A stretch of 49,769 bases of DNA, filler included, from Candidatus Lindowbacteria bacterium RIFCSPLOWO2_12_FULL_62_27 (GTDB lineage: Bacteria; Lindowbacteria; 2-12-FULL-62-27): assembly GCA_001784175.1 (NCBI GenBank). It is 3 parts of 3 records of this genome, joined end to end, with 100 filler letters (N's around TTAATTAATTAA, not from the genome) between each part and the next. Parts side by side here need not be neighbours in the genome. Positions count along the whole stretch, not along the records: positions 1 to 23,958 come from MFPR01000037.1; 2 more parts are not named here. One strand, 5' to 3'. The notes below the pieces were generated by a model, which worked only from the letters and a program-made list of their open reading frames with translations, did not search any database and was not told where the DNA came from. Positions 1 through 49,769 of this stretch are shown piece after piece. Position 1 is the stretch's first letter; each line of letters starts with the position of its first letter. The position numbers and the translations under genes were made by a program.

Positions 1-1104
1 CGATTTGAGCGCGAGGACCGTCATGTTGAAGTGGGGCGATTGTCCGGGCGATTCCTGTCCGAGGGCCGCGAATTCCGTCCAGCCCAGTCCCAGTTGTTCC
101 TGGAGCCGGCTGAGGTAATGCCGGACGAGGTCGAATTCAAATTTTTCGTTCCCGGCCGGAACGGGCGTATGGGTCGTAAAGACGCTGGAGGCCCATACGA
201 CTTCCCGTGCTTCCGCAAACGACAGCCGCTCCGATTCCATCAGCCGGCGAATCCGTTCCAGCACGAGAAACGCGGAGTGGCCTTCGTTCATGTGATGGAC
301 CGTGGGCCGCAAGCCCAGCGCCTCCAGCGCGCGCACGCCGCCGACCCCGAGCACGATTTCCTGCCGGATGCGCATGTCGCGGTCTCCGCCGTAGAGCCGG
401 CCGGTGACGGCGCGCTGGTGCGGGGGATTTTCGGGAAGGTTGGTGTCGAGCAGGTAGAGGGGGACGCGGCCGACCCGGGCGGACCAGACCTGAACGGCGA
501 CCGTCTCTCCGGCAAGATCGACCGTGATGCGGACAGGCCGGCGATCGGCGCCGGTTTCGATTCGGACCGGCATATTGTACCAGTCGTTGTCGGGGTATCG
601 TTCCTGCTGCCATCCGTCGTGGGTGAGCGCCTGGTGGAAATATCCCTGTTGATAGAGAAGCCCGACGCCCACGAGGGGCAGACCGAGGTCGCTGGCGGAT
701 TTGAGATGGTCGCCGGCGAGCAAGCCAAGCCCCCCGGAATAAATCGGCAGGCTTTCCTCGATGCCGAACTCGCAGGAGAAGTACGCCACGAGCGGCCGCT
801 CCTGCGGGCACTGCCGCTGAAACCAGGAGGGCGCGGCGAGGTACTGTTTCAAGTCCCGGTGCGCCGCGTTCATCTCGGCGAGAAAGGATGGATCGGTTTC
901 GGCCTTGCGGAGTTCTTCGGGGCGAAGCGCCCCGAGCATCCAGACGGGATTCTGGTAGGACTTGATCCAGAGGTCGGCGTTCAATCGCATGAAGAGCGCG
1001 CGGGCCTGAGGGCTCCAACTGAACCAGAGGTTCGTCGCCAACTCTTCCAAGGGGGCCAGCTTCTCCGGCAGATTCGGTCGCACCACAAATGCTCTGGGGT
1101 TCAT
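1..1104 (-). CDS. glgP: Alpha-glucan (glycogen/maltodextrin) phosphorylase, 5' part; runs off the window edge
   Basis: Absent from the ORF track because it has no stop in the window. Manual translation from ATG at 1104 gives MNPRAFVVRPNLPEKLAPLEELATNLWFSW...VAYFSCEFGIEESLPIYSGGLGLLAGDHLKSASDLGLPLVGVGLLYQQGYF...HMNEGHSAF...FTTHTPVPAGNEKF...FNMTVLALKS, which are characteristic GT35 phosphorylase motifs. Confidence 0.93.
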   Translation of the reverse strand, partial: MNPRAFVVRPNLPEKLAPLEELATNLWFSWSPQARALFMRLNADLWIKSYQNPVWMLGALRPEELRKAETDPSFLAEMNAAHRDLKQYLAAPSWFQRQCPQERPLVAYFSCEFGIEESLPIYSGGLGLLAGDHLKSASDLGLPLVGVGLLYQQGYFHQALTHDGWQQERYPDNDWYNMPVRIETGADRRPVRITVDLAGETVAVQVWSARVGRVPLYLLDTNLPENPPHQRAVTGRLYGGDRDMRIRQEIVLGVGGVRALEALGLRPTVHHMNEGHSAFLVLERIRRLMESERLSFAEAREVVWASSVFTTHTPVPAGNEKFEFDLVRHYLSRLQEQLGLGWTEFAALGQESPGQSPHFNMTVLALKS

Positions 1105-1111
1105 CCGCAGA

Positions 1112-1336
1112 CTATGCCTGAGCCTCCCCATCCCCTGCAAGTCCGAGCCTGTGCCGGGCTTCGGCGATGCTCATGCCGTGGATCAGAATATGGAGGCATC
1201 GCGGGCAGACCTTCGTTTGATGGTTATCGATGGCGGCCAGAAAGTACACTTCCGATTTTCCGAAATGGCCCTCGCACACGGCGCAAGCCGTCGCCGGCGT
1301 TTCAGGCGCATCGGGGGTTTCGGGACGATTGACCAT
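1112..1336 (-). CDS. Small hypothetical protein with CxxC...CxxC (putative Zn-binding), 74 aa
   Basis: ATG at 1336 follows GAAAGGAAG (RBS-like). Contains CAVC...CPRCLHILIHG. The stop lies 7 bp before the glgP start. Confidence 0.65.
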   Translation of the reverse strand: MVNRPETPDAPETPATACAVCEGHFGKSEVYFLAAIDNHQTKVCPRCLHILIHGMSIAEARHRLGLAGDGEAQA

Positions 1337-1627
1337 GTGCTCACTTCCTTTCAAACGTGATGGTAAAACGGATGCAAATTCCAATCCACAAAAAGCGCGC
1401 CCGGTCAAAGAAGTCGTAACCAGTCGATCCGGCGTGTCATAGACGTTTAATGGATATCGGCCGGTTGGTCTCTGAGTGTGTGGTGTGTGCGCACAGTGTA
1501 CTGATTCAAAACAACCTGACACCCCATCCCGCAAACGTTCGCGGATCGCTATCTGCTCTGTTTTATCCCGTTAAGGTTTATTTCAGAATCAGACCCCGGC
1601 CGGCATGTGATTCGCATGGACTTGGGC

Positions 1628-2917
1628 ATGACCTCAAATACGGTCAAGCTCTGTTACGACCACGGAGAGCTGGAACTGCCGCTGATTGTCGGATCGGAAG
1701 ACGAGAAGGCGATCGACATTTCGAAGCTCCGGAGCGCGACAGGGCACATCACCATTGACCCGGGCTACGTCAACACGGGATCCTGCCAGAGCGCCGTTAC
1801 GTTTCTGGACGGCGAGGCCGGCGTTTTGCGGTACCGCGGATATCCGATCGAACAATTGGCGGAGCACAGCAGCTTCCTCGAAGTTTCGTATCTCCTGTTG
1901 CACGGCCGTCTGCCCTCCGAAAAGGAGTTCGATCGCTACGTTTACGAGATCAAACATCACACGATGATCCACGAGGACTTGAAGCGTCTCTACCAGGCCC
2001 TGCCGAAGGACTCGCATCCGATGGCTGTCTGTTCGGCGGTGGTCGGGACCTTGGGCGCGTTTTACAAGGAGCTGGTGGACCCGCGGGACGTGGCGCAGGT
2101 GGACGGGGCGGCGCTCAGGCTGGTGGCCAAGATGCCGACGATCGCCGCCTACTCCTATAAATACTCCCTCGGCCAGCCTTTCATGTATCCGGTCGACAGC
2201 CTCGACTATCCCGCCAATTTTCTCCACATGATGTTCGCCACGCCCTGCGAGGAATACGCCGTCGATCCGCTCATGGCGAAGGTCCTGGACCTTTTGCTGA
2301 TCCTTCACGCCGACCACGAACAGAATTGTTCCACGAGCACCGTCCGGATGGTCGGCAGTTCGATGGCGAACCTGTTTGCGAGCGTATCGGCCGGCATCAA
2401 CGCGCTGTGGGGTTCGCTGCACGGCGGCGCGAACCAGGCGGTGGTCGAGATGCTGGATGCGCTCGCGAAGGGCGCAGACACGCCGGAGGAGTTCATGAAC
2501 AAGGTGAAGGACAAGAAGAACAACGTCCGGCTGATGGGCTTCGGGCACCGGGTCTACAAGAATTTCGATCCGCGGTCCCGCGTTCTCAAGAAGGTCTGCG
2601 GCGAAGTGTTGAGCCGGGCCGAAGGAAGTTGCCGGCTGTTCGAGATCGCGCAGGGGCTGGAGGAGGTCGCGCTGAAGGACGAGTATTTCGTTTCGCGGAA
2701 ACTCTATCCGAACGTCGATTTTTATTCCGGCATTCTCTACCGCGCGTTGGGCATCCCGACCAACATGTACACCGCCCTGTTCGCGATGGGCCGCATGCCG
2801 GGCTGGATCGCGCACTGGAAGGAGATGCACGTGGACCCTGCGTTCAAGATCGGCCGGCCCCGGCAGGTTTACGTGGGCGAGAAAAAACGGGACTATGTCT
2901 CGATCAGCCTGCGCTGA
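1628..2917 (+). CDS. gltA: Citrate synthase
   Basis: Motifs DPGYVNTGSCQSAVTFLDGEAGVLRYRGY, LHADHEQNCSTSTVR, LHGGANQ, LMGFGHRVYKNFDPR and YPNVDFYSG. The start could alternatively be 1616 or 1607. Confidence 0.96.
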   Translation: MTSNTVKLCYDHGELELPLIVGSEDEKAIDISKLRSATGHITIDPGYVNTGSCQSAVTFLDGEAGVLRYRGYPIEQLAEHSSFLEVSYLLLHGRLPSEKEFDRYVYEIKHHTMIHEDLKRLYQALPKDSHPMAVCSAVVGTLGAFYKELVDPRDVAQVDGAALRLVAKMPTIAAYSYKYSLGQPFMYPVDSLDYPANFLHMMFATPCEEYAVDPLMAKVLDLLLILHADHEQNCSTSTVRMVGSSMANLFASVSAGINALWGSLHGGANQAVVEMLDALAKGADTPEEFMNKVKDKKNNVRLMGFGHRVYKNFDPRSRVLKKVCGEVLSRAEGSCRLFEIAQGLEEVALKDEYFVSRKLYPNVDFYSGILYRALGIPTNMYTALFAMGRMPGWIAHWKEMHVDPAFKIGRPRQVYVGEKKRDYVSISLR

Positions 2918-2918
2918 C

Positions 2919-4655
2919 ATGAACGACATCCTGCCCGCCGCCGACCGGCTCCGGTTCGAGGAGGAGGCGCGGCTCTATCAGGAAGGGGCCCGCACCGAGG
3001 AGGAATTCAGGAACGCGCGGGTGCCGATGGGCATTTATGAGCAGCGGGAGCACGGCGTATACATGATGCGCATCCGCATCCCCGGCGGCCGGATGACCGC
3101 CTTTCAGCTCATGGCGGTCGCCAACGCGGCCGACCTCTACGGCAACGGCGCGCTGCACTTCACCACGCGCCAGGACGTTCAACTTCACGGCCTGACCGTC
3201 AAGAGCATCGTTCCCGCCCTGCGGGCGCTGCTCAAAGTTGGGCTTCACACGCGGGGCGGCGGCGGGAACACGGTCCGCAACATCACGGCCTGCACGATGT
3301 GCGATCTGACGGGATACGCCATCCTGAACGTTTATCCGTTCGTCCGCAGTCTGACGCAGAAACTTCTGCTCGAACCCGAATCCTACCGCCTGCCGCGGAA
3401 ACTCAAGATCGCGTTTTCGGCGTGCGCGAGGGACTGCCCGGAGGGGGGGTTTTCGGACATCGGCTTTATGGCGCGCTGGCGGGACCACCGGTTCGGCGAA
3501 ACGCTGGGCTTTCAGGTGCTCGTGGGCGGCGGCTTGGGTGCGCGGTCGGCGGCGGCCGTCGAGCTGGAACCGTTTGTGTCGCCGGACGAAGTGTATCTGG
3601 TCGCGGCGGCGATCCGCAGCGTCTATCAGCAGCGCGGGAATTCCGGCGACAAGAACAATTCGCGCCTGCGGTTCCTTGTGCAGTCGCTGGGCCTGGACTC
3701 ATTCAAGAGAATGTATCTTGCGGAAAAAGAATCCTTGCGGGACTTTCTGGCGTGGCCGATCGTTCCGCTCGAAGGCCGTCCGCAGCCGGTGGGGGATCCA
3801 TCCGACATTCCGGCGATCCGGGACCCGGAGATGAACACGTGGGCGTCGGAGTGCGTGCATGAGCAGACGATCGCGGGGTTTTTCGCCGTCACGTCGCCCG
3901 TATCGATGGGCGACATCACCTCCGCGTCGGCCGGGGCGCTGGCCGAATGGCTGTGGAACTCGGACCTGAACGAGGTGCGGCTCACCCAGCAGCAGAATCT
4001 TCTGATTCCGAATGTTCCCGGCAAACGGATCCCGATCCTGTACGATTTCCAGAAGACGGCCGGCATCGTGCGGCCGGCGCCTCCCGCGTTGTCCGGGATG
4101 TGCGTCTGCGCGGGCGCCGGGACATGCCAGCTTGGCATCTGCCGGTCGAAGGACGTGGCGGCCGAAATTTACAAAATGAAGGACAACGCCTACTGGCGGC
4201 ATCCGGCCCTCCGGTTTCTCTCGATCCGATTCAGCGGCTGTATGAACCAGTGCGCGCGGTCGACCACGGCAGTCCTCGGATTTGTCGGCGCAGCGCGGTC
4301 CTTGGATGGCCGCTCCTATCCCGCCTACCAGGTGTTCTGGGGCGGGCAGAGCCGGGGGGCGCATTCGTCCCTGGCGGCGCCGGTGGGGACCGTTCCCGCG
4401 CGCTGGATCACGCCGCTTCTGGACGGATTTCTGGACCGGCTGGCCGCCGTGCTGCCGCGCGACGCGGACGTCGCCCGGATCATTCGCACGGGCCGGCCCA
4501 TCCTTCACGCGTGCCTCGCTGAATTTCAGCAGGCGCCCGGTTACGATACCGCGCCCCTCTTCTACAGGGACTGGGGCGCGGACGACCAGCCCTTCACAAC
4601 CGAAGATAGAGGAAAGGGGGAGTGTTCAGCCGGCGAAACATCGATTGCTTGCTGA
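2919..4655 (+). CDS. Nitrite/sulfite reductase hemoprotein (siroheme/4Fe-4S)
   Basis: GIYEQR, MMRIRIPGG, HFTTRQDVQLH, GGGNTVRN and LPRKLKIAFS motifs, plus cluster ligands CAGAGTC...SGCMNQC. ATG lies 1 bp after the gltA stop. Confidence 0.88.
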   Translation: MNDILPAADRLRFEEEARLYQEGARTEEEFRNARVPMGIYEQREHGVYMMRIRIPGGRMTAFQLMAVANAADLYGNGALHFTTRQDVQLHGLTVKSIVPALRALLKVGLHTRGGGGNTVRNITACTMCDLTGYAILNVYPFVRSLTQKLLLEPESYRLPRKLKIAFSACARDCPEGGFSDIGFMARWRDHRFGETLGFQVLVGGGLGARSAAAVELEPFVSPDEVYLVAAAIRSVYQQRGNSGDKNNSRLRFLVQSLGLDSFKRMYLAEKESLRDFLAWPIVPLEGRPQPVGDPSDIPAIRDPEMNTWASECVHEQTIAGFFAVTSPVSMGDITSASAGALAEWLWNSDLNEVRLTQQQNLLIPNVPGKRIPILYDFQKTAGIVRPAPPALSGMCVCAGAGTCQLGICRSKDVAAEIYKMKDNAYWRHPALRFLSIRFSGCMNQCARSTTAVLGFVGAARSLDGRSYPAYQVFWGGQSRGAHSSLAAPVGTVPARWITPLLDGFLDRLAAVLPRDADVARIIRTGRPILHACLAEFQQAPGYDTAPLFYRDWGADDQPFTTEDRGKGECSAGETSIAC

Positions 4656-4665
4656 ACCGACCGAG

Positions 4666-5292
4666 ATGACCGAAACACTGAACAGCCTCATTGACCGCAT
4701 TCAGAAAGAAGGCGTCGAGAAAGCCGACGTGGCGTCGGCCGAAATCATCGCCAAGGCCAAAGACACCGCGGCGTTGATCGTGAAAGAGGCCGAATCCAAA
4801 GCGGCCGACATCCTCGAAAAAGCGAAAAAAGACACGGAGTCCCTCACGGCCCGCAGCAAAAAGACGCTCGAGCAGGCCGCGCGCGACATCGTGCTCACCG
4901 TGGGCCAGGGGGTGGAGAAAGTATTCCGGGACCTGGCCGACCAGGGCGCGGGCGAAGCGCTGTCGGGGGAGGTGCTGGAGCAGACGCTCGTCAAAATCTG
5001 CGACGCGTTCCTCGCCCGCGGCATGACCGACGGCCGGCTGGAGCTTCTGGTGAACCCGAGCGACGTCGATCGTGTCAACGCGTATTTCAAAACGAGGTTC
5101 CGAAAGGCCCTGGAGGCGGGGGTGCAGATCCGGCCGGACGGCGGCATTGTCGCCGGCTTCAAGGTGAAGCTGGCCGGCAAGTCGCTTTCGCTCGATTTCA
5201 CCAAGGAATCGATCGCCGAATCCGTCCTGCAACTGCTCCGGCCGCAGCTTGCCGAGATTGTCCGCGGGGGCTTGGCGGCCGGCCGCGGATGA
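4666..5292 (+). CDS. atpE: V/A-type ATPase subunit E
   Basis: MTETLNSLIDRIQKEGVEKA...helical stalk...GIVAGFKV...LDFT. It is the first gene of the V-ATPase cluster. The ORF track's start at 4282 is an over-extension. Confidence 0.88.
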   Translation: MTETLNSLIDRIQKEGVEKADVASAEIIAKAKDTAALIVKEAESKAADILEKAKKDTESLTARSKKTLEQAARDIVLTVGQGVEKVFRDLADQGAGEALSGEVLEQTLVKICDAFLARGMTDGRLELLVNPSDVDRVNAYFKTRFRKALEAGVQIRPDGGIVAGFKVKLAGKSLSLDFTKESIAESVLQLLRPQLAEIVRGGLAAGRG

Positions 5293-5816
5293 GCGCCAAG
5301 TATTTTTATCTGATGTCGAGCCTTCCGACCCTGTCTCTGGACACGCCGCCGCCGCTGACGACGGACCAGTTCCGCCTCCAGTGCAAGACCTGGCTCACAC
5401 CGCTGGAATGGGCGGCGGTGGAGGAAGTCCTGACCTTCAACGAGTCACGGTCGGCCAACCCTTTTCTACTGCGCTGGCGCGACCGCGAAATCCAGCTTCG
5501 GAACGCCATCGCCCGCCAGCGCGCGGCGCGCCTCGGCGTCGATCCCGAGCCGCATCTTCGCGAGCACGGCGCCTACGACGCGTCGACCGACAAGAGCATC
5601 ATCAACGCCTTCGCGCGCCCCACGCCGATCGAACGTGAGATGGAGCTGGACCGTCTGCGCTGGCGGATCGTGGACGAAACGGCGGGGTTCGATCCCTATC
5701 AACTATCCGGTCTGCTCGCCTACGCCTTGAAAATCCGCCTCTCCCGGCGCTGGGCAAAGATGGACGAAGGGCGCGGCCGGGCCGCGCTCGAAGAACTCAT
5801 ACAAAGGACGGCATGA
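5289..5816 (+). CDS. DUF2764-like V-ATPase-associated (C-subunit-like) protein
   Basis: Begins KYFYLMSSLPTL and contains ERE..LDRLRW and LAYALK. It sits between E and A, as in chlamydial/Bacteroidota/spirochaete-type operons, with an ATGA overlap. Confidence 0.78.
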   Translation: MSAKYFYLMSSLPTLSLDTPPPLTTDQFRLQCKTWLTPLEWAAVEEVLTFNESRSANPFLLRWRDREIQLRNAIARQRAARLGVDPEPHLREHGAYDASTDKSIINAFARPTPIEREMELDRLRWRIVDETAGFDPYQLSGLLAYALKIRLSRRWAKMDEGRGRAALEELIQRTA

Positions 5817-5820
5817 CCCC

Positions 5821-7548
5821 ATGAGCAACACAGGAACCATTGTCGGCGTGAACGGAAACATGATCACCGTGGAATTCGGCGGCGACGTTCAGCAGAACGA
5901 AGTCGGCTACGCGAAGACGGACAGTCTGGAACTCAAGGCCGAGATCATCCGCATCCGCGGGCGCCGCGCGGACATGCAGGTCTTCGAGGACACCACGGGC
6001 CTCACGGTGGGAAACCCCGTCGAATTCAGCGGGGAACTTCTGACGGTGGAACTCGGTCCCGGGCTCCTCACGCAAATTTTCGACGGCCTCCAGAACCCGC
6101 TGCCCCAGCTCGCCGAAAAATGCGGATTCTTCCTCCAGCGCGGCATGTACCTTCCGGCGCTCCCGCGCGCAAAATCCTGGGACTTCACGCCGGCCGCCAA
6201 ACCCGGCGACACCGTCACCGGCGGCGACACGCTGGGAACGGTGCCCGAGGGAATCTTTCAACATCACATCATGGTCCCGTTTTCGGTCCGGTCCGAGTGC
6301 CGGGTCGAGGAGGTCGCGCCCGCCGGGGCGTACAAGGTCGAGCAGGTCATCGCGCGCCTGAAGGACGACCGCGGTCAGGCCCTCGAAGTGACGCTCATGC
6401 AGCGCTGGCCGGTCAAGATCCCGATCAAGAATTACGTCGAACGCATCAAGCCCGTCGATCCGCTCGTGACGAAGATCCGGATCATCGACACGTTCTTTCC
6501 CGTCGCCCGCGGCGGCACCTTCTGCGTGCCGGGGCCGTTCGGCGCCGGCAAGACGGTGCTGCAGCAGATGACGAGCCGGCAGGCCGAGGTCGACGTCGTG
6601 ATCATCGCCGCCTGCGGAGAGCGCGCGGGGGAGGTGGTGGAGACGCTGCGCGAGTTTCCGGAGGTGATGGACCCGCGCACCGGCCGCAGTCTCATGGAAC
6701 GGACGATCATCATCTGCAACACAAGCTCGATGCCGGTGGCGGCGCGGGAGGCGTCCGTCTACACGGGCGTCACGCTGGCCGAGTACTACCGGCAGATGGG
6801 CCTGCACGCGCTCCTGTTGGCCGATTCGACGAGCCGCTGGGCGCAGGCGCTGCGGGAGATGTCGGGCCGGCTGGAGGAGATTCCGGGCGAGGAGGCGTTC
6901 CCGGCGTATCTCGAGTCGGTGATCGCCGCCTTCTACGAGCGCGCGGGTCTTGTGCGCTTGAAGGACGGCCGGACCGGATCGATCACCGTCGGCGGCACGG
7001 TCAGCCCCGCCGGCGGGAACTTCGAGGAGCCCGTCACGCAGGCGACCCTCAAGGTCGTCGGCGCCTTTCACGGCCTGTCCCGCGAGCGGTCCGACGCCCG
7101 CAAATTCCCCGCGATCCATCCGCTCGACAGTTGGACCAAATACACGAGCGTCGTGTCCGACAAAGATGTGGCGGCCGCCAAGCGCACCCTGCGCGCGGGC
7201 ACGCACGTCGAGCAGATGATGAAGGTCATCGGGGAGGAGGGCACGTCGATCGACGATTTTGTGACGTATCTCAAGGCCAAATATCTGGACGACGTGTATC
7301 TTCAGCAGGACGGCTTCGACGCCGTCGACGGCGCGACGCCGGCCGACCGGCAGAAATATGTGTTCGGGATCATCGTGCGGATCCTCGAAACGGCCCTGAA
7401 TTTCGCCGACAAGGACGCCGCCCGGAAATTTTTCAACCAGCTCACGCAGAAAACCAAGGACTGGAACCGCGCGGCGTCGGGAACGCCGGAGTTTCAGGAA
7501 ATCGAAAAGCAAATTCAGGCGGGACTTGCGGAGGTGACGCGCTCATGA
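5821..7548 (+). CDS. atpA: V/A-type ATP synthase subunit A
   Basis: Walker [10 protein letters not shown], plus [33 protein letters not shown] and [14 protein letters not shown]. Confidence 0.96.
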
Positions 7549-8849
7549 AGAAGGTCTATCATCGCATTGAGAAAATCGTCGGAAACGTCCTGACCATCCG
7601 GGCGTCCGACGTCACGTACCGGGAACTGGCTGAGGTCACGTCCCGGCGGGGCGTGTCGCTGGCGCAGGTGATCCGGCTCGACGGCGAGTTCGTGTCGCTG
7701 CAGGTGTTCTCGGGCAGCCGGGGCATCGAGACGGACGCGCAGGTGCGATTCTTGAGCCATCCGATGACGATCCCGTTTTCGGATTCGCTCCTCGGCCGGA
7801 TTTTCACCGGCGGCGGCCAGCCCCGCGACAAGGGTCCCGGCCTCTACGAAAACCCGATCCCGATCGGCGGCCCGTCGGTCAACCCCGCCAAGCGCATCAT
7901 CCCGCGGCGGATGATCCGCACGGGCATTCCGATGATCGACGTGTTCAACACGCTGGTCGAGTCGCAGAAACTCCCGATCTTCTCCGTGGCCGGCGAGCCT
8001 TACAATCCGCTCCTCGCGCGGATCGCGCTTCAGGCCGAGGTCGACGTCATCGTTCTGGGCGGGATCGGCCTCAAGTACGACGACTATCTGTTTTTCCGGG
8101 ATTTCCTGGACGAAAACGGGGCGCTGGGCCGGTCGGTCCTCTTTATCCACACCGCCTCCGACCCCATCGTCGAGTCGCTCCTGGTGCCCGACGTGAGCCT
8201 GGCGGTGGCGGAGCAGTTCGCGATCAAGGGCAAGCGCGTTCTGACGCTCCTGACCGACATGACAAACTTCGCGGACGCGATGAAGGAGATCGCCATCACG
8301 ATGGAACAGATTCCCTCCAACCGCGGATACCCCGGCGACCTCTACAGCCAGCTCGCGTCGCGGTACGAGAAGGCCGTCGACTTCGAGGGCGCCGGATCCA
8401 TCACCATCCTCGCCGTGACCACCATGCCCGGCGACGACGTCACGCACCCGGTGCCGGACAACACCGGATACATCACCGAGGGCCAGTTCTACCTGCGCAC
8501 CGGCCGCATCGAGCCGTTCGGGTCGCTGTCGCGTCTGAAGCAGCTCGTGAACGCCAAGACGCGCGAGGACCACCGCACCATCATGAACTCGATGATCCAG
8601 CTTTACGCCTCCTACCGCGAGACGCTGGAGAAACAGGCGATGGGATTCAGGATGAGCGTCTGGGACACGAAGCTTCTTAAATATGGAGGGCGGTTCGAGC
8701 GCGAGATGATGGACCTGACCGTCAACATCCAGCTCGAAGCGGCGCTGGATCTCGGCTGGAAGATTCTCGCGGACTGTTTCGATCCGGCCGAAACCGGCAT
8801 TCCGTCGAAACTGCTCAAGAAGTTCTGGCCCGAAAAGGCTGCCGTGTAA
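7545..8849 (+). CDS. atpB: V/A-type ATP synthase subunit B
   Basis: Starts [14 protein letters not shown] (ATGA overlap with A, GGAGG RBS). Contains [25 protein letters not shown] and [15 protein letters not shown]. Confidence 0.95.
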
Positions 8850-8853
8850 GCGC

Positions 8854-9459
8854 GTGGCGAAGGTCAAGTTCACCAAGAATGAGCTCAAGGCGCAGCGCGA
8901 CGCGTTCGCGCTCTACCGCCGGTTCCTCCCGACGCTCCAGCTCAAGAAGAAGCAGCTTTTGTCGGAGATGAAGCAGGTGGAGGCGAAGATCGATGAGAAG
9001 AAATCGGAGGAGCGGCGGGTCCGTGCGGAGATGGACGCGTGGGTGAAACTGTTTTCGGAACCCGTGCCGCCGGAACATTTTCCGAGAATCAAGGAAATCC
9101 GAAAAGGGGAATCGAACGTCGCCGGCGTCAACATCCCCGTCCTCAAGGAAGTCATTTTCAGCGTCGACCGCCGCGATCTCTTCGCGACGCCCGCGTGGAT
9201 TGACGACGCGGCCAAGGCCCTGGAGGCGCTGGCGCGCATGAGGATCGAGCAGGGCATCCTGGCGGAGCAGGCGCGGCTGATCTCGGAGGAGCTGACCGCG
9301 ACGACCCAGCGGGTGAACCTGTTCGAGAAGGTCAAAATCCCGGAGTGCCGCAAAAACATCCGGCTGATCCAGATTTTCCTGGGCGACCAGCAGACCGCGG
9401 GCGTCGCGCGCGCGAAAATCGCCAAGGGCCGTGTGGTCGAGGAGGTGGCCGTAGCGTGA
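8854..9459 (+). CDS. atpD: V/A-type ATP synthase subunit D
   Basis: TKNELK..., LPTLQLKK, NVAGVNIP and TTQRVNLFEKVKIP. Confidence 0.93.
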   Translation: MAKVKFTKNELKAQRDAFALYRRFLPTLQLKKKQLLSEMKQVEAKIDEKKSEERRVRAEMDAWVKLFSEPVPPEHFPRIKEIRKGESNVAGVNIPVLKEVIFSVDRRDLFATPAWIDDAAKALEALARMRIEQGILAEQARLISEELTATTQRVNLFEKVKIPECRKNIRLIQIFLGDQQTAGVARAKIAKGRVVEEVAVA

Positions 9460-11267
9460 TTGTGGGAATGAAAAAGGTTTCCGTCCTGTGCCTGGCCTCG
9501 GCCCGCGAGGGCTCGCTGGAGGCGATGCGGGAGATGGGCGTACTGCACGTCATCAGCGGCAAGGCGCCGGAAAGCGACGAACTGAAACGCGCCGAAGAGA
9601 ACCTGGGGAACGCCCAGCGCGTCCTCGAGGTTCTCGGGCGGCAGAAGCAGTCGAAGAAACAGATGATGGCCGCGTTCGCGAAGATCCTCCAGCCCGGCGT
9701 CGAGATGGTCTCGTCCGTCGATGACCTGCTCGAACGCGTGACGGGGCAGATCAACCGCAACCACGAGCTGGACGTGCGGATCGAGGCGCTGACGCACGAG
9801 ATCGGTCAGATCGAGCCGCTGGGCCGGTTCGATCCGGAGTCCGTCCGGCGCCTCGGGGAGCGCGGCGTCACGATCCAGCTCTACTACGCGGCCGCGAGCG
9901 AGCGCCTCACGGCGCCGGAAACGGCCGTCAAGATCGAGATTCAGAAAACCCGTCGCGGCGAATATTTCGCACTGGCCGCGTTCGGCCCCATCGCGTGGGA
10001 CAAGGCGCCCCTGCCGATGCCCAAACGGTCCATCGATGCGGCCGCGGCGGAGCTGTCCAAGTCCCTCGCCGAGCGCGAGGAGGGCGAGCGCCGGCTCCAG
10101 ATGCTGAGCGTGTATCACGACGTGGTCGTCCGCCACGTCCTGCGCCTCGAGGACAGCGTGCGCTTCATCGAGACGAAATCCGTCATGCCGGTCGCGGGGA
10201 AGGTATCGTATCTGCGGGGATTCTGCCCCGAGGACAGGGTGGAGGCGCTGCGGAAAGAGTCCGTGGCGCGCGGCTGGGGGCTTTTGGTGGAAGACCCGGC
10301 CGAGGGCGAGCCGGTGCCGACCCTCGTCCGAAATCCGAAATGGTGCCGGTCGATCAAGACGGCCTTTGACGTCCTCGGGCTCATGCCGGGCTACAAGGAG
10401 GTCGACATCAGCGCGGTCTTCCTTTTGTTCTTCAGCCTCTTCTTCGCCATGCTGGTTGGCGACGCCTGTTACGGCCTGATCTTCCTCGGGCTTACCCTGG
10501 CCGCCCGGCGCGCGTACGATGATGCGCCGGCTGCGCCGTTCACGCTGCTCAAAATCCTGAGCGTCTGCACGATTGTCTGGGGCGTCGCCACCGGCACCTA
10601 TTTCGGCATGAGCGACCCGCCGGCCTTTTTGCTCGCGTTCAAGATCGACTGGCTGGCGCAGGAGAGCAATCTGATGAATCTCTGTTTTCTCCTCGGCGCC
10701 GTCCAGCTCACCATCGCGCATGTGTGGAACATCACCCGGTACTGGTGGAGCCTCAAGGTCCTCGACGAGGCGGGCCGGATTTTGATCACGTGGACGATGT
10801 TTTTCGCCGCCCGCACGATGATCCTGGGCGCCGTGTTTCCGACCTGGATGTTCTATTTCTTCGGCGCGGGCGTTCTGGCGTTGATTCTGTTCATGACGCC
10901 CGTCAAACAACTCAAAACCGAGTGGTACAACCACGTGATGCTGCCGCTCAACATCATCAGCATGTTCGTCGACGTCGTGTCCTACGTGCGGCTCTTCGCC
11001 GTGGGCTTTGCGGGCTTCGCGATCGCGAACAATTTCAACGAAATGGCGCTCGGCGCCGGCGCGCCCGGCCCCCTGGCGGGTCTGGGGTCGGCGCTGATTT
11101 TGTTTTTGGGGCACTCTCTCAATATAGTTCTTTCGTGCATGGGCGTGCTGGTTCACGGAATCCGGCTGAACGCCCTCGAATTTTCCGGGCACCTCGGCAT
11201 GCAGTGGTCGGGATACGCCTACAATCCATTTGCTCGAATGGATTCACAACCTCGCAAAGGAGATTGA
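9456..11267 (+). CDS. atpI: V/A-type ATP synthase subunit I (a)
   Basis: GTG start MIVGMKKV overlaps the D stop. Contains VPTLVRNP, FFAMLVGDACYG, DVVSYVRLFAVG and HGIRLNALEFS, with a hydrophobic C-terminal half. Confidence 0.93.
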   Translation: MIVGMKKVSVLCLASAREGSLEAMREMGVLHVISGKAPESDELKRAEENLGNAQRVLEVLGRQKQSKKQMMAAFAKILQPGVEMVSSVDDLLERVTGQINRNHELDVRIEALTHEIGQIEPLGRFDPESVRRLGERGVTIQLYYAAASERLTAPETAVKIEIQKTRRGEYFALAAFGPIAWDKAPLPMPKRSIDAAAAELSKSLAEREEGERRLQMLSVYHDVVVRHVLRLEDSVRFIETKSVMPVAGKVSYLRGFCPEDRVEALRKESVARGWGLLVEDPAEGEPVPTLVRNPKWCRSIKTAFDVLGLMPGYKEVDISAVFLLFFSLFFAMLVGDACYGLIFLGLTLAARRAYDDAPAAPFTLLKILSVCTIVWGVATGTYFGMSDPPAFLLAFKIDWLAQESNLMNLCFLLGAVQLTIAHVWNITRYWWSLKVLDEAGRILITWTMFFAARTMILGAVFPTWMFYFFGAGVLALILFMTPVKQLKTEWYNHVMLPLNIISMFVDVVSYVRLFAVGFAGFAIANNFNEMALGAGAPGPLAGLGSALILFLGHSLNIVLSCMGVLVHGIRLNALEFSGHLGMQWSGYAYNPFARMDSQPRKGD

Positions 11268-11270
11268 TTC

Positions 11271-11723
11271 ATGGATGCCGCAACAATCGTATCGCTCGGC
11301 AAGTTCGGCGGCGCCGCCGCCCTGGGACTGGCCGCGGTCGGATCGTCGATGGGCTCGGGAATCGCGGGCATGGCGGCGGTCGGCGCGTGGAAGAAATGCT
11401 ACGCGCAAAACCGCCTCGCGCCCTTTCTGCTCGTCGCCTTCATCGGCGCTCCGCTGTCCCAGACGATTTACGGGATGATCACGATGAACAACATCGTCAA
11501 GGCCGCCGTGGCCGGCACAAGCTGGCCCGCGCTGATCGGCGCCGGATTTTTCGGAGGCCTCGGCATGGGTGCTTCGGCCTGGGGCCAGGGCATGGCGGGC
11601 GCCGCGGGCGCCGACGCGCTGGCCGAAACCGGCAAGGGCTTCGGCAACTACCTCATCGCGCTGGGCGTCATCGAGACCGTCGCCATCTTCGTGATGATTT
11701 TCATCGGCAAGGTGATCGCCTGA
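11271..11723 (+). CDS. atpK: V/A-type ATP synthase subunit K (c), four TM helices
   Basis: Gly-rich hydrophobic helices, PLSQTIYG, SAWGQG and the essential Glu in IETVAIF. AAGGAG RBS. Confidence 0.93.
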   Translation: MDAATIVSLGKFGGAAALGLAAVGSSMGSGIAGMAAVGAWKKCYAQNRLAPFLLVAFIGAPLSQTIYGMITMNNIVKAAVAGTSWPALIGAGFFGGLGMGASAWGQGMAGAAGADALAETGKGFGNYLIALGVIETVAIFVMIFIGKVIA

Positions 11724-11740
11724 CGACCACGCGCCCCGCG

Positions 11741-12484
11741 TTACAGTAGATTTCGAAGCTGGTCCGGGGCGTTGCCTTCCAGCATATAGAAGTGCTCGAT
11801 CGATTCCGTGTCCGGCTGGACCGTGCGGTTGAAGGCGAGGGTGCCGTAGACGAAGACGGGGGCGAGGCCCGCGCCGAGGTCCGACGCGAGCATTTTCTGC
11901 AGGTGCCGGACCAGTTCCGCCGTCTGGACTTCGAGGTTCTTCCTCGTGATCGCCATCATCGGGTCGGGGGACTTCAGGATTTCGGCCTGATGGGGTTTCA
12001 GCCTGAACTTGATCATGCCCAGAAAGTCCAGGTGCCGTTCGCCGTCCTGGGTCTGCGAAATGGAGAGTTCCTCGTCGGGCTTGGTTTGAAAATCCTCCAG
12101 CACATGCGCCAGCGCGCCGCAGGCCGAGCGCTTGCGGCCGTCGCGCCCGATGAGCGATCCGTAGGTCCGGCGGCCGGCCTCTTCCGATTCGCCGATGTGG
12201 ACATTGACCTCAAAGACGTTGCTGCGGTGCCCCCGGCTGATGGCGACACGGATTTGCTGATAGAAAATCTGGCTTCCGATCACCCGCGTCGTAAAAATGC
12301 CGCCGTACCCTCCGAAGACGCCCGTTCGCACGGCATCGGCCGAGCCGGTGACTTCGTCGCTGCACCCGAACAGCGCGAGGTACGGCGTCGTTTCGGGATG
12401 AAGTGCGTGAATCGCGTCGCGCACATTCCGGAACAGATAATCCGCGTCGTATTCGGCTCCTTTCCGAACGGGGGTGCTGCGCAT
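11741..12484 (-). CDS. Hypothetical protein resembling LCIB/theta-class carbonic anhydrase
   Basis: The C-S-D-E, V-H-I-G and R..R.SACGAL motifs parallel the LCIB pattern CRDE...PHI...R....ACGAL (Cys/His/Cys zinc ligands). Recognised by eye only. Confidence 0.55.
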   Translation of the reverse strand: MRSTPVRKGAEYDADYLFRNVRDAIHALHPETTPYLALFGCSDEVTGSADAVRTGVFGGYGGIFTTRVIGSQIFYQQIRVAISRGHRSNVFEVNVHIGESEEAGRRTYGSLIGRDGRKRSACGALAHVLEDFQTKPDEELSISQTQDGERHLDFLGMIKFRLKPHQAEILKSPDPMMAITRKNLEVQTAELVRHLQKMLASDLGAGLAPVFVYGTLAFNRTVQPDTESIEHFYMLEGNAPDQLRNLL

Positions 12485-12520
12485 GTCTGTCCAATCCTAC
12501 CTGCGCGCCTTCAAAATGCA

Positions 12521-12540
12521 AATACAGCAATTGCTGTATT
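12521..12540. promoter_or_regulatory. Perfect 20-bp palindrome, putative transcription-factor operator in a divergent promoter region
   Basis: AATACAGCAA|TTGCTGTATT is its own reverse complement. It is AT-rich and abuts a candidate minus-strand promoter TTGCAT(12521-12516)-16 bp-TAGGAT(12499-12494). Confidence 0.6.
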
Positions 12541-12632
12541 GCTTTTCCCCGCGCATTCATATTACATGCTCCCTATTGGAACCCCCTGACATCCGAAGAT
12601 GGAGGGCATTCTGTAAAGATGAGGTGATTGGC

Positions 12633-12884
12633 ATGAAATGTTGGATGGGACTGATTGGCGTTGGTTCATGGATTCTGTTCTCAAGCTGCGGAGGGAAACC
12701 GGCCGAGTCCCCGCAAGCTCAGCCTGCCGGAGAGGAGAGTCACGGGACGCACACCGAGGCCCAACCCGCAGCCGCCTCCGCCACGCATGCGTGCCCCATG
12801 CACCCGGAGGAAACATCGGACAAACCCGCCAAGTGCGCGAAATGCGGGATGGACATGGTCCCGAAGGACGGCGCCGCGCAGTGA
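12633..12884 (+). CDS. Small lipoprotein with heavy-metal-binding domain
   Basis: GAGGTG RBS, signal peptide with lipobox FSS-C, and C-terminal CPMHPE..SDKPAKCAKCGMDMVP motif. Confidence 0.8.
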   Translation: MKCWMGLIGVGSWILFSSCGGKPAESPQAQPAGEESHGTHTEAQPAAASATHACPMHPEETSDKPAKCAKCGMDMVPKDGAAQ

Positions 12885-12951
12885 TCGTTTGAGACTCCCA
12901 ATTACTGCGCGGCGTCCCGAGGGTCGCCCCGCATCACAGGAGGTATATCAA

Positions 12952-13551
12952 ATGAAGCGCGCTACATTCTTGTTGGTTGGGCTCGCCGCCCTCTTCATGG
13001 TCACCGGCGGCTGGGCCTCGGAATATGAGATTGACGCGTCCCACAGCGCGGTGATGTTCAAGGTCAAGCACCTCGGTATCAGCACGGTGACGGGGCGGTT
13101 TGAGAAATTTTCCGGGTCGTTCGACTTCGATACCGCGGACATCCCGGCCTCGAAGGCCTCGGCGGTCATCGAGGTCGCCGGCATCAACACCGGCGTCGAG
13201 AAGCGCGACGAGCATCTGCGTTCGGCGGATTTCTTCCACGCCGATTCGTACCCGCAGATGGCGTTCGTCAGCAAGGAGGTCACGCGGGCCGAGGGCGAGG
13301 GGTTCCAGATCGCGGGCGATCTGACGCTCCATGGCGTCACGCGGCCGGTCACGCTCGACGTTGAAATCGGCGGCATGGTCACGGACATGTCGGGCAAAGA
13401 CCGCGCGGCCTTCACGGCCACCACGAGCATCCATCGGAAAGACTTCGGGTTGACCTGGAGCAAGATGCTCGAGACCGGCGGGCTGGTCGTGGGGGAGACC
13501 GTCCGGATCATCCTTGAGATCGAGGGCATCCGGAAGAAGGAAACGAAGTAG
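12952..13551 (+). CDS. YceI-family polyisoprenoid-binding secreted protein
   Basis: AGGAGG RBS, signal peptide, YEIDASHSAVMFKVKHLG, RDEHLRSADFF, GDLTLHGVTRPV and RKDFG. Confidence 0.92.
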   Translation: MKRATFLLVGLAALFMVTGGWASEYEIDASHSAVMFKVKHLGISTVTGRFEKFSGSFDFDTADIPASKASAVIEVAGINTGVEKRDEHLRSADFFHADSYPQMAFVSKEVTRAEGEGFQIAGDLTLHGVTRPVTLDVEIGGMVTDMSGKDRAAFTATTSIHRKDFGLTWSKMLETGGLVVGETVRIILEIEGIRKKETK

Positions 13552-13566
13552 CGCCCGATCGCGGAC

Positions 13567-15786
13567 ATGGCCGTTTCGCCTGAAGGCGCCTGGCGGCCCT
13601 TTCCGGAGCTGGACGGCCGCATTCTCTTTGACGAGCCGACGGGCCGGATCCGCTTTTCGCGCAAAGCCCCGCTGGTGTCGCTGTCCGCGACCGTCGTGGC
13701 CGTCCGGCACGGCGAAACCGCCTGGAACGCCGTCGAGAATTCGTGGCAGGGGAGCGTCAACGCAAGAAAGAACCAGTTGACCGACCACGGGATCGAGCAG
13801 GCGGAGCGCGCCGCGCGGCAACTGTTCCGGCAGATCAAGGCGGACGTGCGGTCGAAGAAGGAGATCCGGCGCCGGTTTGACGAACTCGTGATCTTCACGA
13901 GCGAGCTCAACCGCGCCCGCGACACGGCAAGAATTTTCGTCCGGTACGCCGCCGCGGAGCTCAGAAAATCGGGTATTCCGTTTCGTCCCCGCATCCGGGT
14001 CGACGGCCGGCTGAACGAAATCTCGTTCGGATTCTGGGACAACAAGACCCTCGATGAGATCGAGCGGGAAAGCCCCGAAGAGGGGGAGCGGGCCCGGTCC
14101 TACATGCGCCTGAACGCGCTGGCGCGGTCCGGCAAGGGCCGGCGACGCGGGGAGCGGTTCATCGACGTGGTGGGCCGCGGCCTTGATTTTCTGAAGTCGC
14201 TTCAGGCGCCGGCCTACGAAGAGAAGCTCATCCTGATTTTCAGTTCGGCCGTCCTGATCAACGCCCTGCGCGTGAGTTTCGGCGACCGGTCATTGGAAAA
14301 CCGCGACGGCGTGATCGACTGGCGGTCCTACTCGCCGCCCCACGGCCGGCAGTCGCTGCTCACCGAAGGCCGCGGCGGTTCGTGGTTCGGCGATCTCGAC
14401 AGCGCCGTCGACCGGCTCTACAACGAAATGGACCTGACGCTCCGTGAGGACGTCATGTCGAGATTTCTGGACGAGTTCGTGCGCCAGATGAAGGACGGCC
14501 CGGCCGGCAGCGCAGCGTCTTTGGCCATGGAAAAGGGTTTTTTCTCGCGGCCGGTGTCGCTGTCGCCCGGCCATTTCATGGGCGTCGACCTTGGCGGGAC
14601 CTACCTGCGGATATTGCTGGCGGAAGTGACGCCGGACCGGCGGATCGACGAGGCGTCGATGGTCTCCGAGGAATTTGTCATTCCGGACCGCTACAAAACG
14701 GGCGACCGGTACAGGCCCGCCAAGGGTGAGGACCTGTTCCGGTTCATCGCCGGCCTCATCGAACAGATTCTGACTGCGTCGCCCGACCGCGACATCGGCT
14801 GGAAAGCGGGTCTGACGGTGGCGTTTCCGATGCGGCTGACCGGCGCCTCCAGCGGCGCGTTCACGGAGGACATCGGTTGGATCAAGGGCTGGAGCATTCC
14901 GGACCTGATCGGCCGGGACCCGGCGCGGATGCTGCAGGAGGCGCTGGCGGACCGCAAGCTCACGCGTCCGGAAATCCGGGCGCTGGCGGACGACACGGTG
15001 GGGACGCTCTTGGCGGGGGAAGTTTTGGACGGGTCAACGTTTGGCGCGTGCGTCATCGGCACGGGCATGGACGTGGCGGTCTGGGAGGGCGACACGGTCC
15101 TGGACGTGGGCGCGGGGAGGTTCGATTTGGCGTCGTGCGCGGACATGATCACGAGTTTCGACCGGATCGTCGACCGCGCCTCGGGCCGGCCGGGCGCGCG
15201 GCGGCTGGAGAAGATGGTATCGGCCAAATACATGCCGGAACTGATGCGGGCCATCCTCGGCGAATTCATCCACCACGAGTTTCTCTTCGACGGTTTCCGG
15301 TCCTCCGTCCTCGAACGGCCGTACCACGAGCTGGACAATCCGCAGGCCTTCCGCGCCCAGGACCTGTCCACGATGGTGCTCGACGACGAACGGCATGAAA
15401 TCGTCCGGAACGTTCTCGAACGCGTGGGGGTTCGGGAAAGCACCCTGGATGAAAGGATCGTCACGCGCCGGATCGCGCAGATGATCCTGACGCGGTCGGC
15501 TCAACTGTCGGCCCTGGCGATGGCCGCGACCCTCCGGCACGCCAACGGCGCTCCTGACCGGGTCAGCGCCTCCGGCGCCCCAAGTGCCGGCGTCTCCGAC
15601 GCCGGCCGGGACTACACATTCACGCTGGACGGCAACGTGGCCGGCCGCGCCGCCGGATACCAGCAGATCCTGCGGGACACGCTGGAGCTCGCCCTGGGCG
15701 CGCCTCTGGCGGCCCGCGTGCGCCTGCGCTACCGGAAATTCGCAAGCGCCATCGGCGGCTGCATCATGGCATCAAGCGTCGGGTGA
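13567..15786 (+). CDS. Histidine phosphatase (PGM-like) / hexokinase fusion protein
   Basis: N-terminal VRHGETAWN, SELNRARDTA, LNEISFGFWD and GERF motifs. C-terminal hexokinase motifs GVDLGGTYLR, GLTVAFP, WIKGW, DDTVGTLL, IGTG, LEKMVS, TRSAQL and DG. Confidence 0.78.
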   Translation: MAVSPEGAWRPFPELDGRILFDEPTGRIRFSRKAPLVSLSATVVAVRHGETAWNAVENSWQGSVNARKNQLTDHGIEQAERAARQLFRQIKADVRSKKEIRRRFDELVIFTSELNRARDTARIFVRYAAAELRKSGIPFRPRIRVDGRLNEISFGFWDNKTLDEIERESPEEGERARSYMRLNALARSGKGRRRGERFIDVVGRGLDFLKSLQAPAYEEKLILIFSSAVLINALRVSFGDRSLENRDGVIDWRSYSPPHGRQSLLTEGRGGSWFGDLDSAVDRLYNEMDLTLREDVMSRFLDEFVRQMKDGPAGSAASLAMEKGFFSRPVSLSPGHFMGVDLGGTYLRILLAEVTPDRRIDEASMVSEEFVIPDRYKTGDRYRPAKGEDLFRFIAGLIEQILTASPDRDIGWKAGLTVAFPMRLTGASSGAFTEDIGWIKGWSIPDLIGRDPARMLQEALADRKLTRPEIRALADDTVGTLLAGEVLDGSTFGACVIGTGMDVAVWEGDTVLDVGAGRFDLASCADMITSFDRIVDRASGRPGARRLEKMVSAKYMPELMRAILGEFIHHEFLFDGFRSSVLERPYHELDNPQAFRAQDLSTMVLDDERHEIVRNVLERVGVRESTLDERIVTRRIAQMILTRSAQLSALAMAATLRHANGAPDRVSASGAPSAGVSDAGRDYTFTLDGNVAGRAAGYQQILRDTLELALGAPLAARVRLRYRKFASAIGGCIMASSVG

Positions 15787-15835
15787 TGTTTCCCAAATGT
15801 GACACGGCCCCGCCCGGCAGGGTAACAAAAAATGT

Positions 15836-15942
15836 TTTATCCACGAAGCTGACACGAAGCTGACACGAAGGAAATCATAGCGAACAGGCTACAAGAATTT
15901 ATTTTAATCTTCGTGTCCCTTCGTGTCAGCTTCGTGGATAAA
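15836..15942. repeat. Long inverted repeat built of CACGAAG sub-repeats (REP/MITE-like; possible bidirectional terminator)
   Basis: The left arm TTTATCCACGAAGCTGACACGAAGCTGACACGAAG pairs with the right arm CTTCGTGTCCCTTCGTGTCAGCTTCGTGGATAAA (24 bp perfect), around an AT-rich loop. It lies between convergent genes. Confidence 0.8.
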
Positions 15943-15998
15943 GAGTTCTTAATTTCTTCGCACGTTCTCTGGATTCCCGCTCATCGAACTACTTCAAA

Positions 15999-16886
15999 TC
16001 ATTCGACCTTCTTCCTCTCCTCGTGCGGTTCGATATGGATGAAGACGGCCGACACGCCGGGGATCCGGGCGATGCGGGCCTTCAAGTCCTCCTCGGCGTC
16101 GTGTGCCGCCTCCAGCGTGATCGTTTTATGCGCGAAGACGTTGAGCGACACCTGAATCTCCGGGCCGACGAGGTGGGTGCGCAGGTCGTTCATGCCGAAG
16201 AGGACCGGGCTTTCGTCCACGGCGCGCGCGATGGCCGCGCGGATTTCCGGCGGCGCGGTCCGGCCGGTGAGCTGGTGCACGTGCTCGGCGATGGTTTCTC
16301 CGCCGACCTTGAAGACCCACAACGAGATCACGGCGCCGAAGACCGGATCGAGGATCGGCGCGCCCCATGCGCCGCCGCCGTAGCCGACGAGGGCCGACAT
16401 CGTCGCGTACATGTCCATCTGCTGGTCCTTGCCGACCGCGATGAGCGCCGGCCGGTGGTGGCGCTCGCCGGTGCGCCGGCAGAGGCGGGCCATCCAGAGT
16501 TTGGACGCGAGGAGCGCCGCCAGTCCGGCCAGGATTCCGACATGGAGGACCGGCGGCGCGCTGTCCAGCCAGCGCCGTCGGCATTCGATGAGAATGTATC
16601 CGCCGGTGGCGAGGATGACGATCCCGACGACGAGTCCGATCATCGACTCAAAGCGCCGGTGTCCGTGCGGGTGCGATTCATCGGGGGCTTTTGCGGCGAT
16701 GTAAAATCCGATGCCGAGGAGGACCGAGTAGAGGGCGTCGGCGAAATTGTTCCAGCCGTCCGACCGCACCGCCTCCGACACCGCCATGTGCCCCATCCAT
16801 AACTTAAGCCCGGCCAAGGCAACGCTGTAGCCGGTCAGAAGGCCGATGATCCGCAAAACCGGCCGGACGTGTTCGTCCGCCTTCAT
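15999..16886 (-). CDS. Cation diffusion facilitator (CDF) family transporter
   Basis: SEAVRSDGWNNFAD, PDESHPHGHRRFE, DQQMD, DPVFGAVIS and C-terminal AHD...VFIHIEP, with about 6 TM helices. Confidence 0.92.
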   Translation of the reverse strand: MKADEHVRPVLRIIGLLTGYSVALAGLKLWMGHMAVSEAVRSDGWNNFADALYSVLLGIGFYIAAKAPDESHPHGHRRFESMIGLVVGIVILATGGYILIECRRRWLDSAPPVLHVGILAGLAALLASKLWMARLCRRTGERHHRPALIAVGKDQQMDMYATMSALVGYGGGAWGAPILDPVFGAVISLWVFKVGGETIAEHVHQLTGRTAPPEIRAAIARAVDESPVLFGMNDLRTHLVGPEIQVSLNVFAHKTITLEAAHDAEEDLKARIARIPGVSAVFIHIEPHEERKKVE

Positions 16887-16896
16887 CTTCAGCAAT

Positions 16897-19281
16897 TCAC
16901 CGCCACTTCCAGTTCCGGATGGCCGGCATGTCCTCTCCGTGCTGCTCGATGTACTGTTTGTGCTCGATGAGCCGTTCGCGGATCGACTGTTTGAGGTGGG
17001 CCGCATGTGCGCCCAGCCGGGGCAGGCGGTCGATGACGTCCTCGGCGAGGTGGAATCGGTCCATGTCGTTCAAGACGGTCATGTCGAAGGGCGTCGTCGT
17101 CGTGCCTTCCTCCTTGTAGCCGCGCACGTGAATGTTCTTGTGATTGGCCCGCCGGTAGGTGAGCCGGTGGATGAGCCAGGGGTATCCGTGGAACGCGAAG
17201 ATGACCGGCTTGTTTCTGGTGAAGAGGACGTCAAATTCCTTGTCGTCGAGCCCATGCGGGTGCTCGCGGGCCGGCTGAAGCTTCATGAGGTCGACCACGT
17301 TGATCACGCGAATCTTAAGTTTCGGAATGAACTTCCGCAGAATCCCGACCGCCGCCAGCGTTTCCATCGTCGGCACATCGCCCGCGCAGGCCATCACGAC
17401 GTCGGGCTCGCCGCCGCGGTCCGTGCTCGCCCATTCCCAGATGCCGGCGCCGGCCGTGCAGTGTTTGACGGCGGCGTCCATGTCGAGCCACTGCGGCGCG
17501 GGCTGTTTGCCGGCCACGATGACGTTGACGTAGTTGCGGCTGCGCAGGCAGTGATCGGTGACGGACAGCAGGGTGTTCGCGTCCGGCGGGAGATAGACCC
17601 GGACGACCTCGGCTTTTTTGTTGATCACGTGGTCGAGAAATCCCGGGTCCTGATGGCTGAACCCGTTATGGTCCTGGCGCCACACGTGTGACGTCAGGAG
17701 ATAATTCAGGGACGCGATCGGCCGGCGCCAGGGGATGTGGCGCGTTGTTTTGAGCCATTTGGCGTGCTGGTTGAACATCGAGTCGATGATGTGAATGAAC
17801 GCCTCGTAACAGTTGAAGAACCCGTGCCGGCCGGTCAGGAGATACCCTTCGAGCCAGCCCTGGCACAGGTGCTCGCTCAAGACCTCCATCACGCGGCCGT
17901 CCGGCGAGACGTGGTCGTCGATTTTCAGAATTTCGCCCATGGAACAGCGGTCGGTCACCTCAAACACCGCCGTCCAGCGGTTCGACGCCGTCTCGTCCGG
18001 GCCGAAGATCCGGAAGGTGTCGGGATTGAGCTTGATCACATCGCGCAAAAATTGCCCCTGCACGCGCGCGGCCTCCGCCTCCACCGCGCCGGGCTTCCGG
18101 ACCGCCACGGCGAACTTCCGAAAATCGGGCATCCGAAGATCGCGCAGGAGCGCGCCGCCGTTGGCGTGCGGGTTGGCGCTCATCCGCCGCTCGCCCCGCG
18201 GCGCCAGGTCCGCCAGCGCCGGAATCAGCCGGCCCCCCGGATCGAAGAGTTCCTCCGGCCGGTAGCTCTTCATCCATTTCTCGAGGATACTGATATGTTC
18301 CAGCCGGTCCATGTCGCCCATCGGCACCTGATGCGCGCGGAACGTGTTCTCGACGGGCTTGCCGTCGACCTCCTTCGGCCCCGTCCAGCCCTTGGGCGTT
18401 CGCAGGATAATCACAGGCCAGTGCGGGCGGTGGACCCCCCCAAGGGGGGTGCGCGCGTCCCGCTGAATCTCCCGGATGTCGGACACAACGCGATCCAGCG
18501 TCTCCGCCATGAGCCGGTGCATCTTCGGTGGATCGTCGCCCTCGACGAAATAGGGCCGGTATCCGTATCCGCGAAAGAGCGCCTCCAGCTCCTCGCGCGG
18601 CATGCGGCCCATGATCGTAGGGCCGGCGATTTTGTAGCCGTTCAGGTGAAGAATCGGCAGAACGGCGCCGTCGCGGGCGGGATTCAGGAATTTGTTCGAA
18701 TGCCAGCTCGCGGCGAGCGGCCCGGTTTCGGCCTCGCCATCGCCGATGACGCAGGCCGCAAGGAGTTCCGGATTGTCGAAGACCGCGCCGAAGGCGTGGA
18801 CGAGCGCGTAGCCGAGCTCCCCGCCCTCGTGGATCGACCCCGGCGTTTCCGGCGCGACGTGGCTCGGGATTCCGCCGGGAAAGGAAAACTGCTTGAACAG
18901 CCGCTTCATCCCCGCCTCATCCCGCGAAACGTCCGGGTACACCTCGCTGTAGGTCCCTTCGAGGTACGCGTTGGCCACCAGTCCGGGCCCGCCGTGTCCG
19001 GGCCCGGTGATGTAGATCGTGTTGAGATCGTTCACCCGGATGAGGCGGTTCAGGTGGGCGTAGATGAAATTCAACCCGGGCGTGGTGCCCCAGTGCCCGA
19101 GGAGCCGCGGCTTGATGTGCCGCCGGGTCAGGGGAATCTTCAAGAGAGGATTGTCATAGAGATAAATCTGCCCGACGGACAGGTAATTGGCGGCCCGCCA
19201 GTAGGCGTCGATTTTGCGCAGCCAGTCGGGCGTTGCAGGTTTATTTTTTGAAGGCATTCGGACGATGTTTTCAAGCGTCAT
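16897..19281 (-). CDS. xfp: Xylulose-5-phosphate/fructose-6-phosphate phosphoketolase
   Basis: [40 protein letters not shown] motif GDGEAETG..., and [22 protein letters not shown] upstream of ATG 19281. Confidence 0.96.
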
Positions 19282-19349
19282 ACAGGGTACACCTCCCACG
19301 GTTTTTTCAAGATGGAGTATAGCAGAGGGAGTGGAAGTACGAAACCAGT

Positions 19350-20891
19350 TTACCGATCGAGGACCTCCCGGATTTTACGCGCCATGTCTTCCGGCCGGAA
19401 TGGTTTTGGCAGAAGCGGCGCATCGGCCGGCGGCTCCTTTGCGGTCACTCTGAACGGACCGAAGATCGCGTCCACGTCGCCGGACATGAAAAGGATCTTG
19501 ATGGCCGGCCGGATCCGTTTGATGGCGTCGGCCAGCGCCACGCCGTCGGTTTGGGGCATGACCACGTCCGTGATCAGGAGATGGATGTCGCCGGCGTGGT
19601 TCCTTGCGATGCTCATCGCCTCCTCGGGGTTTGGGGCGGTCCGGACGGTGTAGCCGAGGTCGGACAGGGCGCGGGAGAAGACGTTCAAGAGGACGGCATG
19701 GTCATCGACCATGAGCAGCGTTTCCGCGCCGACGAGACTTTGCGGATGAAGGAGGCGTTGCGATCCGGAGTCCCCGGCCCCGGTTGCCCGCGGAAGGCGG
19801 ATCCGGACCGTCGTGCCTTCGCCGGGCGTGGTTTCGATCTCGATTCGGCCCTGATGGCGCTCGACGATGTCCCGGCACGTGGCGAGTCCCAGTCCGCTCC
19901 CCCTGCCTTTTTCCTTGGTCGAGAAAAACGGCTCGAACACGCGCGCCTTCACTTCGTCCGTCATTCCGACGCCCGCGTCGATGATGGACACGGTCACCTC
20001 TCCGGCGCCGGCGGGATCGTTGGATGTGTCGATCCGGATCGTCCCGCCGCCCGGCATCGCGTCGCGGGCATTGATGACAAGATTGGCGAGCACCTGCTCG
20101 ATCTGGGCTGGATCGATCCTGACGGGCGCAAGGTCCGGAGACAGGTTGATCTCCAGCCGCAGGCCCTGGCCGATGAACCGGCGGAGCAACCGCTCGATGT
20201 TCCTGATCGAGTCGTTGAGGTTCAGGCACACAGGCTCGGCGGGCCGGTTGCCGGCAAACGACAGGAGCTGTCTGCTGATGTCCGCCAATTGCCTTGCGCA
20301 TCGCCGCAGTTCCTCCAAGTCGGTCCGGGCCGCGGACTCCGCCGGAAGGGCTCTCAGCGCGACTTCGGCGAATCCCATCATGCCGGTGAGATGATTGTTG
20401 AAATCGTGCGCCACGCCCGCGAGCAGGCGCCCGGCGGCGGTCAATCGCTGCGCATGGTAAAACTGCCGCTCGAGGCGCTGCCGGTCGGTCATGTCCCGAA
20501 TGGCCGCAATGGCGTAGATGCCCTCGTCCGTCTCCAGCGGGCTGAGACTCACGTCCGCCGGAAATTCCTTACCGCCCTTCCGAAGGCCCGTGATATGGAG
20601 GGAGGTGCCCATCGGGCGCGAGTGGGGCGCCGCAAAGTAGGACTGGAGGTGACGTGCATGGTCGTGGCGGGTGGCGGCGGGGATCAGCATGTCGAGGGGA
20701 CTGCCGAGGAGGTGTTCCCGGCGGTGGCCGAAGAGCCCTTCCGCCCGGGCGTTGGCTTCGACGATCCGCCCGGTTCGGCCGACGATCACCACCGCGTCCG
20801 GCATCCATTCGAGCGCGGCCCGAAAGCCCACGTCCTCCAACCGGGGGACCCGGCGCGCCCCGGGCGCGGAGTTTTCTTCAGGAGCGGCCAT
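19350..20891 (-). CDS. PAS-domain hybrid sensor histidine kinase / response regulator (cytoplasmic)
   Basis: PAS (MPDAVVIV...SRPMG...EFPADVSLS), H-box AHDFNN, N-box NARDAM, G boxes DAGVGM/FFSTK/GSGLGL, and receiver TDVVMP...KPF. Confidence 0.93.
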
Positions 20892-20896
20892 TCACA

Positions 20897-21307
20897 TCAC
20901 GCGCAGCCGCGCGCAAGCATTTTCAAGATCGAGCAGCGTTTCGGCGCGCACGTTCCCCTGCATCCGGCGATCGCCCGTGACAGAATCCGTTTCCTCCGGG
21001 CAACCCTCTTCAACTCTTTTTCCATTTCGGCGATTTTGAGTTTGACGAGCGCCCGGATATTCCCGCAGAGGGGATGCGTCGCATTCCGCCATTTCAGAAT
21101 ATCGGCGATTTCCGAAAGCTTGAATCCGCATTCCTGCGCCTTCCGGATGAACTGCAGCCGCGCGACCGCCTCCTCCGGATAGACCCGATACCCGCGGGGA
21201 CTGTGCCGCGCCGGACAGGGCATCAGCTTGACGCGCTCGTAGTATCGAACGGTTTCGGTGCCGACGCCCGCAAGCCTGGCCAATCGGCCGATCGTCAGCG
21301 CCTTCAT
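20897..21307 (-). CDS. MerR-family heavy-metal-responsive transcriptional regulator
   Basis: LTIGRLARLAGVGTETVRYYER HTH, GYRVY and FIRKAQECGF, plus metal-ligand Cys in HPLC and C-RGT-C-APKR-C-SIL. Confidence 0.93.
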   Translation of the reverse strand: MKALTIGRLARLAGVGTETVRYYERVKLMPCPARHSPRGYRVYPEEAVARLQFIRKAQECGFKLSEIADILKWRNATHPLCGNIRALVKLKIAEMEKELKRVARRKRILSRAIAGCRGTCAPKRCSILKMLARGCA

Positions 21308-21355
21308 GGAGATGAAACCTTTGTACCAACCCTTACAACCCTCATCCCGAGGCAG

Positions 21356-21387
21356 AGCGTAACCATAAAGTCCGGTACGGATGTCAA
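21356..21387 (-). promoter_or_regulatory. MerR-type sigma70 promoter with 20-bp spacer
   Basis: Minus strand reads TTGACA-TCCGTACCGGACTTTATGGT-TACGCT. The over-long spacer contains the imperfect dyad CCGTA-N8-TATGG and begins like the mer operator half-site TCCGTAC. Confidence 0.7.
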
Positions 21388-21411
21388 GTACGCTTTGGAA
21401 ATTCTCTCACC

Positions 21412-23034
21412 TCACACCAGCGGGATCGCCTTGATCCGGCGGCGGTCCGGATCGTATTTGAAGCGGACCCATGAGATCGGCTCGGACACGAGGTACAGCG
21501 CGTGCCCGATCTGAATTCTCACGCCCGGGTGCACGCGCCCGCGCACGTCGACGGTTCCGGTCGAGCGGTTTTTCATGGACTCCATGAATTTCGTTTCCTC
21601 GATCTCGATCTTGCGCTGCCGGGTTTTGAGTACAAGGATGGTCTTCGCAAGTTTCAGCATCTGCCGGCCGTCGTCCGTCAGCGCCTCCGGCCGGAGGGAT
21701 TCGGAGGACAGGCCGAAATGGGCGAGGGCCAGTTCTGCGTCGTTGAGGGATTTGAGAATCGCCTGCATGCGCTGTTTGAGCCGGGACAGCGCCTTGAGCT
21801 GGTCCGGCGTAATGCCGAGGTGGACGAGCGTGGGCTCGCCGGTGCCCGCGCCGAGGTCCCGGACCTCCACGCGCTCGCCCGCGTAGATCGTCCCGCCGAT
21901 CACCACGCCCCGGCCGTCGGTGACGGTCACTGACTCCCCCGCCGCGAGGGTGCTTCCGACGGCGCTCTCCGTCTGCAGCGCGCCGCCGGCGCAGACGCTT
22001 GCGTGCTCGATGAATTTGACGCGGACGTCGCCCGCGGCCTGGATCATCCCAAAGCCGGATCCTTGGATGCCCCGCGCGACCAGGACGCTTCCCTCCTGCG
22101 ATGTCACCGTCGCGGACTCCACCCCGCCCTCGATCACGATGTCCTGCCGGGCCTGCACCGAAAGGCCGGTCCGGACCCATCCGCGGACCAGGATTTCCCC
22201 GGGGAACAGCACATGGCCGACCGAGATGTCGATGTCGCTCGCGAAGCGCATCATCTTTTCGATGTCGATGCAGCCTTCGTCCAGGATCACCCGGCCGGGT
22301 TCCTTTGCGTAAAAGAACCCGGCGAGCGCGTCGAAGGAAACGTTGGGACCCGGATCGGGAACAAGGGGCCGCCCGGCGCCGGCGGCGATCTCCTTTCCAA
22401 AGATATCCTTCCCCGGGGTTCCCGCGGTCGGGGCCACAAGCCTCGCGATTTTTTGGTCTTTCTCCACTGTTTCAAGATCCGCAATCAAGCCCCCCGCCGC
22501 CTCCGCCGCCGGCCGCGTCATACCGGCGGGAACGGCGCCCCACGTTCGGATGAGTTCGATGCGCCCGTCATGTCCGGGCGACGCGGGGACGCCCTTTGCG
22601 ATCACAACCCCTTTCGCCGGCTCCGTCCGGCCGCGTTCGACCGCCGCGGTGATGGCCGTCTCATCGATCCCAAACACGACGCCCATTTCATCCAGCCGGC
22701 GGCGGACATCGTCCGCCGAGATCGCCGGGCCATCCGACACGGGCGGCGTCACATCCAGTTCCGCGACGGTTTTCTCCCGGTCGACGCGCACAGCAAACCC
22801 GCCGGGGATGGCGGGAAATCCGAGAAGCTTGATGATGTGCGGCCCGAATCGCCGGCTCATCTGCCGGATTTCCTCGTACATCTCGTCCGCCTGCGCCGAT
22901 TCGGCCGCGATCGCGCTTTGAAATTCCGCTTCGACATCGAGATCGCCCTCAACGGCGGACAGATCGACGAGCACGCGTTCCAGGCGGTTTTCCAGGTCGA
23001 GAATCTCCGATTCCGTCAACATGCGTCGGACCAT
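21412..23034 (-). CDS. FapA / DUF342 family protein
   Basis: GVVFGIDETAI, VIAKGVP..PGHDG, PTAGTPGKDIFG, DIDISVGHVLFPGEILVRG, IGG.IYAG and VHPGVRIQIG. GGAGGAG RBS before ATG 23034. Confidence 0.85.
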   Translation of the reverse strand: MVRRMLTESEILDLENRLERVLVDLSAVEGDLDVEAEFQSAIAAESAQADEMYEEIRQMSRRFGPHIIKLLGFPAIPGGFAVRVDREKTVAELDVTPPVSDGPAISADDVRRRLDEMGVVFGIDETAITAAVERGRTEPAKGVVIAKGVPASPGHDGRIELIRTWGAVPAGMTRPAAEAAGGLIADLETVEKDQKIARLVAPTAGTPGKDIFGKEIAAGAGRPLVPDPGPNVSFDALAGFFYAKEPGRVILDEGCIDIEKMMRFASDIDISVGHVLFPGEILVRGWVRTGLSVQARQDIVIEGGVESATVTSQEGSVLVARGIQGSGFGMIQAAGDVRVKFIEHASVCAGGALQTESAVGSTLAAGESVTVTDGRGVVIGGTIYAGERVEVRDLGAGTGEPTLVHLGITPDQLKALSRLKQRMQAILKSLNDAELALAHFGLSSESLRPEALTDDGRQMLKLAKTILVLKTRQRKIEIEETKFMESMKNRSTGTVDVRGRVHPGVRIQIGHALYLVSEPISWVRFKYDPDRRRIKAIPLV

Positions 23035-23039
23035 GCCTG

Positions 23040-23525
23040 TCACTCCTCCGCGGGCTTGTCGCGGAGCGCGCGTGCGGCGAGGGCGGCCAGGCCGGTTTCT
23101 TTTCGGCGCCGGGCGGGATGCGCCTCCGTGGGTGCGGCGTCCGGGTTGCCGTCCGCCGGGACCCGTCCGAGATGTTTCTCGATTTTTCCGACGAGCGCCT
23201 CAGGCTCGAAAGGTTTGGCCAGATAGTCATTCGCGCCGGCGTACACCGCCTGCACAATCGTGTCCTTGTCGGCCACGGCGGTCATCATCACAACTTTGGG
23301 TCCGGCCATGCCGTCGGACTTGATGCGTTTCAACGCTTCGATCCCGTTCAGCCTCGGGAGATTCACGTCGAGGAGAATCAAATCCGGTTTTTGCGTGGAC
23401 GCAAGCAGTACGGCGCGGAGACCGTCCCGGGCGGTATCGGTGTCAAATCCGTGGGCCGAGAGGGTCTTCGAGACCGAGTCGAGGACGCCCGGATCGTCGT
23501 CGACGATCAGAATCCGGCCGGTCAT
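23040..23525 (-). CDS. Single-domain response regulator (CheY-like) with C-terminal tail
   Basis: RILIVDDD, PDLILLDVNLP, MMTA and GANDYLAKPF. Confidence 0.88.
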   Translation of the reverse strand: MTGRILIVDDDPGVLDSVSKTLSAHGFDTDTARDGLRAVLLASTQKPDLILLDVNLPRLNGIEALKRIKSDGMAGPKVVMMTAVADKDTIVQAVYAGANDYLAKPFEPEALVGKIEKHLGRVPADGNPDAAPTEAHPARRRKETGLAALAARALRDKPAEE

Positions 23526-23958
23526 GGCGCTCGTGCGCCCTCCGGCGGGACGGCTGTGAGCGTCGCACGAATGCGGCGTAGCAGACCGGCTTCCGTGAAG
23601 GGTTTTTGGATGAACCGCTCCTGCATGGTTTTCTCTCCAAATCGCGCGAGCGCATCGTCCAAGTATCCCGACATGAAAAGGACTTTCATGTCCGGCCGCA
23701 GGGGTGCCAGCCGGTCCGCAAGTTCGACTCCGCTCATGCGCGGCATGACGACGTCCGTCAGCATGAGATCGATCGGCGCGGCATGCTGCTGGCTCACGAC
23801 AAAGGCTTCCCCGCCGCCGGCCGCCTCCAGGACCTTGAATCCGTTGGATTCGAGCATCTGCCGGACCACCGTGCGGACCCGGTCCTCGTCTTCGACCAGC
23901 AGGACCGTTTCGGACCCGCCGGCCGCCCTTCGTGTCGAACGGGCGGGCGCGGCGCGTT
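23522..23958 (-). CDS. C-terminal receiver domain of a (probably hybrid kinase) signalling protein; 5' end lost at the contig break
   Basis: The frame is open up to the N gap: GGSETVLLVEDEDRVR...IDLMLTDVVMPRMSG...FMSGY...QKPF. Confidence 0.8.
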
Positions 23959-24058
23959 NNNNNNNNNNNNNNNNNNNNNNNNNNNNNNNNNNNNNNNNNN
24001 NNTTAATTAATTAANNNNNNNNNNNNNNNNNNNNNNNNNNNNNNNNNNNNNNNNNNNN
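23959..24058. other. Artificial contig spacer (N run, TTAATTAATTAA, N run)
   Basis: 100-nt linker carrying a stop-codon cassette, identical in design to the one at 38150-38249. Confidence 0.97.
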
Positions 24059-27000
24059 GAGACGTATGTGCTTTTGTCGAAATACGTCACCCTCACCGAC
24101 TCGGAGTGGCGCCGCGCGGTGATCCCGCTCAAAGACGTGAGCATCGACACCAAGGCGATGGAGAACTGGTCGCTGCAGTTCCGGAGCGACAACGGCTATC
24201 GTGTACCGGGCAAGGGCGGGAACATTTACATTGACGACATCATGTTCAAGGCCGGCGCGCCTCAGACCCACACGAATTTCGACGTGATCTCGCCGGACAC
24301 CATCACGATCGGCGAAACGTTTTCCGCCACGTTCAAGGCGACGCACCAGGACCGCGGAGTGCTGTCGACGTCGACGTACTCCGGCACCGGCGTGATCAGC
24401 CTGACCGGCATCGGCATCGACACGTATTTGCCCAAGTCGCTTGCGGCGTTCGCGAACGGCCAGCGCAGCGACTCGATGATCGTTTTCACCGACACGCCCG
24501 GGTACATCACGATCAAGCTCACGCATCCGACCGACTCGCTGATTTACGGCCACAAGGTTGTGCGGGCGATCAGCGGGAAGATCCGGCTGGAGGTTCTGAC
24601 GGACCCGGTGTATTCCGGACGGCCGATCAATCTTCGCGCGACGGCGCTCGATTACAAGGGCGACACGCTGGCGTCGTTCAAGCAGTCCGCCGGGTTGGGC
24701 GTTTCGGGCGGCGTGGTCACGCCGGGGGGCACGTCGGCATTCGATACGGGCGTGTGGACCGGCGCTGCGACGGTGCATGCCGGGGGCACGGTGACGATCC
24801 GTGTGGAGAAGGACGGCTCGCAGGGCACGGCCGTGATATTTGTGCGCGCCCCGATTCAGATCGAAGAAGGCGCGGACGGCGGCAGTCCCAATTTGCTCGG
24901 CGGATGGACCTTCACGTGGCCCGACCCGAATTTCTCGATGACCTACTCGCAGACCCGGTCGTTCAACGACAGTTACGCTCTTCGATATTCCTACAACGTG
25001 CAGAGCGCGGGCTCGGGCGGCGGTTTCGGCCAGAGCCTGCAGAGCATCGACATCCGGACGGCCTCGACGCTGTCGTTCTGGATTCTCGGGGAGAACGGCC
25101 TGGGTCTGAGCGGAGATCTGCGCGTGGGGATCAAGGACTCGAACGGGATCGAAACACTGAAGGTCGTGACCGATTACGTTGTGCCTCGGCCGGACACATG
25201 GCGGCGGGCCATCATTCCGCTTACGGCGTTCACGGGCGTGGACACGTCGAGGATGGACAACTGGAATTTTCAGGTCGCGCCGACCGTCGGGCCGGCGCTT
25301 GTGACGGGGTACATCGATGACATTCGGTTCGACACGCACGTGCCGGATACGTATGTGACGTTTGAGGTGGAGGCGCCGGCGACGGTCGTGACCGGGGAGA
25401 CATTCATTTTGAAAGTGTGGGCGGTGCATCGAGACAGCGGCGTTTATTATCCGGCGAACGAGACCGTCGCGTTTTCGGTATCGAGCGGGAGCATCCTGCC
25501 GTCGTCTCAGGCGCTGAAAGCCGGCGTCATCCGGGACTCGTTCAGTGTAAGCACGCCGGGCCAGATCGTGATCACCGCGACAGCGAACGGCCGGAGCGGC
25601 ACGGCGACCGTGACGGTGTTGCCGGCGGGCAACGTGATCGTGGATGACTTTGAGGACGGGGATGCGGCGTACAACAATCTGGGCAAGACGACCGCGACGT
25701 GGAGCGTGCCGACGCGGGCGACGACCATCGATTCGCCCACGCGGGGCGGGATATCCGCCAAGTTCAGCTTCACGGCGACGAACACCCAGAACGGCGGGTG
25801 GGAGGAGCAGGTGGCGGCGAGTCCGGGCATGAACATTTCGTCCTTGAATTCCCTCGCATTCTGGGCGCGCGCCGCGACGGCGACCCCTGAAAATTATTCA
25901 AAGATCGTCTACACGAGCGTTCGTGACACCGCGAACGTCGAGGCGCCGAACCTGCCGCTGGACAGCTTCGTGCTCCTGAAGACCGGAGAATGGCGTCGCG
26001 TGATCATCCCGCTCGGGAACTTCACGGCGGACACGCGGCACATCAAGGACATGAACATCCTGCGGATCGACAACCAGACCGGCGCCACCGTCACCGGATC
26101 GGTTTACGCGGACGACATCCATTTCACGTCAGACACGGGCGACGGCCTGAACGATTTCGAGGTCATCGCGCCGGCGACAGCGATGCTGGGCGAGACGTTC
26201 GCGATCAAGATCTACGCGCGGCACAAGGAGAAGGGGATTCTTTCCACGTACAAGGACACCGTGACGTTCGATTCGCCCGCGGGCGTGCGGCCGGTTGCAT
26301 CGGACTCGTTCGCCGGCGGGATCGTGCGGCAGCTCATCAGCCTGTCCGAAACAGGCATCCTGCAGCTTGTCGTGAAGTCCGGCGGGCGGTCCGGGACCGC
26401 GACGATCCGTGTCTATGACACGGCGACGGGACTGGCGATCCACACGATGGACACGGGCGGAAATCCCACGACGACGAATGATCTCGGGCAGGGGACGCTG
26501 ACGTGGCTGGGCGGCGCCGCGGCGCCTGCCTACGACCGGTTCGACACGGTGACGCCGGGCCGCGCGAGCGCGACGGCCGCGAAATTCACGTTCGTCACGG
26601 ACGCGGACGGCACGGATGGCGGGTACGAGGAGCGGTTTGCGTCTCCGTTCGACGCGAGCACGTACAGGTATCTGACCTACTGGCTGAAGGCCGGCGACAC
26701 GGCGCAGCGGCTGAACGATCTCAAGACGTCGATCCGGGACGTCAACAACAATGAAGTGACTTTGAATCTCAAGGATTACGTGCGCGCGAGCGCGAAGGAA
26801 TGGCGGCGGGTTGTGGTGCCGTTCACGGATTTCGGCGCGGCGGTCGACACGAAGGCGCTGAAGGACATGAACTGGGTGAGGTTCAGCGTGAGCGCGTCGC
26901 CGTCGACGATGACGCAGATGTATCTGGACGATCTGGCGTTCGCGGGCTATCTGCCGAACGCGCTGTCAGGCTTTGAGATTTCGGCGCCGTCGAACGTGGT

Positions 27001-30000
27001 TCAGGGCGAGACGTTCGCGATCACGATCTACGCTTTCAACGAAGACAGCGGCATTTTGCGGTCGTTCACGTCGACCGCGAGCCTCTCCGGCTGTAGTCCG
27101 GCGATCACGGGCAGTTTCGAGACCGGTGTGCGGACGGAGTCGGTGTCGGTGAGCGGCACGGGAACGCTCACGATCACCGTGACGAGCGGCGGCAAAACGG
27201 GAAGTGTGCAGGTGCGCTCGATCGACACGGGCGCGCGTCTATTCGACGACTTCAACAACGGCGTGGACCCGAACGAATTCGGCGGCGGCAATTTCACCTG
27301 GGGGTCGTTCACCACCGCCTACCATGCAGACGTCACGTATGCCGGGTTATATTCGCAGAAGATGACCTATTCGACCGCCGCCGGCGGCGGATTTTTGATG
27401 TCTTTTGCCGCGGGCGACTCGAACGTGCGCCCGTACACGCATCTGTCCTTCTGGATGCGCGGCGACTTTGGCTACGAGACGGCCGCGAATCTCCGGATCG
27501 CGCTGAAGGACGCGACGGGCCTGGAGCTGTTCCAGTCGTATTCGAATTACATGGACGTCGACACGGCCGCGTGGCGTTTGGCGGTCGTGCCGTTGAATCA
27601 TTTTGCCGTGGACACGAGCCGGATGGACAACTTCAATATGCAGTTTGCCGGCACGCCGCTGAAATCGGGCGCCGGGTACATCGATGAGGTCTGGTTTCTG
27701 AAGAAGGACCCGGGGACGGACCACCTGGACGTGATCGCGGCGGACACCGTTTACGCGAGCGAGACGTTCACGCTGAAGGTGAAGGCGCACAACTACGGGC
27801 ACGGGATCGCGACGAGTTTCGCCGGGACGGCGTCGCTTGCGCTGAACACCGGCACGATCACGCCGGCGACGACGAACGCGCTCGGGACGGGTTCGGTCAC
27901 CGTCAGCGCGTACATCGCCGTGCCGGGAACGGCGACCATCACGGCGACGTCCGGGGCTTATTCCGGCACCCGGACGATTCAGGTGGTAGGCGGTCCGTTT
28001 GCGAAGTTTTCGTTGTGGACCGACACGACGTTCCGGACGGCGGGCACGCCGTTCGCGCTGACGATTACGGCGACGGACACGCACGGATTCCGCACGCGAT
28101 ACCTGTCGGATTCGGCGCGGTTGTCGACGACGTTTGGGACAGGCTCGATCCGGCCGGAGACCTCCGGGCTGTTCAACGGCGCTGAAACGGTGTCTGTCAC
28201 GGTGACGTGCACCGCATCCGGCAGTCTGAATCTGATCGCGACGGCGACGAACGGCGAGACGGGCGGTCTTCTGATCAGCTTCGCGCCCGATTCGACCGTG
28301 CTGACCCAGCCGGCGCTGACGACGACAGAAACGCAGCCCACGTTTGCGTGGTCGGCGGTGACGGGCGCTGACACCTATCATTTCCAGATCGACGACGACA
28401 CGACGTTCGCAACGCCGGTATACAGCGCCGACACGCTGACGGCGACGTCGTTCGCCTATCCCGCGGCGCTGGTGGCGAAGACCTACTACTGGCGGGTGCG
28501 CGCCGGCGAGCGGGATAACGGGCTGTGGAGCGGCTGGAGCGACACGCGGGCGCTGACGGTGGACACAGCGCCGCTGGTGAGTGTACTTTCGCCGGTGGAC
28601 ACGCACGAGACGAACGACACGACGCCGTCGTTTACGTGGAGCGGCAGGGCCGACACGTACGTTTTCCAGATTTCGCGGGTCGACACGTTTTCGCCGCTGA
28701 TCGACAGCAAGACCCAGAGCGGGACGAGCTACACGCCGTCGGGCAGCGTCTCGTATGCGGCCGACACCTATTTCTGGCGGATCGTGGCCGGCGACAGTTT
28801 GGGCAAGATCGACACAAGTCCCGCACGGTTTCTGATCGTGGACACTATCACGACGATCACGCTGACGGGGCCGGCCGACACGACGACCAGCGCCGATACG
28901 ACGCCGGCGTTTTCGTGGGCGGGCGACGGCGACACGTTTGTGTTTCAGATCGCGAAGGACACGGCATTCAGCAACGTCAGGGACACGAAAATAACAGCGG
29001 CGTTTTCGTACGCGCCGGACAGCGGCTATTCCGAGGACACGTATTTCTGGCGCGTTCTCGCGCTGGACATCGCCGGCAACGCGGACACCCCCGCGCACCG
29101 GATGGTTGTGATTGACACGCGCGCCACGGTTGCGCTGTCGACGCCGGGGGACTCGCACGAGACATCGGACACGACACCCGCGTTTACGTGGAGCGGCAGG
29201 GCGGACAGCTTTACATTCCAGGTTTCGCGCCTGACGACGTTCGACACGCTGATCGACAGCGCGACGCAGGCGGGGACAAGTTACACGCCGGCCGGAAGCG
29301 TCTGGTATGCGGCCGACACGTACTGGTGGCGCGTCGTCGCGAAAAACATTGCGGGGAATTTCGACACATCGTCGCGCTGGATGCTGGTGGTGGACACGAA
29401 GGTTGCGGTGACGTTGGCGTCGCCGGTGGACGGCGTTGTGAGCAACGACTCGACGCCTTCGTTTACGTGGACAAGCGACGGCGACACGTTTGTGTTTCAG
29501 ATCGCGCGGGACACGGCCTTTGGAAACGTGCGGGACACGAAGACGACGGCGGCGCTGTCCTATACGCCGGATACCGGATACGCCTATGACACCTACTTCT
29601 GGCGCGTCTTGGCGCTGGACATCGCGGGGAACGCGGAGACCGCCGCCTATCGGACGCTGGTGATCGATTCGCGCGTGTCGGTGACGCTGACGGGCCCGGG
29701 GGATTCGTATGAGACGAACGACACGACGCCGGCGTTCACGTGGGTCGGGACCGGCGACAGTTACACGTTTCAGATTTCCCGGAGCGAGACGTTCGCGACG
29801 ATCGCGGACAGCCAGATGGCGTCCGGGACCACGTACACGCCGTCGGGCGGCGTCTTCTACGCGGCAGACACATACTTTTGGCGGGTGATCGCGAAGAACA
29901 TCGCCGGCAACATGGACACAGCCGCGCGGCGGATGATCGTGGTGGACACGATCGTGAGTGTGACGCTGGAGAGTCCCGTGGATTCGGCCGTCGTGAGCGA

Positions 30001-33000
30001 CACGACGCCCACGCTGATCTGGACGAGCGACGGGGACACGTTCACGGTGCAGGTGTCGAAATCGGCCGCGTTCACGGCGCTGGTGGACAGCAAGACGACG
30101 ACCGCGTTGACGTACACGCCGTCGGGCGGATATGGCGCCGATACCCATTACTGGCGGATCGTTGCGACAGACGCGGCGGGCAACACGGACACGAGCGCGT
30201 ATCGAAAATTCGAGATCGACACGAGTTTGAGCGTGACATTGTCGAGCCCGGCCGATTCGACGGAGACGAACGACACGACGCCCACGTTTGCCTGGTCGGG
30301 CGACGCCGACACCTTCACGGTCCAGATTTCGAAATCCGAAACTTTCTCGGCGATCTTTGACAGCAAATCCGCGGCGGCATTGAATTATACGCCGTCGCCC
30401 GGCTACGCCGCCGACACCTATTTCTGGCGGGTGCTGGCGACGGACAGGGCCGGCAACGCCGACACGACCGCCTATCGGAAACTCGTCATCGACACGATCG
30501 TCACGGTGAGCCTGTCGAGTCCGGGAGATTCGGCGGAGACGAACGACACGACGCCGGCGTTTACGTGGAGCGGCACGGGCGACACGTACACGATTCAGGT
30601 TTCGAAGTCAGACACGTTCGACGGCATCGTTGACAGCAAGACGACCGCGACGACCGGTTACACGCCCTCGTCAGGGTATGTCGCCGACACGTACTTCTGG
30701 CGGGTGATCGCCGGCGACAAGGCCGGAAATCTGGACACGTCCGCGCGCCGCCGGTTCGTGGTCGACACGATCGTCGCCGTGAGTCTGCTCTTGCCGGCGG
30801 ATTCGACGGAGACGAACGACACGACGCCGGCGTTTACGTGGAGCGGGACCGGCGACACCTACACGATACAAGTCTCCCGGACGACAACCTTCGGCACGAT
30901 ACATGACAGCCGAACGGCGAGCGCGGCGAGTTACACGCCGCCTGCGGGGTACGTCGCGGACACGTACTTTTGGCGAGTCATCGCGTCGGATGACGCCGGC
31001 AACCATGAGACGTCGGCCTACCGGATGGTGGCCGTGGATACCGGCGTGACGGTGAACCTGTCGAGTCCTTCCGACACGTATCGAACGAACGACACGACGC
31101 CGGCGTTCGCGTGGACCGGCACGGGCGACACATACGTGGTTCAGACGTCGCGGACCGCCGCGTTTTCGACGATCTTCGACAGCAGGACGACTTCCGCTCT
31201 GAGTTATACGCCGTCCGGCAGCGTCTATTATTTCGCGGACAGTTATTACTGGCGTGTGATCGCGCAGGATGACGCGGGGAACTACGAGACGGCGTCGGCG
31301 CGTGCGCTGATCGTTGACACGCTGGTGACGGTGAGCGCGAGCAGTCCCGCGGATTCATTGGAGACGCGGGACACGACCCCGACGTTCACGTGGACGGGCG
31401 ACGGCGATACCTACGTGCTTCATATCTCGAAGGCCGACACGTTCGAGCCGCTGTTCGATGGGCTGACGACGACGGGGCTGACATACACGCCGAGTCCCGG
31501 TTATGCGCCGGCAACGTACCACTGGCGGGTGATCGCGCTGGACGTTGCGGGCAATCAGGAGACGACGGCGGCCCGGCGGGTGATCGTCGACACTTCCGTG
31601 ACGGTGGGTTTGACGTCTCCCGCGGATTTGGCGGAGACAAACGACACGACGCCCGCGTTTACGTGGACGGGGGACGGAGACACGTATGTGGTGCAGGTAT
31701 CGAGGGAGGCGGGATTCGGGACAATCGCGGACAGCAAGACCACGATCGCGGCGACGTACACGCCGAGTCCGGGGTACGGAGCGGACACGTACTATTGGCG
31801 TGTCATCGCGAGTGACGATGCGGGGAACACGTCGGCGACGGGATACCGGACGCTGTACGTGGACACGGGCGTGACGGTGAGTCTGACGAGTCCGGCGGAC
31901 GGGCACGAGACGAAGAACGTGACGCCGGGATTCGCGTGGAGCGGGGACGCAGACACGTACGTGGTGCAGGTATCGAGGCAGACGAGTTTCGGGACAATCG
32001 CGGACAGCAAGACGACCAATGGGTTGACTTACGCGCCGGTAAGCGTGTATGCGGCGGACACGTACTACTGGCGTGTGATTGCGAGCGACGATGCGGGGAA
32101 CACGTCGACCGCGGGATATCGAGTGCTGGTGGTGGACACGAAGGTGAGCGTGAGCCAGTCGCTGCCGTTGGACGGTCACGAGACGCGGAACGTGACGGTG
32201 CGGTTCGAGTGGACGGGGGACGGGGATACGTACGTGGTGCAGGTATCGAAGCAGGCGACGTTCGGGACGGTGTATGACAGCCGGACGACGAGTGGGGCGA
32301 GTTACACGCCGTCAAGCGGGTATGCGCACGACACGTACTACTGGCGAGTGATCGCGAGCGACGATGCGGGCAACTACGAGACGACGGTGGCCCGCACCCT
32401 GACGATCGACACGAAGGTGAGCGTGAGTTTAACCGCGCCGGGGGACACGTACGAGACGAAGAACGTGACGGTGCAGTTTGTGTGGACGGGGGATGGAGAC
32501 ACGTACGAGGTGCAGGTTTCGAAGACGGCGGGATTCGGGACGATCCACGACAGCAAGACGACGACGGGCGTGAGTTACATGCCAGCGAGCGGATATCCGC
32601 AGGACACGTACTATTGGCGAGTGGTGGCGCGGGACGAAGCGGGGAACTTTGAGACGAGCGTGACGCGGGCGCTGGTGATCGACACGTCGGTGACGGTGAG
32701 CCTGACGAGTCCGGGGGACACGGCGGAGACGAACGACACAACGCCCGCGTTTGTGTGGAGCGGGACGGGGGACACGTACGTGATCCAGGTATCGAAGTTC
32801 AGCGCGTTCAGCGTTCTGTTTGACGCGTTGACGACAGGCGCAGTGACGTACACGCCGAGTGCGGGCTATGCGTCGGCGACATACTACTGGCGGGTGATCG
32901 CGCAGGACGACGCGGGGAACTACGAGACGGCGTCGGCGCGGTCGCTGATCGTGGACACTTCTGTGACGGCGAGTCTGACGACGCCGGCGGATTTGGCTAA

Positions 33001-36000
33001 GACGAACGACACGACGCCTGCGTTTACGTGGACGGGAGATGGAGACACGTACGTGGTGCAGGTATCGAAGGAGGCGGGCTTCGGGACGATCGCGGACAGC
33101 AGGACGGCGAACGGAGTGACGTACACGCCGAGTCCTGGGTACGGGGCGGACACGTACTATTGGCGGGTGATCGCGAGCGACGATGCGGGGAACACGACGG
33201 TGACGGGATACCGGACGTTGTACGTGGACACGGGAGTGACAGTGAGTTTGACGAGTCCGGTGGACGGGCACGAGACGAAGAACGTGACGCCGGGATTTGC
33301 GTGGAGCGGAGACGGGGACACCTACGAGGTGCAGGTATCGAAGCAGACGAGCTTCGGGACGATGGCGGACAGCAAGACGACGACGGGGCAGAGCTATGTG
33401 CCGGTGAGCGTCTATGCGGCGGACACGTACTACTGGCGAGTGATCGCGACGGACCAGGCGGGGAACACGACGGTGGCGGGATACCGGACGCTGGTGGTGG
33501 ACACGAAGGTAAGCGTGAGCCAGGCGGTGCCGTTGGACGGGCACGAGACGCGGAACGTGACGGTGCGGTTCGAGTGGACGGGGGATGGAGACACGTACGT
33601 GGTGCAGGTATCGAAGCAGGCGGGTTTTGGTGCGGTGTATGACAGCAAGACGACGGGGGTGACGAGCTACACGCCGTCGAGCGGGTATGGGCACGACACG
33701 TACTATTGGCGCGTGATCGCGCAGGACGACGCGGGGAACTACGAGACGACGTCGGCGCGTGCGCTGATGATCGACACGAAGGTGAGCGTGAGTTTAACGG
33801 CGCCGGGGGACACGTACGAGACGAAGAACGTAACGGTGCAGTTTGTGTGGACGGGGGATGGGGACACGTACGAGGTGCAGGTCTCGAAGACGGCGGGATT
33901 CGGGACGATCCACGACAGCAAGACGACGCCGGGCGTGAGTTACACACCGGCGAGCGGATATGCGCAGGACACGTACTTTTGGCGGGTGATTGCGCGGGAC
34001 GAAGCGGGGAACTTTGAGACGAGCGTGACGCGTGCGCTGGTGATCGACACGTCTGTGACGGTGAGTCTGACGAGTCCGGGGGACACGGCGGAGACGAACG
34101 ACACGACGCCGGCATTCACGTGGACGGGGACCGGTGACACATACACGATCCAGGTATCGAAATTCAACACGTTCAGCGTTCTGTTTGACGCGGTGACGAC
34201 GGTGGCGTCGACGTACACGCCGAGTCCGGGGTACGGGCCGGCGACGTATTACTGGCGAGTGATCGCGTGGGACGACGCGGGGAACTACGAGACGGCGGAG
34301 GTCCGAACGCTGATCGTGGACACGAGCGTGAGCGCGAGTCTGACGAGTCCGGCGGACCTGGCGAAGACGAGCGACACGACGCCGGCGTTCACGTGGAGCG
34401 GGGACGGGGACACGTACGAGGTGCAGGTGTCGAAGCAGACGACATTCAGTACGATCACGGACAGCAAGACGGCGAACGGAGTGAGTTACACGCCGACGCC
34501 GGGATACGGCGCGGACACGTACTACTGGCGAGTGATCGCGCGGGACGACGCGGGGAACACGGCGGTGACGGGGTATCGAACGCTGTATGTGGACACGGGT
34601 GTAACGGTGAGTCTGACGAGTCCGTCGGATGGGCACGAGACGAAGAACGTGACGCCTGCGTTCACGTGGAGCGGAGACGGGGACACGTATGAGGCGCAGG
34701 TGTCGAAGCAGACGACATTCGGGACGATCTATGACAGCAAGACGACGAACGGAGTGAGTTACGCGCCGATCGGCGTATACGCGGCGGACACCTACTACTG
34801 GCGGGTGATCGCGTCGGACGCGGCCGGGAACACGACGACGGCGGCATACCGGACGCTGGTGGTGGACACGAAGGTGAGCGTAAGCCAGACGCTGCCGTTG
34901 GACGGCCACGAAACGAAGAACTTGGCGGTGCAGTTTGAGTGGAACGGCGACGGAGACACGTACGAGGTGCAGGTGTCGAAACAGACGACCTTCGGAACGA
35001 TCCACGACAGCAAGACGACAACAGGCGCGAGCTACACGCCCGGGAGCGGATACGCGCACGACACGTATTATTGGCGGGTGATTGCGCGGGACGACGCGGG
35101 GAACTACGAGACGACGACGGCGCGGACGCTGACGATCGACACGAAGGTAAGCGTGAGTCTGACGGCGCCGGGGGACACGTACGAGACGAAGAACGTGACG
35201 GTGCAACTGGTGTGGAGCGGGGATGGGGACACATACGAGGTGCAGGTATCGAAGGCGGCGGCGTTCGGGACGATCCACGACAGCAAGACGACGACGGGGG
35301 TGAGTTACACGCCGGCGAGCGGATACCCGCAGGACACGTACTATTGGCGGGTGATTGCGCGGGATGACGCGGGGAACTACGAGACGAGCGCGATACGAGC
35401 GCTGGTGATCGACACCCTCGTGACGGTGAGCCTGACGAGTCCGGCGGACACGGCGACGACGAACGACACGACGCCTTCGTTTGTGTGGACGGGGACCGGG
35501 GACACGTACACGATCCAAGTATCGAGGTTCAGCACGTTCAGTGTTCTGTTTGACGCGGTGACTGGTTCGTCCCAGAACTACACACCGACCGGATATCCTC
35601 AGGACACATACTATTGGCGGGTCGTTGCGTGGGATGACGCCGCCAACTATGAGACGACGGCCTCCAGAAAACTGATCATTGATACGGATGTGGCCGTCAC
35701 CCAGAGCAATCCTTCGCATCTCTACAAAACAGGCGATACGACTCCGGCTTTTACATGGACCGGCGACGCCGACACGTACGTTTTTCAGATATCGACGAGC
35801 AACGCCTTCATCACGATTTATGACAGTCTGACAACGGCGGCGTTGACGTATACGCCCACGACCGGTTATCCGGTGGATACGTATTACTGGCGGATATCCG
35901 GAATCGACTTGTTGGCCAACCAGGAGACGACGTCGGCCCGCACACTCTTTGTGGATACTGGGCTTACGGTGAACCTGGTCAGTCCGGAAGACACCTATAT

Positions 36001-38149
36001 CACGAACGACACGACTCCCACATTTGTGTGGAGCAGCAACGGCGATACCTTTCTCATTGAAATCAGCCGCAACTATAATTTCTCCACGATCTTCGACAGC
36101 AAGAATACGACAGGCACCACCACGTATACGCCGTCGACCGGATACACGTCCGATACGTATTACTGGCGGGTGGCGGTCGCCGACAATACCGGGAAGGCGG
36201 ACACCGCTCTGCCCTACGGCATCCCGCAGGTTCTGATCATCGATACGGCGCCGCCCGGCGCTCCAACGCTGACCGCGCCTGCCGATTCAAATCAAACGAA
36301 GAACAAAACGCCCGCCTTTACGTGGTCGGGAGATGCCGACACCTATGTCATCGAGATTTCAAAAAGTTATTCGTTCGGCTCGACCGTTTACGCGGAAACC
36401 ACCCTGGCGACGATCACTTCCTCGGCCTCATTCACCCAAGACACCTATTACTGGCGTGTCAGGGGATACGACCACGCGCGCAATGCCGGACCCTCCAGTG
36501 AGACCCGAACCCTACATATTGATACGCAGCTCAGCGTGACACTCTTGACGCCGGCGGAATTGACGGAGACGAACGACACGACGCCGGCATTCGCGTGGAG
36601 CGGCGACGGGGAGACGTATACGTTTCTGCTGTCAAAGACCGTTACGTTCAGCGCCATTTACGACAGCAAGACTACGGCGGCATCGACGTACGCCCCGGAT
36701 ACGGGTTACCCGACGGATACGTATTACTGGCGCGTGAACGCTCAGGACCGGGCGGGGAATTCAGAGACAACCTCCATTCGCAGTGTATGGGTGGACACGG
36801 GGGTATCAGTGAGTTTGACGTTGCCGGCGGACGGGCATGAGACGAGGAACGCGACGGTGCAGATGGCATGGAGCGGAGACGCGGACACGTACGAGGTGCA
36901 GGTATCGAAGGATACGGGGTTCGGAACGATCTACGACAGCAGGACGACGACGGCATTGAGTTACACGCCGGCGAGCGTGTACCCGCAGGACACGTACTGG
37001 TGGCGTGTGACGGCGCGGGACGATGCGGGGAACCAGGAGACGACGGGGTACCGGAGGCTGATGGTGGACACGACGGTGACGGTGAGCCAGACGAGCCCGT
37101 CTGACACGGCGGAGACGAACGACACGACGCCGGCGTTCACATGGGCGGGTACGGGAGACACGTACGTGGTGCAGGTCTCGAATCTGGCGACGTTTGCGAC
37201 GATCTTGGACGTGGCGACGACGACGAGCGCGACGTACACGCCAAGTCCGGGGTACGGGCCGGGCCTGTATTACTGGCGAGTGGTGGGGTGGGACGATGCG
37301 GGGAACTACGAGACGACGGCGACGCGAGTGGTGACGGTGGACACGAAGGTGAGCGTGAGTTTGAGCAGTCCGGTGGACACGGCGGAGACGAACGACACGA
37401 CGCCGACGTTTACGTGGACGGGAGACGGAGAGACGTACGTGGTGCAGGTATCGACGAGCGCGGGATTCGGGACGATTTACGACAGCAAGGCGACGGGGGG
37501 ACTGACGTACACGCCGAGTCCGGGGTACGCGACGGACACGTACTATTGGCGCGTGGTGGTGAACGACACGGCGGGGAACTACGAGACGGCGTCGTCGCGG
37601 CGGTTGAAGATCGATTTGGGAGTGAACGTGAGTTTGACGAGTCCAGTGGACGGGCATGAGACGAAGAACGTGATCCCGACGTTTGAATGGAGCGGAGACG
37701 GGGACACATACACGATCCAGATATCGAAGTCGAGCGCGTTTGCGACGATCCATGACAGCGTGACGACGACGGGATTGAGTTACACGCCGGCGAGCATCTA
37801 CCCGGCGGACACATACTACTGGCGTGTGAGCGCACAGGACAACGCTGGGAACAGCAACACGGCGACTTCACGGACGCTGTACATGGACACGATCGTGAGT
37901 GTGAGTTTGGCGGGACCCGGGGATGGGCATGAGACGAAGAACACGACGCCGACGTTCGTGTGGGCGGGAGACGGTGACACGTATGTGGTGCAGGTGACGA
38001 AGCAGGGGACGCTGTATGACAGCAAGACGACGACCTCGCTGAGCTACACGCCGTCGGCGGTGTATCCGACGGACACGTACCAGTGGCGTGTGATCGCGCA
38101 GGACGACGCGGGGAACTACGAGACGACGGGGTACCGGAGCGTGTGGGTG
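24059..38149 (+). CDS. Giant secreted/surface protein fragment (at least 4697 aa): five CBM11/CIA30-like + Ig-like modules, then about 36 FN3-like repeats; both ends missing
   Basis: Single uninterrupted frame across the whole contig. Recurring L.FW..G / WRR..IPL..F / YIDDI.F modules, then about 91-aa units P.F.W.GDGDTY.VQVS...F....DS.T...SYTP...Y..DTYYWRV.A.D.AGN. Confidence 0.88.
28292..38149 (+). repeat. Coding tandem array of about 36 units of about 273 bp, including a 1365-bp x3 higher-order repeat (31595-about 35690)
   Basis: 36 W-R motif units counted in the translation. Units at 31595 and 32960 align at 1365 bp, and antisense shadow ORFs recur at 32374/33739/35104 with the same period. 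Confidence 0.9.
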
Positions 38150-38249
38150 NNNNNNNNNNNNNNNNNNNNNNNNNNNNNNNNNNNNNNNNNNNNTTAATTA
38201 ATTAANNNNNNNNNNNNNNNNNNNNNNNNNNNNNNNNNNNNNNNNNNNN
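38150..38249. other. Artificial contig spacer (N run, TTAATTAATTAA, N run)
   Basis: Same 100-nt linker design as 23959-24058. Confidence 0.97.
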
Positions 38250-39032
38250 GCTGTCCTTGCGGATCAACCCGACGTCGGACTGACCTTCCACGGCGAGGAC
38301 GTTCTTATTTCCGGCCGCCATTCCGAGGAGGAACAGTGGGTCAAATCAGCCCGCGAAAAAGTCCGCAACGCCATCGAAACCACCGGCACCCCGCCCCTGA
38401 GCGAAATGCTGGACCTGGCCCACGGCGAGGGCCTGTGCCACAATGAGACCTCCTTCCGAAAATCCCACGAGATCCTCGATCATGTTATCGAACAGCATCC
38501 CAAAAATGCCCGGGCCTGGAATATCCTCGGTCTTGTGCGGTGGAACGAAAGCGACCTCCCCGGCGCCGAACGCGCATTCCGGAAAGCCATGTCCCTCGAT
38601 CCGGACACCCGCGTCCATCGGGCGAATCTCGGCCATGTCCTTCACGAAATGGGCCGCCCAGAGGATGCCATCCACATCCTTCGCGCCGCCCACACCCGAT
38701 GGCCCGATTATCCCTGTGCCGCCGAACTCTACGCCCGCTCTCTCGAAGCAGCCGGTCAGTATCAAGAGTCGCACGCCGTCCGGACAAAAACCATTGGCAC
38801 ATTCTGTCCGAACGGCGTCATCCCAGCCGGCATCCACCGATATGATATCGCCTGGTTGCTCCGCCTCTACGAAGGCATCGGCGACTCCGCCAAGGTTGAC
38901 GAGTTGTACAAACACAAAAACCTCAGCGCCACTCCGCCGACCGACTCCTCCGCCCAGCCGTACCGCGAGGCCTTGCTGGCCGGCCCGGAATCGCCGGCGC
39001 GCCGACCGGGCAGGCGGTGCAGGGACGGCTGA
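38250..39032 (+). CDS. Tetratricopeptide-repeat protein, probably 5'-truncated
   Basis: The frame is open from the contig start. TPR-like HPKNARAWNILG...AERAFRKAMSLDP...RANLGHVL...GRPEDAI. Confidence 0.65.
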   Translation, partial: AVLADQPDVGLTFHGEDVLISGRHSEEEQWVKSAREKVRNAIETTGTPPLSEMLDLAHGEGLCHNETSFRKSHEILDHVIEQHPKNARAWNILGLVRWNESDLPGAERAFRKAMSLDPDTRVHRANLGHVLHEMGRPEDAIHILRAAHTRWPDYPCAAELYARSLEAAGQYQESHAVRTKTIGTFCPNGVIPAGIHRYDIAWLLRLYEGIGDSAKVDELYKHKNLSATPPTDSSAQPYREALLAGPESPARRPGRRCRDG

Positions 39033-39065
39033 TGCCATGAAACAGGGGTCGGTCAAATTCCTCCC

Positions 39066-39094
39066 TTGTCAGCTTCTCTTTTCAAAAGTAGTCT
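39066..39094 (+). promoter_or_regulatory. Putative sigma70 promoter of the defence operon
   Basis: TTGTCA-17 bp-TAGTCT, followed by GGAGG RBS (39143-39147) and ATG 39158. Confidence 0.5.
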
Positions 39095-39157
39095 GTGCTT
39101 TACTGAGAGGGGATATCGAATAGCGTGGGCTATTCACAGCATGGAGGATTTTATTTG

Positions 39158-41941
39158 ATGGCGACCTCTCAGACGCAACCCATCTCGACGATAGACCTTT
39201 CGCCCGCGCAAGAGCAAATCATCTCCCACCGCGGCGCGCCCCTCCAGATCGTCGCGTGCGCGGGGTCGGGCAAGACCGAATCCATCTCGCGGCGGATTGC
39301 CTCTCTCATCGTCGAGGGCGCCGATCCCGCGTCCATCATCGCGTTCACATTCACAGAAAAGGCGGCCGCCGAACTCAAACAGCGGGTTGTCAAACGCGTT
39401 GAGGAAAAAATGGGCCGCGAGTTTCTCGACCGGCTCGGACCCATGTTCGTCGGAACCATCCACGGCTACTGTTTCCGCCTGCTCCAGCTCAACGTCCCCC
39501 AATACGGCAACCACGACGTTCTCGACGAGCACCGGCATGCCGGTCTCCTGAGCCGCGAATACAAACGGCTGGGGCTGTCCAAACTCGGATCCAAACACTG
39601 GGAACCGATACGGGATTTTATCCGATCGGTTGACGTCATCAGCAACGAGGTGATTGATCCGGCCGCACTAGACGGGACGCCTCTGGGCGAATGCTACCGC
39701 GAGTATCGTGACACGCTCGACCGATACCATTTCCTGAGCTATGGCCTCCTGATCACCTGCGCAATCGAAGCGCTGGAGGATCCGGCCATCTACGAAAAAA
39801 TCCACGGGCCGCTTCGGCATCTCATCGTCGACGAATACCAGGACATCAACCCCGCGCAGGAACGGCTGATTGAACTTCTGGCCCGCGACCCCGTCCAGAT
39901 ATGCGTTGTCGGCGACGACGACCAGTCCATCTATCAGTGGCGCGGGTCGGACATTTCGAACATCCTGAAATTTCAAACCCGCAGATCGACGACACGGGCG
40001 ATCGTACTGGCCGACAACCGCCGGTCCCGCCCGCAGATCGTCCGGACCGCCAACGCGTTCGCGTCGAGCATCCCCGGGCGATTGCCCAAACAGATGCAAC
40101 CGTCCCGGCCCGCCGGCGAGAACGAAATTGTTGCGTGGTCAGCCGATACTGCGGAGGACGAAGCCGACCAAATAGCCGAGACGATTGAGCGTATCCATGC
40201 GAAAGGTTACCGCTACCGCGACATCGCCGTGCTCTTTCGTTCCGTCCGCACGTCTGCGCCGCCTCTCATCGACGCGTTTCGGGCCAGAAACATTCCCTTT
40301 GCCTGTGGCGGCCGCACGGGACTGTTTTTGCATCCCGAAATTTCGTATTTCGGAGAACTTTTTTCGTGGATCGGCGACGGCGACTGGCGGGACGCGCGGT
40401 TCGAACAAAAACGCAAGGCCGATATTGACCGCATTGTTGCCGGTCTCGACGCCTGTTTCGGAAACGGCAAACCCATCCCGGGACTCAAAAAATATATGGA
40501 AGACTGGAAGACCTTCGTGCTCCGCACCCGACAGCCGGTCAGTCTCGTCGGGGATTTTTACAAGCTCCTCTATAAACTCGGCGCGGAGTCCATAAACCTC
40601 GGGACGCAGGAGGGCGCTGCGCGATTCGGCGCGTTCGCGCGGTTTTCCCAACTCCTCGCCGATTTCGAGCACGTCACCCGCCGCGGCCGGTACGACCAGG
40701 AAAACGGCCGGCGCGTATTTCGTCCGGGCCAGGATGGCGGCAAGTTCTATTTCCAGCGGCTTGCCAATTATCTGATCCATTACGCATTCGCCGCCTACGA
40801 GGACTACGAGGGCGAACCGGCGTCCGACCTTGATGCCGTCTCCGTCATGACGGTCCATCAGGCCAAAGGTCTTGAATGGCCGGTCGTGCTTATGCCGGCG
40901 CTGGTGAAGGGCCGCTTTCCGACGTCTCTATGCGGCCGCCCGCAGGAGTGGCTCCTGCCGCCCGGGATTTTCAGCGAACAAACCCGCAAACGCTACGAAG
41001 GAAGCGAGACCGAAGAGCGACGCCTGTTTTACGTCGCCCTCACCCGCGCGCGCGACTGCGTCTATCTGTCATACTTTCAGCGGAAAAAAAATAAATTCAA
41101 ACCGTCGCCGTTACTGACGGAGGTTGCCGGCACAAACATCCTTGCGTTTGCCGTGCTTCCTCTCCCCGGCACGCCGGAGCCGGCCGGCCAGAAGGAAATC
41201 CCGCCGCTTCAAATTTCGTTCTCGCACCTGGCCGCATTCGAGGATTGCGGGCTTCGCTATCAGTTCGGGACCGTTTTCGGATTTCAGCAGGAATTGGCAG
41301 TCGAACTCGGCTACGGCCGCGCAATCCATCATGTCCTTCGCCGGGTGGCGGAGGAGGCGCAAAGCAAGGGCAGTATCCCAACCGCTCCGGAATTGAAGTC
41401 TCTGGTTGATGCTGAATTTTATCTGCCGTTTGCAAACACCCCGGCCTTCGAACAGATGTATCGCTCGGCCACGCGGATGACCCGGCTGTACGTCAACGAT
41501 TATTCCGGCGATCTCATGCGGGTCTGGGCGGTCGAGCGCCCGTTCGAACTGCACTTTGAGGACGGCATCGTGGCCGGCCGCGCCGACGTCATTCTGGATC
41601 GCGAAAACGACACGCCGGGCGCGCTGGCCATCGTCGACTACAAGGTCACGCACGATCCCGAACGCGAGGAACGCTACCGCCGGCAACTGTCCATCTATAC
41701 GGCCGCCGGCCGCGGCGAAGGCCTGCGGGTCGACGCCGCCTATCTGCACGACTTGAGCGACAGCGCGCGCCGGCCGGTGGAGATCGGGCCGGAAGTCTTG
41801 AAAAAGACCGTGCAGGAGGTTTCCATCTCTGTGAAAGCCATTCGGCGGGGGAAATACGAGGCGAATCCAGAAGAGCAAAAATGCCGGGCGTGCGAATTTC
41901 TGACGATCTGCGCCAAACGCGCCTGCCGGGTGGGAGATTGA
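39158..41941 (+). CDS. UvrD/PcrA-like SF1 helicase fused to C-terminal PD-(D/E)XK nuclease with 4-Cys Fe-S staple
   Basis: Helicase motifs ACAGSGKT, TFTEKAA, VDEYQD, GDDDQSIYQWRG, TVHQAKGLEW and EERRLFYVALTRA. Nuclease motifs SFSHL..FEDC, VERPF, GRAD, IVDYK, QLSIY and CRACEFLTIC. Confidence 0.9.
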   Translation: MATSQTQPISTIDLSPAQEQIISHRGAPLQIVACAGSGKTESISRRIASLIVEGADPASIIAFTFTEKAAAELKQRVVKRVEEKMGREFLDRLGPMFVGTIHGYCFRLLQLNVPQYGNHDVLDEHRHAGLLSREYKRLGLSKLGSKHWEPIRDFIRSVDVISNEVIDPAALDGTPLGECYREYRDTLDRYHFLSYGLLITCAIEALEDPAIYEKIHGPLRHLIVDEYQDINPAQERLIELLARDPVQICVVGDDDQSIYQWRGSDISNILKFQTRRSTTRAIVLADNRRSRPQIVRTANAFASSIPGRLPKQMQPSRPAGENEIVAWSADTAEDEADQIAETIERIHAKGYRYRDIAVLFRSVRTSAPPLIDAFRARNIPFACGGRTGLFLHPEISYFGELFSWIGDGDWRDARFEQKRKADIDRIVAGLDACFGNGKPIPGLKKYMEDWKTFVLRTRQPVSLVGDFYKLLYKLGAESINLGTQEGAARFGAFARFSQLLADFEHVTRRGRYDQENGRRVFRPGQDGGKFYFQRLANYLIHYAFAAYEDYEGEPASDLDAVSVMTVHQAKGLEWPVVLMPALVKGRFPTSLCGRPQEWLLPPGIFSEQTRKRYEGSETEERRLFYVALTRARDCVYLSYFQRKKNKFKPSPLLTEVAGTNILAFAVLPLPGTPEPAGQKEIPPLQISFSHLAAFEDCGLRYQFGTVFGFQQELAVELGYGRAIHHVLRRVAEEAQSKGSIPTAPELKSLVDAEFYLPFANTPAFEQMYRSATRMTRLYVNDYSGDLMRVWAVERPFELHFEDGIVAGRADVILDRENDTPGALAIVDYKVTHDPEREERYRRQLSIYTAAGRGEGLRVDAAYLHDLSDSARRPVEIGPEVLKKTVQEVSISVKAIRRGKYEANPEEQKCRACEFLTICAKRACRVGD

Positions 41942-41943
41942 TC

Positions 41944-43035
41944 ATGCTGAAACGAAAAACAAAGGCCTCATCCAAAGTGGTGCGCGGCCGGTCGGTTCCC
42001 CATACGCCGGTAGAAGCGTCGTTTGCCGAAGTGATCAGCCTTATCGAATCCGCGCGCCGGCGGGCATATCAAGCCGTGAACACCGAACTCGTCGGCCTCT
42101 ATTGGCAGGTCGGTGAATACATCAGCCGCAAGTTGGAATCTGCCACATGGGGTGAAGGGGTGGTCGAACAATTGGCCGATTACATCGCGCGCAACCGTCC
42201 AGACATGAGGGGATTCACCCGCGCCAGCCTCTTTAGAATGCGGCAGTTCTATGACACCTATTGCCGGAACAAAAAAGTCGCACCACTGGTGCGACAATTG
42301 CCATGGACCCACCATCTGATGATTCTCGGACGATGCAAGCGTGATGAAGAGCGCGAGTTCTACCTTCGTCTCGCACTACAGGAACGCTGGGGGAAAAGGG
42401 AACTCGAACGCCAGCTCAAAGGCGCCCTATTCGAACGCGCAATCTTGTCACCACCAAAAGTCTCGCCGGTGGTGCGACAATTGCATCCCGCCGCTTTGAC
42501 GGTCTTCAAAGACGCCTACCTGCTGGATTTTCTCGACCTGCCCTCCGGACATTCCGAGGGCGATCTGCAACGCGGATTGGTGAGCGATCTGCGCCGGTTC
42601 CTCATCGAACTGGGCCGCGATTTCTGTTTTGTGGGCGAGGAATATCTCGTCCAGGTCGGCGGCCGGGATTTTCGGCTGGACCTGCTCTTCTATCATCGTG
42701 AACTGCAATGTCTCGTCGCGTTCGAACTCAAGATCGACGAGTTTCAGCCGGAGTATCTTGGGAAACTGGAATTTTACCTTGAGGCGCTCGACCGGGACGT
42801 GCGCAAACCGCATGAGCGTCCTTCCATCGGTGTGCTCCTCTGCGCAACCAAAGACGGCGAGGTCGTCGAGTATGCATTGAGCCGGTCACTCTCCCCCGCG
42901 CTCATCGCCGAGTACAAGACCCGGCTCCCGGACAAGAAACTGCTTCAGTCCAAACTCCACGAGTTCTACGCGCTGGCTGAATCTAATGTCTCGCGCGATG
43001 ACACGCCTCCAAGGCCGAAGCGGCGACGTAAATGA
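41944..43035 (+). CDS. YhcG/DUF1016 family PD-(D/E)XK nuclease
   Basis: AVNTELVGLYWQVG, WGEGVV, LPWTHH, REFY, KDAYLLDFL, FLIELGRDFCFVG, LDLLFYHR and FELK...FQPEYLGKL.FYL. Confidence 0.92.
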   Translation: MLKRKTKASSKVVRGRSVPHTPVEASFAEVISLIESARRRAYQAVNTELVGLYWQVGEYISRKLESATWGEGVVEQLADYIARNRPDMRGFTRASLFRMRQFYDTYCRNKKVAPLVRQLPWTHHLMILGRCKRDEEREFYLRLALQERWGKRELERQLKGALFERAILSPPKVSPVVRQLHPAALTVFKDAYLLDFLDLPSGHSEGDLQRGLVSDLRRFLIELGRDFCFVGEEYLVQVGGRDFRLDLLFYHRELQCLVAFELKIDEFQPEYLGKLEFYLEALDRDVRKPHERPSIGVLLCATKDGEVVEYALSRSLSPALIAEYKTRLPDKKLLQSKLHEFYALAESNVSRDDTPPRPKRRRK

Positions 43036-43068
43036 CAACATACAACCGGAGAATGATAGACTGACCCC

Positions 43069-46043
43069 ATGCCCAGACCTCGAAAATCTTCCGGTACCGG
43101 AGGCGTTAAAACCGCGGACTACCGACACACCGGGAAAAAGCGGACGAATATCCCGACGGCGAAAATGGCGGCCGAGGGGAAAATTCCGGCGGCGCCGAAG
43201 GCGCAATACCACTATAACCCGCACCTGCCGCCGGTTCTGCGGTTTGATCCGGCGGGCAAGGCCGACAAACTGCCCGACCTCATCGCCGCCGCCGGCCGGC
43301 GCGCGCTGACGGCGGACGAACAGAAACTTCTGGCCGAGGCGCTCCGCAACCACCAGCCGTGGCTGGAGTGGGCGACGAAACGGGAACAGCACGACAAGGG
43401 ATTTTTCGAAGTCGATCCGGTGGCGTTGCACATCCACGAACGCGTGAGCGCCCAGGCCATCGTCCGCGCGGCGACGCGCGAGGACGTCCAGCGCAATCTC
43501 TTCGCCGACCCCGAACAGCCGTATCAGGAAGCCGTGCAATTCTACAAACACGACGTCGACTGGGCCAACCGCCTCATCCTCGGCGATTCCCTGCAGGTCA
43601 TGTCATCCCTCGCGCGCCGTGAAAATCTCGCGGGGAAGGTGCAGATGATTTATATGGATCCGCCGTATGGGATTAAGTTTGGGAGCAATTTTCAAGCTGA
43701 AATAAACAGGCAAGAAATGAAAGAGAAAGACTCTGATCTAACTCGACAACCAGAAATGGTCAAAGCATATCGCGATACATGGGTGTTCGGTATTCACTCA
43801 TATTTGTCATATTTACGATCCAGACTGTTCTTATGTAAAGAACTGCTTTCAACGTCGGGCAGCATTTTTGTGCAAATTAGCGATGTTAATGTTCACGTTC
43901 TTCGAAGTATGTTGGACGAAGTCTTCGGATTTTCCAATTTTATTTCACAAATCTCTTTTGCCAAAACTAGTGGTTCTGCTGATAAATATCTTGCTACTAT
44001 CGGAGATTTTCTACTCTGGTATGCAAAAGATAAAGAACAACTTAAATATCGGCAATTACATTTCATCAAGACTGACAAAACATTGGCGCAACAATATCGA
44101 TTCAGAATGCATTCGAATGGCTCGGTTGGTAGAGCCGGAGATCCAAAAACCGAGACCGACGAGCAGTTATTATCCCGATTTATGCCAGACAATCTTACTG
44201 GTCAGGGTGAAAACGGAAATCTTGATGATCAAGAAGTTTGGGGAAAACGATTTCGACCGACGACTGGTAGACACTGGTCGACCACTAATGAGGGAATACG
44301 CCGGCTGTTTCACTGCGAACGACTTTTTCTTAGTGAAGAACGTTTGGCATGGCGTAAGTACGTTTCAGATTATCCAGTGTCTGCGTACGGTAATTTTTGG
44401 ACTGATACGGCTCAAGGTGGCCGCGCGTTTGACAGAGTGTATGTTGTCCAAACAGCCGATAAAATCATCGAACGTTGTGTTCTCATGACCACCGATCCTG
44501 GTGACATCATCCTCGATCCCACCTGCGGTAGCGGGGCCACCGCATACGTTGCAGAGCAATGGGGCCGGCGCTGGATCACGATTGACACGAGCCGGGTCGC
44601 ACTTTCAATAGCGCGCCAGAGACTTCTCACCGCGAAGTATGAGCATTATAAAACTAAGGACGGGTCCGGTAATCCGGCCACTGGATTCAATTACAAGACC
44701 GTGCCGCACATCACGCTCAAAAGCATCGCCCAGAACACCAACCTCGATCCGGTCTTCGCCAAGCACGAGCCGGTTCTCAACGCGACGCTGGCGGCGTGCA
44801 ACAAGGCGCTCGCTTCGGTTTCGGCCGACGCGCGGCGGAAACACTCAAGGCGAAATTGCAGGAAAAGCAGACCCGAGAGGGCAAGCGGTCGATCACCGAC
44901 GCGGACCGGCGGCGGTGGGAATTGCCGGAGAAGAAATTTGAGCATTGGACGGTTCCATTCGATACCGATCCAGACTGGCCCAAGGCACTGCAGACGGCGG
45001 TCGCCGAATACCGCAAGGCGTGGCGGGCGAAAATGGACGAGGTGAACGCCTGCATTTCGGCCAACGCCGAGCAGGAGGAATTGGTCGACCGACCGGAAGT
45101 TTCGAAAGGCGTGCTTCGCGTCAGCGGGCCGTTCACGGTCGAGGGCGTGATGCCGGAGGAGTTGAGTTTGGGCGAAAAGGGTCTTTACGATCCAACGCCC
45201 AACGAATTCGAAGACGATGCTGGCGGGCCGGTGGAGCAGATGAAAAATATTCATGCCTATCTCACGCGCATGGTCCAGTGCCTGCGGTCGGACGGCGTGA
45301 CGTTCATGAACAACCAGCGAAAAAAATTCGCGCGGATCGAGCCGCTGTTTGAGTCCGGCACCGGAAGCATCATTCATGCTGAAGGCGTCTGGGAAGAGCA
45401 GGACGGGGCCGGGCCCAACACGATCGCCGTCGGATTCGGGCCGCAGTACGGGCCGGTGACGGCACAGCAGGTCGAGGAACTTGTGCGGGCGAGCAAACGA
45501 TATGACGAACTTGTGATCGCCGGATTCAGTTTCGACGCCGCCGCCACCAACGCCATTCAAGAGGCCGCCCATCCCAAACTTCGCATCCACCAGGCCTACA
45601 TCCGTCCCGACATCAACCCCGCGATGGACGGCCTCCTCAAAGACACGCCCAACAGCCAGCTCTTCACCGTATTCGGCCAGCCCGACGTCGAAGTCAAAAA
45701 GAACAAGGACGCGGATTTTGTCTGCACGCTCAAAGGCGTCGACATCTACGACCCTCTCACCAGCGCCATTCGTTCTACCGGCGCAGAAAAAGTGGCGGCG
45801 TGGTTTTTGGACACGGACTATGACGGCCGATGTTTCTGCGTCACGCAAGCCTTCTTCCCCGACCAGGACGCATGGGAAAAAATCGCGAAGGCCCTCGGAT
45901 CGAGCGCCGACACCGAAGCGTTCGATGCGTTCAAGGGCACGACCTCCCTGCCGTTTCCGAAAGGCAAGCACAATCGAATCGCCGTCAAGGTGATCGACCC
46001 GCGCGGGAATGAAGTCATGTCGATTCAGACGCTCAAGGACTGA
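43069..46043 (+). pseudogene. mod: Type III-like adenine DNA methyltransferase (Mod), split by a frameshift near 44840 (ORFs 43069-45045 and about 44841-46043)
   Basis: NRLILGDSLQVM, VQMIYMDPPYGIKF (motif IV) and DPTCGSGATA (motif I) lie in frame 1. The family-typical C-terminus (RVSGPFTVE, GPQYGPV, WFLDTDYDGRCF, IAVKVIDPRGNE) continues in the -1 frame. This may be a sequencing error rather than a real lesion. Confidence 0.75.
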
Positions 46044-46044
46044 T

Positions 46045-49000
46045 ATGGCAAAAGGCGTCAAATCTCGCGGCCTGCCGACGCACATGGATGAGCCGCCGGC
46101 GGATTGGGTTCCAACGCAGGCGGTCGATGAACCGGTCATCAACAAACCTTATGAAGAACCGGCCAAACACTGGACGTACAAGGATGGCGTCCCGGACTTA
46201 AAATCTGAACGGCGGCCGGCGAGTTACTACTACAAGACGCGCAAAACCGGCGCGGCGCAGGAAGATCTTTTTGCCGAGGAAGAACGCGCGCTGTTGCCGC
46301 TGGTGAACCGGCTCCGCAAGGACGTGAAACGATGGCGCGCGTCGGCCTATCGGGGCGCGTCGCCGGTGAGCAAGGATCTTCTGGCGTACTGGTGGAGAGC
46401 AGACCGGTCGCGGCGGCTGTTTTTCTGCCAGCTTGAAGCGGTCGAGACGTTCATCTATCTGCTGGAGTTGGCGATTCCGGGCCGACTGCCGAGCACCGGA
46501 TTTAAATCATTTGAAGTCGACGCTGGAAATCTGGATCGACTGCTCAAGGGCGTGCGCCCGGATTTTCCGGAAATTGCGCCGGATTATTGTCCCCGGCTGG
46601 TCGACATTCCCGCCGATGCCGGCCTTCAGGGTTTGCGTCGTCTTGGATGCAAGATGGCGACAGGAAGCGGCAAGACGATTGTGATGGCGATGACGATCGC
46701 GTGGGCATTCTGCAACCGCGGCCGAAATCCGGCCACTCTGCATTTTCCCAATGGCGTTCTTGTCTGCGCGCCGAATCTGACGGTCAAAGAGCGCCTGCAG
46801 GTGCTCCGGCCGGATCATCCTGAAAATTATTACGACGCGTTCGATCTCGTGCCGGCCAAATACCGGGAACTGATGGGCGTGGGCCGGGTGCTGATCACGA
46901 ACTGGCACGTCTTCGCGCCGAAAAGCCCGAACGTCGAGGGCGAAAAGAGTTACAAGATCGTGAACAAGGGCGAGGAGACTGCGGAGGCGTTCGCGAAGGA
47001 TCGTCTCGGGGAACTTGCCGCGCGAACGCCCATTCTCGTGCTGAACGACGAGGGCCATCACTGCTGGCGGCCGAACAACAATTCGGCGTCAAAGGCCGAG
47101 GAGGATTTGACAAAGGAGGAGAAGGCGGAACTGGAGGAGGATGCCGAAGAAGCCCGAGTGTGGCTGGCCGGTCTTGACCGGATCAACAATTCGGGTCTGG
47201 CGGGCGGGAAAAATCCGGGGATTCTTGCGGCGTTGGATCTTTCAGCCACGCCGTTTTATCTATCCAACAGCGGCTATCCGGAAGGTGATCCGTTCCCATG
47301 GCTGGTCAGCGATTTCGGGTTGGTGGATGCCATCGAGTGCGGCATCGTCAAAATCCCGCGTATGCCGGTCCGGGATGAAACGGAATCGAAAGACGAAGTC
47401 GGCCGGCCTGATCCGAAATATTTTCACCTGTGGCGGCATATCAATGACGGCCTTCGGCCGGTGGACCGCGCGGCGAATCGGCGGCCAAAACCGGAGGCGG
47501 TGTATCGCGAGGCCGAAGGCGCGCTTCTGATGCTGGCGGGCCAGTGGAAAAAACGGTTTGAAGAGATTCAGGGCGCAAGTCCGGGGGAGAAGATCATTCC
47601 ACCGGTGTTGATTATCGTTTGCGACAACACCGAGGTGGCCGACATTTTTTATCAGAGAATCAGCGGCGAGCGGGAAGAGGAGGTGTTGGGTGCGGACGGC
47701 AAGAAAGTGGAGAAACGGAAAATATATGAAGCCGGCAAAATTCTTGCGGAGTTTTCGAACACCGAGAATTTCCGGCCCACGGTGCGGATCGACACCAAAC
47801 TTCTGAAAAAAATTGAGACCGAGGAAGGCGAAACCAAAGACGAGGCGGCGCAGGCCTTGCGGGCAATCATCAACACCGTCGGCAAACGCGGCATGCCCGG
47901 CGAGCAAATCCGGTGCGTCGTGTCCGTGGGAATGCTCACCGAAGGGTGGGATGCGACGAATGTGACGCACATTCTCGGCGTGCGGGCGTTTCAGAGTCAA
48001 CTTTTGTGCGAGCAGGTAGTCGGTCGGGGCCTTCGGCGGATGGACTACACCGCGCTGGATCCGGAAGGCCGGCTGGTGGCCGAGCATGTGGATGTCTATG
48101 GGATCCCATTCTCGCTGATTCCGTTCAAGGGCAAGCCGAAAGATATAGAGCGGCCCGACCCCGTCTATCATCACGTATTTGCGGTGCCGGAACGCGCGTC
48201 GCTCGAGATTCGCCTGCCGGTGGTCGAGAGTTACACGTATGATCTGAAGGGCAGCGGGATTTCGTGCGATGTGGACAATCTCGACGACCTGGTGGTGGAC
48301 GATGAGCCGACGAAAGTCTATCTGGCCGTAACGCGCGGCTATCAGGATGACCCCTCCTCCACGCCGTCGGGAGATTTCATCCAGCAAACGCGAGAGAATT
48401 TTTACGCGACGGTACGATTTCAGCAAGTGGTGTTTCGGCTGGCGCAGATGATCGTGGACGATTTGATCGCCGGCGGCCGGGGCGCGGGCGTTGAGGCGCT
48501 TAAAAAGTCGCTTTTAGCCCGGCACCAGGTTTTTCCGGATGTTCTACGGATCGTGCAGGAATACATCAACAAGAAGGTCCGGTTCGTCAAAGGCGTGGAC
48601 CCGAGGGAGCTGGCGCTGGAAAAATATTCTCAACTTCTGCGAGAGCGCGTTCGGGCTGGAATTCTGCCGGCGGCGGCCAGCGCGGAGGCGCCGCTTTTGC
48701 CGGTTGTGAACTCGTACAAGCCCTTCGCCTCGACGACGGACGTGAATTTCCGGACGACCCGGCCAGTAGTGAAACTGGAAAAGAGCCATCTCAATCTCGC
48801 GGTGATCCACAGCGATTGGGAGAAGGACGCGATCGCCATTCTGGAGGACAGCGACGACGTCGAGTTTTTCACACCGAACGACCAGCATGTCGGATTGGTC
48901 GTCCCCTACGATTATCTGGGCGGCCAGCACCACTACGAGCCGGATTTCATCGTGCGCCTGCGCGGCGGCAAAATCCTCCATCTCATTCTGGAGATCAAAG

Positions 49001-49692
49001 GGCGGGCCGGGGAAATCCACGATGAGGACCGCGTGCACGCGAAAAACGCGGCGGCGAAAAAATGGGTGGCCGCGGTCAACAACGCCGGCCGATACGACCG
49101 CTGGAATTTTGAGATCTGCAAGGAACTCGCGAACCTGCGCGTGACGTTGAAGCGCTGCGCTGACGAGGGCGAGCCGGCGGCGGCCAAGGTTGTGCCATTC
49201 CGGTTCGTGACCCCGCGCGCCGGCGAGCATTTCAAGACGTGCGTGCCGCTGGTGAGTCTGCGGGCGGCGGCCTCCAACTTCAGTAATGAACAATTCAGCT
49301 GGGATCAGATGGGAGAATGGGCGGACGAGTGGGTGTCGTTCGAACCAAAGACGCGCTTTGAGGATGGAATGTTTGTCGCCCGAATTCGCGGCGACTCGAT
49401 GGAACCGACGATCCCGGCGTCTGCCTACTGTCTATTCCGCAGGCCTCGGCCCGGGTCGCGGCAGGGGCGGATCGTGTTTGTGATGCACTCGGGCGTGAGC
49501 GACCCATTCACGGGCGGCCAGTACACGGTGAAAGAATATTCGAGCGAAAAAGCCGTGGACCCCGAGACGGACTGGCATCACACGCGGATCACCCTGAAAC
49601 CGCACAACCGAAAATACGACCCGATCGTTCTGACGCCGGAGGCCGAGGATGAGGTGCGGGTGATCGCGGAGTGGGTGGAGGTTGTGGGTTAA
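46045..49692 (+). CDS. res: Type III-like restriction endonuclease (SF2 helicase + PD-(D/E)XK) with C-terminal LexA/S24-like peptidase domain
   Basis: LFFCQLEAVET, KMATGSGKT, NDEGHH, LSATP, MLTEGWD and EQVVGRGLRR helicase motifs. YEPDFIV...LEIKG nuclease. C-terminal RGDSMEP...YTVK...LKPHN.KYDPI (S24 Ser-Lys dyad). Confidence 0.9.
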   Translation: MAKGVKSRGLPTHMDEPPADWVPTQAVDEPVINKPYEEPAKHWTYKDGVPDLKSERRPASYYYKTRKTGAAQEDLFAEEERALLPLVNRLRKDVKRWRASAYRGASPVSKDLLAYWWRADRSRRLFFCQLEAVETFIYLLELAIPGRLPSTGFKSFEVDAGNLDRLLKGVRPDFPEIAPDYCPRLVDIPADAGLQGLRRLGCKMATGSGKTIVMAMTIAWAFCNRGRNPATLHFPNGVLVCAPNLTVKERLQVLRPDHPENYYDAFDLVPAKYRELMGVGRVLITNWHVFAPKSPNVEGEKSYKIVNKGEETAEAFAKDRLGELAARTPILVLNDEGHHCWRPNNNSASKAEEDLTKEEKAELEEDAEEARVWLAGLDRINNSGLAGGKNPGILAALDLSATPFYLSNSGYPEGDPFPWLVSDFGLVDAIECGIVKIPRMPVRDETESKDEVGRPDPKYFHLWRHINDGLRPVDRAANRRPKPEAVYREAEGALLMLAGQWKKRFEEIQGASPGEKIIPPVLIIVCDNTEVADIFYQRISGEREEEVLGADGKKVEKRKIYEAGKILAEFSNTENFRPTVRIDTKLLKKIETEEGETKDEAAQALRAIINTVGKRGMPGEQIRCVVSVGMLTEGWDATNVTHILGVRAFQSQLLCEQVVGRGLRRMDYTALDPEGRLVAEHVDVYGIPFSLIPFKGKPKDIERPDPVYHHVFAVPERASLEIRLPVVESYTYDLKGSGISCDVDNLDDLVVDDEPTKVYLAVTRGYQDDPSSTPSGDFIQQTRENFYATVRFQQVVFRLAQMIVDDLIAGGRGAGVEALKKSLLARHQVFPDVLRIVQEYINKKVRFVKGVDPRELALEKYSQLLRERVRAGILPAAASAEAPLLPVVNSYKPFASTTDVNFRTTRPVVKLEKSHLNLAVIHSDWEKDAIAILEDSDDVEFFTPNDQHVGLVVPYDYLGGQHHYEPDFIVRLRGGKILHLILEIKGRAGEIHDEDRVHAKNAAAKKWVAAVNNAGRYDRWNFEICKELANLRVTLKRCADEGEPAAAKVVPFRFVTPRAGEHFKTCVPLVSLRAAASNFSNEQFSWDQMGEWADEWVSFEPKTRFEDGMFVARIRGDSMEPTIPASAYCLFRRPRPGSRQGRIVFVMHSGVSDPFTGGQYTVKEYSSEKAVDPETDWHHTRITLKPHNRKYDPIVLTPEAEDEVRVIAEWVEVVG

Positions 49693-49697
49693 GAAGC

Positions 49698-49769
49698 ATG
49701 CCCGCTAAGATAATTTCACGACGTTTGGAAGCGGGAGAGGGATTTCCAGCGTCTGCGGGCTTTGCAGAA
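49698..49769 (+). CDS. Possible start of a downstream gene, truncated by the window end
   Basis: ATG 5 bp after the res stop, with the frame open to the end (MPAKIISRRLEAGEG...). Too short to identify. Confidence 0.3.
   Translation, partial: MPAKIISRRLEAGEGFPASAGFAE

Follow-up and report, generated by a model that had tools for sequence, protein, structure and literature searches.

Cells classically control how much of a signalling metabolite is present, such as fructose-2,6-bisphosphate or InsP8, through fusions of a kinase with a histidine phosphatase. The window, which is the whole stretch of 49,769 nucleotides analysed here, has an open reading frame that apparently joins a histidine phosphatase to a hexokinase-family kinase. 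It raises the questions of whether such a protein is real, what is left of its two active sites and what it could do in the cell. The original prediction proposed a bifunctional or sensor enzyme that acts on a non-glucose sugar, or in which one domain was repurposed for ligand binding.

The fusion gene and its surroundings

A single ORF of 739 aa with an ATG start is found in the ORF listing of the window at the predicted place, and His_Phos_1, Hexokinase_1 and Hexokinase_2 all match it above the Pfam cut-offs, with 76.2 bits for His_Phos_1 (cut-off 21.7) and 106.4 and 109.1 bits for the hexokinase models PF00349 and PF03727 (cut-offs 24.3 and 24). The RHG codons expected near 13705 are at nt 13705-13713 and the kinase domain, placed near 14400, begins at nt 14431 by Pfam. 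All the motifs quoted in the original prediction are present, which are LTVAFP (416), WIKGW (438), DDT (475), GTGMD (498), LDVGAG (512) and FSSA (225). The gene has the following layout:

12952..13551, + strand: YceI-like gene (Pfam YceI E 3.8e-51)
13567..15786, + strand: whole ORF (P0001, 739 aa), histidine-phosphatase / hexokinase-family fusion (ORF listing, Pfam, orthologues of equal architecture)
13567..13695, + strand: N-terminal extension, residues 1-43, beta-strands preceding the phosphatase core (alignments, AF2 model)
13696..14301, + strand: His_Phos_1 (branch 1) domain, residues 44-245 (Pfam E 3.6e-21, AF2 pLDDT 88.7, VIA Z 19-20)
14317..14430, + strand: residues 251-288, from the last strand of the phosphatase through a short linker into the first hexokinase helix (identity profile, full-length model)
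14431..15018, + strand: Hexokinase_1 domain, residues 289-484 (Pfam E 2.2e-30, pLDDT >90)
15091..15771, + strand: Hexokinase_2 domain, residues 509-735 (Pfam E 3e-31, Foldseek TM 0.85-0.88)
15558..15609, + strand: copy of a 52-base palindromic repeat within a loop of the Hexokinase_2 domain (sequence comparison, orthologue alignment)

Two orthologues in other assemblies, P0002 (730 aa) and P0003 (727 aa), have the same architecture, and the three proteins share 62-72% identity with each other. The inter-domain stretch, whose coverage the original prediction had wanted checked, is crossed in full and with 0 differences by a Logan contig of run X5 (14049-14953) and by one of run X6 (13732-14618), and two overlapping X7 Logan contigs likewise cover it. 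The window combines pieces of three contigs, separated by N spacers (C37:1-23958, followed by the end of C40 and by C42), and comes from a metagenome-assembled genome of 44 contigs, so a misassembly or frameshift that joined two genes, or eukaryotic contamination, was considered and rejected; against it stand the bridging contigs, the position of the gene entirely inside the C37 piece, the orthologues (P0002 of G003, and P0003), the bacterial genes next to the fusion and a GC content that matches neighbouring regions, and the probability left for an artefact is negligible. The fusion is thus one real protein, cytoplasmic and encoded by a small lineage of uncultured groundwater bacteria.

The YceI-like gene ends 15 bases upstream of the ATG and, because of this short gap, is probably co-transcribed with the fusion. 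In the source genome (G000), a cation-efflux gene and a phosphoketolase gene are convergent to the fusion, and in G003 a class-3 FBPase and a deoxyhypusine synthase lie upstream and a CBS pair downstream. Between these two genomes no conserved gene neighbourhood or partner gene was found, so the neighbourhood gives no pathway clue and was dropped as an indication of function. No riboswitch was found around the gene in G000 and G003 with Rfam (E up to 1), whose only matches were three to microRNA precursors, below threshold and located on an intergenic hairpin. Among the listed holders of this stretch there is no RNA one.

The sugar pocket of the kinase and its history

The C-terminal part belongs to the hexokinase family (PF00349 and PF03727, ASKHA fold) by its Pfam scores, fold and motifs. 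The AF2 model has pLDDT >90 over residues 290-739, except in the inserted loop, and Foldseek aligns it with glucokinase and hexokinases at TM 0.85-0.88 (normalised by target, E about 1e-26), so the modelled structure supports the predicted hexokinase fold. In a separate search, HK2 and HK1 are the best matches among solved structures (E 7.8e-57). The active-site positions are:

14587..14604, + strand: DLGGTY, phosphate-1 motif, D341 and T345 kept, Asn replaced by Y346 (alignment to HK2 and other domains)
14881..14886, + strand: I439-K440 (WTKGF changed to WIKGW), Thr lost and Lys kept (K in 191/191, T in 159/191 other domains)
14989..14994, + strand: D475-D476 (NDT changed to DDT), glucose-ligand Asn lost and catalytic base Asp kept (N in 190/191, D in 189/191 other domains)
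15058..15072, + strand: GTGMD, phosphate-2 motif, T499 kept and glucose-ligand Asn replaced by D502 (N in 191/191, T in 186/191 other domains)
15109..15114, + strand: G515-A516 at the E-W of the xNxEWG motif (E in 191/191, W in 143/191 other domains)
15208..15210, + strand: E548, which is E294 of HK2, kept (alignment)

The residues for nucleotide and Mg binding and for phosphoryl transfer (D341, T345, K440, D476, T499 and E548) are kept. D341, T345, T499, D476 and K440 align with D84, T88, T232, D209 and K173 of HK2, so the motifs and catalytic residues are preserved. Compared with zebrafish HK2 (P0012), the kept pairs K440=K173, D476=D209 and E548=E294 stand beside six replacements, A419=S155, I439=T172, D475=N208, D502=N235, G515=E260 and A516=W261. 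In the available text of PMC3531626, human glucokinase contacts glucose primarily through Asn204, Asn231 and Glu256, and the ATP phosphates through Thr228 and Ser411. At the three glucose ligands the fusion has D475, D502 and G515, and at Thr168 it has I439, so it lacks the ligand set of the glucose-phosphorylating hexokinases and glucokinases of this family (EC 2.7.1.1/2.7.1.2). Among 191 other hexokinase domains, the HK2 residues N208, N235, E260, K173 and D209 are conserved in 190, 191, 191, 191 and 189, respectively, and the canonical Asn, Asn and Glu are kept even in those domains that are themselves within fusions. The replaced pocket is common to all three fusion proteins despite their 62-72% identity, and the remodelling that the original prediction had read from the motifs thus falls on residues that are otherwise nearly invariant. 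Other changes affect the nucleotide site, where the Ser of DGS is N690, GSGxGAA is ASAIGGC, T336 is A597 and N89 is Y346, and these could weaken ATP binding.

The genome also encodes a separate ordinary Glk glucokinase (PF02685, E 2.8e-101) and a ROK protein, and by the sequence of this Glk glucose phosphorylation is served by another enzyme.

The kinase domain nests among hexokinases of environmental assemblies, apart from the eukaryotic ones, and has 36-38% identity to uncultured standalone proteins versus 27-30% to vertebrate HK2. The label "eukaryote-type" in the original prediction is therefore to be read as the name of a protein family and not as an origin. In the tree, standalone hexokinases with the canonical T, N, N and E form the sister group (0.97) of the fusion clade (support 1.0), whose stem is the longest of 190 internal branches (0.86 vs 0.29 for the sister clade). 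From the canonical pocket of the sister clade and the long stem, the pocket seems to have changed in a single burst and to have been constrained afterwards.

The phosphatase half, the connector and the distribution of the fusion

The N-terminal part is a branch-1 histidine phosphatase (PF00300) by its Pfam match, its fold and its RHG, Arg, Asn and Glu residues, and it lacks the second catalytic His. Three short segments are relevant to this loss:

13705..13713, + strand: RHG motif R47-H48-G49 with the nucleophile His (invariant in 49/49 aligned relatives)
14239..14250, + strand: FSSA, residues 225-228, where x-S-H-G is usual, with Ser227 at the position of the canonical second catalytic His (alignments)
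14335..14352, + strand: PPHGRQ with H259, specific to the fusion clade (alignments)

R47, H48, G49, N54, R116 and E151 are invariant columns of the 49-sequence alignment, and we take R47, H48, N54, R116 and E151, the phosphate pocket and nucleophile, to have their usual catalytic roles in branch-1 histidine phosphatases. The second His belongs to the x-H-G motif that follows the fourth strand; it is at least 90% conserved at its column among the 49 sequences, and 22 of 26 domain rows have it. At this position all three fusion proteins have a Ser (Ser227-Ala228), as the original prediction had noticed when it read IFSSA for VSHG. P0138, one other domain of the subfamily, is likewise without it.

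The AF2 model of the N-domain (pLDDT 88.7) matches PspA, GpgP, PhoE and dPGM with VIA Z of 19-20. The best structural matches are Rv2419c glucosyl-3-phosphoglycerate phosphatase, PspA phosphoserine phosphatase and PhoE (Z 19.1-19.9, rmsd 2.8-3.0, 186-192 residues), and PhoE/YhfR is also matched by sequence (E 2.8e-08). Unlike the fusion, these are standalone proteins of about 200 residues that have both catalytic His residues and lack the 39-residue N-terminal extension and the kinase. All 17 listed families of curated NCBIfam equivalogs (dPGM, CobC, PspA, GpmB and others) scored below their cut-offs, the best with 49.2 vs 326 bits. The extension has a pattern, W.P..L.G.IL....TG.I.F, that is common to a phosphatase subfamily, and its strands 9-11, 19-22 and 27-30 have pLDDT >90 in the AF2 model; before residue 39 no structural match was found.

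Nowhere is the protein more conserved than in the connector of the two domains, residues 251-288, which has pairwise identities of 95/79/82% versus 59-77% in the two catalytic domains. The phosphatase core has 77/64/65% identity among the fusions, and from such comparisons both halves are judged to be under constraint. Within the connector, the fusion clade has PPHGRQ where the wider subfamily has L-P-N-a-x-P, which makes H259 a candidate replacement for the lost His. The N-domain model has a strand at 262-264, right after H259, that by the fold topology should presumably lie next to the strand that ends at residue 226, antiparallel to it.

Few proteins have this architecture. It was found only in this small clade in libraries of 5.8 and 1.84 billion proteins, which makes it very rare, and two of the four genomes of its phylum have it. 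The search for other proteins of this kind, suggested by the original prediction, thus gives a real, rare and uncharacterised architecture. Scans of genome contigs and of metagenome contigs with alignment A1 (patterns FGFWDNK and RHGET[AHN]WN), from which records of the window's own genome were possibly excluded, revealed no further fusion locus among the best 80 of 443 and the best 80 of 396 confirmed relatives, respectively, and these best 80 were generic histidine phosphatases that match only residues 3-282 with at most 38% identity. Residues 1-290 had 0 matches in longer proteins among 2046 candidates, and none of 211 other proteins compared matched both halves. In the Atlas feature search, residues 1-285 matched generic His_Phos_1 clusters, and the full-length protein had no usable match. 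Literature searches, judged by titles and abstracts, found no description of a "hexokinase" and histidine-phosphatase fusion in bacteria, and those on bacterial hexokinase and ASKHA substrate specificity gave nothing relevant to it.

For both domains, some of the nearest relatives are modules within giant multi-enzyme proteins, and the few named ones are labelled Candidatus Omnitrophota. The phosphatase subfamily is found elsewhere as standalone proteins and as modules of such giants with 31-39% identity to the fusion (P0075, P0078, P0088, P0101 and P0110), and the related hexokinase modules are in P0077, P0092, P0118 and P0140. Hexokinase modules of related environmental proteins are fused to PfkB, HAD, GHMP, G6PD, PGI, ROK, FGGY and aldolase II. 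The available part of a 2026 preprint (10.64898/2026.06.07.730766) describes multi-enzyme giants, one of them with 9 hexokinase copies. These proteins have thousands of residues, many modules and hexokinases with the canonical pocket, whereas the fusion has 739 residues and two modules, a replaced pocket and a host in another phylum. It is a small and tractable relative of giant-protein enzyme blocks that are themselves not yet studiable in culture.

Possible functions and known systems

The reading that we favour, although tentatively, is a kinase for a non-glucose acceptor that is rigidly coupled to an attenuated phosphatase or to a domain that senses a phospho-ligand. The kinase would still use ATP, and its acceptor would be neither glucose nor mannose nor fructose; it may be a polyol or a modified sugar and is perhaps bulkier or carries an amino group. 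The phosphatase part would bind the phosphorylated product or a related phospho-metabolite, either hydrolysing it slowly or only sensing it, and would tune the kinase via the short and exceptionally conserved connector, residues 251-288. Such a kinase-dominant unit would work like PFK-2/FBPase-2 or PPIP5K and be a member of neither family. The non-glucose or repurposed-domain idea of the original prediction fits because the architecture is rare, the pocket is rebuilt, the His is missing and a separate Glk exists; activity, ligand and signalling role stay at the level of prediction. Some features could moderate this reading, since the change from Asn to Asp retains hydrogen-bonding capacity and a neutral hexose remains a possible acceptor, the phosphatase may be fully active given its intact nucleophile His, both Arg and Glu, and the connector that would couple the domains is poorly modelled.

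A less likely alternative is a bifunctional switch, in which both domains would make and destroy the same signal metabolite, as in PFK-2/FBPase-2 or PPIP5K, with H259 of PPHGRQ in place of a His at 227. The invariant nucleophile His, Arg pair, Asn and acid Glu are consistent with it, and so is a phosphatase core as conserved as the kinase. The new invariant H-G at 259-260 appears exactly in the clade that lacks the canonical H-G, where the wider subfamily has P-N, it lies within the most conserved stretch and it just precedes the strand predicted by AF2. However, residues 253-275 have pLDDT <50 in the full-length model, P0138 lost its second His and gained no His at the 259 position, and no signalling partner or conserved regulon is seen around the gene in G000 and G003.

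PFK-2/FBPase-2 likewise has a sugar-phosphate-forming kinase and a branch-1 histidine phosphatase in one polypeptide, and in some of its isoforms the phosphatase half is weak or dead. The N-domain model matches its bisphosphatase domain (PDB 1fbt) with Z 17.7. Its kinase has the 6PF2K fold, for which Pfam gave no match in the fusion protein at E up to 1, and comes first, whereas the fusion has the phosphatase first, lacks the second catalytic His and ends in a kinase of the hexokinase/ASKHA fold. The analogy drawn in the original prediction thus stands as a functional likeness and not in kinase fold or domain order. PPIP5K / Vip1 differs from the bacterial fusion in being a eukaryotic enzyme of inositol pyrophosphates, with a kinase of the ATP-grasp type and a phosphatase of branch 2. 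In the portion of PMC11836120 available, the balance of its kinase and histidine phosphatase activities sets the level of the messenger 1,5-InsP8, and its kinase is N-terminal and its phosphatase phytase-like; in the fusion the phosphatase is N-terminal. The 100-kDa vertebrate hexokinases HK1/HK2 also have a second globular domain before the catalytic hexokinase domain, joined through the first hexokinase helix. Their N-half, which is regulatory in HK1, is a duplicated hexokinase, whereas the N-part of the fusion is a histidine phosphatase and its kinase has the glucose ligands replaced. The fusion thus pairs a histidine phosphatase with a kinase fold other than that of the classic kinase/phosphatase fusions and, if active, would bring a new substrate specificity, possibly a new phospho-sugar, to one of the best-studied enzyme families.

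Rather improbable is a pseudoenzyme sensor, in which neither domain would be catalytic and a bound sugar or phospho-ligand would act via partners. The loss of three primary glucose ligands and one phosphatase catalytic His and the altered nucleotide-site positions could point to it, and there are analogous cases in Arabidopsis HKL proteins without catalytic activity (PMC2755033, in the text available) and in flea acid-phosphatase-like proteins that lack catalytic residues and bind amines and leukotrienes (an accessible passage of PMC10728186). Yet it is the chemistry residues rather than the binding ones that are kept (D341, T345, K440, D476 and T499; H48 and E151), Pfam reveals no DNA-binding or signalling output domain in the protein, and G000 and G003 have no conserved partner gene. 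If inactive, the fusion would be a clear-cut case, from a bacterium, of a sensor made of two pseudoenzymes.

A more specific proposal, which we consider improbable, is a metabolite switch in which the rebuilt and more acidic kinase pocket would make a new phosphorylated (amino-)sugar or polyol, a phosphatase whose second catalytic His had moved from its canonical strand to the start of the next one (H259) would destroy this product and the rigid connector would couple both, as a bacterial analogue of PFK-2/FBPase-2 made from giant-protein-related modules. An ordinary glucose hexokinase with an accessory phosphatase domain, one of many enzyme fusions in related lineages, would agree with the many partners of environmental hexokinase modules and with the nearby sugar-phosphate enzymes (phosphoketolase in G000, class-3 FBPase in G003), but it is very improbable given the Glk already in the genome and the replacement of the Asn, Asn and Glu that practically all other domains keep.

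A separate observation concerns the palindromic repeat, a dispersed 52-base element of which the genome has at least 55 copies. The genome also has 8 matches to Y1_Tnp (RAYT/IS200-type), none of which is within 5 kb of any listed copy, so that none of them can be assigned as the mobiliser. In the fusion gene, the copy inserts 48 bases in frame, which are 16 codons (RVSASGAPSAGVSDAG) in a Hexokinase_2 loop, and both orthologues lack it. This shows that a mobile palindromic element is tolerated by this lineage within enzyme genes that still work.

The fusion and its distribution

The fusion (P0001) is encoded by a single frame, as first described, and carries the His_Phos_1, Hexokinase_1 and Hexokinase_2 domains that a Pfam scan was expected to return, all three scoring well over their gathering cut-offs:

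13567..15786, + strand: fusion ORF, ATG start, 739 residues
Residues 44-245: His_Phos_1, Pfam E 3.6e-21
Residues 289-484: Hexokinase_1, Pfam E 2.2e-30
Residues 509-735: Hexokinase_2, Pfam E 3e-31

In NCBIfam the N-terminal part receives no more than a generic placement: the top of 17 families reaches 49 bits, where its cut-off is 326. The inter-domain junction (about nt 14314-14433), where the original prediction saw a risk of misassembly, is spanned with zero differences by contigs from public sequencing runs that carry no flag as the possible source: 14049-14953 in run X5 and 13732-14618 in run X6. Run X7 has two overlapping contigs that cover the inter-domain stretch. The GC content of the gene equals that of its flanks. 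The fusion is real, and an artefact can practically be dismissed. The runs containing its DNA are labelled as groundwater and soil metagenomes.

Two orthologues, P0002 (730 residues, 70-72% identity) and P0003 (727 residues, 62-64% identity), share its three Pfam domains and their order. P0002, which NCBI names 'histidine phosphatase family protein [bacterium]' and nothing further, comes from G003, a genome of a different genus in the same family, and its 90% cluster holds an additional member, P0264. Among 5.8 billion clustered proteins there are 64 matches at E <= 0.001, and only P0002 and P0003 contain all three domains. An exhaustive reading of 1.84 billion cluster representatives gives 1449 matches at E <= 0.001, and among the 150 of these that were listed P0003 is the only full-length match; P0066 is a 109-residue fragment with 98% identity. 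Only the three fusions are matched by both halves among 214 proteins compared. The genome collection has four genomes of the phylum: two contain the fusion, and none was found in the remaining two (88% and 91% complete). The search for other proteins of this architecture thus ends in a tiny clade, and no account of a phosphatase-hexokinase fusion was found in the published literature searched.

The kinase half

Among solved structures, the kinase half comes closest to human HK2 and HK1 (E about 1e-56). Its AF2 model has a pLDDT above 90 outside the inserted loop, and in Foldseek its target-normalised TM scores against structures of glucokinase and hexokinases are 0.85-0.88, so that the hexokinase fold of the C-terminal part, on which the original prediction depended, is beyond doubt. 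Residues were mapped by pairwise alignment with zebrafish HK2 (P0012), in which the motif positions were located directly.

Residues of the fusion and their HK2 equivalents
Kept: D341=D84, T345=T88, K440=K173, D476=D209, T499=T232, E548=E294, K549=K295, S601=S340
Replaced: Y346=N89, A419=S155, I439=T172, D475=N208, D502=N235, G515=E260, A516=W261, A597=T336

Glucokinase numbering is taken here to be HK2 numbering minus four at the mapped motifs. According to PMC3531626, human glucokinase makes its primary contacts to glucose through Asn204, Asn231 and Glu256, with Thr168 and Lys169 added in the closed form, and reaches the phosphates of ATP through Thr228 and Ser411. On those contacts, the mapping therefore places replacements in the fusion at the three primary glucose ligands and at Thr168. 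The predicted catalytic base, the lysine, the Mg-binding aspartate and the phosphate-loop threonines are retained according to the alignment.

Ligand positions were counted over 194 aligned proteins, each represented by its best hexokinase domain; 191 of them are not fusions.

HK2 positions in non-fusion rows and in the three fusions
N208: N in 190/191; fusions D, D, D
N235: N in 191/191; fusions D, D, D
E260: E in 191/191; fusions G, G, A
K173: K in 191/191; fusions K, K, K
D209: D in 189/191; fusions D, D, D

The remodelled sugar pocket that was noticed at first is thereby borne out, since three near-invariant glucose ligands are replaced in all three fusions. A FastTree tree over the same 194 rows gives the fusion clade a support of 1.0, and its stem (0.86) is the longest of 190 internal branches. 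The sister clade (support 0.97, stem 0.29) consists of four standalone environmental hexokinases, P0067, P0069, P0071 and P0074; in these, Ser155 is already replaced by Ala and Trp261 by Cys, but T, N, N and E are kept. With the residues of the chemistry kept, those of binding changed, and the new state conserved at 60-70% identity, the pattern is the one that would be expected for an altered acceptor rather than for decay. The two Asn-to-Asp changes could, as a speculation from glucose-binding geometry, hint at an amino-sugar acceptor; hydroxyls are equally possible ligands of Asp.

The phosphatase half and the possible activities

The N-terminal 290 residues give a confident model from the deeper alignment of 49 sequences (pLDDT 88.7, pTM 0.87), which matches PspA, Rv2419c GpgP, PhoE/YhfR, dPGMs and the FBPase-2 domain with Z of 17.7-19.9. 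These matches extend over model residues ~39-270, and no structural match was found for residues 1-39, an additional beta extension. This extension and a C-terminal 'G.IDWR....PN' segment are the hallmarks of a subfamily, the few named members of which are Candidatus Omnitrophota. Some members stand alone, with lengths of 255-307 residues, and others are modules in very long multi-enzyme proteins, next to a second His_Phos_1, Inositol_P, PHP, ARMT1-like or TreT. Four environmental 'multi-phosphatase' giants (P0075, P0078, P0088 and P0101, 2071-2441 aa) have a tandem pair of this subfamily together with inositol-monophosphatase and PHP domains. The partners of hexokinase modules in long proteins are PfkB, HAD, GHMP, G6PD, PGI, ROK, FGGY or aldolase II, and a 2026 preprint mentions nine hexokinase copies in one giant protein (10.64898/2026.06.07.730766).

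R47, H48, G49, N54, R116 and E151 are invariant in the 49 sequences. The second catalytic His, the loss of which had been read from the gene at first sight, is indeed missing: the column is at least 90% His in this alignment, and the fusion has Ser227-Ala228. This His is found in 22 of 26 phosphatase domain rows and is absent from the three fusions and P0138.

The two halves are joined by the best conserved segment of the protein.

Pairwise identity among the three fusions (%)
N-terminal extension: 60 / 61 / 44
Phosphatase core: 77 / 64 / 65
Residues 251-288: 95 / 79 / 82
Hexokinase_1: 68 / 63 / 59
Hexokinase_2: 71 / 61 / 61

Since the first helix of HK2 aligns with the fusion from residue 281 on, the true linker is only ~15 residues long (TEGRxGSWFGDLDS). 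In the full-length model (pTM 0.69), pLDDT falls below 50 at connector residues 253-275. From the sequences we infer a rigid and functionally coupled two-domain unit, not two enzymes loosely tethered.

By homology and fold, the fusion belongs to both the hexokinase and the His_Phos_1 families, and in each it lacks one of the catalytic or ligand features that define the family. Our tentative reading, which may well be wrong, is that the kinase half would use ATP to phosphorylate a non-glucose acceptor and would be coupled to a histidine-phosphatase domain, either attenuated or serving only to sense a ligand, which would read the product of the kinase or a related phospho-metabolite. A fully bifunctional switch would need a substitute for the lost His, and the segment that follows it in the fusion clade reads PPHGRQ, with H259 as the candidate, where the wider subfamily has P-N; this is rather unlikely. 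A double pseudoenzyme acting as a sensor is less probable still, the kinase chemistry residues being kept. An ordinary hexokinase with an accessory domain is very improbable. Elsewhere the genome encodes an ordinary glucokinase of the Glk type (E 2.8e-101) and a ROK protein; its sole hexokinase-family gene is the fusion.

PFK-2/FBPase-2 and PPIP5K likewise combine a kinase and a histidine phosphatase in a single chain (PMC11836120). Unlike them, the fusion has another kinase fold and another domain order, and the Pfam scan finds no 6PF2K domain in it. It belongs to neither family; the likeness would be one of working.

An in-frame repeat and the gene neighbourhood

Sixteen residues of the fusion, RVSASGAPSAGVSDAG (nt 15558-15609), are absent from both orthologues. 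The empty site in G003 reads ...GAC AGG GAC..., and the fusion gene has 48 extra bases with CCGG on either side. The GC-rich repeat unit of 52 bases is present in the same genome in at least 55 copies that span at least 40 bases (69 BLAST hits), mostly 96-100% identical, and forms two short hairpins. Its forward strand has no stop codon, and its reverse strand has a single TGA, a stop in one frame only. Three relatives (G001, G002 and G003) have 1, 50 and 32 matches, some in tandem, with arrays of 48-base period in G002. Copies are up to 100% identical across genera, where the fusion orthologues are about 70% identical. Eight further copies lie inside coding-like frames, seven of them with Pfam matches: the repeat reads RVSASGAPSAGVSDAGR in a CHASE-PAS histidine kinase and a radical SAM protein, and PAGVGDAGTWGAGGADP in a PD-(D/E)XK protein, a pullulanase-type C-terminal region and a squalene/phytoene synthase, and is also in frame within ABC ATPase and SpoIID frames. 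Such behaviour resembles that of the Rickettsia palindromic elements.

The window consists of C37:1-23958, the end of C40 and C42:1-11520, with N runs at the joins (23959-24058 and 38150-38249), and the fusion gene and the neighbours discussed are all within the first piece. A YceI-like gene lies 15 bases upstream, a V-type ATPase operon further upstream (5289-11723), and on the other side a cation-efflux gene and a phosphoketolase gene run towards the fusion gene. In G003, the P0002 gene follows genes for a class-3 fructose-1,6-bisphosphatase and a deoxyhypusine-synthase homologue, and a CBS-pair protein gene starts 4 bases downstream, then CRISPR-associated genes. The only trait loosely common to the two neighbourhoods is a sugar-phosphate enzyme nearby, and Rfam finds no riboswitch around the gene in either genome.

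Several minor features were also observed:

11741-12484, - strand: ORF directly adjoining the V-type ATPase operon; it weakly resembles LCIB/C-type beta-carbonic anhydrases (PF18599, 23.3 bits, narrowly missing the cut-off of 25)
12633-12884, + strand: small ORF upstream of the YceI gene, with a lipoprotein-like start (MKCWMGLIGVGSWILFSSCGG) and a Cys-rich CPMHPE...CAKCGM motif, which we take to recall heavy-metal-binding domains
15837-15941: near-perfect ~105-base hairpin between the convergent fusion and cation-efflux genes
24068-38197, + strand: very long open frame (4709 aa), around which GC skew and AT skew are both strongly positive

The hairpin, which is a terminator or a small MITE, lies in a 212-base intergenic stretch (folding -73.9 kcal/mol, z -7.1) and has about five diverged copies in the genome (73-77% identity). 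As the N runs join separate contigs, the 4709-residue frame belongs to another contig's end, may be cut at both ends and does not neighbour the fusion gene. Downstream of the P0002 gene, positions 9534-15895 of its locus (L009, G003:C51) encode a 1009-residue RRXRR/HNH protein, a TIR-domain protein (CAP12/Pycsar-type), Cas1 and Cas4, which may form a compact CRISPR or defence island.

Follow-up and report, generated by a model that had tools for sequence, protein, structure and literature searches.

A type III-like restriction-modification locus with a UvrD/Cas4-like helicase-nuclease and a predicted LexA-like module at the end of Res

Four genes of one orientation in a Candidatus Lindowbacteria genome place a UvrD-type helicase-nuclease, a YhcG nuclease and a Mod methyltransferase in front of a Res protein that ends in an S24 domain, which raises the question of whether they form one composite defence system or a restriction-modification system with additions. 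The window (the whole stretch of DNA analysed, 49,769 nucleotides) consists of three contigs joined by N44-TTAATTAATTAA-N44 linkers, and the locus is the whole of the third (G000:C42, 11520 bp); it therefore has no true neighbours upstream of position 38250 and only 77 bp past the Res stop. A sequence-only reading had placed the four genes behind one candidate promoter, with gaps of 2, 33 and 1 bp. The gaps were exact (TGA 41939-41941 to ATG 41944, TGA 43033-43035 to ATG 43069, and TGA 46041-46043 to ATG 46045). The promoter was not recovered, as a sigma-70 scan gave no plus-strand site upstream of 39158 and 5 sites over the whole contig versus 4.1 expected. We favour, with a probability of about 0.55 that covers the proposed roles of the additions, the reading of the locus as a type III-like restriction-modification system that belongs to the BPTD_3080 Res family and has two separable add-ons and one unrelated insert. 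The add-ons would be a helper helicase-nuclease and an S24 module whose RecA-triggered self-cleavage would serve as a switch for restriction alleviation.

Table 1. Features of the locus, in window coordinates (the arrow marks the candidate cut)
Feature	Position	Strand	Evidence
TPR-repeat protein gene, 3' part, cut by contig start; context, outside the system	38250..39032	+	Pfam TPR_19 5.1e-12 and other TPR families
UvrD (SF1) helicase fused to Cas4-like PD-(D/E)XK nuclease, four Fe-S-type cysteines	39158..41941	+	Pfam, PDB sequence matches, conserved motifs
YhcG/DUF1016 PD-(D/E)XK protein (P0002), lineage-specific insertion	41944..43035	+	Pfam DUF1016_N 1.4e-42, YhcG_C 2.7e-54; PADLOC PDC-S02 1.4e-132
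mod N-terminal part, methyltransferase domain, frame 1	43069..44877	+	Pfam N6_N4_Mtase 9.5e-32; PADLOC MTase_III PDLC03632 positions 17-541 of 983
mod frame switch, frame 1 to frame 3	44826..44877	+	blastx against eight intact Mod relatives
mod C-terminal part, ~400 aa, frame 3	44841..46043	+	PADLOC MTase_III PDLC03632 positions 613-980 of 983, 1.3e-41
Type III-like Res, SF2 helicase motifs, C-terminal PD...ExK nuclease, C-terminal S24 module	46045..49692	+	NCBIfam NF046055
LexA-like S24 self-cleavage module (predicted), C-terminal end of Res	49189..49689	+	Pfam, conservation, AlphaFold2, Foldseek
Candidate cleavage-site strand VPLVSLRAAA↓S	49243-49275	+	conservation alignment
S24 Ser1130 codon	49396-49398	+	conservation alignment
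S24 Lys1175 codon	49531-49533	+	conservation alignment

The domain content proposed earlier (two helicases, three PD-(D/E)XK nucleases, a methyltransferase and S24) was borne out by Pfam and, for the Res nuclease, by NCBIfam and invariant residues. The frame of the UvrD-nuclease is open from GTG 39125, with ATG 39158 the likely start behind GGAGG at 39144-39148, and its nuclease domain lies at about 41210-41911. Pfam recognised UvrD-helicase (8.6e-57), UvrD_C (2.7e-37) and PDDEXK_1 (2.2e-22), and the best PDB sequence matches were PcrA, UvrD1 and UvrD (1e-51 to 1e-47), with AdnB at 7e-30. The protein fell far under the cut-offs of the NCBIfam equivalogs AddA, RecB, PcrA and UvrD (e.g. 253 bits versus 911 for PcrA). 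The helicase motifs, D821, D838, K840 and the four cysteines were retained in 62-64 of 64 homologues, and the cysteines themselves (C708, C920, C923 and C929), present in 62 of the 64 distinct homologues, agree with the Fe-S nuclease read earlier. Res scored 877 bits against NCBIfam NF046055 'BPTD_3080 family restriction endonuclease' (cut-off 800; residues 204-1049), while Pfam ResIII reached 22.2 bits, just below its cut-off of 22.5, and the nuclease domain was weak in Pfam (RE_endonuc 3.7e-3). Its helicase and nuclease motifs, including PD979 and E995-x-K997, were invariant in 118/118 homologues, which together with the NF046055 match secures the third PD-(D/E)XK domain. The full-length Res homologues (120 listed, including the window's own) are ~1200 aa long except for three of 1030-1160 aa; in this locus type the Res body measures ~1050 aa and Mod ~1000 aa. 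A sequence search of PDB chains with Res found none.

The conserved core of the locus is a UvrD/Cas4-like helicase-nuclease followed by a long Mod and then Res. In a tblastn survey of 80 genome loci of Res relatives, 30 of them not assessable, the UvrD-nuclease lay upstream in 16 of the 17 assessable loci with an S24-bearing Res; in the sole exception (L017), an 8-kb insertion separates mod from res, which puts the upstream DNA off the locus. Among Res relatives without S24, the UvrD-nuclease occurred in 6 loci, and neither was present in 27. The reverse survey covered 79 metagenome loci of UvrD-nuclease relatives, where this Mod followed on the same strand in 22/25 relatives with at least 50% identity and at least 3 kb downstream, and in 2/9 at 40-50% identity. 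Both surveys thus returned the recurrent linkage that the sequence-only reading had named as its own test. A FastTree phylogeny of 79 Res bodies grouped S24 in a clade of 21 rows (support 100), with the UvrD-nuclease in all assessable rows, and in a second clade of 10 (also support 100) nine rows have the UvrD-nuclease but no S24, the tenth being L056, which has S24 and upstream DNA too short to be assessed for the UvrD-nuclease. Identity to the window's proteins drops in parallel across loci (Res from 65% to 36%, UvrD-nuclease from 63% to 46%), which fits long co-inheritance. As judged by these comparisons, the UvrD-nuclease is a long-standing accessory of the Mod/Res lineage, encoded directly upstream of mod.

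This link has been in print since 2017, when type III Mod and Res were described as the 'most common genomic neighborhood' of UvrD-Cas4 fusions, with Dcm and Vsr as a second context and stand-alone and non-conserved contexts as well (Hudaiberdiev et al. 2017, PMC5704561). These last contexts would suit a self-sufficient UvrD-nuclease that is a mere defence-island neighbour, travelling with methylase systems and having no mechanistic tie to Res cutting. Our surveys contain similar cases: the gene stands beside a Dcm/Vsr/NgoMIV-type system in the distant loci L151, L154 and L158, and in L090 it adjoins D12 methylase-HerA-NurA, with Mod absent within 10 kb. Cassettes of 1-5 kb, again including D12 methylase-HerA-NurA, part it from mod in several relatives, and at least three close relatives with at least 4 kb downstream (L090, L112 and L115) have no Mod there, so that the UvrD-nuclease is not obligatorily tied to Mod/Res. 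A reading as neighbours only is nevertheless quite improbable in view of the fixed order and strand, the short gaps (UvrD-to-Mod distance ≤105 nt in 17 of the 32 measured), the frequent Mod linkage of close relatives and the parallel fall in identity.

Pfam placed Peptidase_S24 (5.7e-9) on Res residues 1099-1221, in a numbering that runs from the frame opening at 46009. The AlphaFold2 model of the module (pLDDT 87.3, pTM 0.80) matched only LexA, lambda cI or UmuD among PDB entries at E ≤0.01 in Foldseek (best 3k2z_A, 1.3e-5), while the match to solved LexA by sequence was marginal (E 0.15 with a profile). In the conservation alignment (119 rows, of which two represent the protein of the window itself), A1088 was found in 112 rows, Ser1130 in 107 and Lys1175 in 103, and position 1089 was G in 91, S in 11 and R in 9. 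The family-consensus site is AAA↓G; the window's copy reads A↓S, and two of the 11 S rows are its own. Ser, Lys and the AAAG motif were jointly lost in seven lineages (L012, L016, L024, L034, L038, L106 and L119), as expected if the three act as one cleavage device. About 1 in 10 family members retain the module without catalytic residues, which argues that it also has a cleavage-independent role. Conservation and the predicted fold make the S24 end of Res a full LexA-like module, equipped with a Ser/Lys dyad and a cleavage-like site.

The module is not confined to Res. At E ≤4e-55 it ends HsdR, type ISP and MmeI/Eco57I-like (IIL) enzymes, DEAD+MZB helicases of ~1970 aa (DruE-like), an AAA_15/SMC-type ATPase, a Schlafen-type helicase and a HIT-SNF2 protein. 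All 28 non-Res fusions examined retain the C[VI]P...AAAG strand and the GxSM[ED]P motif, apart from three in which V or T occupies the third position ahead of the cut and a single one in which S replaces the opening C. Clustering at 50% identity (E ≤1e-30) gave 391 clusters, with the module almost always at the extreme C-terminus. In the same genome, it also ends a type I HsdR (contig C4) and a DruE-like helicase (contig C16), and RecA and two LexA-sized S24 proteins are encoded. This distribution marks the S24 module as a portable add-on to restriction enzymes that are NTP-driven. A literature search combining S24/LexA with restriction found no description of the module on restriction enzymes, and the S24 end of Res is a new part of the description of this locus.

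YhcG presents a different picture. It was found at the UvrD-Mod junction in none of the 53 related loci having both genes, and a paralogue in the same genome sits inside a type I operon, between hsdM and hsdS; the UvrD-mod junction takes other cassettes in relatives. On these grounds, YhcG is an independent PD-(D/E)XK gene (PADLOC candidate PDC-S02) inserted at the junction, and the four-gene unit proposed earlier does not hold. This absence also weighs on a composite of all four genes, in which Res cuts, the UvrD-nuclease resects, RecA acts on S24 and YhcG is a third nuclease arm. The tight spacing, the single orientation, the upstream UvrD-nuclease of nearly all S24 loci and the RecA of the genome speak for such a composite. 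We nevertheless regard it as unlikely, since a separate clade pairs the UvrD-nuclease with an S24-less Res, the co-occurrence of S24 and UvrD-nuclease goes back to a very small number of independent events (one clade and, besides it, L056), and S24 occurs in this genome on HsdR and a DruE-like helicase, neither of which has a Cas4-type UvrD-nuclease called next to it, and elsewhere on ISP and IIL enzymes. The resection-RecA-S24 loop was likewise rejected as the reason for either part, because the UvrD-nuclease also accompanies an S24-less Res (the 6 loci above and the separate clade) and the module is carried by type I, ISP, IIL and DruE-like enzymes that in this genome lack a Cas4-type UvrD-nuclease at their side. 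As a local circuit, the loop is possible.

In the favoured reading of a type III-like system with a helper and a switch, the UvrD-nuclease would unwind and degrade DNA from Res-made breaks, completing the destruction of phage DNA; acting on the host chromosome, it would yield a 3' single strand that loads RecA. Other AddAB/AdnAB-like PDDEXK_1 genes occur in the genome, which would make resection by the UvrD-nuclease redundant. RecA filaments formed after DNA damage would stimulate S24 self-cleavage at the conserved AAA↓G, stripping the module and leaving Res with an ...AAA carboxy-terminus, in parallel with cleaved LexA; Res would then be inactivated or degraded, with Mod surviving. There are precedents: when LexA is cut at Ala84-Gly85, residues become exposed that direct it to ClpXP and Lon (PMC6590174), and degradation of HsdR by ClpXP leads to restriction alleviation in EcoKI (PMC4231737). 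The predicted cut would spare the helicase and nuclease domains of Res, whose inactivation thus rests on a putative degron or on a lost assembly function. If true, Res carries a built-in, SOS-coupled restriction alleviation, a possible off-switch after DNA damage.

Cleavage could instead activate Res, as in the conversion of UmuD to UmuD', or the module could be a non-cleaving domain for dimerisation or docking on RecA filaments. The C-terminal domains of LexA and UmuD dimerise and cleavage activates UmuD (PMC6590174), and the catalytically dead variants that retain the module would suit a non-cleaving role. Ser, Lys and AAAG are retained, however, in 28/28 of the non-Res fusions examined, which argues that most members do cleave. 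The module is missing from at least 33 related Res proteins, and EcoP15I-type type III enzymes are active without it; the Res body therefore needs no licence, which speaks against activation and leaves this alternative to the off-switch doubtful.

The break in mod, already known to the sequence-only reading, was confirmed as a frame switch by blastx against intact relatives, in which the N-terminal part matches to about residue 603. Past it, frame 1 continues in the wrong register until it meets a stop at 45045 and the C-terminal frame is open from GTG 44796, giving overlapping frames at 43069-45045 and 44796-46043. The switch zone (44826-44877) contains no simple-sequence repeat and showed 0 differences and 0 gaps among contigs of four sequencing runs, which are contigs rather than reads and three of which may be the source of the present assembly. 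The ~400-aa C-terminal part has no Pfam family and is 60-72% identical to the same region of single-ORF Mods. Because type III Res relies on Mod for target recognition, restriction by this locus is probably off in the organism. We give even odds that the locus is a dead remnant on its way out here, a view compatible with our reading of the family. The frameshift in all four runs, the low G+C of the mod N-terminal part (0.52-0.54 versus about 0.60 around it) and the short contig, with run contigs that all break at 49726, are in line with decay, while the other three genes, for UvrD-nuclease, YhcG and Res, are undamaged and have kept all their catalytic motifs. Mods split at a similar point also occur in L005 (558+524), L026 (608+472) and L045 (580+441); a two-piece Mod might be tolerated, or these could be assembly errors.

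Among known systems, canonical type III enzymes (EcoP1I/EcoP15I) share the order of mod before res, the N6_N4 methyltransferase domain and an SF2 helicase followed by PD...ExK in Res. The present locus differs in its ~1000-aa Mod with an extra 400-aa C-terminal domain, its highly divergent Res, only just missed by Pfam ResIII, the S24 module and the additional helicase-nuclease gene. The last resembles AddAB, AdnAB and RecBCD in combining a UvrD-type SF1 motor with a RecB/Cas4-type nuclease and shares the Fe-S cysteines of AddB and Cas4, but is a single gene with no partner subunit and is linked to restriction-modification rather than repair. YhcG matches PDC-S02 and has the operon-embedded type I paralogue, but is no conserved partner of this Mod/Res family. 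The S24 module shares with LexA, UmuD and lambda cI, family S24 peptidases whose self-cleavage RecA stimulates, the predicted fold, the Ser/Lys dyad in GDSMEP and TVK and, at consensus, the upstream Ala-Gly; it differs in having no DNA-binding domain, in lying C-terminally on large restriction motors and in an AAA↓G site embedded in a conserved C-V-P-L...L-x-A-A-A-G strand. Its proposed action resembles the ClpXP-dependent alleviation of EcoKI, where post-translational removal of the motor/nuclease shields the host chromosome when unmodified sites arise, and HsdR itself is among the carriers of the module; EcoKI HsdR, however, has no S24 and a degron described as unidentified (PMC4231737), whereas the proposed trigger in Res is self-cleavage. 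None of the named multi-gene systems in PADLOC 2.0 fits the locus, and in this respect the earlier impression of an unrecognised system stands; it does not extend to the UvrD-Mod/Res association, which is published. The closest described relative is the unnamed, computationally identified UvrD-Cas4-like fusion (Hudaiberdiev et al. 2017, BMC Evol Biol 17:232), which shares the SF1 UvrD and pfam12705 nuclease, the Mod-then-Res neighbourhood and the Dcm/Vsr context of our three distant loci. The main text of that paper has no S24, LexA, peptidase, protease, DUF1016 or YhcG, and compared with the loci described there, the additional features of the present one are S24 at the end of Res, the inserted YhcG and the broken mod.

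The locus occupies the entire contig C42 (11,520 bp; G+C 0.583 versus about 0.61 for the 4.39-Mb, 44-contig draft genome), and the DNA upstream of 38250 is therefore not its true neighbour; at the other end, the contig stops 77 bp past the last gene. The three contigs of the 49,769-base window, of which C42 is the third, are joined by N44-TTAATTAATTAA-N44 linkers at 23959-24058 and 38150-38249, and the open reading frames that seem to span these linkers are artefacts. On C42, all genes lie on the plus strand, so that the four co-oriented genes described by the sequence-only reading were borne out, and its intergenic gaps of 2, 33, and 1 nt matched ours exactly. The candidate promoter that it had placed ahead of them fared worse, as our scan found no plus-strand site before gene 1 and returned promoter and terminator counts no better than chance. 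A single open reading frame fills the middle contig and runs off it at either end (4694 aa read); its many bacterial Ig-like repeats (Big_13 at 1.1e-140, Big_3_2, and Ig_Rha78A_N) mark it as part of a giant surface or adhesin-like protein. In contigs assembled from four public runs, strain-level variants cluster at 38946-39161, upstream of gene 1, and at 43012-43182, at the YhcG/mod junction; run X4 holds a second contig with 11 differences at about one-third of the depth, and in each of the four runs the longest listed contigs stop at 49726. Over the N-terminal part of mod, G+C is 0.52-0.54, compared with about 0.60 in its surroundings. The variant clusters, the ends at 49726, and the low-G+C start of mod resemble the seams that recombination leaves in a mosaic island.

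Features of the window, of the genome outside it (G000:C4 and G000:C16), and of two related loci (L090 and L092)
Feature	Position	Strand	Remark
Open reading frame of the middle contig	24059-38149	+	
TPR protein gene, 3' part	38250-39032	+	
Helicase-nuclease, 927 aa	39158-41941	+	ATG 39158 behind GGAGG is the most likely start
YhcG/DUF1016 protein, 363 aa	41944-43035	+	
mod, two frames	43069-45045 and 44796-46043	+	
Res, 1215 aa	46045-49692	+	
HsdR with S24 end	G000:C4:384505-388104 (locus L162, 7506-11102)	-	ends ...CIPLYSLKAAAGKF...GESMN...YTVK
DEAD + Helicase_C + MZB(DUF1998) helicase, 1986 aa, S24 end	G000:C16:15459-21440 (locus L161, 7484-13441)	+	
Schlafen-group-3 helicase, 781 aa	L090:957-3302; L092:1724-4069		

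Profile searches identified Mod and Res as type III subunits. Mod matched N6_N4_Mtase in Pfam (9.5e-32) and lies 1 nt from res, and its two frames each matched one half of the 983-position PADLOC profile MTase_III PDLC03632 (4.1e-118 for the N part and 1.3e-41 for the C part). Res matched NF046055, the "BPTD_3080 family restriction endonuclease", over residues 204-1049 (877 bits versus a cut-off of 800), whereas Pfam ResIII scored 22.2 bits versus a cut-off of 22.5; its Walker A, DEGHH, motif VI, PD979, and E995-x-K997 were invariant in 118 of 118 homologues. Mod itself is not intact, as blastx against eight single-ORF relatives placed a switch out of frame 1 into frame 3 within 44826-44877. 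An error of a single assembly is an unlikely cause, given that independently assembled contigs of four public runs (four studies) span this interval with no difference and no gap, although these are assembled contigs that hide minority alleles, and the assembly studied here may itself derive from three of the runs. Phase variation through a simple repeat was rejected, there being no repeat at the shift, and programmed frameshifting is probably not the explanation either, as no slippery motif was seen by eye. Type III systems typically cut in an ATP-dependent manner, for which two unmodified sites in inverse orientation are required, and their Mod hemimethylates DNA. Type III Res depends on Mod to locate its sites, as in EcoP15I-type enzymes, and with mod broken this population therefore probably has no active restriction, unless Mod can function in two pieces. 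Mod was called as two open reading frames in six other loci (L005, L026, L045, L021, L070, and L119), in the first three of which the split falls near residue 560-610, close to the break seen here; these could be tolerated splits, the mark of a fragile low-complexity linker, or assembly errors. In this organism, the locus is an ordinary, probably inactive family member with an unrelated nuclease gene inserted.

Beyond the NF046055 region, Res ends in a LexA-like module (approximately residues 1061-1227, counted from the opening of the frame at 46009), which we consider the most interesting element of the locus. The literature searched gave no description of an S24/LexA-like module on restriction enzymes and nothing under the NCBIfam name BPTD_3080, and the terms S24, LexA, peptidase, and protease are absent from the main text of PMC5704561. 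The module comprises a conserved strand, C-V-P-L-[TV]-[ST]-L-R-A-A-A-G, followed by GDSMEP with the catalytic Ser1130 and by Y-T-V-K with Lys1175, the Pfam Peptidase_S24 match covering residues 1099-1221 (5.7e-9). LexA-like proteins cut themselves, stimulated by the RecA nucleoprotein filament, at an Ala-Gly or Cys-Gly bond on a strand ahead of their catalytic core. With a slash marking the presumed cut, the site reads AAA/G in the family consensus and AAA/S in the window's protein. The fusion of Res and S24 is not a rare one: the best 120 full-length proteins listed, the window's own included, are about 1200 aa long (bar three rows of 1030-1160 aa), the relatives have 56-69% identity, and the majority were flagged PF00717. 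The alignment has 119 rows, of which two are the window's own protein. Ala precedes the presumed cut in 112 of the rows; Gly follows it in 91, Ser in 11 (among them the two of the window's protein), and Arg in 9. Ser1130 is present in 107 rows and Lys1175 in 103. Seven lineages (L012, L016, L024, L034, L038, L106, and L119) have Ala for Ser and Arg for Lys and, together with these changes, have lost AAAG, as would be expected if the three form one cleavage device. These dyad-less lineages retain both the module and the upstream UvrD-nuclease, and the retained module shows a putative second role that is independent of cleavage.

Structural prediction agreed with this assignment. An AlphaFold2 model of the module built from 24 sequences reached a pLDDT of 87.3 and a pTM of 0.80, and Foldseek searches of the PDB at E ≤0.01 returned only LexA, lambda cI, or UmuD, including fragments with the cleavage-site region. 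At the sequence level, searching the PDB with the S24 region alone gave nothing relevant and with the Res body no match, and the profile of the module alignment found only marginal LexA matches (E 0.15). A complex prediction for two copies of the module scored 0.00 and gave no verdict.

Judged by its profile matches, the S24 module is a widespread add-on of restriction motors. Searching longer proteins with the module profile gave 258 matches, of which the 120 listed all have E ≤4e-55 and are mostly type III Res. The other carriers among the matches listed are type I HsdR (P0159 and P0180), type ISP enzymes (P0154, P0174, P0177, P0178, P0181, and P0182, plus fragments), eight MmeI/Eco57I-like methylase-nucleases, five DEAD+MZB helicases of about 1970 aa, an AAA_15/SMC-type ATPase, a Schlafen-type helicase, and a HIT-SNF2 protein. 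The non-Res fusions retain the CVP...AAAG strand, GxSM[ED]P, and the G after the cut in 28 of 28, except that the third position ahead of the cut is V or T in three and the opening C is S in one. Against 1.84 billion cluster representatives, the profile recovered 391 proteins at E ≤1e-30, almost always with the module at the extreme C-terminus. Phage records gave no match to the module, and 45 plasmid records carry a BPTD_3080-type Res, with none of the 12 listed reaching the S24 part.

The genome under study encodes the module three times, namely on this Res, on a 1199-aa HsdR that matches PADLOC REase_I at positions 4-1024 of 1029 with the module lying beyond, and on a 1986-aa DruE-like helicase; it also encodes RecA and two LexA-sized S24 proteins. 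The HsdR closes an operon ordered HsdM, YhcG paralogue, HsdS, 23S_rRNA_IVP protein, NsnB/AriA-like AAA ATPase, 159-aa ORF, and HsdR. The helicase has Druantia DruE as its best PADLOC match (2.4e-98); upstream of it stand a type IIG/DrmMI-like methylase and a TPR protein of 1435 aa that matches UvrD_C_2 weakly. In two related loci, L090 and L092, a Schlafen-group-3 helicase with an S24-like stretch at its C-terminus (E 1e-6 to the module profile) stands directly upstream of the UvrD-nuclease and behind a MazG-like gene.

In the product of the first gene, a UvrD SF1 helicase forms the N-terminal part and a pfam12705 nuclease, whose cysteines are Cas4-like, the C-terminal part (UvrD-helicase, UvrD_C, and PDDEXK_1 in Pfam; Cas_Cas4 at 4.1e-4); the fusion's SF1 motifs, D/D/K nuclease residues, and four Cys are kept in 62-64 of 64 distinct homologues. 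Its company was examined by tblastn of all five proteins in 80 genome loci collected as Res relatives, 30 of which were not assessable for an upstream helicase-nuclease, and in 79 non-self metagenome loci collected as helicase-nuclease relatives. The helicase-nuclease lies upstream of mod in 16 of the 17 assessable loci with an S24-bearing Res; the exception, L017, is explained by an insertion of 8 kb between mod and res, which puts the relevant DNA off the locus. Where Res lacks S24, the helicase-nuclease is present in 6 loci, and both are absent in 27. In the opposite direction, a same-strand downstream Mod of this family follows in 22 of the 25 helicase-nuclease relatives with at least 50% identity and at least 3 kb of downstream DNA, whereas at 40-50% identity a Mod of the family is downstream in only 2 of 9; of the UvrD-to-Mod gaps measured, 17 of 32 are at most 105 nt. 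In a FastTree tree of 79 Res bodies, from which the S24 part had been removed, the S24 forms group together as 21 rows in a single clade (support 100). Another clade, of 10 rows (support 100; its six genome loci are planctomycetes by their titles, and it has three metagenome loci), has the helicase-nuclease in nine, all without S24, and its tenth row, L056, carries S24 with too little upstream DNA to assess. The helicase-nuclease is also present in a distant pair of loci (L147/L148). From the linkage in both directions and the tree, we infer a core of three genes, helicase-nuclease, Mod, and Res.

YhcG, by its gene neighbourhood, is a guest outside this core. It is a full-length PDC-S02 protein (DUF1016_N and YhcG_C; profile PDLC04795 at 1.4e-132, residues 41-368 on positions 21-349 of 357) that the sequence-only reading had counted into a four-gene unit, yet of the 53 other loci with a helicase-nuclease gene and mod, none has it between the two. 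Among the fetched loci, YhcG otherwise occurs only in L008 and L074, both without the helicase-nuclease. Because the paralogue in the same genome sits between hsdM and hsdS of a type I operon, YhcG genes do settle inside restriction-modification operons, but as guests. The UvrD-mod junction is a landing place of varied cargo: a cassette of D12-class adenine methylase, HerA-like ATPase, and NurA-like nuclease, sometimes with a 180-aa ORF, occupies it in L099, L101, L104, L111, and L136 and follows the UvrD-nuclease in L090 and L092, while a PLD-like gene is found there in L013 and L014 and an RNase_T exonuclease with DUF1643 in L036 and L126. A HerA-NurA pair with an N6_N4 methylase was also seen upstream of the UvrD-nuclease in L025, L124, L126, and L127.

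The working that we propose builds on direct observations, namely the gene order and its conservation, the intact catalytic motifs, the LexA-like anatomy, and the spread over restriction motors. RecBCD is known to degrade restricted DNA. Here, the helicase-nuclease would act on Res-made ends, destroying phage DNA and, on the chromosome, producing single strand on which RecA could load; RecA filaments would then stimulate self-cleavage of S24 at AAA/G, and the cleaved Res, with its new ...AAA end, would be inactivated or degraded. This last step is supported by two precedents: cleavage of LexA at Ala84-Gly85 uncovers residues that mark the protein for ClpXP and Lon (Neher et al. 2003, cited in PMC6590174), and restriction alleviation of EcoKI works by ClpXP removal of HsdR (PMC4231737). 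We tentatively suggest, with a probability of roughly 0.3, that S24 is a general, portable "self-destruct" switch of NTP-driven type I, ISP, IIL, and III enzymes and of DruE-like helicases, in which a RecA-triggered cut at AAA/G creates an ssrA-like ClpXP/Lon tag at the ...AAA end, so that the motor/nuclease subunit is destroyed and the methylase spared, providing an autonomous, SOS-coupled restriction alleviation for which, in type III systems, UvrD-Cas4 resects self-inflicted breaks as the signal. Such resection would close a negative feedback loop and also start recombinational repair. For the module on Res, we prefer an off-switch to an on-switch, in which cleavage would activate the enzyme, because at least 33 related Res proteins manage without the module and because nearly all carriers are methylation-based restriction enzymes, for which damage brings a standing risk of self-restriction. 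Three points speak against an off-switch: cleavage would spare both the helicase and the nuclease domain, the window's site is A/S, and about one-tenth of the members are catalytically dead. The feedback loop of the sequence-only reading, in which the helicase-nuclease generates single strand that loads RecA and acts back on S24, is compatible with the off-switch, but it cannot explain either S24 or the helicase-nuclease alone, since each occurs widely without the other.

The self-protection of restriction systems beyond the EcoKI-type type I enzymes is poorly understood, and unmodified sites arising from DNA damage, recombination, or new acquisition carry a risk of self-killing. A LexA-like module on the motor/nuclease subunit of at least five restriction/defence classes, with dyad and scissile site conserved, provides a concrete, testable hypothesis in which SOS signalling would act on restriction directly and post-translationally. 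It also gives a way to approach the function of the UvrD-Cas4 accessory gene, for which genome context has been the only evidence since 2017.

Several known systems share parts of this architecture. Membership in Gabija, which we take to consist of a GajB UvrD-like helicase and a GajA OLD-family ATPase-nuclease, was rejected, as the matches to the PADLOC GajB models are confined to the UvrD core (residues ~24-400) and the contig has no GajA-like gene; matches to DRT likewise cover only the generic UvrD core. AddAB, AdnAB, and RecBCD are enzymes of two or three subunits with partner helicase-nuclease genes in the operon, whereas here a single gene stands with no partner on the contig and scores far below the cut-offs of the NCBIfam equivalogs. 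A looser arrangement was seen on the Thermus brockianus plasmid pTbrSNM4-1b (L163; NZ_AP025594.1 254280-267739), where the order is Mod, DUF3800, and a BPTD_3080-type Res, S24 and the fused helicase-nuclease are absent, and separate UvrD-helicase and PD-(D/E)XK genes lie on the other strand 1.4 kb downstream. The closest match is the UvrD-Cas4-like fusion, which is monophyletic and probably ancillary to several defence systems according to Hudaiberdiev et al. 2017 (PMC5704561), the one source in the literature searched where "UvrD-Cas4" was found; no experimental study turned up in that literature. The coupling of the helicase-nuclease to Mod/Res claimed by the sequence-only reading is real and recurrent, and its observations largely hold; besides the placing of YhcG, what falls is its view of the system as an unrecognised one, given that the genome-context prediction has been in print since 2017. 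In that paper, the commonest neighbourhood of the fusions is type III Mod and Res, with Dcm, often accompanied by Vsr, as the second context. We recovered both, the former around 22 of 25 close relatives and in 22 genome loci, and the latter in L151, L154, and L158, which carry Dcm, Vsr, and an NgoMIV-like enzyme.

Follow-up and report, generated by a model that had tools for sequence, protein, structure and literature searches.

A LexA-like S24 module, a candidate self-cleaving off-switch, at the C-terminus of a Type III-like restriction subunit

We found that the restriction subunit (Res) of a Type III-like system in Candidatus Lindowbacteria bacterium RIFCSPLOWO2_12_FULL_62_27 ends in a domain that combines the LexA fold with a Ser-Lys pair and a LexA-like cleavage-site strand. 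The S24 module is a cassette that has been joined in evolution to many defence enzymes that target DNA, and its fusion is not specific to Type III. With slightly less than even confidence we favour the reading that the tail is a self-cleaving off-switch, with RecA-ssDNA as the probable trigger, whose cut possibly exposes an ssrA-like Ala-Ala degron.

The C-terminal domain of Res

The res gene occupies positions 46045..49692 (+ strand) of the window, i.e. the whole stretch of 49,769 nt that was analysed. It is an open frame of 1215 aa encoding a Type III-like subunit with an SF2 motor, a PD-(D/E)XK nuclease and the S24 module; an alternative ATG is located at 46009. The gene is co-oriented with mod, and a single base separates the mod stop TGA (46041-46043) from the res ATG at 46045. 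The original prediction had described a Type III-like Res and proposed a search with a ResIII model. The description held: the protein matches NCBIfam NF046055 (BPTD_3080 family restriction endonuclease) with 877.2 bits (cut-off 800), where residues 192-1037 correspond to model positions 147-968 of 970 and the S24 tail falls outside the model. It also matches PADLOC REase_III (E 3.5e-10). Pfam ResIII, in contrast, stayed 0.3 bits below its cut-off (22.2 versus 22.5), and Pfam RE_endonuc was under its cut-off as well with 17.6 bits, compared to 129 bits for the relative P0180. We found no paper characterising any BPTD_3080 family member.

The helicase motifs (46654..47061, + strand) comprise the Walker A sequence MATGSGKT at 46654-46677 and the DEGH box NDEGHH at 47044-47061, and the nuclease motifs YEPDF (residues 964-968) and LEIKG (982-986) follow at 48934..49002 (+ strand), upstream of the S24 module. 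Res therefore shows two Type III features, an SF2 helicase-like motor containing a Walker A motif and a DEAH-type box, and a C-terminal PD-(D/E)XK nuclease. Among the Res relatives GSGKT is kept in 17/18, DEGHH in 18/18, PD in 18/18 and E-x-K in 17/18. With Type III systems of the EcoP15I/EcoP1I type the locus shares the mod-res operon in which the res start abuts the mod stop, the order of SF2 motor and nuclease, and a Mod that matches the PADLOC Type III model. Unlike in those systems, Res is a member of the separate BPTD_3080 family, scores just short of the Pfam ResIII cut-off and carries the extra S24 tail; in addition, Mod has a length of about 1000 aa, and upstream there is usually a UvrD/PD-(D/E)XK gene.

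A linker (49081..49188, + strand; residues about 1013-1048) connects the nuclease to the module. The family model stops within it at residue 1037, and it is flexible, with mean pLDDT values of 59 and 69 for residues 1031-1050 of the AlphaFold2 model. The module itself spans 49189..49689 (+ strand; residues 1049-1215), beginning with a conserved PFR strand and ending in VIAEWVEVVG at the C-terminus, as delimited by Pfam PF00717, an alignment of 76 copies and structure matches. An S24 tail of about 170 aa after the nuclease had been predicted; the tail is there, but since YEPDF and LEIKG are located upstream at 964-986, its length by motif positions is about 180-230 aa. Pfam PF00717 (Peptidase_S24) matches residues 1087-1209 with E 5.6e-9 and 36.1 bits, above the cut-off of 23.3 and well outside what chance would produce, as the prediction had anticipated. 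The AlphaFold2 model of residues 1031-1215 (pLDDT 88.3, pTM 0.82) likewise bore out the expected LexA-like fold: the top Foldseek matches were all LexA, lambda cI or UmuD, 28 of them at E<=1e-3. In VIA-align the model superimposed on Thermotoga maritima LexA (3k2z_B) with Z 11.9 and rmsd 2.6 over 117 aligned residues, on Escherichia coli LexA (1jhc) with Z 11.6 (model residues 36-185 against LexA 75-197), on lambda cI with Z 11.5 and on UmuD' with Z 10.8, compared to about 6-7 for signal peptidases. At the sequence level, LexA chains of known structure were matched only marginally in a profile search (E 0.004).

The strings VPLVSLRAAAS, GDSMEP and TVK, quoted in the prediction, are present where it placed them. 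Ser1118 (codon 49396..49398, + strand), in GDSMEP at residues 1116-1121, is the predicted nucleophile and aligns with the LexA GxSM motif in the profile search; Lys1163 (codon 49531..49533, + strand), in YTVKEY at residues 1160-1165, is the predicted general base. The cleavage-site region CVPLVSLRAAASNF covers 49240..49281 (+ strand; residues 1066-1079). Its predicted scissile bond, Ala1076-Ser1077 at 49270-49275, was placed by analogy with the Ala84-Gly85 bond described for LexA (PMC6590174); the start of the superimposed part of the model, residue 36, pairs with LexA residue 75, and module residues 42-48 (LRAAASN) are drawn as a short helix. A strict Ala-Gly (or Cys-Gly) bond is present in the family and absent from this copy. 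LexA, lambda cI and UmuD resemble the module in fold, in the Ser-Lys pair and in a strand-loop whose Ala-Gly type bond precedes the Ser by about 40 residues, and the subfamily also occurs as HTH-S24 repressors. Here, however, the module forms the C-terminal extension of an ATP-dependent restriction subunit of 1000 aa instead of being attached to a DNA-binding domain, and it is set apart by its AAA|G site (AAA|S in this copy), a conserved Cys-Val-Pro-Leu lead-in and the upstream PFR strand.

The mod gene and its surroundings

The Type III methyltransferase gene mod (43069..46043, + strand) is distributed over two frames, with ORFs at 43069..45045 and 44796..46043 and the frame switch between about 44826 and 44877; a tblastn alignment over mod switches frame, whereas the Mod proteins of relatives are encoded by single ORFs of 1005-1061 aa. 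Contigs from 4 runs with 4 study codes, which may include the source samples, have the same sequence and show no indel at the frame change. PADLOC MTase_III (PDLC03632) is split over the two ORFs, with model positions 17-612 in one and 613-980 in the other. The 5' ORF contains the whole N6_N4_Mtase domain (E 9.5e-32), and the 400-aa C-terminal part of Mod has no Pfam match. Further upstream we observed a 938-aa UvrD-type helicase fused to a PD-(D/E)XK (Cas4-like) nuclease (39125..41941, + strand; UvrD-helicase E 8.6e-57, PDDEXK_1 E 2.2e-22). Counting only loci with full flanks, such a gene lies upstream in 15/17 S24-bearing and 6/34 S24-less loci. Between it and mod lies a DUF1016/YhcG PD-(D/E)XK gene (41881..43035, + strand; YhcG_C E 2.7e-54, DUF1016_N E 1.4e-42, PADLOC PDC-S02 E 1.4e-132). 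None of 80 related loci has a DUF1016/YhcG gene at the equivalent position, and the insertion is peculiar to this locus.

As mod is frameshifted, the local system may be inert, and together with Ser instead of Gly at P1' this may mean that the system is weakened or silent in this organism. We consider it a substantial possibility, plausible without being probable, that the Type III system has become vestigial in this organism and its S24 tail has no present local function. The mod frame change and the inserted DUF1016 gene point in this direction, as does the P1' Ser. Against decay, res is a clean frame of 1215 codons in which every motor, nuclease and peptidase motif is present, and the intact methyltransferase domain of the 5' mod ORF is followed by a 3' part that is open over 415 codons, so that a split Mod could still work. 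Decay would concern the local copy only and is compatible with any of the other explanations.

Conservation of the module and its loss in relatives

For an evaluation of the catalytic residues we compared 231 module copies in 230 proteins, in 218 of which the cleavage site was aligned. The module is located at the C-terminus in 215/231 copies, the nucleophile is Ser in 225/231 and the general base Lys in 222/231. The site has the consensus CVPLxxL(R/K)AAAG(F/W). P1 is Ala in 214/218; P1' is Gly in 202/218 and Ser in 10/218 including this Res, so the suspicion that AAAG would be the norm among homologous fusions was correct and AAAS is a minority form. At P5-P1 the most frequent strings among the 231 copies are LRAAA (62), LKAAA (54), LQAAA (17) and LEAAA (16). 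Ser is replaced by Ala in 5/231 copies, all of which also have Arg for Lys, and the four with an aligned site read TIAR, TYVS, TLAG and SMAE.

In a tree of 67 family members, the Res proteins that bear the module fall into a single branch (local support 100%). Counts within this clade of 19 members (18 loci and the Res studied here) are not independent, because the Res fusion is a single evolutionary event. The Ser and the Lys are retained in 13/19, of which 12 also have A-A-(G/S). In the other six (L012, L016, L024, L032, L034 and L038) site, Ser and Lys are lost jointly and the Lys is Arg in every case; these members fall at five separate positions of the tree. They nevertheless have full-length Res proteins with intact GSGKT, DEGHH, PD and ExK motifs and a single-ORF Mod. 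From the joint loss it follows that site and catalytic pair operate as one unit. The module is absent altogether from 48/67 family members in the tree, and these relatives end 0-37 aa past the matching point of the core. Such S24-less proteins, for example those of Limnoglobus roseus and Roseomonas aerilata (L054, L057), are 41-53% identical over residues about 22-1040 and have the same Mod neighbour but no S24 tail. Considering both the intact motor and nuclease of the dead-module members and the many relatives without a module, the core should function without cleavage. Six relatives retain the domain after catalytic loss, so it must have a non-catalytic role too.

This last point also bears on an explanation that we regard as unlikely, namely that Ala-Ser blocks the cut in this copy and that the module instead mediates dimerisation, like the C-terminal domain of LexA, or acts as a handle for binding the RecA filament. 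The exchange itself, Ser where most copies have Gly, speaks for it, and a P1' Asp is described as blocking LexA cleavage, the G91D exchange being inactivating (PMC11787620); according to PDB titles, P1' Asp mutants have been used as non-cleavable LexA in crystallography. The persistence of the fold after loss of Ser, Lys and site, always with Lys changed to Arg, moreover shows that selection can act on a non-catalytic function. However, the Ser-Lys pair and the A-A-A of P3-P1 are both present in all 10 copies with P1' Ser, while in dead copies site and catalytic pair have been lost jointly. AAAS is also found in L001, a near relative with a 66% identical core and both catalytic residues, and in the YprA-type helicase P0061, so that it resembles a tolerated variant rather than decay. 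Judged from these sequences the AAAS variant may be functional.

Partner enzymes and a possible switch

Next, the module alone was used as query, which returned 1564 representatives at E<=1e-3, 873 of them at E<=1e-10. Members of the same S24 subfamily (about 40-64% identical), usually in C-terminal position, are fused to Type I HsdR, Type ISP/IIG, McrC, LlaJI, PLD and HNH nucleases and to Schlafen-type and YprA-type helicases; they are also part of classic HTH repressors. A set of 81 matches consisted of 49 proteins that are Res-like by length or annotation, 11 HsdR, 8 Type ISP/IIG, 11 YprA/MZB helicases, 1 HIT-DUF3427 helicase and 1 Schlafen-type protein. In 41 of 72 scanned representatives we identified a partner domain (Type_ISP_C, MmeI/Eco57I, HsdR parts, McrBC, RE_LlaJI, PLDc_2, HNH_4, SLFN_AlbA_2, SLFN-g3 helicase, DUF3427, MZB, ResIII or RE_endonuc). 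All identified partners are nucleases or motors that target DNA or nucleic acids; TIR, SIR2, HEPN and membrane or pore effectors were absent from these 41. Among 35 short representatives, 5 have the HTH_XRE-S24 layout of self-cleaving repressors. Internal modules occur in 4 HsdR proteins (about residues 270-480, followed by another 742 residues), where a cut would split the enzyme. We found no paper describing such S24 fusions.

The original prediction had suggested that the tail could be a regulatory, self-cleaving module that switches restriction off or on, or else, given AAAS, a non-cleaving sensor. The idea of self-cleaving regulation is supported by the coupled loss in 6/19 clade members and by the recurrence on unrelated defence enzymes, and for the direction we favour off over on. 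In the opposite case the module would hold Res or the other effectors inactive until a signal of infection, for instance RecA or a phage recombinase bound to ssDNA, induces a cut that frees an active nuclease, which we consider improbable. UmuD is described as being activated by a similar cut (PMC6590174), a tethered C-terminal domain adjoining the nuclease could block it, and the module occurs on enzymes without methylation-based self-recognition (YprA/MZB, Schlafen-type helicases, PLD/HNH nucleases), where a sensor of infection would be useful. Yet the six Res proteins with dead modules would then be locked off despite their intact motor, nuclease and Mod, and most family members in the tree do without the module entirely. 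The lack of abortive-infection effectors among the 41 partners argues in the same direction, as do the 4 HsdR proteins, in which a cut would sever the chain.

In the UmuD dimer cleavage between subunits is documented. We nevertheless regard it as very improbable that the module acts in trans, whether by cutting another protein (a phage repressor, an anti-restriction protein or a further enzyme that carries the module) or as a decoy competing with LexA for RecA filaments. The conserved catalytic pair would fit such a role. However, it co-varies with an internal LexA-like site, for which a protease working purely in trans would have no use; moreover, each locus has a single module, and near S24-less systems we found no gene for a free-standing one.

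For the favoured off-switch, the module would cut its own chain at the L-(R/K)-A-A-A|G bond (A-A-A|S in this copy). RecA-ssDNA filaments, which stimulate the cleavage of LexA, lambda cI and UmuD, would most likely stimulate this cut too. Some LexA-like proteins, such as IrvR, are described as cleaving without RecA (PMC7101444). The cut would turn the enzyme off and not on, which amounts to restriction alleviation. Loss of the tethered C-terminal domain alone does not inactivate Res, and the degron step is our inference. More speculatively, the enzyme body would be left ending in ...L-R-A-A-A-COOH, and as this end resembles ssrA and the LexA N-terminal fragment, ClpXP would destroy the whole enzyme. 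LexA self-cleavage is described as exposing residues that target LexA to ClpXP and Lon (PMC6590174), ClpX binding to the N-terminal fragment of a staphylococcal phage CI as requiring prior autocleavage (PMC10584840), and the C-terminal degrons of E. coli ClpXP as having an Ala-Ala end, Leu upstream and Ala or Arg favoured at position 2 (PMC10862746). The consensus given there has Leu at position 3, compared to Ala in Res. The strong conservation of AAA may also reflect protease specificity alone.

Restriction alleviation by ClpXP is described for HsdR of the Type I enzyme EcoKI (PMC4231737, PMC11109961), where the task is likewise to disarm an ATP-dependent enzyme once damage or recombination has given rise to unmodified host DNA; the predicted Ala-Ala-ended Res would feed the same protease. 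ClpXP, however, recognises the DNA-stalled HsdR without self-cleavage or an S24 domain, whereas the trigger would be built in here, and the parallel is one of analogy, not homology. The complete sequence of events, a portable self-destruct cassette in which a RecA-ssDNA-triggered cut unmasks the Ala-Ala end and ClpXP removes the enzyme, is possible and on balance doubtful.

An off-switch would protect unmethylated host DNA arising from recombinational repair, and the recurrence of the module on many defence enzymes suggests a built-in switch linking immunity to DNA damage. If the self-destruct cassette were true, one module would give restriction alleviation to at least 12 unrelated families of defence enzymes (the families meant being Type I, ISP, IIG, III, McrC, LlaJI, PLD, HNH, Schlafen-type, DUF3427 and YprA), and the catalytically dead copies would represent lineages that opted out of the switch.

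The LexA-like domain behind the Res core

The res gene (46045..49692, + strand) is an open frame of 1215 aa whose ATG lies one base past the stop codon of mod (46041-46043); an alternative start at the ATG at 46009 is possible. Its protein matched the NCBIfam model NF046055 ('BPTD_3080 family restriction endonuclease') with 877 bits (cut-off 800) over residues 192-1037 (model positions 147-968 of 970), and the PADLOC Type III REase models matched as well. We located a Walker A motif MATGSGKT (residues 204-211), a DEGH box (residues 334-339) and the PD-(D/E)XK pair YEPDF (964-968) and LEIKG (982-986), and the chain runs about 180 aa beyond the family core. The original prediction had read this tail as an S24 autopeptidase domain fused to a Type III-like restriction enzyme. 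Every motif string quoted for it was found in place, with the codons of the predicted catalytic residues Ser1118 and Lys1163 at 49396-49398 and 49531-49533 on the + strand. Of the two Pfam profiles named for the fusion, Peptidase_S24 matched residues 1087-1209 (E 5.6e-9, 36.1 bits, cut-off 23.3), while ResIII, like RE_endonuc, scored slightly under its threshold.

A profile search of PDB sequences with the module gave only marginal matches to LexA (E 0.004), so a fold comparison was needed to settle its LexA likeness. The AlphaFold2 model of Res residues 1031-1215, built on 46 aligned relatives, reached a mean pLDDT of 88.3 and a pTM of 0.82; confidence is low over the first 20 residues (59 and 69), in keeping with a linker. 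Searching the PDB with Foldseek, we observed that the top matches were solely LexA, lambda cI and UmuD chains, 28 of them at E<=1e-3. With VIA-align the module superimposed on T. maritima LexA with a Z of 11.9 (rmsd 2.6 A, 117 residues aligned), which bears out the predicted LexA-like fold, followed by E. coli LexA (Z 11.6-11.8, model residues 36-185 on LexA 75-197), RecA-bound lambda cI (Z 11.5) and UmuD' (Z 10.8), compared to about 6-7 for signal peptidases. As the LexA-aligned range begins at the Cys of CVPL, the AAAS strand corresponds to the LexA cleavage-site region, where the LexA bond is given as Ala84-Gly85 in PMC6590174. The AlphaFold2 model draws the predicted conformation of LRAAASN as a short helix. 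A complex prediction with two module copies (alignment A1) scored 0.00 against a mark of 0.42 and speaks neither for nor against dimerisation.

Coupling of the putative cleavage site and the catalytic pair

We aligned 231 module copies from 230 proteins to the module profile and obtained the site-region consensus C-V-P-L-x-x-L-(R/K)-A-A-A-G-x-(F/W). Of the 218 copies with an aligned site, 214 have Ala just before the inferred scissile bond (P1). AAAG proved to be the norm, the residue after the bond (P1') being Gly in 202 of the 218 copies; 10 copies, the window included, carry Ser, and the other six carry Thr (2), His, Asn, Arg or Glu (1 each). Across all 231 copies, 225 have Ser as the nucleophile and 222 have Lys as the base. 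All five copies with a Ser to Ala change also carry Lys to Arg, and the four of these with an aligned site read TIAR, TYVS, TLAG and SMAE. That P1' is Ser and not Gly may speak against self-cleavage of the window's own copy, and Asp at this position is described as blocking LexA cleavage (PDB titles; PMC11787620). Ser and Lys are kept in all AAAS copies; the closest relative of the window's Res (L001, 66% identical core) reads AAAS too and has both residues intact.

Within the Res family the module is present in 20 of the 80 related genomic loci, and in the module-less loci Res ends 0-37 aa past the core. We stripped the module from the Res sequences and computed a FastTree phylogeny of the 67 complete cores, one from the window and 66 from related loci, leaving out 14 loci that were fragmentary, frame-broken or duplicate (L005, L014, L015, L028, L029, L030, L042, L049, L053, L056, L062, L068, L073 and L076). 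All 19 module-bearing rows of the tree fell on one side of a single branch with 100% local support, and they span at least 8 phyla, from which we infer that the fusion was gained or lost once in the Res family and then spread horizontally. Counting within this clade, all of whose members descend from one fusion event, we found Ser and Lys kept in 13 of 19 rows, 12 of which carry A-A-(G/S) (L051 reads AVAT). In the other six (L012, L016, L024, L032, L034 and L038) the site, the Ser and the Lys are all lost; Ala, Asn or a deletion stands in place of the Ser, and Arg replaces the Lys in 6 of 6. Apart from the sisters L024 and L034, each of these dead modules lies at a place of its own in the tree, which makes five positions. 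The site and the catalytic pair of this LexA-fold domain are thus coupled in evolution, which is what self-cleavage predicts.

All six loci with a dead module keep the GSGKT, DEGHH, PD and ExK motifs, a full-length Res and a single-ORF Mod. The dead modules themselves retain the fold-defining hydrophobic pattern. Their retention and the conservative Lys to Arg change imply that the domain has a non-catalytic role as well; at the sequence level, this change and the hydrophobic pattern point to a selected role, which could be dimerisation or RecA binding.

Partners and genomic setting of the module

A search with the tail only through 5.8 billion proteins, restricted to lengths of 668-2127 aa, yielded 81 matches among 598 candidates. 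Going by their lengths, Pfam listings and database names, these length-restricted matches appear to comprise 49 Res-like proteins, 11 Type I HsdR proteins, 11 DEAD/MZB (YprA-type) helicases of ~1970 aa, 8 Type ISP or IIG enzymes (N6_Mtase, Eco57I, Type_ISP_C), one HIT-DUF3427 helicase and one Schlafen-type ATPase. Their database names include 'type III restriction enzyme', 'S24 family peptidase' and 'SOS-response transcriptional repressor LexA'; the architecture is recorded in databases implicitly only. When 1.84 billion cluster representatives were searched exhaustively with HMMER, 1564 matched the module at E<=1e-3; of these, 873 reached E<=1e-10 and 91 reached E<=1e-30. The best 150 of these matches included 149 new proteins, and the 72 of at least 300 aa were scanned with Pfam. 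A recognisable partner domain was observed in 41 of the 72: Type_ISP_C (12), SLFN-g3 helicase (7), MZB (5), HsdR parts (3), MmeI/Eco57I/N6_Mtase without Type_ISP_C (2), SLFN_AlbA_2 (2), PLDc_2 (2), HNH_4 (2), ResIII helicases (2), and McrBC, RE_LlaJI, RE_endonuc and DUF3427 (1 each). The remaining 31 showed S24 alone or no match at E<=1e-5. All the partners found are nucleases or motors directed at DNA. The shorter representatives (n=35) consist of 23 with S24 alone, 7 fragments of nuclease- or helicase-S24 fusions and 5 HTH_XRE-S24 proteins; HTH-S24 is the classic repressor layout.

In 215 of the 231 copies the module stands at the C-terminus, followed by no more than 40 aa. Four HsdR proteins carry it internally, at about residues 270-480, and continue for another 742 residues. 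Three proteins (P0104, P0132 and P0184) share an extra domain of ~140 aa behind the module with 47-55% mutual identity, for which the scans made gave no Pfam match. No second or separately encoded module was found in any of the 80 related loci. A tblastn search gave zero matches at E<=1e-5 in 50,697 phage records, so within these records the module subfamily is not evidently phage-borne, and one match in 72,556 plasmid records, in the cultured organism Halomonas sp. PA16-9. There (L081 6971-9441, NZ_CP040452.1) a Schlafen group 3 helicase ORF of 686 aa precedes the module, which lies in another frame that overlaps it; this is either a fusion broken by a frameshift or a split form, and the upstream PIN_8 gene is likewise in two pieces.

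The left 24 kb of the window hold housekeeping genes, including those for citrate synthase, sulfite reductase, V/A-type ATPase subunits and phosphoketolase; an unusual fusion ORF at 13567-15786 joins a histidine phosphatase (His_Phos_1) to hexokinase domains 1 and 2. After them comes a single 4709-aa ORF of bacterial Ig-like repeats (24068-38197; Big_13 with E 1.3e-140 and nine matched stretches, plus Big_3_2 and Ig_Rha78A_N), which probably encodes a giant surface protein. Housekeeping genes and Ig-repeat ORF together indicate a bacterial chromosome with a defence cluster at the right end of the window. This cluster starts with a gene for a UvrD-type helicase fused to a Cas4-like PD-(D/E)XK nuclease (39125..41941, 938 aa), followed by a DUF1016/YhcG PD-(D/E)XK gene (41881..43035; PADLOC candidate PDC-S02, E 1.4e-132), mod and res. 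Among loci with full upstream flank, the helicase-nuclease gene lies upstream of mod in 15 of 17 module-bearing and 6 of 34 module-less loci; as the latter six form one Planctomycetota clade, the enrichment rests on two clades only and was not counted as a functional link to the module. As a conserved neighbour on the upstream side of this Mod-Res family, the helicase-nuclease suggests a three-gene system with Mod and Res, of which we found no description in the literature. None of the 80 related loci has the DUF1016 gene where it stands here, with the helicase-nuclease gene on one side and mod on the other, and it thus looks like a recent insertion.

While mod is one ORF of 1005-1061 aa in the relatives, here (43069-46043) it consists of two overlapping frames that switch at about 44826-44877. 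The 5' part matches positions 17-612 of the PADLOC model and retains the whole methyltransferase domain, and the 3' part matches positions 613-980. Contigs of four sequencing runs (four study codes, groundwater and soil metagenomes) carry this stretch without a single substitution or indel; some of these runs may be the window's own source. This excludes a one-off assembly slip, although the runs are not fully independent, and the recurring frame switch means that the system may be impaired in this organism.

A possible damage-controlled off-switch

We propose that the module would cut its own chain at AAA|G. By analogy with LexA, cI and UmuD the trigger would be RecA on ssDNA, a reading favored by the fact that the same subfamily also builds HTH repressors; against it, at least one LexA-like protein is described as cleaving without RecA (PMC7101444). 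The cut would switch the enzyme off. In support of this direction, the relatives with an uncleavable module look, judged from sequence, fully functional, and most of the Res family does without any module; furthermore, in the four HsdR proteins with an internal module a cut would split the enzyme, and all partners found belong to the kind of effector that puts a damaged, partly unmethylated chromosome at risk. The need to disarm such effectors is documented for Type I enzymes, on which ClpXP carries out restriction alleviation (PMC4231737 and PMC11109961).

More speculatively, the enzyme body left after the cut would end in L-(R/K/Q/E)-A-A-A, resembling a degron; the residues before the predicted cut are LRAAA in 62, LKAAA in 54, LQAAA in 17 and LEAAA in 16 of the 231 copies. 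As described in PMC6590174, cleavage of LexA exposes residues that route its fragments to ClpXP and Lon, and PMC10862746 describes C-terminal ClpXP degrons of E. coli as ending in Ala-Ala, with an upstream Leu and with Ala or Arg at the second position favored. A staphylococcal phage CI fragment is reported to be bound by ClpX only after autocleavage (PMC10584840). Such a step would explain how the loss of a mere tethered tail could disarm a whole enzyme, and also the near-constant C-terminal position of the module. Alternatively, the AAA conservation may serve protease specificity only.

In full-text literature searches, no paper came up that reports a fusion of an S24 or LexA-like domain to a restriction enzyme or to another defence enzyme. 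Term look-up in two surveys, one of YprA helicases and one of McrBC systems, whose supplementary tables may list some, gave no S24 fusion; 'S24' in the Millman et al. preprint refers to table numbers, and LexA in the Druantia III preprint is an assay tool only. As far as we found, the parts are of known kinds, while their combination, the breadth across defence families and the pattern of coupled loss are new. To our knowledge, only in Type I enzymes, where ClpXP is the means, and not in Type III, Type ISP or most newer systems, is it well understood how DNA-cutting defences avoid killing a host whose DNA is damaged or newly made. If the proposal is true, a LexA-type module in the effector would be a simple post-translational link from the SOS signal to immunity, and the same cassette on many enzyme families would represent a general design principle.
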